From positions 1-43,143 of the forward strand of contig ML002313.1 in the NCBI GenBank assembly GCA_003614675.1: 43,143 nucleotides of DNA. Reading direction: 5' to 3'. Origin of the DNA: Dimargaris cristalligena. Taxonomy: Eukaryota. Below, one piece after another: positions 1 to 43,143 of the stretch. The number at the start of each line of letters is the position of its first letter. The stretch's first letter is position 1. The notes beneath the pieces were generated by a model, which did not search any database, was not told where the DNA came from, and was given only the letters and a program-made list of their open reading frames with translations. Position numbers and translations under genes: made by a program.

Positions 1-53
1 TGGCCGCATCCAATGGATTTTTCATTATACAGCCTGAATGAACTTCTCCCATA

Positions 54-1226
54 TTGTTTATCTACCCCAGTGAAATAATTGCCAAACTAATCACCAACCC
101 TTATTTATCCTCCCAGGATTTGCTAAGTTTCAAATCGTCCCCCTCCCCGCAAAAGCCGCTCACGCTAGCCCCTTGGCGCAAATTGCTCTACATTAAACAG
201 GAATACCCCGATAACTACGTCGACGAGTCGTTCCTCGAGAATTTACAAAAGAACGTCAATTTCCAATCCTTCGATTATTTTGCACTGTGCCGGGAATCCA
301 CGGTGATTACCGAACATATTAGTAGCGTGCTTATTTTCGTGGCCGTGTTTATCCAGCTCTACCATGACCACCTCGACCCTCACCTACTCGTCTCATTAGG
401 ATCTGCGTTCGTGTTTTTGGGGTGTATTATTTGGGAATGGTGTTTAGCACGGCCCGTTTCAACCGGAATGTCCCCTGCGCATAGCCCGCCGACTTCCCCA
501 ACGTATAACCCTGAGGACCAAGCTTCCCCTTCAGCTTCCCGTCCGCCACCATCATCGTCACTACCAGCAGCAACGGTCGCCTCGCATAAACCCCCCCCTT
601 CGCCTGGAATCAATGCAGTCCCTCCGCCTCCCCAGGCATCCGCGGTGCCCCAGGCCCCTCCCATGCACAAATCATTTCTTAAAACCGCCGCCGTATTTTT
701 CCTGACTTTGTTGGGGCTCTCGCCTATTCTCCGCACTTTGACCCAGGGTATTAGTAGTGATTCCATCTGGGCCATGTCCGTTTGTCTCTTCATAACCAAC
801 ATCTTGTTCTTTGACTACAGCAGTGACTTGACGTACTCCATCCAATTCCCCGGTTCGGTGGCGCTCAATGCGGCCGTATTCGCCTGTGTCCTATTGGCCT
901 CGCGCCTATCGACCAACCTGCATGCCTTTGGGTTCATGTCATTTGCGCTCGAATGGTTCGCCCTTTTCCCGATTTTCCGCCGCTATCTGAAACGGATTAT
1001 GCCAACCGGCCATTTGATCCAAACCCTCCTCCTGGTGGCCATTACCTTTGTTCTGTTTTGGCCCATCTCCCGGGCCATTGCCGTCCTTTATATGATTGCC
1101 GTGTTTAGTCTTACGTTCATCTGTCCCATATGGCTTATTTTTATTCAGCGTTACAAGAACGAAATCCACGGTCCCTGGGACGAGGCCCGACCCAAAGTGC
1201 ACCGTTTTCGCTCCCCCCAGCGGTAA
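54..1226 (+). CDS. GPI2: Phosphatidylinositol N-acetylglucosaminyltransferase subunit GPI2/PIG-C (5' end uncertain)
   Basis: Has the family motifs WRKLLYIKQEYPDNYVDESFL, LSPILRTLT..ISSDSIWA, NAAVFACVLLASRL and the C-terminal YKNEIHGPWDEA, with multiple TM segments. The ORF start at 54 is TTG. A branch-like CTAAT (~87-91) and acceptor CCCAG at 112-116 suggest the exon really starts at 117, with the ATG in an upstream exon. Confidence 0.95.
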   Translation: MFIYPSEIIAKLITNPYLSSQDLLSFKSSPSPQKPLTLAPWRKLLYIKQEYPDNYVDESFLENLQKNVNFQSFDYFALCRESTVITEHISSVLIFVAVFIQLYHDHLDPHLLVSLGSAFVFLGCIIWEWCLARPVSTGMSPAHSPPTSPTYNPEDQASPSASRPPPSSSLPAATVASHKPPPSPGINAVPPPPQASAVPQAPPMHKSFLKTAAVFFLTLLGLSPILRTLTQGISSDSIWAMSVCLFITNILFFDYSSDLTYSIQFPGSVALNAAVFACVLLASRLSTNLHAFGFMSFALEWFALFPIFRRYLKRIMPTGHLIQTLLLVAITFVLFWPISRAIAVLYMIAVFSLTFICPIWLIFIQRYKNEIHGPWDEARPKVHRFRSPQR

Positions 1227-2083
1227 ACGATTGAAACGCACCATGTAATGGTGTCGCTCTATTGGTAGGGAGAAACCTTTGATCATTTTGTACAATTATT
1301 GATATACTAGAGCCCGTAATAAATATCCGGGATTGCATGCATCAGGCTGTCCACTTTTTGATCAAGCGGGTATACTTTGGGGGGTCGTACAGACTGCCTA
1401 TTAATTAATACAATTATACGAACTACCAATGCCGTCAGGTACTGGTATTATTTGAACGTAAGTAAGCGTGGCAATTACACTACAGCACTGGGGCTCATGA
1501 TCATCATACTGGTGACCTCACTTACCCAATTGATGGCAACTCTGACCTTTATACGTCTATGGAAAGCGGAATTCCTGTCTAATTGTCCCGAATGTACACG
1601 GGTTCTATTTAGAATTAGTAATGGTTAAAAAATAGGGCAAGCACCAGTGCTATAAACACGCTAATAGACATGATATATTGAAAATCCGGATTTTTAAAAA
1701 CCAATGTGCTTCACGATGTGTGCTCTATGGGACTACCTCCCGAGGCGTTCGCAAACCAACGATATGCACTGAATTGATGATCACTTTCTGGGGATATACT
1801 ACAATCGAGATGGGTTAATCGTTATCGTTCATTTAATATATACTGTGAGCTGTATAGTGGGGAGGACTTGTTGGAACCAAATGGTGCACTAAGGCCCATA
1901 TTTTTTGTTGGCTCACACAGGGACGGATTTACCTAAATTGGGCCTTCTTGCATTTTATAGGGGTGTTAGGTTATATATTGAATTGTCCCTAAAGGTCATT
2001 TTTATTTCGCAGTAAAAGCGTCCTATCTATTTATATCTACGCCCATACCAATTTGTAGCTCCTGGACTGGAGAGGGTGAGAGA

Positions 2084-2104
2084 AAGAGAGAGAGAGAGAG
2101 AGAG
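2084..2104. repeat. (GA)n microsatellite
   Basis: About 10 AG units read directly from the sequence. Confidence 0.9.
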
Positions 2105-2658
2105 TGGAGAGAATCGGAGGGATCCAGACATATTAGTCACGTGATGGATACCGACGTGGCACCGGTGATTGGATCGAAATTGGAGGATTGAGCCAACAGC
2201 GGAGACCATCCTTAAATAAAGGGACCGACGAGCCAGCCAGTGGGATTGGTACACTGGGAACGGAGGCCTTTAGGGCGCGGACAAATGATAGCTGGTAACG
2301 TCGCTCGGAAATTACACTACTACTACCCCCCAGGCTGTATGCGCAGATAGGGAGGCAACAACAGCGCATATAGAGTCGAGCTTTCGTGACCCAACTTCCT
2401 CACTTTTGGCTCTTCCACCGGCGTGTATATCCTCGTCTCCTACCTCTCTCCTTTTGTGCTTCGTTTTCCGACCGGCTTTTTAGATATACTTATCTATCGA
2501 CTTTTACATTAGCGCGCCCCTTCTTCGCTGCCTGGACTGCGCAGCCTTTTTATTACATCCCTTTCCTTTCCGTTTCAACTACTCCACATACCGCTGTCAT
2601 CTAGACGTATTCCTTGCATTGACCCGAGACGTCCACTCTTCACCCCCAAATTCATAAG

Positions 2659-2962
2659 GTTCGTCACCCAGCCACATTGGCCCACTCATCCCCTCGAGGG
2701 AACCCTACAGGAAACAAATTGGCGCGCAATTGCTACTACCCTACTGCTATTACCCTAGGTCATGGTTGTAGACCAGATGAAGTCCCTCGGCTGCGTTAGT
2801 GCTCCTTATTCCCGCCCCCTTCCATTATTTACCTGTCACTGCCGACCCAACTTGCCCAAGATGGGTTATACAAAAGACACAGTCACCTGGTACATGTCCC
2901 AGTCTCTAACCAACCCCGTCTACTTTTACTATCTCACCAACATGATAATTTCCGCCAACTAG
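2659..2962 (+). other. Probable 5'-UTR intron of SEC63
   Basis: AAG|GTTCGT donor at 2659, TCTAAC branch-like site near 2905, and CTAG acceptor at 2959-2962, 14 nt before the ATG. Confidence 0.45.
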
Positions 2963-2976
2963 CCGCCCTCGTCAAA

Positions 2977-4872
2977 ATGAAGTATAACTTCGACGAGACA
3001 GGGGTAAATTTCAATTACTTCCTGCTCTCCTTCCTGGTCATTGTCCTCGTACCAGCCACCTTTTCCCAACTCTTTTCTCGCAAGAACGACAACTTCACCG
3101 CCAAAACCAAGAAACACTATGTCTGCAAACATTTCAACAAGCGCCAGTCAGTGCTGACCAAAAAGACCCTTTTCATTATTCTCGGTTGGGTCGCCACTGC
3201 GTTCCTCGTTCAGCATATCCGCGACACCGCGGTGGAATCCGCCGTGTCCTGGGATCCCTTTGATATTCTCAGCATTCCGTCCGGCTCCACGCCCCAACAG
3301 ATCAAGAAGCAGTACCGTAAACTCAGTCTGCAGTTTCACCCCGATAAGGTAGACCCCGCCGACAAGGACACCTCCGAATCCAAGTACATTGAAATCACTA
3401 AGGCCTACAAGGTACTCACTGATGATGCGGCGCGTGAGAACTACGAGAAATACGGGCATCCCGATGGCCGGCAGAGCTACGACATGGTGATTGCCCTTCC
3501 CCAGTGGCTGGTCGAATCACAGTCGTCGCCTTACGTATTGGCCCTCTACGGTCTGCTTTTCGGTATTCTGATGCCCATCTATGTGGGACTCTGGTGGAGC
3601 CGGTCTAAGCAGCTCACCAAAGAAGGCCTCCATAACAAGACCATGGGTCTGTACTTCAAGGAACTGAAAGAGGGCGTGCATGTTGCGGACATGATTGACC
3701 TCCTAACCGCTAGTACCGAGTACGAACTTAACCCCGGCTACAAGCCCGCCGACGACGCCGAACTGCCGGCCCTTGCTGAGAAGGTTAAACTGGAGGTGGA
3801 GCGAGTCTCGGGCGAGGCCTTCGAACCCTCGACCAAGTACACCGGTCCCGTCACCTGGAAGGCCAAGGTGCTGCTCTATGCCCATTTCTACCGTGTCGAT
3901 GTCGGCAGTGATCGGTACCGTGAAGAACAGCAGATCATCGTGATTGAGGCTCTGCACCTGCTGGTCGGTGTCCGTGCGATCGTCGAGGCCTACAACTGGC
4001 TGTATCCTACCTTTTATGCTATCGAGTTGGGTCAAATGCTTGTCCAGGCCGTACCCCAGTACGAATCCCCCCTCCTGCAACTGCCCCACATGACCCGCGA
4101 AGCCGTTACCGAAATTGTTGCTCGCAAGCCCCACCTCACCAACGCCCTCAAGCTCAAGGCCTTGGATGAAGATGAGCGTCAGCAGGCCCTCCGGTCCTTA
4201 ACAACCGAAGACTTTGCCGAACTCGAAGCCGAGTTAGCCCGCATCCCCCAAATCTCCCTCCGCAACCCTACTTTCAAGGTAGTGGGCGATGAGATCATTA
4301 CCCCCCGGGCTATCATGACCTTCACCGTTGAACTGACGACCAAGGGTCCCCTGGCCCCCATTACCCCCATCACCCCCAAGGCCCCCAGACCAAGTGCCCT
4401 GGGTGACGACGACCTGGATATTGACGAAGAGGATGACGGTGTCGACAAGCTCATCAACCGGAACAACCCTGATGTGCCCGAAGTGTATGCTCCGTACACC
4501 TCGGTCTGCAAGCATTCCTTCTGGTGGTTAGTGCTGGGCGACCCCAAGTCAAACCGGTTCACCGTGGATCCCGTGCGCATTACTGACCTGAGCAGCTCCA
4601 AGTCCGTCAAACTCCAGTTCCAGGCTCCCCAAGAACCCGGTACCTACGGCCTTACCCTGTATATTAAGAGTGATGCGTATATTGGCAGTGATATTCACTC
4701 TGAGCTGGAATTTGTCGTCAGCAACGCGGCCGACCTGCCGTACGAGTCGGAACCCGACGATGATATTTCCGAACCCGAGGTCGACTCGCTGGCTGGCCAA
4801 ATGGCCCAGATGCGTAACCAGCAGGGTGGGCCCGCCGGTCCGGATGATGACCAAACGTCGGATGACGAGTAA
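2977..4872 (+). CDS. SEC63: ER translocon subunit Sec63 (J domain + Sec63/Brl domain, acidic tail)
   Basis: N-terminal MKYNFDETG..F.YF, three TM segments, J domain with HPD (KKQYRKLSLQFHPDK...YEKYGHPDG), Brl domain (SPLLQLPH; FQAPQEPGTY...SDAYIGSD), and acidic C-terminus (DDDISEPEVDSLAGQMAQMR). Confidence 0.97.
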   Translation: MKYNFDETGVNFNYFLLSFLVIVLVPATFSQLFSRKNDNFTAKTKKHYVCKHFNKRQSVLTKKTLFIILGWVATAFLVQHIRDTAVESAVSWDPFDILSIPSGSTPQQIKKQYRKLSLQFHPDKVDPADKDTSESKYIEITKAYKVLTDDAARENYEKYGHPDGRQSYDMVIALPQWLVESQSSPYVLALYGLLFGILMPIYVGLWWSRSKQLTKEGLHNKTMGLYFKELKEGVHVADMIDLLTASTEYELNPGYKPADDAELPALAEKVKLEVERVSGEAFEPSTKYTGPVTWKAKVLLYAHFYRVDVGSDRYREEQQIIVIEALHLLVGVRAIVEAYNWLYPTFYAIELGQMLVQAVPQYESPLLQLPHMTREAVTEIVARKPHLTNALKLKALDEDERQQALRSLTTEDFAELEAELARIPQISLRNPTFKVVGDEIITPRAIMTFTVELTTKGPLAPITPITPKAPRPSALGDDDLDIDEEDDGVDKLINRNNPDVPEVYAPYTSVCKHSFWWLVLGDPKSNRFTVDPVRITDLSSSKSVKLQFQAPQEPGTYGLTLYIKSDAYIGSDIHSELEFVVSNAADLPYESEPDDDISEPEVDSLAGQMAQMRNQQGGPAGPDDDQTSDDE

Positions 4873-6105
4873 ATTACACTCAAAGGCGGGGGGAATTGGG
4901 TACTGGGCCGGTACAACCTACTGATCTCTTTCCTATATTTCTCACTTTGTTTAACAATGTTAGTACCATACCGCTGCTCATTTTCAATTATTGGCCCCAA
5001 TAAGAGACTGCCCCTCCTCCTCTTCTTGCGGTGGTTGGACGTACTTAGTTTAACCCTTTCCTGTTGTTTGGCTCTATCAGTTCCATGACATTCTGCGGTC
5101 TGGTAAGCGAATATGACCACTACCAATAATACCCCTCGGCTGATGGAGAGCGGTGAATGGACGGGGGCTTAGTCCCTTTTACTCTCAATCCAACGTCCTC
5201 GACGCCTCTTCCTAACGAATTTAGCGTTCTTTCACATAATGATAGCCTGAGTGTTGCTTGCTCATTTAGGCCACCAGTATCATTTCCCAAATTTTTTTAT
5301 TTCTGCAATTCCTCTTGCACTTACGCGCACATTATTTTTTTGTCCAACACTTCGTTATTCATTATATATTTAGTCACCTCGTTTATCTCATGGCTGTAAA
5401 TCGTTTCAGCGTACCTGTATTCGACTGTTGGGTTGATCTTTTATCGCCCTTTTAAAATGTACCTCATTCAATATTAAAAATGAATGTTAGCTAGAACTCT
5501 TCGCCAGTGCAGTGTGTACTATGCATGTCTCTTTTGATATTGCCGACTCTACCCACCAACAGATTTGAGAACTGTATCCGGGAATCTTACCTTTCTTAGA
5601 GTCTGGTATATACCTTACCATGTTAGCTATAGGTGTAAAATGGATATTTGCGTCTGCGAATAGGGTTGTTCATGGTCCACTAAGGTGGGTTGATGTATAA
5701 CACGTGTGGGGTAATTTCAACGGGTCTTTATGTTCGTTATAGATAACTATACCCCGGAGAAACCATCTATTTGATGGTTGCTGTGAGGTAAATTGGGGCA
5801 ATTGGGTTAATGGACTGGTTTGACATTTTATTACCAGGGGAGGTCATTGGGTTTCCCACCCATTTGACAGCTAAACTGGCTGCTTTAGTTTGGTCCAGTC
5901 CGTATCTGATGAAGGTTGATTAGTTACGCTCACTCGTCACATGCGAAGTAATGCTCAATAACGAACAAGTTGTTACCGGGCTGTTCTTATTTAGTTGCAC
6001 ACACATATATATAAAAGATATCAATTCTTCCACAATTAAAGCAAGCCCCTAATATCTTTTTTGTATTACTTAAAGAGTACTGGTGTCATTCCTAATTTAT
6101 CAGCC

Positions 6106-6123
6106 TTCTGGAGGCTTCTAGTA
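6106..6123. promoter_or_regulatory. Degenerate heat-shock element (HSE) upstream of FES1
   Basis: TTC-tg-GAG-gc-TTC-ta-GTA follows nTTCn/nGAAn alternation. A second degenerate element TTC-gc-GAA-gt-TAC lies at 6376-6388. FES1 is an Hsf1 target in yeast. Confidence 0.3.
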
Positions 6124-6479
6124 CAACCTAAACCGTGCTTCGTTTTTACGGGAATTTCCCTCCCCCCTCTTATCACTGGAACCTTGATTGACCTCAGCTA
6201 AATTCAATACTTATTTAGTAGTCACCAGCCGCTGTTTCAAATTATTTTACCATAGTTTTTGATACAGCCTGTTTTTTTGCCCTTGGAGGGTGTTTCTGCT
6301 TTTCTGTTCTAAAATTATAGTTTACCTACCTCTACTTTATTTCACCATACTACAATTATTATAACATATTCTATATTCGCGAAGTTACCACCACTTCCAC
6401 TTCCATTTCCAACCTCCCCCTCCCCCTCCCTCCCCCTCCCTCTCCCCGCAAATTCCGTTTTTTTTTTCTCAACCCGACC

Positions 6480-7412
6480 ATGGATAAACTTCTCAAATGG
6501 GCGGTACTCAATAGTGCCACCGCTAATGAGGATGCACCCGCCACGACCCAGCCGCGCCCGGACCACCAAAAGCTCGACCCGGCCATTATTGATCACATTC
6601 TGGGCAAAGATGAGTCCGTGCTCATGCGCGAGGCCATGGCCGTCATCCAGAACCCCAACCTCGATTGGGAAGCCAAAGAGATCGCCTTTGAGGATCTGGA
6701 ACTGCTCGTTTCCCATATTGACAATGCCAACAATCTCGTTCCGCTGCAACTCTGGGGGCCTCTGATGGACCTCCTCCAAGACCCCGACCCGCGCATGCGG
6801 AGTAACGCGGCGTGGATCCTGGGGACTAGTTTACAAAACAATCCCAAAGCCCAACGCCGTTTCCAAGAGGATCTGGCGACCCCCATGGTCGAAGGGGGAG
6901 GCGGTCTTCTAAGGGTCCTTCCCTTACTCCAAGCCGACCAGCCCGTGGCCGTTCAGGATAAGGCCCTCTTCTGCATTTCGGCCTATGTCCGCCAATTCCC
7001 GCCCGGTCTGCAACAGCTCATCGAATTGCGGGGGTTGGAAATGCTCAAGCTGGTGGTGGAGGACCCCGCGCGCGCGGGTAAATTGAAACGCCGCATTTAC
7101 TTTTTCCTCGCGACGTTGCTCAACGGGGCCGACACGTACGGGCCTACTTTGGCCCAACGGTTGCGGAAGGACCGGTATTTGGAACTCCTGGTGGAACAGA
7201 TCCCCCAATTATTGGAAGCCGGTGAGCTGGATACGCTGGATCATGCCCTACGGTTGTTGGTGGCGTTGCATGATCATGATGCGTCGCTGAGTTTAGCTAA
7301 AACCCTCAAAGAGAATCCGGCCCTGTGGCAGGCTATTCAGAAAATCGGGCAGAGTCCGGCTAGAGACGGTATCTCGGAAGACGTTTGGGATAAGATTAAG
7401 AGTATCCTTTAA
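6480..7412 (+). CDS. FES1: Hsp70 nucleotide exchange factor Fes1/HspBP1
   Basis: N-terminus MDKLLKWAVLNS, then AFEDLELLVSHIDNANNL, AAWILGTSLQNNPKAQ and KALFCISAYVR: armadillo-repeat Fes1 signature. Confidence 0.95.
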   Translation: MDKLLKWAVLNSATANEDAPATTQPRPDHQKLDPAIIDHILGKDESVLMREAMAVIQNPNLDWEAKEIAFEDLELLVSHIDNANNLVPLQLWGPLMDLLQDPDPRMRSNAAWILGTSLQNNPKAQRRFQEDLATPMVEGGGGLLRVLPLLQADQPVAVQDKALFCISAYVRQFPPGLQQLIELRGLEMLKLVVEDPARAGKLKRRIYFFLATLLNGADTYGPTLAQRLRKDRYLELLVEQIPQLLEAGELDTLDHALRLLVALHDHDASLSLAKTLKENPALWQAIQKIGQSPARDGISEDVWDKIKSIL

Positions 7413-7789
7413 ACCGTCGTTCGTTACCCCCCACTCGCTACTATTCCTCTCTCACCCTACATAATTTTACCTTATCGTCGTAGTAATGCTAGGCCTACTG
7501 GGTCTGAGTCTTTTCGCAATCAACACACACACACCTGTGCCTTTTTTATCTTATTATAAACTTTTGATAGCTTGGTGACCCGATTTGATCTTTAATTAGT
7601 GTCCCCTGTAGCTCCATGGTAAAATGTTACACTTTTTTTCTTTTAATAAAATTCACACCTTTAACCACTTCCAGGTTCGTTTGTATTCTGAGGAGTGCAT
7701 ATCCGTTTCAGCCATACATTCTAATCCGATTATTATTATTATTATTTACAGAAAATGTCCGGGAGTTTACACATTCCAAAAAACTTCGA

Positions 7790-9353
7790 TTATTCCAGTT
7801 GGATCAGATCGTGTTCGGTATAGACTGTCAAATTACGGATGATACGTTGTTGCCGGCGCTGGCTAATCCCGATGAGTTCCAGATAATAGCTCGTGGACCG
7901 ATAGATGCGCCGCAAATGTTTCATCGTCTCGCGCATTGCTTCGGGCGGGGCATCTGCAAACGAGTCGGGCATTCCGGTTCCGCGCATGTCACTCTTGACC
8001 TCATCCAATTTATCCTTCATGCCTTCGCGCGTTTTGGCGTAGTCGTCCACGATGAGGCGATCATCCACTCCGAGGAGCGACAGCAGTAACGCAATGATAA
8101 TCCCCGTGCGGTCTTTGCCGTGCGAACAGTGCACGAGAATAGGGTAGTTGTCTAGGTTACTGAAAATCTTGATGGCGCGTGCGATTTCTTTGCCCGAGTA
8201 GCAGAGGAGACCGGCGTAGAAGCCTTGGAGACCGATGTTTTTGAATATGTCTTTGCCTACGGTGTCCAGCATCTGCTGCTTCATTCCGCGTAATTGGTAG
8301 TAGGCCAGTTTGCTGAGTTTTGGATAGGGATGCATGTAGTTAAAGAATAGGGTGGTTATTGGGTTAGCGCATACCGCGAAGAAATATAATTGGAGAATGG
8401 CAATCAATCAATTTGCTGAGTGGGGGTCGGCGCATGGTGTCTAAGCCCATCAATGACCAACTACGATATATACCATGCCCCTCCACAAAAAACAGCACAG
8501 GGCGTCGTTACCCCCGCGCCTTTTACATGGTCCAAAATACCATGGCACCCTTAAGCCCATGTGTATGGTGGACTAATAAGAGCCACCTGTTATTCCGTAT
8601 CCTAGCTTACCTTTTGGTGGATAGACTCGCCGACTTCCACACAAAGCCGTAGCGGAAGCGCGACCCGATCAGGTTGACATTGTAGCGCTTTTGGGTTCGT
8701 ACTGGTGCCGGGGTTAAACTCAATTTCTGTAAGTCGGCGCGTAGGTTCGTATAGGACCCGTTCGGTCTACGTGCGGCGGAGGACGGGCCGTCAACGGCCG
8801 AATTCGTTACAGTGGAAGTGGACATGGATTCCGCGTCTGATTCAACATCACCCCCACTGGACGTCAGAGTGAGCGAATCACTACCGTACGATCCCCGTTT
8901 CGTCTCCCAAGGCGCACTATAAGAAGAAGAAGAGGAGGATGGTCGGGGCGGTATTGGCGGCGGGGGTGGTTCTAATAAATCGGACGCACTGGAGTAATTC
9001 TTGATGGACGGCGCATCCACCAACGGGCCCCCTAAAACGGTCGCCGTGGCCAAGGGGAATGAATTAAACCAAGGGGTCTGTTGGTCGTCGCCTTCCACTT
9101 CGGACCGGAGGTCAAGAATGGTCCGGATACCGATTTTCTTGGTGATACGGATCAGGTCTTCATCGGACGCATAATCCGGTTTGGCCGACCGGAACAGCAT
9201 CCGGGGTTTGAGGTGGACGCGTTTGGCGGGGTCAATGTGGATTTCTTTGCTGGACTCGTTAATGGAACAGGCCACATCCCGGAAATTGGAGATATTTTGG
9301 AACTGGTAGGTGCGCAGCTCGCTAAGGGTGGGTGATTCCGGCATGGTTGTCAT
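7790..9353 (-). CDS. Cysteine-type protein tyrosine/serine phosphatase (Y_phosphatase3, PtpB/IphP-like); exons 9353-8611 and 8312-7790
   Basis: NISNFRDV, LFRSA and IRTILDLRSE in exon 1; P-loop LVHCSHGKDRTG and IVDDYAKT in exon 2. Donor AAG|GTAAGC at 8610 and acceptor ACTCAG|C at 8313 join in phase to give ...STKSKLAYYQLRG... Confidence 0.88.
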
Positions 9354-11436
9354 GGTGGTATAGGCGGTAGAAACAGGCGAAATACGAATATGCAAAGGTA
9401 TGGCGGCGTAGCGGCTTCGACAAATTGATACAATGTGAGGGAGGTCAGAAATTGAATATAGGTAAATGCAACGAAGTGCAAGGCCTATTTGGTAATAGTT
9501 TGGAAGTAAATGGTACAGGTGATAGATAAGCAAATTGGTCAAAATATATAAACTAAAGTACGTGAAAGACGCGATATATAAACTCTGTAGGGATTATGGG
9601 TATGAAAGTAGCGGCATATATATACCCTTCAGTATTGAACACTTGATGATTATAGCATATGGCAGTAAATAGTCTCTCTATATACTATTATTAATCCACA
9701 AAATAAAGAAAAGGGTCCAGAAATAGTTAAAGTGTGTGTGGGGGGGGGTTACGTAAAGTGGTCATGGTGGGAGATATGAGTCTGCTGTTCGCCTTGCCAA
9801 CCCTTGGCAAATTAGCCAAATGGAGTCAGAGGTTCACCCTATTTCTATCTGAAACCATTGGGCTGGTCATTGCGAAAACCATCCAATGGCGTATATCACC
9901 ATCACATTGGCACACTAGGTAATAATAGTCGGGTTTTGACCCTGCGGATACTATGGAATTAGAAATATATGGTATATATATATATTCTTTTCTTTAGCAA
10001 ACCTTTGAGTATGGTAATCAATCTCCGGCTTAGCCCTTCATACCATTAATAGGGGGATTCCTTCTCTCTATCCGACATTATTTATATTTGTGTACTAAGA
10101 GCTATTTTACCAGCGGCCCTAAAATTGGTTTGGTCAGGCGGTTTCAGATGGAATTTCTAAATTAAACCTGAGGTGACATCATCCCGACTAGACCGGCTAA
10201 CCTGGTTTAGCTCCAATCGGGAAATACGGCCACCCAATCATCCTGCCTCCCCGCCTCGATTCAAATGGGCGCCGTATTTTTCCACCGGTTCTCTTCCTGT
10301 ATTCATTCTAGGCGAGTATATTATACTACACCATATTGCATGCTTTACCCGTTTCTGGGCATCTAAAGGGGGCGGAGGGTCGGATTAATCGGTGATTTTT
10401 CTTACCATCCAAACCCGTATTGCGTTTCCCATATTTCACCACTACTTGTTCTGGAGTCTTCAATATAGACTGTTCACCTGTCGCCTGGTATTACCAAAGA
10501 AATCCAGGCATTTTTCAAAAACACTTTTTACTATAAAGGCAGCGTCGCTGTCCCGCGTCTTATTTTTTTGCCGGAAACTTAATCCCTCTGGTTGGTTTTC
10601 CCCAATAAACATCTCTAATTTAGTCCTGCTTTTTCCTCCGGTTATTCAGATTGATTGACTTGTTCACTCCGGCGACCCTGAACGAGAAAGTGCAACTGCT
10701 GTTTCTTATTACAATCAATATAAATGTAATTATGATTTATATGATTTTTAAATATCGAGTAAGGCTGCGTGTCTCTCGCCCCTGTGTGAATGGGTTTGGA
10801 TAGTTGGGCTGCAATACTCATCCGCAATATCTACTAGACAAACATGGGCATCTCATGCACAGAATGAGGCGACCTGTCTTGTCGGCCCCCCATTCCAATA
10901 GTCTCAATAAGAAAGTGTATCAGCCAACTTCCCACCACACCACCGGTATTCGGTTACACGTTGAAGATCGTAATTATGGGTGATATCGGTTGTATTGGGT
11001 ATATAATACGAAGAGGGACAAGGGGACTCAGTAAAATGTCTACAAAACAAGGAGTCGGAAACGTAATATTGACAGGCATTGAATAGCTAGAGCCGTAGCA
11101 CTAAATACAATCACTGGCTGGTTGGAGAACACATCGGGTAAGTGTTAGTTGAACGAAACAGTACTGGTATCGATTAGCTTAAGTAAGGTGCTAAAAGCCC
11201 CCCTATAACACAGTAGTATGTCGGCTAGTAACTACACGCAATCGCTTTCGTTTCTGAGGCCACTAGACAATTGGGTAGGTTTCCTAGGTCCCCACCGCCA
11301 TTCAATTCTATATAATAGTTATGGCGTTCTTTTTGGCGGACGAAAGGGTAAGTTGGAAATGGGGATTCCGTACCTTTTCCCCCCTTTTAGTCCGGCTACC
11401 ACATATTTGGGGTGGCTGGAGGGTGGGTAGAGGATA

Positions 11437-11865
11437 CTATGGCCTGCGATACAAAGCAGGGTCGGGCCGACGTGAACATGTATTAATATGATCGTTTAAG
11501 TCCGCGTGGGACTGGAACACCTCGCTGCAGTAGGGACAGTCATCATTGTGGTACTCAACGTAGTGCTCCATGACATGGTTACGCAGCAACTCTTCGTGAC
11601 AGATGGAGCAAATGATCCGAATGGAGGGCCTACGCGCCACGGGAGTTCGGAGAGTCGGCGGCGGTGGTGGTGTGATGTGGGAGGGGATGGTGGTGCTGGG
11701 AATATTGACGGAGGACGTTGACTTGGTAGGTGAGGCAGTATAAAGGTTCATCGAAGAACTCCTATCCGGACTTCGATTAGTCCCCCGTGACCAGCCAGGT
11801 CCGGCTGTTGGTCGCCGGCGATGGTGATGGCTAGGGGGCGAGGAGGTACAGTTGTATTGTTCCAT
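11437..11865 (-). CDS. Small zinc-finger protein (C2H2 + C2HC), Ser/Pro-rich N-terminus
   Basis: CSICHEELLRNHVMEHYVEYH followed by CPYCSEVFQSHADLNDHINTC; upstream TATATAAAA on the minus strand near 12170. Confidence 0.7.
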   Translation of the reverse strand: MEQYNCTSSPPSHHHRRRPTAGPGWSRGTNRSPDRSSSMNLYTASPTKSTSSVNIPSTTIPSHITPPPPPTLRTPVARRPSIRIICSICHEELLRNHVMEHYVEYHNDDCPYCSEVFQSHADLNDHINTCSRRPDPALYRRP

Positions 11866-13149
11866 GGAGGAGGCGCCCGATAATAATATTAAGCGGGGAC
11901 TTTTCGTAAATTAGATAAATGAATGTATAAGTCAGCAGGAATCGGGTGTGGGTGGCCCAAATAGGCTACAATGGCTCTCTCCAACCGGATAAACAATATA
12001 GTGAATAGTGGCCGGACGACGGGGCTGAATCCAGCTTCCCCAAAAATAAAATAAGATATTATTACGAGGTAATGGCGCGGGTATGGGAGGTGGGAGAGGG
12101 GATCGCCCAAGAAATCAATAATAAAATAGACGAACGGGGGAGAGGACCTGGTGAGAAAAGGGGGTCGTTTTATATACATGGGATAGTGGTGTATCTTGTG
12201 GTATTTGGAATAATGATTAGATTATTTCATCCAAAATAGGGGGGCCGCGGCTGTTTTAAACTGACCCCAATACGTGGGAGGACGAGCTGCAGCTGGTCCG
12301 CCAGTCGAATAAACCCGGCCGCCCTTCTAATTGCTAGCCAAGCCAAAGCTTTCCGTTCGCATTCGCTAGTCGCTGTACCGGTTCGCCTTCTGCATAATTG
12401 CTTGTGCCATCTCTCTTTCCATGCATTGTAGGGTGTTGCTAACTATATACCTAGCATTGCTGAAGCCTAGTTTGGCATCCGCCGGGCGCTAGTCATTGCC
12501 ACGGAAAATGTAACTATATTTTCCACCTTCACGGTGTACCTCTGGATATTCTATACGCCTGCTTCCAGCTTGTAATATTAAAGTAGCTCGGCCACCAATG
12601 GAATTTAAAGTGAATACACGCCTATTCTCCACCCTCAATTTCCATAAACTATCTTCCGAATGTACAATGTATACGGGTTGTGCCACAGACTTCGGGACCG
12701 GCGTAAACGAACACTAATCACGCCCCCCCCCAAAGTCTTAAACAACTGTATTCAAGTGACCATCCCTTGACTTCATGTCCGTTGCCCCCCCAGATATTTA
12801 TATACAATGGTGGCACTGTCTTTTCACCCCTTTATTTACAATACCATCCCTTCAGCCGCGTGCGCAATACCGGGAATTCACACAAAACCCCCAACTCACC
12901 CTTAGTATACTCTCCCATTACATTTCCTGCATTCATTAATATTGGCCAAATCCCCGCGTTGACAAGCATAAAGCCTTTATTGGATATTCGAAACTAATAT
13001 ACATTGTAAATCTATAGAATATAATAATCCCAAAGCCAGTATGATACCTCTTGTTTGCTTTTTCTCATCAGGATACCCATTCCAATGTATAATAATGTGG
13101 GAAGGTGTATAAAACCAGCCTCGCAGAGATATATAGATGCCCCTTCCCC

Positions 13150-13175
13150 TACCCTACCCTACCCTACCCTACCCT
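13150..13175. repeat. (TACCC)n pentanucleotide repeat
   Basis: About 5 tandem TACCC units just downstream of the 13243-13623 gene. Confidence 0.8.
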
Positions 13176-13242
13176 CCCCTCCCCTCCACAATAGTCGGTA
13201 ATAAGATGGGGAGCAACTACCTTTAAGGGCCGACTATTTTTT

Positions 13243-13623
13243 TTAAGGCACTGGCTTATACTCACACACAATCTCATGGTAGGCCAACTCGCGCATATCG
13301 CTGTGGGACTCGGGACAATAGGCACATCTCTCCGCATGATACTTAGCATCATGTCGCTGACGCCTATAGCGGGAAAAAAACACCGCCGGACACGACAGAC
13401 AACGGTAACGTGGGTAAATGCCTCGCCGGGTCGATTTCAATTTCCTCGCCTTTGGGGAAACTGGGTGGCCATTAAGCAATGACTGACCACTACCCGGCGA
13501 GCCGACTGGCGGAATATTGCCTAGGAGGCTTTTGGAACTACCGTCGGACACCCGTTTACAAGCGGATACTGCTGCGAATTCCTCCTGATGGACTAGAGGC
13601 AGTGCAAAATCAAGTTGGGCCAT
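13243..13623 (-). CDS. Small zinc-finger protein (C2H2 + C2HC), likely paralog of 11437-11865; 126 aa starting MAQLDF
   Basis: CLSCPAVFFSRYRRQRHDAKYH followed by CAYCPESHSDMRELAYHEIVC; basic KARKLKSTRR stretch before the fingers. A TATATAAAAG box near 13820 implies the ATG at 13623 rather than the ORF-track start. Confidence 0.7.
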   Translation of the reverse strand: MAQLDFALPLVHQEEFAAVSACKRVSDGSSKSLLGNIPPVGSPGSGQSLLNGHPVSPKARKLKSTRRGIYPRYRCLSCPAVFFSRYRRQRHDAKYHAERCAYCPESHSDMRELAYHEIVCEYKPVP

Positions 13624-15726
13624 TTTTAGAACTAAGCAGCTGCAGTAGGCCAAGGTGAGTAGGAAATAGGGTAAAGAGCTATGATAAATGAAAGTCGGCC
13701 AAATAATATAATAGCGGGAAATAGGTAACTGATATATGCAATTCCAAGTAGTATAATCGAATGACAATGATGATGATAAGAATAATTGGCGAGTTACAAG
13801 GTGGCGGGAAGTATACCTTTTATATAAGCCGGGGTGGCACGCATGTGGGAAAGGGGGAACCAACATCTTCACGTTTCACTGGAACTGTGCACATTGGTGG
13901 CGGGGTTGTGCTGCGGGGATTGCCCTTGTGAGATATCGGGATTGTCCAATGTAGCCCCACCCCATCCTTCTTGGGCCATAGAACAATAGCAATGGGTCAT
14001 TGACTCCCGTATTTTTAAAACCTCATGACCGTGAATTTCCACTACTCCTTCTTCCTTTGGTTTCATCCCTAGCAGCACCTTCTGACTGTATCGTCTGGCC
14101 TTGTTTACGAAGACACTGCAATGTATGAATCCCCCCTCCCTTCCTCTATCACCTATAAACGGACGTGGCCATTGGATAATAGAACATTAAAAATGCTCTG
14201 ATTATTGATTTCAAGATTATACTCTTAGGGGCGCTGCAATAACAGGGTCCGATACTTCACATGGGCTATCCCTGACGGGGTTATCCGCGATGAACGCAAT
14301 CTATCTATCTGCCACCGCCATCACCACCTATCTCTTTGATATAACTTCAAATTCGGGGTACCTTCAGGCCTTCCATTACTTCCTTGCAACCGGGACTGCC
14401 TATTGTTCGCTGTTGTCCCCATGCACCCCATCCCAGGCTATAGGCCCTTACAGAATCACACCTAACTTGTCAACTATATCTGCATCGGGACTGGCTTAAT
14501 ACCATATAGTAACTTCTCACCTGACTAACTTAGGGATATACGCATCTTTGCAGCGCTACACTGGGCTATTCGATAAGCCGACTATATATATCGGAGTTAT
14601 AGCCTGCCGCGACATTATTTACCCTTGGCTATGATTGAATTGTTTATCATTATCAGGGTTTGGCCAGGCCGGACTGGATTAGCCAAATCTGGCCATCAAC
14701 ATGGTCAATAAGGGACTTTGGTTAGTATCTACAGTAACGCAGTTCACCTTTCCTATCCCCATGTTCCCCACCATAACCGGTGGGTGGGAATCAATGACAT
14801 GTCTAAAGGTCTGCCTACTAATCAATGCCCGCCTATCCACAATAACAATGTTTTGGCACAGTAGTCCGAATTTCCACCACTATCGAGTGAAACACCTGCA
14901 ATATTCACATACATTTGTTCACGCTAACCGAACAAGGGCAGGTAATTTTTTGACCCTAAGATTTGGTAGGAGACAATTCAATGGTGCATAGCATGTCCCT
15001 TAAAGCATCCATAATTCCATTTATCCCTTTCCAAGTCCTCATATGGTAACCAATGTCAGCCGCAAACCTTCCATTTACACTTCAAAGGCCACCCGATGCG
15101 ACCTATGTTTCAGGATTAGCCATGCCTTAAATTCCTGGTGGTCAATTCCTCTGTTTGTATCCTACCAACTTTAAAAAACCCGCCTGCATATAACCGACCC
15201 GCGATTAATTGTGTTGCCCCGAATTACACAATAGCCGCCTTACTCCTCGCATTTCCCATATCTGAGTCATGTATCCCGCTTGCCTAACCTTACGCTATGC
15301 CCTGCGGTGCTTCCACATACTCCTGCTCCTAGCGAAGTTTCTGGTTGAATAAATAAACTAGGATGGAACCAAGCCAGCAAAAAAAATAAATCGAAAAAGT
15401 AATCAGGTGGGGTAGGGCTTCCCTATTCCTAAAGCAATCGTCCTGGCTAGTATGCCATTGGCACTTTTATTATGAATCTCATACAACTGTCTAGAACTCC
15501 TGAAGGGTGCTATTGTCCGACATTCAAAGATCAAGTAAAATAGTATAAAGGGTTGATTCACGAGGTATACTCATAGATATGGGTAGTTAATTTATTAAGT
15601 TTAAGTAATTTACAAATTGGCGATTTTCAGTGGAATTCATGTTTCGATTATTCGTATCGAATGGCTGAATACTTTTGGGCCAATGTGGATTCATGTTGGA
15701 GAGGAAAAGGTGTCCCTGCTTGTCAT

Positions 15727-17920
15727 TTATGGATTGGAGTATAGTTTAGTGATCGCGTTGGATGTAGCAGGAACCAAAGTGACTGGGCAGTGCCCGTACT
15801 GTTCGACATAGTTGTGTAAACATGGGTAGCAACAGGCGTAACCCGAATCGGGGATAATCGCGGGATTGGTCCGTACGTTATGACAGATGGGGCACTGGCG
15901 GGGGTCATCCGGTAACGGAGTTCCTTTTGAACTCGGCTAAAATGGCGGGCAAAAGAGTAAAAGAGAACCCCAGGCATTGCATACAAAATGAATTAAGGCT
16001 GTTGTTAGTTTCGGGGCATGAGAGGCCTTATAATAATAGGCAAAATTTTGGCGCAATTAAGGTATTATACAAGGAGGAGGTCGTCCCCCTCCCAAATAAT
16101 AATAATCATCAATTGGATATTATTCTAATTATTGATTGATTTACCTTGAGTGATTTGGGTGGTAGCGGAACCGGGATACTCAGCGAGGATTTGTAAAAAT
16201 CGGAGGTATACCACCACTCCAAAAACCGGAAGAAAAAGACCGACATGGGCAGGACCACATTAAGTAGATCCAACGGAATTTCCGAAATGTGGGACGCTAA
16301 TAAGCGAAGTCGTTGGGCGGTGCTCAAGCCGGGCTGTTGGAAGATATCCATGATTCCTGGGGCATCGGTTTGGGTATCCATCTATGGACGGGGGAATAAA
16401 TAGATGGTATGCGCAAGGCGTAAGCAAATGAGGTGCGTATGATAGTGAAGTAGGGATTGGTTTCTATCGGGTTGTTTCCGAGATAAATAATCAAGGTCAA
16501 TCAATTTGTAAAAAAAAAAGGGGGGCATTCGGGTGGCAACTTACATAGTCGGCCATGGTCATACGCTGTACCTCGATACCCATGTATTGCAGCCACGGGG
16601 AGTAATAGCGGGTTTTTCCCAATAGGTAGGCGAGGTTGTAGCCAAGGGGAAGTAGATGGAAGACTGCGTGGACGTAGGGATAGATCATGACGAATAACCG
16701 TTTAATCCATGTCCGAAGTCGTTCCTTGAGGGGCTGGCGACCGCGAAAAAATAAAAAAGCAATGATCAAGACCCGCAATTATTTTATAGCGGCAGGTTAG
16801 CTCTAGGCGGACAAGGCATATTGGGTCAAGGAGGGTAAGTATAAAGGGGGCCAGAGTTGGTGTGGTGTACAATAGTAAGAAATTGACGAATAGTAACTTA
16901 CAATAGCGGAGGGAAGTCGACTGGGATCGGTATCATCGACGGTCTGCCACTGGTCCCCGAATAAGAGGGCTACTGCACCGCCACTGTGCTTTTCGTAGAG
17001 TAGATCAAGCTTGCCCTTGAGGTAAGGAACGACCACCTAATAGTAATAATCAAGGAATGCAGGTGAGGCGGATAAGGTTAACGGAGTAGCTATTAATCCG
17101 TGGTATGCAATATCATAATCGATTAAGTGGAGATTCGCCAGACGAAAGTAAGTATGGGGCTTCTCCGATGACTTACTAGAAAACATAGCGATCGGGTAAT
17201 GTCCCGGGAGTTCAATTTAGAGCTGGAACGGAGGGGATCGGTGCTGACCCGCTTAAGGCCATAGATGTTCTCGGCAAAGGAGCTGCCTAGAAATGGTATA
17301 GTTACGGGGGTGTAGCATCATAATGTACTCAGTCTATATTCATGACCACAAAACATGGCGTGGGGTCAAATTCACAAGGGACTAATAAAAACACTCTCGA
17401 AGTAGACTAAACTACCTACCATAGCGGCGCAAATAGTGCCGGTCAACCAGCAGCATCAATAGGGCGTACAGTTCGTCCTGGCGGTTGACCAGGCGTAGGA
17501 GATAGCGCGGATACCGCTGGGCGTATGTCTAGTAAGGAGAGGGAGTTTCAGTATAAATGTCGCGGATGTGATAATGAGTACCAGTGAGTTTAGTCTCGGG
17601 GGTGTATATCACACCCACTCCTAACACGCAAATGAGATAGCACCCGTAGGCACTTCCTAAGGCATTCCAGTGGACATGCGCCGCACGGACCAATCAGTCA
17701 AGCGGGAAATGACTATTGGGAGGGGAATGCGGCGAGGAGGACAACCCCAAGGTCAATAATGTCTCTGACCATAGACCGGGGGAAGGGTTAGTGCACGTAC
17801 CGCCAACACGTAGGATAAGGCGGGTTTGAATAAGCCGCTGAGTTTGTCCTGGGCAAACAATTCGAAGAGGGACGGCTGGGCAGCGGCCTCTGAGCCCGTT
17901 AGGTCACTCATAAACTCCAT
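15727..17920 (-). CDS. PEX12: Peroxin 12, RING peroxin; 7 exons: 17920-17801, 17528-17420, 17286-17177, 17036-16902, 16733-16545, 16381-16145, 15936-15727
   Basis: Spliced translation by hand gives MEFMSDL...[12 protein letters not shown]...[15 protein letters not shown]...[19 protein letters not shown]...[11 protein letters not shown]...[10 protein letters not shown]...[12 protein letters not shown]...SGYACCYPC...HCPVT. All junctions are GT-AG and in phase. Confidence 0.95.
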
Positions 17921-18769
17921 GGCGCGGCTATTTCTCGGGGGCTGGGTTCGGTAGCCGGGGACAATGGATGGTGTATAGAGGAGGGAGGAGACGGACCCGT
18001 GAAATGCAATGGGAGAGTGGAAACGAGGAAATGGGGGGCAATGCAAGGGAACTTGAATATAGTTTTGGGTTGGGAAGTTGCTGGCTAGGGAAACTACTAC
18101 TAGTCAGGAAGCCGCTTGGGAGGGCTTTTGTCTTGGTAAGCTTGTGACTGGGATTATAGAATAATCTACCCAAAGACATATCATCCCACAACCCAATGAG
18201 ACCGGGGGGGGGTAATAGTGGAGGAAACATTGTCACGTGACCAATTGATAGACCTGTTATAGAGGCTTGGATTATGGGGCCTGTCCTGTTATTTCGCGCA
18301 GCGCTTAATGCACACGATACCTTATTAAAAACTTTTTGGACAATTTTCCAAGAAAGGTCGGGTTTTTTTTCACCTGTAGAACGATGATTGATAGATACAG
18401 GTAGGAGAGAGAAAGTTGGTTGGCGGTGGGTGTGCTGTTTTATTAGGCGGGCGCGGGGAGAAGAGAGCAAGCTCCATACTGCTAAGCTACACGCCTATTC
18501 AAGCTCATTAATGCTATGAGGCCCCTCGGGAAGAAGAAAAAAAAAGCGGAAAACAGTCGCTACCAATAATTAGAGAATAGCCTCTTCCCCTTCTATGGTG
18601 GTAGCTCGCTATCCTCACTGCTGGCCTCTTGACTTATTATTTTCCTACTAAAACTAGGCTGATTTATATACACGCATATACGCATACACGCACACTACGC
18701 GCCCTTGCTAAATATATCTCTTCGTCCTCCTTTGACTTCACTTCATAATACATACATATCCTTGTCACC

Positions 18770-20194
18770 ATGGTTGCCAGTCTCAGTCAGCAACAGCAGC
18801 AGGGCGACTTCGCTATTAAGCCCGAGAGCAAGACCGTCGCCCTCGATGCCTCCGAGTGGCCCCTGCTGCTCAAGGATTTCGACAAGCTGAATATCCGCTC
18901 CAACCACTACACCCCGATCCCCAATGGCTGCTCCCCGCTCCGTCGCGATCTGGCCACCTACGTCAAGTACGGTGTTATCAACCTGGACAAGCCCTCCAAC
19001 CCTTCGTCCCACGAAGTCGTCGCCTGGATCCGCCGCATTCTCAAGTGCGAGAAGACCGGCCACAGCGGTACCCTCGACCCCAAGGTGACCGGTTGTCTGA
19101 TCGTCTGTATCGACCGTGCCACCCGTCTGGTCAAGTCCCAGCAGGGCGCCGGTAAGGAGTACGTGGCCGTGCTCCGGCTGCACGATACCCTCGACTCCGA
19201 GAAAACTCTGTTGAACGCTATCCAGACCCTGTCCGGTGCCGTGTTCCAGCGCCCCCCGCTGATTTCCGCCGTCAAGCGTCAGCTGCGTATCCGTACCATC
19301 TACGAATCCAAGATGCTCGAGTTCGACAATGACCGTCACCTCGCCGTCTTCTGGGTCAAGTGCGAAGCCGGTACCTACATCCGGACCCTGTGCGTCCATT
19401 TGGGTCTGCTCGTCGGTGCGGGTGGTCACATGCAGGAACTCCGGCGGGTGCGCTCCGGAGCCACCTCCGAGAACGACGATATCGTCACCATGCACGATGT
19501 GCTGGACGCCCAGTGGACTTTCGAGAACACCAAGGACGAGTCGTACTTGCGTCGCGTGATCCGGCCCCTCGAGTCCCTCCTGGTCCACTACAAGCGTATC
19601 GTGGTCAAGGACAGCGCCGTCAACGCCATCTGCTACGGCGCCAAGATGATGATCCCCGGTCTGCTCCGTTTCTCGCCCGGTATCGAAGTCAACGACGAAG
19701 TCGTCCTCATTTCCACCAAGGGTGAGGCCATCGCTTTGGCTATTGCCCAGATGACCACCTCCGTCATGGCCACCTGCGACCACGGGGTTGTGGCCAAGAT
19801 CAAGCGGGTGATCATGGAGCGTGACACCTACCCCCGTCGCTGGGGTTTGGGCCCCCAGGCCTCCAAGAAGAAGCAGATGGTCAAGGACGGCAAGCTCGAT
19901 AAATACGGCAAGCCCAACGAAAACACCCCCGCTTCTTGGAACAAGGAGTACAAGGATTTCACCGCTGCGCCTGAGACCGAAGAGACCTCCCCTGCTGCGG
20001 CGATCCCCACTCCCTCCACCTCCGCCTCCAACCCTAAGCGCAAGGCCTTCGAGTCCGATTCCGAGAGCGAAGCCGCTTCCGTGGAGGCCACGCCATCCAA
20101 GAGCGAGGCCAAGGCCAAGAAGGAGAAGAAGGAAAAGAAGGACAAGAAAGAAAAGAAGGAGAAGAAGGAGAAGAAGAAGCAGAAGTCCGATTAA
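18770..20194 (+). CDS. CBF5: H/ACA snoRNP pseudouridine synthase Cbf5/dyskerin
   Basis: [19 protein letters not shown], catalytic [16 protein letters not shown] domain, [17 protein letters not shown], and KKE-repeat tail. Confidence 0.99.
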
Positions 20195-21265
20195 GAGATT
20201 CACTGGCGGTGCAATGTTCCGAGTCCCTTTTTGTAGGGTGCGAGAGAGAGAGAGAGAGGGTGGGGTTGCTTTAAATCATTCGTAGTAGTTTTACCTCCTC
20301 TTTTTGTACCCGCTAATTGCCCTCATATGTCACATCCCCATGTCTATATACCACCACCATTTTAATCTAGTGTAGTGTTACGTCTTTTGCGCGCTCGTTT
20401 GATTCTTTTGACTAGGCGTTCGCTTCGGTCGCCACACCGAATTGTTGCTGCTGCTCTCTCTTTTTTAAAAGATACCCCTTTCTATATATAATCCCCATCA
20501 ACGATAGGGGTTATTGAGTCTCTTCTCCCTTCCACCTAGTTTAGCTGAGCCCCTGATTTCTATAATTTCAGTGGACTAAACGCATCCATCATTTATTATT
20601 TCTATTACTAAAATTTATACAGATGTTTCCACGTGCTGTAAAGCAATCCACTTTTATGAAATGCGTGAAATTCGCCCTGGCCCTCAGGAAGGTGGAGGGG
20701 GTGCTGCTGCTTAATTGGGCTATTTGCGACTAGATCTAGACTATATATTCGTGGCTCCGCAATCCAGATAATTGGATTCAAATGATTCGAAATGGCTATA
20801 GTTCATAGTCTAGGCAACTTGGGAGATGGCTCTAAATATGCGCTTCTGTTTAATCAGCTCCTCCATTTTAAACCCCATGAATTCGATATCTGGTGTGTGC
20901 GGGAGACTATGTTTTTTGCAGCGGGAATACTAAACCATCCTACAAATTTAGCATGTCGCGCCTCCATTTATCAAAAAAGGCGGAAGCAGAGGAAATAGTA
21001 TAGTAGTGCCCAAAACTACTAACAGGCCAACCTCCTTTTAAATGGCTGCCGCTAAGCTTTGCCAACTCCCCACATACCACACCTACCTTAGTTGCATTCC
21101 AAATCCTCTTTTTGACACCTTCCTGCCCTACCCTGCCCTGTACTGTTATTTACTATCCCTCCATTCCAGGTTCCATCAGATCAACTTTGCATTCTTTTTC
21201 TCTCCAGCATTTGACGTGGCTATTACGTCCCCTCTGTTTATTTACATCCACTAGTCCAGTGCACC

Positions 21266-22023
21266 ATGTCGTCCAACAAAGCCCAGAAGATTATGATCCC
21301 GCCGATCAACATGATCTTTCGGCATCTCCAAAACAAAACAAAGGTTCAGATTTGGCTGTTCGAACAAGTAAATACCCGCATCGAGGGTCAGATTATTGTA
21401 AGTGCATCGACCACACTATATAGTACTAAAAAGCGTCTTCACTCCCCTCCGCCCTAAGTCCGCAAGACATGTCCATTACTTTTCTATCCTCAGAGTGCAA
21501 CTAAGCTTACATTGTTTCCCTTCCCAAACTGGTTGTTTGTAAAACGTGGCAATCGACCTACTATACGCATTCGCGGTGCTAACCTAGTTTATTACAATAT
21601 ACATTTCCTTAATTTCATCCATGTCGCGTTCCCTCCACCTATCTCCATCGACTTCTATGGAATAACGCACGCGCCTCCCATCATTTCGGCCATTCACCAA
21701 CTGTGTGACCAATAGGGTTTCGACGAGTTCATGAACCTTGTTGTCGATAATGCCGAAGAAGTCCACATGAAGAAAGCCACTCGCAAAACTCTAGGTAAGT
21801 GCAATGCTTCGCGCTAAATTTATTTGACTAGACTGGACATTCCCGTATCTACTACCCCGATAAACTAACTATTATTAATGAAAGGATTGGATACTCCCTT
21901 ATGCATCTATGGACATTGCTAACCTTCCGCTCTTGGTACACCTATGGTATCCTTCTATTCTCCCCGAATTTAGGCCGTATTCTTCTGAAGGGCGACAATG
22001 TTACACTAGTACAGGCCGCTTGA
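21266..22023 (+). CDS. SME1: Small nuclear ribonucleoprotein E (SmE); exons 21266-21397, 21716-21794, 21974-22023; 86 aa
   Basis: [22 protein letters not shown]...[31 protein letters not shown]...[14 protein letters not shown]. Donors are GTAAGT, acceptors TAG, with CTAAC branch-like sites in both introns. Confidence 0.97.
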
Positions 22024-23123
22024 TACCATTTCACTTTCTTTTATCCGGCCAGCTCGAGTCCGAAGATGTAATTTTGTGATTCAAAATAAATGACACGTTG
22101 ATCTGTATTTATGCTGCCCTAGAGTAGGCGCCTGTGGACTCCGGTGAAGGAATATTACCACCTTGATCCCTCTGTAGATTCTCCAAAGTGTAGCTGCCCA
22201 TAGTATAGACATAGTCTGCGCACCGGAATTTCCGAAAATCATATACCATATAAAAAAGAGTACATTGAATAGGAAGCCAAATGGGCTAACCTTGAAATGT
22301 AACAGTGATAACCTAGGAATGTCAAAAATCGGGTTAGCATAGTTTTGACTTCGGATACATGTAAATTTTCCGTATAGAGAAAAGGGCCGCATATGGGGCA
22401 ATCTATTCTAACTATTACCGATTGCGGGATCGCCTGCCTCGGTTAGACAGTGTTTTCGTCTACCAAATACCTTGAATCATTGCCTCTTATCCACATGGTT
22501 CATGGTACCCGCTCATCACACGCTGTCTGGTAATAACGACTTCGGCGCTGCCACCCTACCACACCCCACAACAGTACAGGCTCGCCTTATGGAGATATCT
22601 GCCGCTATTGGAGTACCCATCATATAGACTGATCCTTAACAGGTTGGCTCAGTTTCCGGCCTTGCAATGCCAATCTAGCGTCACTAACCACCAATGCGCA
22701 AGAGTTGCTAACATTTAGAATGAGGCACTTGGGAGTAGCTAGTACAAGCCTCAGAGGAGACGAACTGTTCAGAGTCAGCAGGACAATCCCTTGTCTCTAT
22801 CGATGAGAACACTCCGCCCAGCTCCCTCACCCCGACCGCCTCCACTAAGCAAGCAGCGAACTGTATCCATTTCGACCAAATGACAGAAAGATGAAGGGTA
22901 TATATAAATGTATTAATTTCTCATGTACTCCAAAGGTCCCTTTGTTTTAATAAAATACTCATTATAATCTTTGGACGTTTGAACTAACTACATTTATCTA
23001 GTTTGTCACTTATTTAACCCCCTTTGGCACCATGATTACTAGTCCCCACTTGGCATCACTTTACCAACCACATAGATGCTAGCCATGTAATTTTAAATAA
23101 TTCGCCCGAGTAAATGGGCGGGT

Positions 23124-23882
23124 TCATTTAGGGCAACCATAGGAAGAACCGCCGCATATCTTCCTGATGTGCCGAATTAATGAATGACGACCGGTGAATC
23201 TAATTTGGCAGTTGGGACATCTGATGGGCTGATGGACGTTATCGTAATGTTTTTGCAGGACCTGGGAATTGGTACAGAACCTATCGCACTTGGTACAGCG
23301 ATAGGACGTCGAAATTTTATGACTTGGGTCGTGGGGGGCATTATTACCATTGTCGTCGTCGTCGTTGGTACCAGCCGGTAGCCATTTTTTACAATTCCGG
23401 CAATAGTGTCTAACCGCGCTTCTGTTCGATCGGTTTGGGGGAGAGGGCTTGTCCTGAGAGCCAACTCCACTTCCACCTCCACTTGGTACAATACCACCGC
23501 CGGTCACGGTCCGCGCTTCGTTCTCGTTGCTGTATTTGCCGTGGTAATTACCATTGCCAATAATAGTACGATCAACTCCGTCCCAGGGATAACTTGGCCC
23601 ACTGGTTCTGCTACCGTCCCGCCATGCCAAAGTGGAGCCCGCCAAGGTATACACTCCATCCGTGCCGGTGATATCTGGGCGAGTGTGATGGGGGTACGGC
23701 GCCCTTCGAGTTCGGACTGGCGAGTCGCTAGGTGTATCAATATCATTCACAATGAAATCGAGCGATATGGCTTTGTCTTCTGTTGAAGACGCCGGGGTGA
23801 ATTCGAGAGCCGGCCTACCCATTAGCCCTGGTAAACAACCCAGCAGGGCGATTCCAATCACCCAATCTATTAATATATACAT
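23124..23882 (-). CDS. Signal-peptide-bearing zinc-finger protein, copy 1 (C-terminally truncated)
   Basis: Hydrophobic N-terminus MYILIDWVIGIALLGCLPGLMG-RP; KAISLDFIVN motif; fingers CTKC..HYDNVH and CPNC..HIRKIC. The stop falls inside a third finger (CPK*). Confidence 0.75.
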   Translation of the reverse strand: MYILIDWVIGIALLGCLPGLMGRPALEFTPASSTEDKAISLDFIVNDIDTPSDSPVRTRRAPYPHHTRPDITGTDGVYTLAGSTLAWRDGSRTSGPSYPWDGVDRTIIGNGNYHGKYSNENEARTVTGGGIVPSGGGSGVGSQDKPSPPNRSNRSAVRHYCRNCKKWLPAGTNDDDDNGNNAPHDPSHKISTSYRCTKCDRFCTNSQVLQKHYDNVHQPIRCPNCQIRFTGRHSLIRHIRKICGGSSYGCPK

Positions 23883-25800
23883 TGAAACCGGTAATTACGC
23901 AGAAGTGGACGTGGGGGGTGTGGTGGTAATAGCTATAGATATAGATATACTACCAAATGACACGCTGGGGGTAACAGTGTACCGGTAGGCTAAATGTGAA
24001 AATGGGTTGCGTAGCAGGTGGCTATAAACAATACTGCCCCTCACCGCTTTTAAAAAGTAATGTAGGTAAAAAGGGTAATCCTAAAGTAAAGATTAAAACC
24101 CCCAAAATAATGTGGCCGGTGCCAAATGGTTAGCAATATATGTGGACCGAGACCAGGAGATAAGGATGGACTCATTAGAAGCAACAGGCCATTTCGCGCC
24201 TACTCTAATGTTTTGGTTAGTACTGACTGTAATGGCCGTCCATTAACAAGAATCCCTTAGGTCTTAAGATTGAACGTGAGGGTTGTTGGGTTTATCGTTA
24301 TTACCTGGGGCGACAGATGTTGCCCGCCGTGTTATCCCCAGCGGCTACCAGTGTAACATAGCCGGGCATTAAGAGTCTCTCAGTAAACCTGCTGCTCCAT
24401 TATGGTTGTACCACGACGGTATCTGGAAGTAAAATGGGAGGCCCAAGGTTTGAACTGTCTCTAGTCAAGAAAGACAATGTAGTCGTTTAATCCGAACCAC
24501 GTGTGCCATTGAACCAAACTATAATTCGTATATTACCGGTACGGTAGTTCTTTGGTATTGTTGGTCACCAAATATAATCCCAACAGCCCTACTTGGGTGT
24601 ATAGCTTTGTTGTATCCCACACTATCTACTAACCCAATGCTGCTCAAGTATGCACAATCTAAAGACCCCCCCCCATCCGTATTCGCCGTTTCGTATTGGT
24701 ATTATAAGACATTCATTTATCCTACCCCGCCGATTACATTTCTCTGGCATTATCATGCCAAACCTGGGACATGGGGTATATTGACCATTTCATTTATCCT
24801 ACTCAATTTACCAACCATGAGTATTTAGCAATACTACTCGCAGATAAATCTACATTTTAATAATATTTAAAGTTACTTTAGCAAGTCCTTGCATTTACTC
24901 TTCGATTTTAAATTCCAACACTGAGAAGTAACGTGGAGGTCTGACTAGTCTTACCACTACACCCACCTAAGGTAAACAGACCTCTAATAGATTTTGGGAG
25001 ACTGACTGCAAAGTAGCCAACTGTAGAACCAAAATGCCAAGCACTCCGCACCCATCCAGGGGAAATGCACCAACTGGTAGGTATTGAATAGGCCACTTTC
25101 AATCAGCAGCTTTGAGAATTCAAGGAAGAGTGCGCTTCCTAGGTCACCAGGGCTTGGAAATAGGCTACAGTTAAAAAAGAGTACCAGGCTAAGCAGCCAA
25201 GCAAACAACTGGGGCGGCACAATAGCGAAGCACTCCGGGACAACGCGTCCCACATAAACTCGTCACCTTTCTAAGCCTTGGATCCTACCTTGCTACCAGC
25301 TATTCCCATACACCTCCCACCGAAGCATTGGCCTACAATTAAAATTCCATTAATTAGTGGGTTCTTGTATTTAACAATAGAATATAGCCAAGGTGTTTGG
25401 TACCGACATATTCTATTCTATAGAGAAGCCACCCCGGTTCCTTACTTTTAAAAATAATACAATTAGATGATTGGCATTATACAGTCTGTTAGTAACATTG
25501 CACAAAATGAAAAATCAACCTGCCCAACCCTATGTTTATTGCCATCAGTTCCTCATAATTATCCAAGTTGCGATCAAACCTTATTTTTGAATGCCGTTAA
25601 ATCCAACCTTGCCCATCACTTATTGAATCTTTATCTTTTCTAGTGAAATTCATAGACATTTATTTTGAGGATCTATATAAGGGCTAGGTTAATAAATAAA
25701 ACTCAATTGGACATAAAACCCTAATCGGTCGGGCTATTACATTTGGGAGAAATATCAGGAGAAAATGTACGAAAGCCAAGATTAGGTGGTCACCTAAGTA

Positions 25801-26877
25801 TTAAATAGACGAAGGCTGCGCTGCTTCTTGAAACACACACGAATACATAATGTGTTTTTCCCAGAAGCCGGTGCACTGGGCTTTTAATACCTCGATGGTA
25901 TCTTGAACAGACTCAATAACAGGAATGGCACGTAAATCTAGCCGATTTCTATTGGAACCCACCTCCTTTTCCAAGGATGTACATTGGTGTCCTTCGTCGG
26001 TGGTGAAAGTCCGCATGGTAATCGTTTTAGTGGAAAAATCCCATTCGTAACCCACTAGCAAATGTCTGAAAAGCTGGGCCTTGACCAGTTGTTGGAAAAT
26101 ATCGTTCAGACGAGTCTCCCATTTTCCGGCAACCATTCGGGTCTTCGGGGGTGACTTTTTGACGCTCTTGAAATAACTTTCGAGTTCTTGGTATCTCTGA
26201 CCCTCATAATCATCCGTGGATGGATCCACCAACTGGTTTTGGAAAAGTTCCGACAAGGTAGGGCATTTCGAAAAGAAATTGACGGGTTTCTCATTAGGAT
26301 TGACCTGAAGTTTAGAAAAAATTGCTTCGATCTCCGAAACTTGACTGGCCAAGAGCGAATAGGTTAAGCTCCCGGTTTCGCCGGGGTCCTTATCATTGAC
26401 GTTCTTTCGCATAAGCATTCGTTCAGGATAAGATCCCTTCTGTCCCTCGGGGTACACAATGGAATCTAGTTCAAGGAAATCCATCTCATCGTTGAAGGTG
26501 GCTTCGGAGACTTGGCCGGGGTGATACGGACTATGCGCGACTGTGTTCATGGGGTCACGCATGGGGTTAAGCGAATCCAATGTCTGGTCTGCACCATCGG
26601 GGAAATAGGATGACTCCCACGACATTTCGAGATTATCACCATCCCCTCCGCTACTCTGGTCATTAAATTCATCGTAATCCGAGGACATGTACTCGGTTTC
26701 TTGGCCGTTCTGGAGCGATAAAGGGTCGGTGATGGACCAGGAAAGCGGCTGACGATTAGGTAAAGTCGCCTTCAGAGTGTTTCCCAATTGCTCGCCAACT
26801 GGACTGGCGTCCACGAGGTAACTAATCCCCCCAAGGCATCCCATTCCAAACAAGACCATACGCGTATTCGAAGGCAT
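25801..26877 (-). CDS. Hypothetical secreted protein (358 aa from MPSNTR), no recognised family
   Basis: Intronless 1.08-kb ORF. Signal-like MPSNTRMVLFGMGCLGGISYLVDA-SP, acidic disordered middle, predicted helical C-terminal half; TATA-like TATATAA on the minus strand near 27070. Confidence 0.7.
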   Translation of the reverse strand: MPSNTRMVLFGMGCLGGISYLVDASPVGEQLGNTLKATLPNRQPLSWSITDPLSLQNGQETEYMSSDYDEFNDQSSGGDGDNLEMSWESSYFPDGADQTLDSLNPMRDPMNTVAHSPYHPGQVSEATFNDEMDFLELDSIVYPEGQKGSYPERMLMRKNVNDKDPGETGSLTYSLLASQVSEIEAIFSKLQVNPNEKPVNFFSKCPTLSELFQNQLVDPSTDDYEGQRYQELESYFKSVKKSPPKTRMVAGKWETRLNDIFQQLVKAQLFRHLLVGYEWDFSTKTITMRTFTTDEGHQCTSLEKEVGSNRNRLDLRAIPVIESVQDTIEVLKAQCTGFWEKHIMYSCVFQEAAQPSSI

Positions 26878-29027
26878 AGTGTTATTCAAAATAAAAACCA
26901 AATTTGGTGTTTTGCAGCTGGGTTATCGAAGATATGTAAGAATACAAGAGTAATTGTAAGTGAGCAAGCGAGGGCCAACGATAAAATACCTCCGGATTGA
27001 AAGGCGGGTAGAGATATTTAGGATTAGGTAGGATGTATTTTTCACAGGGAGACCTAAGCAGTGCTATTATATAGAAACCGTGGTTGCGGTAAGCATTGGT
27101 GGCAGCCCACTGCCCAACGAACTATGTGTAAAATTTGATGCAGTTATACAGAGTTTAAACTGAAATGGCCCGAGAAAATAGTGTACACCAATCAGCGCTG
27201 ACTCGCCGATATAAGGAAATCGTCCACCAGATAGCCGACTATGTCCTGTACGGAAGTCGCTGTAGTATCGGGCATCATGCCCTCCAACGACCCCTGGTGA
27301 ATATAAATTGATTGGGTAGAGTAAAAGGCTTCACAGAATAAGGGATGTACTCGCCGAGAACATATACCCTTTTTATCTATTGGGCCCTGTGGCTAAATGC
27401 GAAATCAAATCCAGCGTTCCCTATCCAAAAACAGTGCACAGCCCCCTTCCCCCTCCTTCCCCTTTTCGCCCCGTTCATTTCATCATTAGACTTGACCACT
27501 CCCCGTAGAATGTACGCCACCTGTTCAGCAATTCATTGGTAGTCAACGTAGACAATTCATGTACTGCCGTATGTTGGGCCCGAGTGGTAGAGCGGCGAAG
27601 CGTACGAGTAGTGGTACACCGTTTACGTAGTGCGGAATATTACTGGGCAAAGCAGTACTCAGCCAATCGAGATTGCTCAAAGAGCTATTTACAGAATAGC
27701 GGGAAGAGAGGGAGCGGAGGGAAGGGAGGAGAGGGGATAGTGAAAAAAAAATAGACCCTTCCTACCAAGCAACGTCCGGCGTACTTACGGTTCAAAACCA
27801 ACTAGTTAAACTACAGCCTCACTAGGAGAGGACCGTAGGGCACCGTCGATATAATTTTGATAAGACCAGGGGGGGATGATTCAAGAAATTCCTAGTGCAG
27901 TAGGAATTTTGCCGTTTATTTCTTCGGCTATGGACGCATTAAAATGGACAATGCTGTTCAAATCGGTACGCTTAAGGTATTAGCCAAGGCGGTTTTATAA
28001 TAGCGCGGGAAGTCGAAATACCCTGCCAATTGGCAAAATGGGCCTACAACGGGAAATTCCAAACGGCCCCAACAGACCAAAGAGGGATAGGAAAATGTCG
28101 AAAATGTGCTGCTTGAGGGGGGAGGGGATGTCCTTCCGTTTTACGACTATTATTTCAAATTTAGAGAGCAGATATTATACACCACTACTGCCGTGTATGC
28201 TCAAACTTAGGCTACTTCCTATTGTACATAACTTGTATTAGATATCCCTTACATTCAAAGCCCCTCCATGTATGCCTCTTGAGATATATATGCCTGCGCC
28301 CTATGCTGCTGTCATCCAACTGTTCCAAATGAGCTCGCTATCCCTCTGACACCTGGTTTCCGGGTCCTTGGGACAAAACTACTTCAGAATTAGCCAACTC
28401 ATTAGCAGTCCTGTTACATCCATTAAATCAAGTCAGCTCTGCAATGCATTTGAGCAAGATAGCCAAAGCCCACTGTTTATAAAGCATACTGTACTGTTAT
28501 TTTTTACACTGCTCTGCCATTAGCCAGGAGGTATCCTAAACATGGGCAAAATTCGGCCCAGCTGTATAATGTTTTAAATAGGGTGTATATGGGATAATAA
28601 GAGGGTGACTCATTTTAAATGAGTAGTTTATGTTTATCTAGCAAATAGTTGGTTTTACAGTCTAATTGAACCTCTCTCATCTTTAATCCCCTGTATAAGT
28701 TACAATTGGGCTCTAATAGTCCAGAATTAAAATCCATTAACCTGACAAACATTACTATTCTTGGCTATTGATGGTCAGTTAAGGCAACCCCAAATTATTC
28801 TGACAAAGGTTCTCACCTCCCACTTAAAACTTGTGGTCAACTATCATGAAGCTGGGGGTCTCCACACACTAAAATAGCATGCTAAACATCAAGTATGATA
28901 CATATGCTACCGTCTTAGTAAAACCACTAATGGGTTAGTTTTATTGTTTAAAATCAACCATTCCCTCTTATCTACTCATCAAAACCACTTGCACTGCAAT
29001 ACTAGGTGAATATCTGAACTTAATAAT

Positions 29028-30515
29028 TTAAATATCATCCATCTCAGGACATCTGTGCATTAGTCACTGACATCTAGAACTAAAAGTATGTGCACAGTAC
29101 TGGCATAGATCAACAATATTTGACTTTGTCACCCAGGTTAACCACTCTTAGTCCATCAAGAGTCCCAGGGATAGGTTTCTAATGGTAGGTGGGGCTTAGG
29201 CTTAGCCAAGTGGCTACTAGAATTAGGGAGGGATCAGTACTAACCAATAAAGAATGAGTGCAGGCTAATGCAAGGGACATGCAGTAGGAACACTTACTGG
29301 CTAATATAATAGGTAAGCATATAAGGAGTTTATTGAGGTAAACTATGGGGGTAAGAAATAAGCTAAGGAACTGAACCAGTCCTAGAGGGGCCTTGTTATT
29401 TATATGCAGGGACCACTCATAATGAGGGGTCCCTAAGGGAATGGAATGACTAAGGTAGAGGTGAGGGTCAGAGTCTCAACCAGTTGGGCTTGCTTTCAGA
29501 AGACTTTCACTGAGAGAGGAGGGTCATTGGATCAGCCAGTGGAGTATGGTGTGAGAAGCATTGGGACCCGGTTATAGTGGGTTATATAGTTGGGGGAGGG
29601 GTAATATGGCACTATAAGGCAATAGGATGGCGTAATCAGTGTTCCATATTTAGGAAGGATTAGGTAGGCTGACAGACTTGATTCCACATCCAAATTGGTG
29701 TACATGGTTATCTATCTTTCTTATGCTCTCCTTTCTGCAATCCAGATAATCATATGTGGGTGTAATACATGGTTTCAATTTGCGTGCTTTTAGATGGGCT
29801 GCTTGGGTGAATTGCTTGAGGCAGTTAGGGCAATTAGAGGGACCTCAGCACATCAACTTAGCATGTTTGCAAAGTGTGTGGTGACTGGCCAGTACACATT
29901 GGCACTTGGGACAACTGATTGGCTGATGCATGTAATTGTCATTTTCTTTAGGGACTGGGGATAGACATATTGAAAAAAATACTTGGGGCAGGGGATGGGC
30001 TTCTGACCTTTATGGCTCTGGAAGTAGGGGGTGCTGCCATTAATTCTGGAAATTACCTGTTCCTTGAACTTCTGGTAACAGTATTTAACCACCCTACCAC
30101 TGCTTAGCATTGGGGTAGCAGGGCTGTCTAATGTGGCTGTTTGACTTCCACCTGGCACATTACAGTTGACTGTGACCCATGATGCTTCATTATCATCATG
30201 GCTATCATCACTGTAGTTGCCATTGGTATCATCATCGACTTCATCCAAGCCATTATGTGACAAAGAGGAGTCCATGGCAGTATCCATTTTATCAGTGTCA
30301 GTGATATCCAGGCTATAATTGTGGGGAGATTGGGCCATGTTTGGTTTGACTGATGAGTCACTAGATGCAGCAGGGGCATTCACAATGAAATTAAGTGACA
30401 TGGGTTTGGCTTTTACTGAGGACACTAAGGTGGGTTCGGGAATGGGTCTACCTACTAACCCCTGAAAACTACCCAATATGGTGATTCCAACTGCCCAATA
30501 TATTGGCCTATACAT
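29028..30515 (-). pseudogene. Signal-peptide zinc-finger protein, copy 2: pseudogene (frameshift, two in-frame stops, solo-LTR insertion)
   Basis: Colinear with copy 3: MYRPIYWAVGITILGSFQGLVG-RP...KPMSLNFIVN. A frameshift near 29943 leads to HQPISCPKCQ...HAKLMC*GPSNCPNCLKQFTQAAHLK...FGCGIKS[LTR]NIVDLCQYCAHTFSSRCQ*LMHRCPEMDDI*. TGA stops are at 29847-29845 and 29066-29064. Confidence 0.88.
29127..29674 (-). mobile_element. Solo LTR of an LTR retrotransposon (548 bp)
   Basis: Termini TGTCA...TGACA; exact 5-bp target-site duplication GACTT at 29122-29126 and 29675-29679; TATAAATA (~29400) then AATAAA (~29330) on the minus strand. Removing it restores the host reading frame. Confidence 0.9.
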
Positions 30516-31729
30516 CAAAGCTGTTGATTGTAAAGAAGCGAATGTGGGGAGGGGTATGGTGGTAATATAAAAATACCAATTGGTTAGTTGGGTGCAGAAA
30601 ATATACCATAAAGTTTACAGAGCTGGTAGGTGGGAGAAGATCACAGATATTAACCTCAATAACATTGAAAATGGCTTGTGGGTAAGTGGTGAAAATGTTA
30701 AAGTAAAAATAAATGACTTTGGGGTAATGCAACTTTATAGGGTAGCTGTATGGCTATAAAAATGAACTGTATCCAGGAAAATAGGACCAGCTCATAACCA
30801 GCAACATACCATTGTGTGTCTATTTTCATGTTTTGCTTAGTACATTTTCGAATAGTTACCCATCAATAAGTGTATCTTTGCAATGATGCTTAGATATGGG
30901 GATAATTGGGCTCTCTATCTACAGTTAGTGGACCAAAGGTATACTTTTGTGTTATCTATGGCGACTTCCCATACAACACAGCTGCATATCAAATGGTTCT
31001 AAGTGGCCTAGAATCTCAACCATGGTCACGCTACAAGGGCATTGAGTGAGGGCTTTGATGATACAGCCTTTAGACTGCTGATAAATGTGAGAATGAAAAC
31101 ACGAACAATGAAATCGAACTACTAATGCTATTTGTTGAATGGTGTTAATAGTATCCAATCAATGTTTAGACCTCCAATAGTTTGTCCTTGAGTATAGCCC
31201 TAGCAAGCCCCCTGTTCATGCCATTTGTACTAATAGTCAATGCATTTCCCATTTTCTGCTATCCCAGTATGGCTCAAGTATACATAATGTGAACTCTCCC
31301 CCTTCTCTCCACCCCCCCTTTGTATGGCAATGTATTATATTGGTAATACCCCACCCATTGTGACCCCTGCAAGGCATTACAAAATATATTATTTTCTGTT
31401 TTTTTGTTTTTTTCATAAAGCACCCACTTTCCATGCAGAGACTTGACTAACATGCCAAAGGGTGGTTCCATTAAATCAAAATGTCACTAGTTTTAATATG
31501 TAATATTTACCTCTCATCTAGTGGGTTTTCCACTCTACAGCCTGGTTGAACCTCCCTCATACTCAATCCCCTATATAGGCTACACATGGGCTCTAGTGCC
31601 CTAGAGTGGAACTAATTTAACCTAACAAGTATTACAGTTCTTTGCCACTGGGTATTTTTAAGGTGACATTAAATTACTCAGACAAGGTATCTCTGCCTCC
31701 CACTCAAAACTTACAGCTAACCACTTCGA

Positions 31730-32977
31730 GTTTGGAATACCAGATGGCACTCCACCTTCGACATGTGAGGCTTGGAGAGCTGCAAAACAGCTTTGGCAAC
31801 ATTCTTAGGCTGCTTCATAGCCACCATTAAGGATTCCAAGTTGATGGGTTTGGGGATGATTGATGATACATATTGGTTAGTTTCGGTTGTTCTGGAACTT
31901 GTCGTGGACACTGTTTTGAATTGTAGAGAATGAGGAAATATAATAGCCAAAGTATTGAAAAACACTAGCGATAATGATAGTGATTGATTGAAAGCAGTGA
32001 TAGTGTACTACCTGGGAGGTCCGGCCTATTGCCAGTGGCCTTTGGGTTTCATGAGGAGGCAGGAGCCTCCTTATCAGCATGGCCTGAAGTCACGGTGGCC
32101 AGCTCCCTGGTGGCAGAAGACAGGAGGTTTATGGAGTTGGATGAGACAGGGGCAGAGTTGGGCATTGTCATGTTGGGGGCACAGAGGGGTGGGTGATTAG
32201 TAAACCAGATGGGGGTTAGGGGGGATAAATGAGGAGTATTGAAGTTTATTGAGAAATAATAGCACAATGGAATTGGTAATTAATAATAAATAAAAAAGTC
32301 ACTGTCAAGTTCAAGGAATATTAGAAATAAGTTTGAAAATTCAGAGTGGGTAATGATTCTCCTCAAACAAGCAGGAATTTGCTGGTTACTTATGTAACCA
32401 TCCCATGGGCCTTAGGGGCTGCTGGATACAAGGATAGGGACATAGAGAAAAAAGTCAAGAATGGAATGAGATAGAATGACAGGGAATCCATCAAAAAATA
32501 GGCCAGACTTTTAGGTGCAAGGAAGAATGGCAGGCTTTTTAATGCAAACCATGAGTATAAAGAAATGAATAATATTTTGTTGGTTTTTTGTGGGTAAATG
32601 ATGGGAATGGTACCACCATTGCATACCATGGCATATTCCACCCTCTGACAGTGAGGACTGACTGTCCATAGTCCGGGGACAAGTGCCAATCTCTGGATGG
32701 CACTACAATAGCATTGAAAATATGAGCTTCAATGAGTGGAAGGCTGCTAAGCTCCCTTGGTGATGATTCAAATGCCCTTTATATGCATAATTAGATACTG
32801 TAGCAATGTCAATTTCAACACAACAGGTGCTACAAATGGAGTGGAAGTAAAGCTATGATAAACGATTTCACTCGAGTTAAATCAAAGATAAAGGTAAAGT
32901 AAAAATAGAACTGACAAATGTGCCATGGGCAGGGTGTAATATCAACTGTTAGCAATCAACCATAGCATGCCGGACAG
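31730..32977. mobile_element. Possible degenerate ~1.25-kb insertion (absent from the paralogous unit)
   Basis: Alignment with 28830-28870 breaks at ~31725 and resumes at ~32985. The flanks are CACTTCGA (31722-31729) and CACTTCAA (32978-32985), a possible 8-bp TSD with one CG>CA change. No clear TIR or transposase. Confidence 0.4.
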
Positions 32978-33163
32978 CACTTCAATTCCGGATTTCTCCA
33001 AGCACTACTACAGTGAGCCAAATATCAAGATTTGTTTCTATGCCATAGTCTAAGTAAAGCCATTAATAGGTTGGTTTTATTATTTAAAATCACTTATTGC
33101 TTTCGAGTTACTCATCAAAAATGCCTACACTGCCATACTAATTAGATCTCTGAACTAAATATT

Positions 33164-34120
33164 TTAAATATTGTCCATCTTAGGACAAATGTGCGTGGGA
33201 ATCTGGCATTTAGAATTGAAGGTCTGTGTACAGTGTTGGCATGGTTCGATAGTACCCGATTTGTTATTACGTCCGAGTAGGTGGATTCGGAGGTGTGAAG
33301 CGGATGCTTTCTCCTTGCCACAACCCACACAATCATGCGTGGGTGTACTGCATGGTCTCGTGCGATGGGCTTGTAAATGCCTCGCCAGAGTGAATGGTTT
33401 GGAGCAGTCGGGGCATTTAAGGGAACCCCCGCATTCCCTCTTTGCGTGGCGGTAAAATGACCGGTTCCCGGTGAGTCTAATCTGACACTTGGGGCAACTA
33501 ACGACCCGATGGACGTAGTCATTATGTCTTTGCAGGGCCTGGGGACGGACATAGACCACTGGGCACTTGGCACACGGATGGGGTTTCAGAACTAAATGAC
33601 TTGGGTTGTGGGCGGCATCGTCGTCGGTACTAACGAATAGCCATTTCTTACTAGTCCAGCAATAGCATTTAGCCATGCTTCGGTTGGATTGGTTTGAGCT
33701 GGAGGGCTTGTCCAGGGATTCAGCTTCACCATCACTTGGTACAGCATCGTTGACCATAGTCCTCGCTTCGCCATCGCCGTCGCAATAGTCGCCACTGTAG
33801 CTACCGCCATCAGTATTGCCGTCGGCCTCATTCCCGGCATCACTTGACCCGGAGGCTGCGCTGCCGTCCCTCCCTGATAAAGAAGTATCCGTTTCGACTG
33901 TACCAGTGATATCTTGGCCAGTGATGTGACTATATGGAATCCATCTTGTTATGACTGACGAGCTGCGAGGTGCACGATAATTATTCACAATAAAATTGAG
34001 CGACATGGGTTTAGATCTTTTCATGGGCATCGGGACGGACACGCGGCCAGCCCTGGCCACAAGCCCCTGTAAACACCCCAGCAGGGCGATTCCAACCGCC
34101 CAATAGGTTGATATATACAT
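33164..34120 (-). CDS. Signal-peptide-bearing multi-zinc-finger protein, copy 3 (intact, 318 aa)
   Basis: MYISTYWAVGIALLGCLQGLVA-R; KPMSLNFIVN; fingers CAKC..HNDYVH, CPKC..HAKREC, CPDC..HRTRPC, CVGC..HLRIH and CQHC..HIC. Confidence 0.82.
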   Translation of the reverse strand: MYISTYWAVGIALLGCLQGLVARAGRVSVPMPMKRSKPMSLNFIVNNYRAPRSSSVITRWIPYSHITGQDITGTVETDTSLSGRDGSAASGSSDAGNEADGNTDGGSYSGDYCDGDGEARTMVNDAVPSDGEAESLDKPSSSNQSNRSMAKCYCWTSKKWLFVSTDDDAAHNPSHLVLKPHPCAKCPVVYVRPQALQRHNDYVHRVVSCPKCQIRLTGNRSFYRHAKRECGGSLKCPDCSKPFTLARHLQAHRTRPCSTPTHDCVGCGKEKASASHLRIHLLGRNNKSGTIEPCQHCTQTFNSKCQIPTHICPKMDNI

Positions 34121-35856
34121 CGAAACCGGTGATTGCGAAGCAATGAATATGGGTGGAGGGGGCGTGATACCAATGGAGATACTGCCGATCGATATATTTA
34201 ATTCAATAATGTTTTGTGGGAGAAAACAGCGAGTATCAGTCCCAATAACGTTGAAATTAACTTGCAGATAAGTAGAGGAAATGATAAAGCAAGAATAAAA
34301 GAACTTGAAAGTACATCGCTTAGCGGGGCCACTGTATAACTATATACAGGCACTGTATCGTGAAAGATACGACCGACTCACAAGCAACAACAGACCATTT
34401 CGCGCTTATTCTCCTTTTTACGCTCAGTAGTTTCTAGGATGGCTGACCAACAGAACAAGCCGGTCTTTGCAATGGTACTTAATTTTGGGGTTAATTGGGC
34501 TGTATATTTGCAGGTAAAAGGGGACACAGGTATCCCCATCGCTGGGTTATCCACAGCAGCTTCCCATGTAACACAACTACGCATCGAGTGGCTCCAAATA
34601 GGCCTGTAGCTCAATTGTGGTCACATCACAGGGCTTTTTCAAAGGGATTGCGATGGTACAGGCTCTAAACTACCAATATGCACGATAGGCAACAGACAGT
34701 GAGTTCGAGCCAGCAATACTTTCGTATCAATGTATGATGATGAGTACCCCCAATTAATATGCCAGACGTTCAAATAGGATGTATAACGAATAGTCTGTTG
34801 GATAAGGCAATATAAACACTACCGGCTAAAAATGAATCATTCTCCTATTTTGTCCTTCGATAGTTCGCCCTTGAATCCAGCCCTAGCAAGCCCCCTATAT
34901 TTTGCTAACCTGGTGTGGCTCAAGTAGTTACAATTCGACCCCCCCCCTCTACTCTATCTCTCCTTGGTATGACTACTGAATTACATCGCTAACAGTCTTT
35001 TTATCTTTTTGTATTTTTCTCTTGCCTCGTAGGTGGGTTAATGCTAAAAAAGCAATACTCATGTGGCATGGTTTGGTTCAAAAGGGATCTCCATTAACCG
35101 ATTGGGTAAGCTGTTGCACAACCCCCAATATAATTAAGCAAATGAGAGAGGTTCAACCGGGCTGTATAACAAAAAATCCATTGGATGAAGCAAATAATAC
35201 CGGTTAAAAATAAATCTCCCATATATTATCCCATACATTGATCATTTAAATCATGCAACTGGGCCGAATTTCACCCAAATGCTTAGATATGGGGAAGAAG
35301 TACATTACGGGGGGTTATCAATGAAGGTACGCACTTTAAAGCCATTTGAATTGATAATAATCATGTATTTGCCCAAATAGTTCGAAGGAATTGGGGATTT
35401 CATTTCAGCTAAAGGTCTCAACACCACAGGTCCAGTAAGTGAAAGGTGGCTGACTGTAACGATACATACGCACGTACATTGAAATAAAAATGACGGCTGA
35501 ATGGTTGATACATCTTTTTTGCTCATTTCATTGTTATTCACGGAGGCCAATATACTTTTTAATATTGTACAATACGATAGCCATGTGCTGGTAAGTCGTT
35601 AAAAATATTAGTATTGAATGGATGATGATAATTCATGGAGAGACAGAAAGAAAATAATGGAATGGGTGCGCGTATGGGGTACACATTTAATAAAAGTATT
35701 ATCTTATTGGAATAACAGGTTGTTTGGTTGTGGAGAAATTACTAAGAAATAAAGATGGAGGGGTAGGGTTGGTCGGCCCTTTTCGATTTCCCCTTATTGA
35801 TCATATTCACCACCCTTCCTACTCACCAATTCCCCACTAAATTCGGCCCATCTGTA

Positions 35857-38800
35857 TTACAAATTTGGGCTAGAGTCAGCCGAGGGGGAAGAACCGCCTT
35901 GATGGTTATCATGAGTAGGTCGAATAGCCCGCCGGTGAAGATGGTGACGTAAAGCGAAGGGATCCAAATCGTAGTCGGTGCGAGGCTCACTTTGCAGACT
36001 AGCGTTATCGAGCTGGGCGTCCGGATCCGACGGGGAATGGCGATGGTGATGATAATTATGATGAGGTGGTGGTAAGTCCTCCTTTCCTTCTTGCGGACTT
36101 CCTCCGCTGCCCCCGTGGCCGTTGTTGTCATGGCTACTACTGTCAACGGGGAAGTAGCAGGAATGCAGATTACTAAAATAGGTGGATGGGTGGTGTCCGG
36201 CACTACCACCACCACCATTATTATTATTATTATTATTATTCCTATGACCTCCTCCTCCTCCAGCTGCAGTCGGATCAGTGTCTGCCCTATGGATGTAAGG
36301 GACAGCTCCTAGGCCAGCGGTCAAAATGGTCGAGAAGGCGTCATCCGTGGAGGAATAATAGTTGGTCTCCCTAACCTTAGGCGAAGTATGGGCCGAAATA
36401 GGTGACGCGGTCTCCCAATAGGTGGCGGCACCCGGACCACCACCACTTTCATGTGGGTGACCACTACCATAAGCCAATGTTTCTCTTCCTTCTGCCGCAA
36501 GCGGGTAGAAAATGGTGGGTAACGAGATCGTCGAGGCCGCCATCATGATAGTGTCATGATGATGATGATGATGATGGGAACTAGCGGCGGAGGGAATCAT
36601 ATTAGGGATGGCCGAAGTAGTAGCCGCTCGCTTAGGAGCCAAAGGAGTGGGTGACGGACCACCACCACCCATGGAATCCGTGGACGGGCGCGATCGATGC
36701 CGAAGAAACCGGCGATTACTTTTCGCGGAATTCCGTCGGCTCAGCCATCCCCCTCCTATACTGCCACCGGCATCCGACTCGTAGTTGCCGGGGCCATCCG
36801 TTTCTTCACCATCCGTGGTCTCTTCACCAGTACCGCCAGCACCAGTAGCACCGCCGCTGCCGTGCCGAGCGTTCTTTTTCTTATTCCGCTGGGAAGAACG
36901 CCGGCGCCGCAGCCGGTCTTTCAAATACGTGACTGGATCCAACGGCAGGGCCGCGCGCACCAACTGATCGAATTCGCCCTTACCCGTCGGTAGCCACAGT
37001 TCCGGCAGTTTACCCACGATACAGGGGTGCTGGTAGGACCGGATACCGGAATCGAGGATCCCGTGGACCAATTCCATGGGGGATTCGTTATAGTCGGTAT
37101 ATTTGTCCGGTAACAAATCGTACTGGTCCTGGTCGTAGTTTTGCATATTGAGCAAATACCGCCGGGAGTACGGGTGGTTCGGGGGGAAAAATTCGAGACC
37201 GGCGGTTCGACGTCGGAGATCCAGGCTCTTATTATTATTAGCACCGGACGTCTGATCACCACCACCTCCTCCCATGCCCGATCCATCAATATGCAAGTTG
37301 AGGTAGGAAGCCCTTTCGCAGAATGAGTTGCGTGCGGACGAAGGGGCCGGTGACGTGGGCAACAAGGTAGTCGAGCCCATGGGTGTAATAGGTGAATTCA
37401 AGTTCGACATTCCAGCCCCTCCTCCTCCACCGTAATAGGGACGAAAGTCCGAATCCAAGGGGGGTAAGACCAAGTGGGGGTCGGACACCGTGGACGGATC
37501 CCGGGCGTAGTCGGGCACAGGGATAATGACGTCGGGGTCCAGGAATCGAATGGAGGTGGACGGCATCGTGGTCCCCGATAGATAACGGAGACGACTACGG
37601 TACCGGGAGGCCTGGGACCGACGTACGGAGGGTTTGTTGTGGAACAGCTGGTTCAAGAAATGTAACGGGTATTGCGACTGGGTCGAGGGGTTCCGGTGGT
37701 GCTGGGCCGGGGAGGGGGTGGTACCATCAATACCGTCACCGTAGCTATTCCTGCCCCCCGCCGCGGGCAAACTCGCCGCTGACATGCCCCAGCGTCTAAA
37801 GCCCAGGTGCGAGTGGACGTTGCTATTCCGTGGTTCTGGACCACCATTACCGTCCGTGGAGTTCATAAACCGACGACCCAAATTTTGATCAGAGGCGGGG
37901 TGGCGTAAGGAGAGACGGTCATCTCCCCCGCCTTTACCGTAACCCAGGCGGTGGCGGAAACTACGTTTACGTGACCCGGGCATGCTTTTGGAGCGCATAA
38001 GTAACATTTGCCGGAACGTATGGGGGGAAGGTGACGTGGCCGACGGCACGAGGTTGGGCGATAATTCCGTATCAAATGGCCCGTCGTCGTCGGCACCGTC
38101 CGCATTAACCGCCAGGTCGGCCCTATTTTTCGATGTGAGGTGGTGGTCATCGGGTGAGCCCGAGCCAGCCACTGAACGCAGTGACCGAATCATATGGGTG
38201 TTGATGTGCAGTTTCTCACGTAGGGATGTCCGGTGCTTAGCCCGGGTTTCGGCGGAATTCCGCCGACCTAGGGGAATATCCCCCCAGACCGGATCGGCGT
38301 CAATACTCGTCGAATGACGGTGGTGGAAGGGGCGGCGGCGCTGCTTCTCTGGCTCATGGCTCGCCGCCTCCTTCTCCTCTACCCCCCCGTCGACCTCCTA
38401 AAGTAAAGGACTCCACTGACTGGTTCGGTAAGTTTAAAAACGACGGAGGCTCACCACCGGACGCGTCTGCTAAGCCTGAGGTATGATGATCAACCCCCCC
38501 ACCACCCATCACCATTTCCGGAGGTGGAAACTCACTACTCATACTCGGGCGGGCATTCAGATTAGTCGTAAACTCGTAGGGTTTGCCTTCCTCCTCGGCC
38601 ACCACCAACGATTCGAGCCATTTTACCCGTTCCAAATCGGTCATGTTCAAAAAATACGATGGTAGGGCCTGGGAGAAGTGGTCCACGATCTTGTACCACA
38701 TGCTAATGAGCAGCATTTTGTAGCCGTACTTGTGGTGGTCTTCGTACCCGAAATCGAACTGGGTGGGGCGCTGGTGTTCGTCTTCAAACTGGGGTAAGGG

Positions 38801-41800
38801 CGGGTGAGACGGTGGAATAGCCGATGCTGGGACGTTGTCGTCGTCGTCGTCATCATCGGGGTGGGGGGCAATTCGGGGTGACGACTGGGCGGTGGACGGG
38901 CTGGTATCATTGGGGTGGGTGATATCCTCCGGATGGTCGTTGCCATTGTTGTGGTTCGTTAGGGTTGACCGGATGGTAGGGCGAGGAGGGGGAGGGCTGT
39001 TGGTAGTTACCGCGGCAATTTCATCCGTCCAAGCTGATTCCAAATCCGAGGCCGGGGCCGCTGCAGGAGCACCACTCTCATCACCACCACCACCGTTCGG
39101 ACGATGCACCCCAAAGAATTTCGAAACGGGGGTCGAATGCGTACGGTAGACGTTCTTCAGGCCGTCCAATAGGGATGCGCTGATCGAGGAGCGTTCCCGA
39201 GGAGCGGTAGAGGTAGTAGAATCAAAGACCGACGATTCGGTGGTTTTCACGCCATCGGGGGGGTGGCTAGGGGATCTTTGGAGGGGCTGGAGATAATCCT
39301 GAGCTCCCCCCTTTTTTTCAGCCGATAAGTGATCGACGGGGGGTTGTTTGCCTTCCGTGTAGGTATTATCTTCCGACGGGTCACTATTACTACTATTATC
39401 CCTGGGGGGGACAACCACCCCCGCCGGAGCAGGACCATCACCAAAATCGCCTCCTTTGGGTAAGAGGGGGTCGTGGTCACTACTACCATTACTACCCCTA
39501 CGGCCGTTTGGATAAGACGAGCCGCTGGTTCGGGACTGGTGGTGATGATGATGATGATGAGGATGAGCAGTAGCCGCGGCCTGGGCGGCCAGGTGCTTGG
39601 CCTTCAGCCGGCCCAGTTCTTCGCGACGACGCTGATGGAGCCGCAACAGGTACAAGGGTACACAATCACCGTACACGGTGAGAATCTTGTTGATGTAGTG
39701 GAAGAAGAAGGAGTTCATGGCAACGGTGGGAACGGTCAAAATGGCCACGACCCACGAATCCTTCAGTGAGAAGAGACCGAACATGAGCAGGTGGTAAATG
39801 TACATACACACAACCAGTCGACGGACCACATAGGGCCACACGCGGCCCGACGATTCGTAGTATTTAAAGTAGACGTAGAGGAACAGGTATTTGTTGAACA
39901 GGAAGCCCAGGAGGAAGTACAGGATGCCGAACACCAAAATGAGGGGAGAGATGTTGGAGTACGTCAAGGTGATGACGAATACCAGCATGGGGACGGGGTA
40001 CCGTGCGCCCCAGGCGACGTAGATGGGCGCCACGACTTCGGAGAAATCCCGCGGCGTGGTACACAAGTAGCGTCGGAACGCGGTCCAGATCATGGGGAAC
40101 ACCTGGAGCAATTTAAAAGGCAGATAGCCGATACCCAACATGATGATGTAGTTGATGAAGAACGGGGCGACTTGGGGTAAGGAAGAGGCCAGTTTTTTGG
40201 TGACCTGGGTGGGATCATCAAAGATGTCGAAGAGGGAGTTCCACAGTGTCGACGACAAAGTGAACACCAGCAAGACATTGAATATTTGGAAAAAGAACAC
40301 CCGCGAGAGCACAAAAATATCCATCGTGGCCCGGACCCGTAACCCTTTGAATTCGGCCAACTTCTGGATGATGGCGGGTAATAAATTAAAGTAGGAAATC
40401 ATCACCACCGACGGCAGCGTGTAGGAGAACAGGGACTGCATGACCGAATTCCATTCGGCGAGATCCTTCACGAACGACAAATGTTGGCCCAGGGACTCGA
40501 GGGACAGGAACGAGGAGAGAAAAGCCACGGGTACGCCCCAGAAAAAAGTGAGGAAGACCATGGCAATGAATACCAGGATAGTCCGGGTGACCCGACTCCG
40601 TTTCTTGGTCGTTAAGTTATTCCAGTACACGTTACAGGGTTCGGGAGCTAGTCGGGTGATACAGGCGAACGGTTTCGCGTGGGTTAGGGTCTGCGAGGCA
40701 ATATGGGCACTGGTGGAGTGCTCGAACGTCACAAAGCCCACGGAGGAATTCTGGTTGGTGATGCCTGATTCTACATTCATGGCCACTGTGGGGGGTGGGC
40801 CGCTGGAGGCGGCCTGGCTCCGAATGAGCCGTAGGGACCGCACCAGTCGGTCGAATTCGAGGAACCGTTCCTTGTGATAATCGATACCGTCCACCCGGGG
40901 GCCCCGCCGGAACCACCGGCCGGTTGGTAAACGCACGGTAGGGCGGGGGTTGTATTTCGGATTGCGGGCCGCCCGCCGCTGGTACTCGGGTTTCATCCAC
41001 TGGGACGTGAGTACCCGTTCTTCAAAAGCGGCCTCGGGCGTGGGCGTCATGAGAAGCTGGGTTAGACGGGCGCGGTCGTAGTCGGGGGCCTTGCAGGGAT
41101 TGCCAATGAGTTTGGACACCATGGTTTCGAGTTTACGCAGGTGTTCGGCGCGGGACTTGACCAAGGCCGGCAGATCGGACGACTGACCAACAATGTAAAC
41201 CTCCTCCACTTTGCCGATATCCAATTCCTGGAAGAATTTCCGGAGCATGGCGGGGTTCTGGAGGTAGCCAGGGATATTGGTGACCATCACCGACCGGGAT
41301 TCGACCGACCCGGCATTGCGTAAGAGGTAGTGCCACCGCAATGCCAAAAAATGGTAGGAGTAGCGCAGCAAATAGTAGTACACGACCAGGGAGAAGACGT
41401 ACACGAAAATCAGGTGCACCACGAGGTAGGGCGAGGCATCGGGCATGGAGTTCATTGACAAAAAAGCCTCGGAGTCATCGTTACTCCCCACCACGTTGAT
41501 GGGAATCAGAATGCACAGCCCGGGGACGGCCAAGACGCAGAAGATGGCGATGCTCAATTTGAAGAAGCGCAGAAACATGACGGCGTCGAGTCCGACGGTC
41601 TGCAGCATGAACATTTCGGAGGTGTTGATGACTGGCAATAGCCAGCCTAAAAACCGCATGGGCAGTTTGAGGGGGGGCCACCCGCCGGAGCCGGGACCGG
41701 GGGGCGTAGACGGTGGGCCAGCGGAAACGCAGCAAACAAAAAAGAACAAAGAGGACGACGCCGAGAAAAGCGGCCACACCCAGCTGGGTGGTGAGGGACG

Positions 41801-41954
41801 GGGTGTGGTTGGCCACATTAGTGGGCGAGCCGGGAATCCCGGCGGCCCCGCTGCCGTTGTTGAGACCGATAATGTCACCGACATCGATGTCACGGGGATC
41901 TACCACCACCAGAGCCGCCGCCCTGACTGCGCCGGAGTAGTTGATGCTGGGCAT
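35857..41954 (-). CDS. OSCA/TMEM63 (CSC1/RSN1/PHM7-like) calcium-permeable stress-gated channel; about 2031 aa if two +1 frameshifts (41671-41677, 38382-38388) are corrected
   Basis: First TM and FCLLRFRWPTVYAPR in ORF 41954; GLDAVMFLRFFK, SRSVMVTNIP, GFVTFE, APEPCNVYWNNL, FFFQIFNVLLV, YSNISPLILVFG and YESSGRVWP in ORF 41893-38354; the C-terminal fungal motif YTDYNESPM...YQHPCIVGKLPELWLP in ORF 38193-35857. Confidence 0.9.
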
Positions 41955-41987
41955 ACTAGGCCAACCAGGGCATATAATTAACGAGTA

Positions 41988-42008
41988 ATATATATATATA
42001 TATATATA
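41988..42008. repeat. (TA)n microsatellite in the OSCA 5' region
   Basis: About 10 AT units read directly from the sequence. Confidence 0.9.
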
Positions 42009-43086
42009 GGTAGGAGTAGGTTGGGGAGGTAAGGAATATAGTATTAAAAGGGGTATAAAAGGGTGGATAATAATGCGGTCAGGGCGAGAGAACTATGTAT
42101 GTGAGTATGTGTGTGGGTTCACTATTGAAATAATGTAGGAAAGCGCAAAGGGAGGAGAAATGGCGGTAAGCAGATTAGCTAATGAAAGGAATCGATAAGT
42201 AATAACGCCTCGGAGAATTAAAAAAAGCGGTGCCTTGGGTGACCAAGTCGACGGATTGACCAATACTTTTTATGGGCTGAAAGCGCCAAGACTGAAACAA
42301 AGCCGGGGGTTGACACACCACCACAGGAACGACACACCCCAATTGAAGCGGCAGTGACCAGTGCACTGACTGAGGGTGATAAGTGAAACCAGGTGTAATT
42401 TCACAGCTGGTCTGGGATGGCAGAAGGTCGCGCTGCTGCACAGTCGAATCAAGCAAAGGAGGACAATAATAATAAACAGTAGGGATTAATCGCGCGCGTT
42501 CGGCTTAAAACCTAGACGGATTCCAGAAAAGTTGGTATTGCTCTTAAGTAACGAGAAGGAGACGGAAGAAAAGCGATTGGCATTGGATTGGGGGTGCTCT
42601 CCCTTCCTGCTTGCTATTTATCGATAGAATAAGTCGAAAGAGAGGGATATATATATATAAGTCACCAGGGGGACCAACGTCATGGGGTTACCTCACCCAC
42701 CATAGGCGTATTATATATTCCCAGCCCAAGCAGCAACACCAATCGAAGCCCGGGGCTTTGCTACTGCACAATTTAAGTATACCCACAAGGCCAACAACTT
42801 ACTAGGACAGCACACAACCGGCCGAAACGTCGGGTATGCAAAGAACGCGACGACGCAAGGGATTATTATAATTTGGCAATGCCGGAAATCGATGGCTGCC
42901 ACACTCCTCTTAAAGTGACAGGAAGTGAGGGTGGTAAGCCTTGGAAGAGGACGCGCGGCGGGTAAAACAGTGACAAATAACTGACGTGCGTGCGAATGTG
43001 AGGCGTGCGGGGAATATATATATATATTGAGAGAGAGAGAGAGGAGAGGGGTTCTTTGAGTGGATTATATGATATTAATGCAAAGG

Positions 43087-43088
<2 letters not shown>

Positions 43089-43143
<55 letters not shown>
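43089..43143. repeat. (AGT)n microsatellite running off the window end
   Basis: At least 18 perfect AGT units. Confidence 0.97.

Follow-up and report, generated by a model that had tools for sequence, protein, structure and literature searches.

Secreted C2H2 zinc-finger proteins that act in the nucleus of a host are already known as a kind. As summarized in print, MoHTR1, MoHTR2, and MoHTR3 of the fungus that causes rice blast, Magnaporthe oryzae, are secreted, enter the host nucleus, and reprogram transcription, which removes one premise of the original prediction for the locus described here, namely, that C2H2 fingers are not normally paired with signal peptides. The family that we describe from Dimargaris cristalligena resembles MoHTR1 to MoHTR3 by its architecture, known here from genes alone: an N-terminal signal peptide (a leader in our case) is followed by a domain-free middle and a C-terminal C2H2 zinc-finger domain, which is found in copy 3 of the family, and in both cases the genes are lineage specific and come from a biotrophically growing fungus. 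In contrast, MoHTR1 to MoHTR3 belong to the Ascomycota and meet a plant host, whereas the family described here belongs to the Zoopagomycota and would meet a fungal host, and its copy 3 is longer (318 amino acids), carries five fingers in an array that includes C2HC variants, and shows a conserved motif behind the leader. We tentatively read the family as candidate effectors, that is, as exported regulators that may be aimed at the host nucleus.

A comparable modular layout is found in the RxLR and Crinkler (LxLFLAK) effectors of oomycetes, which carry a signal peptide, a motif within ~20 to 40 residues, a variable or disordered stretch, and a C-terminal functional domain, and whose families are clustered and fast evolving, contain pseudogenes, and are better conserved at the N terminus. 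Layout and family dynamics are the same here; however, (M/I)SL(N/D)FIVN is an unrelated motif whose role in uptake is hypothetical, we are dealing with a fungus, and just 5 loci make up the known family. Classical Krueppel-type C2H2 factors share with copy 3 a repeat of ~28 residues, with fingers 1 to 4 in register with Aart and ZNF568, a predicted beta-beta-alpha fold, and, as in activators, an acidic region ahead of the array. Copy 3 differs from them in that fingers 2 and 3 end in H-x4-C, TGEKP linkers are absent, and a hydrophobic leader is present, and when 1.84 billion proteins were searched with a profile, no ortholog of the family was found outside one species. TAL effectors of Xanthomonas, which are pathogen-made DNA-binding activators delivered into the host nucleus, are similar in concept only; their fold, delivery (type III secretion), and kingdom differ. 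To our knowledge, next to nothing has been described of effectors in early-diverging mycoparasites. Literature searches that covered Dimargaris listed no account of such leader plus zinc-finger proteins, and the words "secreted," "secretome," and "effector" do not occur in the accessible text of the D. cristalligena genome paper.

Organization and duplication of the locus

The window analyzed here is a stretch of 43,143 nucleotides (contig ML002313.1) that the source names of the annotated proteins assign to D. cristalligena. Three ORFs on its minus strand, referred to as copies 1, 2, and 3 (Table 1), align along their length with 37 to 46% protein identity and share a 22-residue uncharged hydrophobic leader and the (M/I)SL(N/D)FIVN motif, followed by a linker that is disordered and by fingers of the C2H2/C2HC type. 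Residues M1, Y2, W7, G10, I11, L14, G15, G19, L20, and R23 are invariant, as are S40, L41, F43, I44, V45, and N46 in the motif region. ORFs and alignment thus bear out the prediction of three leader-bearing zinc-finger paralogs, with the same coordinates, but not as intact genes: copy 3 is the only whole one, copy 2 is a pseudogene, and two stops within finger 3 interrupt copy 1. Likewise, the two to five fingers predicted for each protein are seen, by ligand pattern, in copy 3 (five) and copy 1 (two complete) but not in copy 2, which has no complete finger.

The duplication extends upstream of the genes, and the block ahead of copy 3 probably holds the promoter and 5' untranslated region (UTR). 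Over positions -600 to -1, the copies are 53 to 62% identical, compared with 58 to 67% in the coding sequence, and the upstream alignment is rich in gaps. We propose that a block of at least 2 kb (the gene and ~1 kb of upstream DNA) was duplicated in tandem to give rise to the family, which has since turned over by birth and death. Its stretch is gene poor, with an intergenic G+C content of 0.40 to 0.44 versus 0.55 to 0.60 in the flanking conserved-gene ORFs. The clustering, duplication, and decay that had been predicted are evident in a family that is clustered, species restricted, fast evolving, and partly decayed. As for the transposable-element remnants said to lie alongside, a short dispersed repeat is present (four of its five copies fall within 20.3 to 35.8 kb), but none of 10 flanking ORFs matched the transposon protein families in Pfam.

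Table 1. Features of the zinc-finger family locus (positions in the window)
Feature	Position	Strand	Basis or remark
Copy 1, 252 aa, ISLDFIVN motif, two complete fingers	23124..23882	-	ORF, alignment
Copy 1 leader	23817-23882	-	
Copy 1 complete fingers	23232-23297 and 23154-23219	-	
Copy 1 finger 3 remnant past first stop, broken by second stop	23064..23123	-	Frame 0 translation
First exon of P0001 (public model of copy 1)	24304..24369	-	Spliced to 23816, leader removed
Orphan ORF, 358 aa, signal-peptide-like N terminus	25801..26877	-	Between copies 1 and 2
Copy 2, pseudogene	29028..30515	-	
Copy 2 ORF with leader, motif, and linker	29853-30515	-	
Copy 2 finger remnants with in-frame stop	29665-29949	-	
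Copy 2 stretch unmatched to copy 3, ~540 bp	29127-29664	-	
Copy 2 C-terminal remnant with stop	29031-29126	-	
Copy 3, 318 aa: leader, motif, acidic disordered linker, five fingers	33164..34120	-	ORF
Copy 3 leader, residues 1-22, core W7-L17	34055..34120	-	Alignment; no gaps among the three copies
Copy 3 motif MSLNFIVN, residues 39-46	33983..34006	-	Equivalents 30378-30401 (copy 2) and 23745-23768 (copy 1, ISLDFIVN)
Copy 3 linker, residues 76-160, D/E/G/S rich, net charge -9	33641..33895	-	Composition; predicted disordered
Copy 3 finger array, five fingers	33185..33574	-	Ligand pattern, structure alignment, AF2
Copy 3 finger 1, C2H2, H-x5-H	33509-33574	-	
Copy 3 finger 2, C2HC	33431-33496	-	
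Copy 3 finger 3, C2HC	33350-33415	-	
Copy 3 finger 4, short C2H2	33281-33331	-	
Copy 3 finger 5, C2HC, H-x-C	33185-33241	-	
Duplicated upstream block of copy 3	34121..34992	-	Counterparts 30516-31346 (copy 2) and 23883-24477 (copy 1)

Zinc fingers, motif, and predicted structure

In copy 3, the fingers are recognized by Pfam zf-C2H2 (PF00096; 35.9 bits versus a gathering cut-off of 25.2) and by PF13894 (31.4 bits versus 27); copy 1 scores 20.4 bits with zf-C2H2, under the 25.2 cut-off, and the copy 2 ORF has no Pfam zinc-finger match. Against the canonical C-x2-4-C-x12-H-x3-5-H ligand pattern, copy 3 shows five C-x2-C...H...H/C units and copy 1 shows two; the last ligand is a cysteine instead of a histidine in three of the five copy 3 fingers. 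The array aligns with solved poly-C2H2 chains, best with 2i13_A (E value of 3.5e-11) and also with ZNF568 chains, and among the language-model neighbors, the family-bearing clusters listed were C2H2 in 10 of 10 cases. Residues ~181 to 230 are modeled by AF2 as two beta-beta-alpha units (pLDDT of 80 to 86), so that the predicted fold of fingers 1 and 2 is a confident one; the pLDDT is <50 in fingers 3 to 5 and 24 to 43 across residues 21 to 180. The leader is followed by a conserved module, (M/I)SL(N/D)FIVN ... DITxT, and the S, L, F, and I of its motif are invariant in all five aligned family members.

Distribution and public gene models

The search for family size that was foreseen with the original prediction was carried out in profile form, against representatives, and returned four relatives, all from D. 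cristalligena, to which the family appears to be restricted. Two of these are the public models of copy 1 (P0001) and copy 3 (P0002), and the other two, on other contigs, are fragments of 149 and 62 amino acids without fingers. Word-based protein searches with copy 3, either whole or with residues 180 to 318, gave no matches. The family clusters in the protein collections have one member each, all from the same gene-model set (RKP accessions), while a second set (KAJ accession) supplies a Cbf5 but no family member in the collections searched. Neither public model has the leader and the fingers together: P0001 splices the leader out, and in P0002, which keeps the leader, two GT..AG "introns" (30 and 22 nucleotides long) abolish the fingers. 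The word "transcriptome" does not occur in the main text of the genome paper, as far as that text is accessible, and the public models may therefore be without RNA support.

Coding status, selection, and decay

The stop-to-stop frames of the family (391, 256, and 253 codons) are all longer than any frame in 300 shuffles of positions 22000 to 35500, in which the longest frame had a mean of 134 and a maximum of 225 codons. When copies 1 and 3 are aligned, all 9 of the 9 zinc-ligand columns are identical, versus 18 of the 49 remaining columns (Fisher P value of 0.0004). Together with the gap-free leader, the open frames and the retained ligands speak for genes that are real or were so until recently, and these comparisons indicate selection on the frame and on the zinc ligands. 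The dN/dS ratios among the copies are 0.39 to 0.74. No codon bias was found in the three copies, and their GC3 is 0.46 to 0.53 versus 0.69 to 0.82 in the Cbf5, Sec63-like, and CSC1-like ORFs; that of the low-complexity ORF846 is 0.585.

The decay of the other two copies is plain. Copy 1 terminates at a stop in place of the second cysteine of finger 3, and the tblastn match of copy 3 to this locus continues beyond that stop, to position 23085. Copy 2 has a frameshift near 29943 to 29949 and in-frame stops, and it has lost the finger 1 cysteine. It is conceivable, although somewhat unlikely, that a young, once functional orphan family without a present role is drifting to extinction here, with copy 3 as the last frame unhit and its leader as an unused relic. 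In keeping with this, two of the three copies in the window are broken and the other two known members are short fragments, the dN/dS of 0.74 between copies 1 and 3 is not significantly below 1 (P value of 0.07), GC3 is close to the intergenic level, the identity of the coding sequences barely exceeds that of the upstream DNA, and the RKP set is the only source of family members. However, copy 3 retains 318 open codons and the ligands of all five fingers, and the ligand columns shared with copy 1 are fully kept. In neutral simulations at 0.275 substitutions per site (5,000 trials; dS between copies 1 and 3 is 0.55), the copy 3 frame stayed open in 0.0002 and the copy 1 frame in 0.0046 of the trials, and for a frame like that of copy 3, this fraction ranged from 0.0002 to 0.05 according to how long ago constraint had ceased. 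A recent loss of function in copy 3 may still be compatible with the sequence.

The leader as a candidate signal peptide

The hydrophobic leader of ~22 amino acids that had been reported for each copy is indeed there, with 22 residues and no gaps. In all three copies, no ATG precedes that of the leader within the stop-to-stop frame, and residues 7 to 22 are uncharged, with substitutions that remain hydrophobic or small. The leader is the best-conserved part of the gene, and its dN/dS is the lowest of all segments (0.23 to 0.47; P value of 0.012 for copies 2 and 3). The maximum 8-residue hydropathy of the core, W7 to L17, is 2.16 to 2.73; the 19-residue hydropathy is 1.25 in copy 2 and 1.59 in copy 3, below the usual transmembrane threshold of 1.6, and 2.12 in copy 1, above it, and a hydropathy scan found no second hydrophobic segment in the three proteins. 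The core has the size of the h-region of a eukaryotic Sec signal, which spans ~7 to 15 residues and is shorter than a membrane span. The n-region has no K or R in copy 1 (MYILID, which carries Asp6) or copy 3 (MYISTY), while copy 2 has R3. Since a positively charged n-region is absent from many eukaryotic signals, the missing charge weakens but does not exclude a signal peptide. The site proposed for cleavage of copy 3 is after A22, ahead of the invariant R23. Eukaryotic Sec signals have small uncharged residues at -1 and -3 of the cleavage site; here, the copies carry G, G, and A at -1 and leucine, in all three, at -3. From these features, the leader is possibly, but by no means assuredly, a cleavable Sec signal. 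Translation from the internal methionine of MSLNFIVN, an objection that the original prediction had raised against itself, cannot be the general rule, because copy 1 reads ISLDFIVN and has no methionine past residue 21; its fingers therefore require M1, M21, or an upstream exon.

The leader could instead be an uncleaved anchor or an ER/membrane helix of an endogenous protein of the parasite, the fingers of which would stay in its own cytosol or nucleus; a membrane-tethered regulator freed on a cue would be one form of this. The charges point in that direction in copy 3, where the 15 residues that follow the core have a net charge of +5 and the stretch ahead of it has 0 (after minus before, -1+1 in copy 1, 2-1 in copy 2, and 5-0 in copy 3); by the positive-inside rule, such a balance favors an uncleaved N-out, C-in anchor and hence counts against a cleaved signal. 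Asp6 and the high 19-residue hydropathy of copy 1, the leucine at -3, and the reducing compartment in which zinc fingers normally function fit an anchor as well. However, the hydrophobic core has just ~11 to 16 residues with three conserved glycines, copies 2 and 3 stay below the transmembrane threshold, the charge pattern varies among the copies, and known membrane-tethered factors mostly carry their anchor C-terminal to the DNA-binding domain, so that we consider an anchor improbable.

It is just as improbable that the leader lies outside the protein, in an intron or 5' UTR, and that another first exon or a downstream start yields ordinary nuclear zinc-finger proteins: P0001 does join its first exon to the coding sequence across the leader, with a GT donor, an AG acceptor within the Arg23 codon, and CTAAT 8 to 9 nucleotides upstream, the Arg23 AG is present in all three copies, and the leader ATG has a weak context with T at -3 in each, but copy 3 lacks the donor GT at the aligned site and copy 2 has it only weakly, CTAAT is specific to copy 1, the leader is conserved in the manner described above with its hydrophobic character kept, P0002 starts at the leader ATG, and the public models may, as noted, be without RNA support.

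A candidate exported nuclear effector

Published work characterizes D. cristalligena as a biotrophic mycoparasite, and the lifestyle guessed from the DNA alone, that of a biotrophic or mycoparasitic fungus, was thus correct. This lifestyle, the restriction of the family to one species, its gene-poor stretch of lower G+C content, and the precedent of MoHTR1 to MoHTR3 give the locus an effector-like context. The effector interpretation of the original prediction is favored by the lifestyle of the organism, the leader, the lack of the motif methionine in copy 1, the species restriction, the clustering and fast evolution, and the decay, while the uncharged n-region, the leucine at -3, and the single intact copy speak against it. 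It is further weakened by the two broken copies, the fingerless fragments on other contigs, the public models lacking leader plus fingers, the dN/dS between copies 1 and 3, and the low GC3. Export in particular is made less plausible by the fact that Cys-rich fingers and an N-x-S sequon (N219) inside finger 2 of copy 3 would meet the ER lumen.

The mechanism that we propose for an exported effector follows the logic reported for MoHTR1 to MoHTR3, as far as the published summaries of these proteins go. The ancestral product, whole now only in copy 3, would have consisted of the leader, the motif module, a disordered acidic Gly/Ser linker, and a five-finger Krueppel-like array. Translated from M1, the copy 3 preprotein would enter the ER, where the leader would be cut off after residue 22; the mature protein would exit the parasite where it meets its host and, upon uptake, enter the nucleus of a mucoralean host, where the finger array would bind nucleic acid and the acidic region would shift transcription. 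More specific still, and improbable in our view, is that copy 3, and perhaps copy 1 with its two fingers, acts from fungus to fungus as a transcription factor mimic: a complete activator, made up of the acidic region and the five-finger DNA-binding array, that a haustorial mycoparasite exports into the nucleus of its mucoralean host, in which the invariant SLxFIV module directly after the signal serves as an uptake or sorting motif, analogous to RxLR or LFLAK, and which originated independently of MoHTR.

If copy 3 is exported, it provides a testable case of a parasite rewiring the transcription of another fungus with its own zinc-finger activator, and the "signal peptide plus C2H2" design that is known from rice blast would have arisen a second time, independently; if the mimic reading is true, no host-nuclear effector family would have been described earlier in the Zoopagomycota or in any mycoparasite. 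If copy 3 is not exported, the locus is a clean example of the birth and death of an orphan family, and the public gene models here still contradict the paralog evidence. The orphan ORF between copies 1 and 2 may be at most a candidate functional associate of the family.

Architecture of the zinc-finger family

Three minus-strand paralogs, here referred to as copies c1, c2, and c3, have a common order of parts: an uncharged, hydrophobic leader of 22 residues, the motif (M/I)SL(N/D)FIVN at residues 39 to 46, DITxT at residues 70 to 74, a Gly/Ser/Asp/Glu-rich stretch, and C2H2/C2HC fingers. The proteins share 37 to 46% identity in the full-length alignment, and their invariant columns include M1, Y2, W7, G10, I11, L14, G15, G19, L20, and R23 as well as S40, L41, F43, I44, V45, and N46. 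Residues 76 to 160, the Gly/Ser/Asp/Glu-rich part, carry a net charge of -9 in c3 and -8 in c2. The stop-to-stop frames measure 391, 256, and 253 codons, the longest frame in 300 shuffles of positions 22000 to 35500 being 225 codons, and the first ATG of the frame is the leader ATG in all three copies. Since the frames exceed the longest of any shuffle, the layout is shared, and the leader begins at the first ATG, the ORFs, alignment, and frame lengths confirm the original prediction of three paralogs with a hydrophobic leader of ~22 amino acids, a motif, a linker, and fingers. This combination of leader and fingers is real and unusual. Upstream DNA was duplicated together with the gene, with ~0.6 to 0.9 kb before each ATG being alignable at 53 to 62%. 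The layout of putative signal, motif, linker, and domain, with the N terminus best conserved, is reminiscent of RxLR and Crinkler effectors.

Features of the zinc-finger locus and its surroundings
Feature	Position(s)	Strand	Size or description
c1	23124-23882	minus	252 aa
c2	29853-30515	minus	220 aa as ORF
c3	33164-34120	minus	318 aa
ORF358	25801-26877	minus	orphan 358-aa frame between c1 and c2
Short dispersed repeat	7-60, 28536-28832, 31474-31712, 34732-34855, 35106-35286	both orientations	
ORF846	35857-38397	minus	846 codons; poly-His, poly-Asn, and poly-Gly runs
Public-model "introns"	33930-33959, ~33631-33652 (c3), ~23817-24303 (c1)		30, 22, and ~487 nt

State of the copies and selection

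The expected 2 to 5 fingers per paralog hold for c3, with five, and for c1, with two, but c2 is broken and c1 stops within finger 3. The c3 array consists of a C2H2 finger (H-x5-H), two C2HC fingers (H-x4-C), a short C2H2 finger, and a C2HC finger (H-x-C), and it scores above the Pfam zf-C2H2 cutoff (35.9 versus 25.2 bits). A PDB sequence search aligned this array in register with DNA-binding poly-C2H2 chains of known structure (Aart, 2i13_A, E value of 3.5e-11; ZNF568, E value of 9e-10). Built from five aligned family members, the AF2 model of c3 is of low quality as a whole (mean pLDDT of 41.8, with 252 of 318 residues below 50); residues 181 to 230 form two strand-strand-helix units with a pLDDT of 80 to 86, and residues 21 to 180 look disordered in the model. 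All 10 Pfam-bearing clusters among the language-model neighbors listed are C2H2, with a recognition score under the tool's bar. Copy c1 carries fingers 1 and 2 (Pfam zf-C2H2 score of 20.4, under the cutoff); the second Cys of finger 3 is replaced by a stop codon, after which a recognizable remnant of finger 3 and then a second stop follow. Copy c2 is a pseudogene: finger 1 lacks one Cys, a frameshift lies near 29943 to 29949, an in-frame stop separates the finger 2 remnant from that of finger 3, ~540 bp (29127 to 29664) have no counterpart in c3, and the C-terminal remnant at 29031 to 29126 contains a further stop.

Of the readings that we considered, a candidate regulator that would be exported and act in the host nucleus ranks first. 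It is a tentative reading: the copies are mostly decaying, constraint is weak, and the gene start, expression, and secretion are putative. Next in rank, and itself doubtful, is the reading that the family is a functionless relic, for which the decay of most copies and the weak constraint argue. The overall dN/dS ratio of 0.39 to 0.74 and the GC3 of the copies (0.46 to 0.53) speak against strong constraint; for c1 and c3 the ratio is 0.74, which is not significantly lower than 1 (P = 0.07). The dS value for this pair is 0.55 and is higher for the pairs with c2. When neutral mutation was simulated at 0.275 substitutions per site in 5,000 trials, an open frame survived in a fraction of 0.0002 (c3) and 0.0046 (c1). 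Copies c1 and c3 agree at 9 of 9 zinc-ligand columns (fingers 1 and 2 plus the initial Cys of finger 3), compared with 18 of 49 other columns (Fisher P = 0.0004). Together, the simulation and the retained ligand columns show that the frame and metal sites of c1 and c3 were under selection after duplication.

The leader as a candidate signal peptide

Residues 7 to 22 are free of charge in all three copies, and substitutions there are to hydrophobic or small residues. The leader reaches an 8-residue hydropathy maximum of 2.16 to 2.73 and 19-residue values of 1.25 (c2), 1.59 (c3), and 2.12 (c1), and a hydropathy scan revealed no second hydrophobic segment in any copy. The leader is free of gaps among the copies, with many gaps in the DNA just upstream, and has the lowest dN/dS ratio (0.23 to 0.47; significant for c2 and c3 only [P = 0.012]). 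Three features weaken the signal-peptide reading: a positive n-region is absent in c1 and c3, position -3 is Leu in all copies, and the net charge after the hydrophobic core of c3 is +5, which by the positive-inside rule would favor an uncleaved anchor. In size, the leader is closer to a signal peptide than to a membrane-spanning segment. An endogenous anchored protein is considered improbable. A start at the Met of the motif, which the original prediction had allowed for, cannot be general, because in c1 the motif is ISLDFIVN and Met is absent beyond residue 21.

Public gene models and relatives

A different gene structure that lacks the leader is likewise unlikely. Such a structure is proposed by P0001, the public protein model of c1, in which a first exon at 24304 to 24369 is spliced to 23816 and the leader is lost; however, c3 lacks this splice donor at the aligned position, and that of c2 is weak. 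The c3 model, P0002, starts at the leader ATG, but 30 and 22 nt are taken out as GT..AG "introns," both of which interrupt sequence collinear with c1; owing to a frameshift caused by the second, the model stops at 158 amino acids without fingers. The "introns" of the c3 and c1 models delete conserved coding sequence or the leader and look like ab initio artifacts, and they would mislead a secretome or domain census of the D. cristalligena genome.

A HMMER search of 1.84 billion representatives with a profile spanning 186 N-terminal positions (E value up to 0.001) gave four matches, all from Dimargaris cristalligena; the estimate of family size rests on protein collections. A word-based homolog search gave no match for whole c3 or its residues 180 to 318, and with the five-member N-terminal alignment it matched only P0002 and P0003; this method overlooks relatives sharing few 5-mers, and P0001 was missed. 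P0003 (149 amino acids; 17-kb contig) has an internal leader remnant, a duplicated motif, and no fingers, and P0004 (62 amino acids; 5-kb contig) begins at the Met of the motif and also has no fingers. Two small minus-strand frames at 11437 to 11910 and 13243 to 13875 were considered as possible leaderless relatives and rejected as specific ones. They end in an atypical finger pair (C2H2 and then C2HC) without a hydrophobic leader, their Pfam scores are under the cutoffs, and their similarity to the family in single BLASTP comparisons (E values of 0.007 and 0.034) is generic to fingers.

Organism and known secreted zinc-finger effectors

The mycoparasitic setting proposed originally suits the organism: its genome paper describes D. 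cristalligena as one of several biotrophic mycoparasites, and the species is reported there to grow on a supplemented axenic medium. The words "transcriptome," "secreted," "secretome," and "effector" do not occur in the main text of that paper. A separate paper describes the Dimargaritales as mycoparasites with genomes of 20 to 30 Mb. The pairing of a signal peptide with C2H2 fingers has precedents among secreted nuclear effectors. MoHTR3 of Magnaporthe oryzae combines a signal peptide at the N terminus with an NLS and a C2H2 finger at the C terminus; it is species specific, is expressed during biotrophic growth, and enters the nucleus of the host. MoHTR1 and MoHTR2 are relatives of MoHTR3. 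According to the MoHTR3 paper, M. oryzae alone, of all fungi compared there, had such candidates. MoHTR1 to MoHTR3 and the D. cristalligena family have a common design and, as far as tested, no common sequence. Unlike MoHTR1 to MoHTR3, the D. cristalligena family has a conserved motif after the leader, and phylum, host kingdom, and finger number and type also differ.

Genomic context

The three copies and ORF358, an orphan frame, span about 15 kb with an intergenic G+C content of 0.40 to 0.44; the G+C content of the flanking conserved-gene ORFs is 0.55 to 0.60. GC3 is 0.46 to 0.53 for the zinc-finger copies and ORF358, 0.69 to 0.82 for the Cbf5 (0.82), Sec63-like (0.70), and CSC1-like ORFs, and 0.585 for the low-complexity ORF846. 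The GC3 contrast between 18770 to 20191 (plus strand) and 23124 to 34120 is sharp. The family had been placed beside transposon remnants. A short dispersed repeat with a conserved core of ~55 nt does cluster there (four of its five copies on the contig lie within 20.3 to 35.8 kb), but none of 10 ORFs of the stretch matched a transposon protein family, and a transposon origin was rejected. Searches for Rfam families and tRNAs gave no match. ORF358 has no Pfam family and no usable language-model neighbor; it is present letter for letter in the Atlas, with a very poor model (pLDDT of 0.34). Its N terminus resembles a signal peptide: R6 is followed by 16 uncharged residues, starting at position 7, and then by V-D-A before S-P. 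ORF846 lies directly upstream of a large membrane protein frame (38354 to 41899), which we take, from the sequence by eye, to be CSC1/TMEM63-like.

Follow-up and report, generated by a model that had tools for sequence, protein, structure and literature searches.

A conserved motif behind the predicted signal peptide of a zinc-finger family in Dimargaris cristalligena as a candidate Tup1-docking motif

Introduction

The RXLR and LFLAK motifs of oomycetes are short conserved delivery motifs that occupy a fixed place behind the signal peptide. To our knowledge, the molecular control of a living fungal host by haustorial mycoparasites is almost unknown. In the accessible text of the source, MoHTR1 and MoHTR2 of Magnaporthe oryzae are described as secreted C2H2 proteins that enter rice nuclei and repress genes (PMC7672089). 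The effectors HaRxL21, Ustilago Nkd1, Tip6 and Jsi1 carry EAR motifs and bind TOPLESS, according to the available part of a second source (PMC12886408). Several statements of Copley, taken from the accessible part of that paper, define the motifs bound by WD40 corepressors (PMC4943189). The eh1 motif is given as FS[VI]xx[IL][LM], and a Tyr/Leu pair of the Tup pocket is argued to exclude its first Phe. The MATalpha2 motif IxIxxLL binds the WD40 domain of Tup1 and requires Ile4, Leu9 and Leu10; motifs that lack the first Phe are noted to be poorly specified, and Cyc8 is raised as a specificity factor. Burglin and Affolter agree with Copley on the MATalpha2/Tup motif, as far as the available text shows (PMC4901127).

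Dimargaris cristalligena is a haustorial mycoparasite. Dimargaritales parasitise Mucoromycota and Chaetomium by means of an appressorium and a biotrophic haustorium (PMC9866270, accessible part). A search of mainly open literature, with PMC9866270 and PMC13188720 covered by their available text, found no prior report of the gene family or architecture described here.

Architecture of the gene family

The window is the whole stretch of DNA that was analysed, 43,143 nucleotides of contig ML002313.1 (assembly GCA_003614675.1). It holds three copies of a zinc-finger gene family, here called family 1, as minus-strand open reading frames (ORFs) starting at 23882, 30515 and 34120. An earlier note on this DNA had pointed to a motif at residues 37-46, and it is found at those residues in all three copies. 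The features are as follows.

33164..34120, minus strand: intact copy, ORF of 318 amino acids with a signal-peptide-like N-terminus, motif, disordered linker and finger array (PF00096, E 8e-9)
34055..34120, minus strand: hydrophobic signal-peptide-like helix, residues 1-22, coded and constrained (helix predicted over 3-20)
33983..34012, minus strand: motif KPMSLNFIVN of the intact copy, residues 37-46 (conserved core 39-46 at 34006-33983)
33671..33982, minus strand: acidic Ser/Gly-rich linker, residues 47-150, predicted disordered (17 D/E and 7 K/R in 104 residues)
33596..33670, minus strand: degenerate finger 0, from the alignment (YCxxCKKWL...HxPxH in the sister copies; the second Cys is Ser in the intact copy)
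33188..33574, minus strand: array of five fingers of C2H2/C2HC type, net basic and lacking TGEKP linkers (Pfam zf-C2H2, AlphaFold2)
30378..30407 (30407-30378), minus strand: motif KPMSLNFIVN of copy B (3 synonymous and 0 non-synonymous differences from the intact copy)
29853..30515, minus strand: broken copy B, ORF of 220 amino acids (finger 1 frameshifted near 29950, further stops beyond it, remains of fingers as far as about 29031)
29126..29636, no strand assigned: repeat of high copy number that breaks into copy B at its 3' end (contig depth sums to 2e4-7e4 here and to about 1e2 in the flanks; loose ends at 29125-29129)
23745..23774 (23774-23745), minus strand: motif KAISLDFIVN of copy A (Ile at 39; the contigs of run X5, from a second study, differ at 23749, which gives V45A)
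23124..23882, minus strand: truncated copy A, ORF of 252 amino acids (stop in finger 3, second stop downstream)

In each copy the hydrophobic helix is followed by a short basic spacer and the motif, and these in turn by an acidic linker of low complexity and the C2H2/C2HC array; residues 23-46 contain five K/R and no D/E. With an alignment of 14 rows as input, AlphaFold2 predicts the fingers with high confidence and residues 19-148 with pLDDT below 50. The motif lies within this predicted disordered stretch and therefore behaves as a short linear motif. Matches in the PDB by sequence (best E 5e-11) and by fold (best 1.5e-4) are generic multi-finger proteins, mostly bound to DNA. DNA binding by the family-1 array is predicted and likely, but less sure than for the second family described below because TGEKP linkers are missing and three of the fingers end in Cys.

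Signal peptides were predicted by a hydropathy rule together with coding constraint, not by SignalP. The first start codon, ATG1, is conserved in eight of the nine family-1 loci found in the genome, and in the remaining one it stands at codon 3. A 2-nt deletion in one broken copy is the only indel between ATG1 and the motif; the DNA upstream has many non-triplet indels. Residues 3-22 have a pN/pS of 0.38, and the hydrophobicity of the N-terminus is preserved even in the distant C670 copy. By these measures the stretch upstream of the motif is coding. The context of ATG1 is weak, with a pyrimidine at -3 in all the window copies, and that of Met39 is no better.

The window copies are 36-46% identical to one another, and two of the three (A and B) are broken; the stop in copy A shows no difference in run X5. 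Over the stretch that holds the intact copy, run X5 has four differences and no gaps in 1685 bases. A second high-copy repeat is indicated by contig depth at about 32050-32620, and both repeats lie on the 3' side of a family gene; a search of the two (29126-29636 and about 32050-32620) for terminal inverted repeats found none. Window positions 29636-32031 diverge from run X5 by 3.7-4.3%, compared with 0.2-0.4% in the flanks, and there is an indel where copy B is broken; this block around copy B is either a divergent haplotype or a paralogous block. Between copies A and B, a 358-residue ORF (25801-26877, minus strand) opens with a signal-like stretch, matches no Pfam family and lacks the motif; it is a candidate unrelated secreted protein. 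Two small minus-strand ORFs at 11437-11865 and 13243-13866 each encode two C2H2/C2HC fingers, and neither has an evident signal peptide.

Genome searches gave nine family-1 loci, namely the three window copies and those on contigs C137, C1446, C18, C599, C1646 and C670. Only the 34120 copy and C670 are intact and the other seven loci are broken, C18 by a one-base deletion inside the motif. To judge from the reading frames, only the 34120 copy in the window could act in the way proposed below, and most copies are decaying. A profile search of 1.84 billion representatives gave seven hits, of which five were public models of these same loci and two were unrelated tandem-repeat proteins, so that it revealed no relative outside D. 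cristalligena. A word-index homologue search with the 318-residue protein scored none of 1256 candidates, and the ESM Atlas returned generic C2H2 clusters for the whole protein and no usable hit for residues 23-75. The public models P0121, P0122, P0124, P0125 and P0128 contain additional short introns or different first exons, by which either the signal peptide or the fingers are lost (P0121 lacks the signal peptide and P0122 the fingers). The architecture may have been overlooked because public models split or shorten these genes. Two public models give the C670 N-terminus identically.

Conservation of the motif

The motif is real: nine complete instances occur in eight loci, C599 carrying it twice in tandem, so the loss in further family members that would have spoken against the earlier note was not seen. 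Its core follows the spacing phi-x-phi-x-x-phi-phi-N, and among the aligned copies residues 39-46 are the best-conserved window of eight residues behind the signal region. Column-permutation p values for these residues are 0.038 with the three window copies, 0.003 with five copies and 0.00014 with seven, and are descriptive only because the copies are related. Over five copies pN/pS is 0.20 in residues 39-46, compared with 0.92 in residues 23-38 and 0.70 in residues 47-74, and the constraint therefore acts on the protein.

The earlier description of a position-invariant motif at 37-46 holds for the core, whose register is kept in five further loci, but not for Lys37, which is Asn in C1446 and C599 and Asp in C670. 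The conserved core was set to 39-46 for this reason. The fixed position extends even to C670, which is 17-23% identical to other copies in alignments and reads MAVSFLVH at exactly 39-46. It reflects the absence of indels from the stretch that joins ATG1 to the motif and is thus not specific to the motif. The DIT(G/D)T sequence noted earlier stands at residue 70 in the three window copies; as a family motif it was rejected, its exact form being found in four of nine loci only. A KR pair before the motif was likewise rejected as a general processing site, being present in two of nine loci only.

Distribution among zinc-finger proteins

A genome-wide scan with the motif pattern gave 27 matches, compared with 11 in a reversed control. 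Six matches fall in zinc-finger genes, namely five family copies and the C6 locus, and every coding match is a zinc-finger gene; the remaining 21 are in frames no longer than 68 codons and were left unclassed. A second pattern gave 90 matches against 65 in its control and so mostly chance hits; 71 of the 90 were read, four more are known loci of family 2, and 15 were left out.

The ORFs of at least 150 residues that were fetched comprise 21 with a signal-like start and fingers, 43 with fingers only, 12 with a signal-like start only and 137 with neither; among the 21, some of the signal-like starts may be wrong calls. A motif expression searched in residues 21-63 matched 12 of 21, 1 of 43, 1 of 12 and 2 of 137 of these classes respectively, the first count being circular as the expression was tuned on the finger families. 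Nine of the 21 secreted-type finger ORFs have no such motif, and two of the 43 other finger ORFs have one in their first 63 residues. Among the 12 signal-only ORFs, five resemble the N-terminal halves of disrupted finger genes, a further two are doubtful, and five are plausible secreted proteins. The motif occurs in none of these five, a control set that is small because the random background was limited to 200 kb.

A non-circular score was built from the nine family-1 instances alone and applied against a background of 673 windows. Seven of 11 family-2 N-termini exceed the 95th percentile of the background, all at residue 28-29, and the other four score at background level. The sequence MSIHFLLN of C6 scores above all 673 windows, and MDIHTLLN of C73, at residue 1, exceeds the 95th percentile. 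A family-2 locus found after scoring, C253, reads NPMSITNLLN. Families 1 and 2 align in their fingers only; by profile match their N-termini do not align. There are 17 matches to the family-2 N-terminus in the genome, several of them broken, and all are finger loci or broken remains, with no finger seen at C933.

Family 2 itself combines a signal peptide, an L-N-x-L-L-N-like motif at residues 28-35, an acidic region, a GSGSGS linker and two canonical C2H2 fingers. Its members are L052, L097, L106 (two genes), L110, L115, L116, L118, L129, L177, L246 and L247 (contigs C546, C588, C259, C332, C253, C1239, C7, C116 and C933 of G000). A third group (L033, L034, L047, L050, L058 and L017, on C1735, C127, C1481, C14, C474 and C1266) has a signal peptide, 4-9 canonical fingers, an N-terminus related to that of family 2 and acidic aromatic motifs, which look like activation helices. 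Finger arrays like those of family 1, with an extra Cys in the last finger, lie at L018, L019, L021, L023, L025, L028 and L029 (C338, C1047, C967, C13, C687, C467 and C386), most of them behind unrelated signal-like N-termini without the motif. The 53-residue ORF of C6 (L132:1366-1524, minus strand) has the motif at residue 1, one C2H2 finger, no signal peptide and a TATA-like box about 150 bases upstream, and looks like a minimal repressor or a remnant. Locus L062 (C73) holds two tandem, near-identical four-finger genes that each start with MDIHTLLN; when fungal orthologues were sought, multi-finger proteins dominated the hits, and nearly all the named ones were from animals.

The motif accompanies zinc fingers with or without a signal peptide, as would be expected of a co-regulator motif more than of a delivery tag. 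The earlier note had proposed distribution as the means of telling these two apart. With zinc-finger genes as the only coding hits, finger proteins without a signal peptide among the carriers and none of the five secreted non-finger proteins, the outcome leans towards a corepressor motif, and delivery is only weakened. Overall, the distribution speaks more for a corepressor motif of the Tup1 type (MATalpha2/eh1-like) than for a delivery signal of the RXLR type.

Comparison with eh1 and Tup1-type motifs

The eh1-like resemblance proposed in the earlier note is borne out in spacing and fails in the defining residues. The hydrophobic spacing phi-x-phi-x-x-phi-phi, which is that of MATalpha2 IxIxxLL, is present in all nine instances, but none has the first Phe or Tyr of metazoan eh1 and none has the strict fungal core [VI]xx[IL][LM], which the look-alikes C6, C73 and C253 do have. 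The motif was classed neither as eh1 nor as a strict Tup1 motif because these defining features were tested and missed. It lies outside the folded domains of a transcription-factor-type protein and is conserved against its flanks.

A pattern search located a Tup1 orthologue in the D. cristalligena genome at C240 (Tup_N, E 3e-20), and in the region searched its identity to a protein recorded for D. cristalligena is 100%. The pocket Tyr and Leu are invariant in 48 of 48 fungal Tup1 rows, Mucorales included, and a Tup-type partner with Tup_N and the Tyr/Leu pair is thus present in the lineages of both parasite and host.

Alternative explanations

The motif could be an amphipathic docking helix for another host co-regulator, such as Cyc8 TPR, Sin3 PAH, Mediator or another coactivator, on proteins that would still be secreted transcription effectors and may activate or use another partner. 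Helices of the phi-x-x-phi-phi type are generic, all nine instances miss the strict Tup consensus, and the motifs of family 2 and the third group are acidic or aromatic; the possible role of Cyc8 as specificity factor fits as well (PMC4943189, accessible part). Set against this are the basic stretch that precedes the family-1 motif and the strict Tup-type consensus of its closest look-alikes, C6, C73 and C253, so we regard this explanation as unlikely. The motif might instead serve host delivery or sorting in a subset of effectors, in the manner of RXLR or LFLAK. Its fixed place, counted from the predicted cleavage site (17-24 residues on in family 1, about 7 in family 2), and its presence in two families whose N-termini do not align point this way. 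A delivery role is distinctly unlikely in view of the restriction to zinc fingers among coding hits, the 17 family-2 N-terminal matches described above, the plausible secreted non-finger proteins that lack the motif (a small set) and the proteins without a signal peptide that open with it. MAP-kinase docking (D) motifs follow the pattern [RK]Pxx L x phi. Residues 37-43 fit it in the 34120, 30515, C137 and C18 copies, and K-P-x-x-L-x-F would then steer the protein to a host MAPK. This is hardly probable, since Lys37 and Pro38 vary (Ala38 in copy A, Asn37 in C1446 and C599, Asp37-Arg38 in C670) and the conserved Ile44-Val45-Asn46 fall outside the pattern.

Two further explanations concern the gene rather than the binding partner. 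If the proteins began at Met39, they would be ordinary intracellular repressors, and the hydrophobic stretch would be an in-frame leader or serve an alternative start only. A methionine at 39 in seven of nine instances, the C6 and C73 proteins that open with the motif, the weak context of ATG1 and the use of this start by P0125 are compatible with such a start. It is very unlikely, however, when the near-universal ATG1, the almost indel-free stretch behind it, the constraint on residues 3-22, the hydrophobic N-terminus of C670 and the context of Met39, which is no better, are considered. A decaying expansion with no present host role, in which the motif would be a relic or have a part in folding or dimerisation, would explain why seven of nine loci are broken (C18 within the motif), why copy A carries V45A in run X5 and why the family was seen in a single species. 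We consider this highly improbable given two intact loci, the four differences that separate the 34120 stretch from run X5, the identical C670 N-terminus in two public models and the clear past constraint on the motif.

Proposed role

We give about an even chance to the reading that family 1 encodes secreted transcription-repressor effectors that borrow the Tup1 of the host. These proteins may be repressors delivered into the host fungus because secreted-type finger proteins carry a motif with the shape of a Tup1 motif. The signal peptide would be removed from the secreted zinc-finger carrier, which would cross the haustorial interface into the host fungus, and its basic finger array would bind host promoters (or chromatin proteins). 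Residues 39-46, as a short amphipathic MATalpha2/eh1-like linear motif, would dock on the WD40 propeller of Tup1, recruit host Tup1-Cyc8 and so switch host genes off; we infer each of these steps, from secretion to repression. The constraint on 39-46 relative to its flanks, its disordered context, the MATalpha2 spacing in nine of nine instances with a first Phe in none, the scores of C6 and of seven family-2 N-termini, the strict consensus in C253, the tandem double motif of C599 and the Tup1 orthologue with its invariant pocket argue for this role. The biotrophic, haustorial habit of Dimargaritales on Mucoromycota (PMC9866270) and the MoHTR1/2 (PMC7672089) and EAR-TOPLESS precedents (PMC12886408), each in the accessible part of its source, are consistent with it. 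Several observations argue the other way, namely the strict core found in none of nine instances, the less certain DNA binding with generic PDB matches, the intactness of only two of nine loci, the lack of relatives beyond the species among 1.84 billion representatives and the pyrimidine at -3 of ATG1 in the window copies. In addition, nine of 21 secreted-type finger ORFs lack the motif and only two of 43 other finger ORFs have it, and the motifs of family 2, four of 11 at background level, are often acidic and could be activation helices.

A wider proposal, which we put somewhat below an even chance, is that D. cristalligena has turned a large part of its C2H2 repertoire, about 21 of the 64 long finger ORFs examined and from several families, into secreted modular transcription factors that plug into host co-regulators, family 1 and part of family 2 by means of a Tup1-binding motif. 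They would be a fungus-versus-fungus counterpart of TAL effectors, made of ordinary eukaryotic parts and with fast turnover. If the Tup1 reading is right, it names a concrete effector class, with Tup1 as the host target, and a three-residue mutation test that is feasible in yeast. It would also add natural, repeated instances of the fungal Tup1-binding motif, which is poorly defined.

Comparison with known systems

Family 1 resembles the oomycete RXLR and LFLAK motifs in the fixed position shortly after the signal peptide. There is no sequence likeness, and the motif here was seen in zinc-finger proteins only, some of them non-secreted. The MATalpha2 motif and the fungal consensus [VI]xx[IL][LM] likewise lack a first Phe, have the same hydrophobic spacing, lie outside folded domains and are conserved relative to their flanks. 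Family 1 differs in Leu/Val at position 3 and Val/Ile at position 7, which break the strict consensus, in Phe at position 5, and in the place of the motif behind a signal peptide; Tup1 binding here is putative. MoHTR1/2 also come from a fungus with a biotrophic phase and are secreted C2H2 proteins, and family 1 shares the C2H2 finger and a signal peptide judged by hydropathy and coding constraint. The likeness is drawn from these described features, and no MoHTR protein appeared in the results of the word-index and profile searches. MoHTR1/2 have a plant host and a single finger, whereas family 1 has a fungal host, 5-6 fingers, a candidate motif and an expanded, decaying family. The accessible text on MoHTR1/2 reports them as without intrinsic repressor activity and names no corepressor motif (PMC7672089). 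The EAR effectors likewise use a short parasite motif for a host corepressor of the Groucho/Tup1 family, an engagement that is only proposed for family 1; they act in plant hosts and, in the available part of the source, are not described as zinc-finger DNA binders (PMC12886408). EAR motifs bind the N-terminal domain of TOPLESS and not the WD40 pore (PMC4943189, accessible part). Relative to these systems, the new features are that the host is a fungus, that the proposed DNA-binding effector itself carries the candidate WD40-type motif and that several families have expanded.
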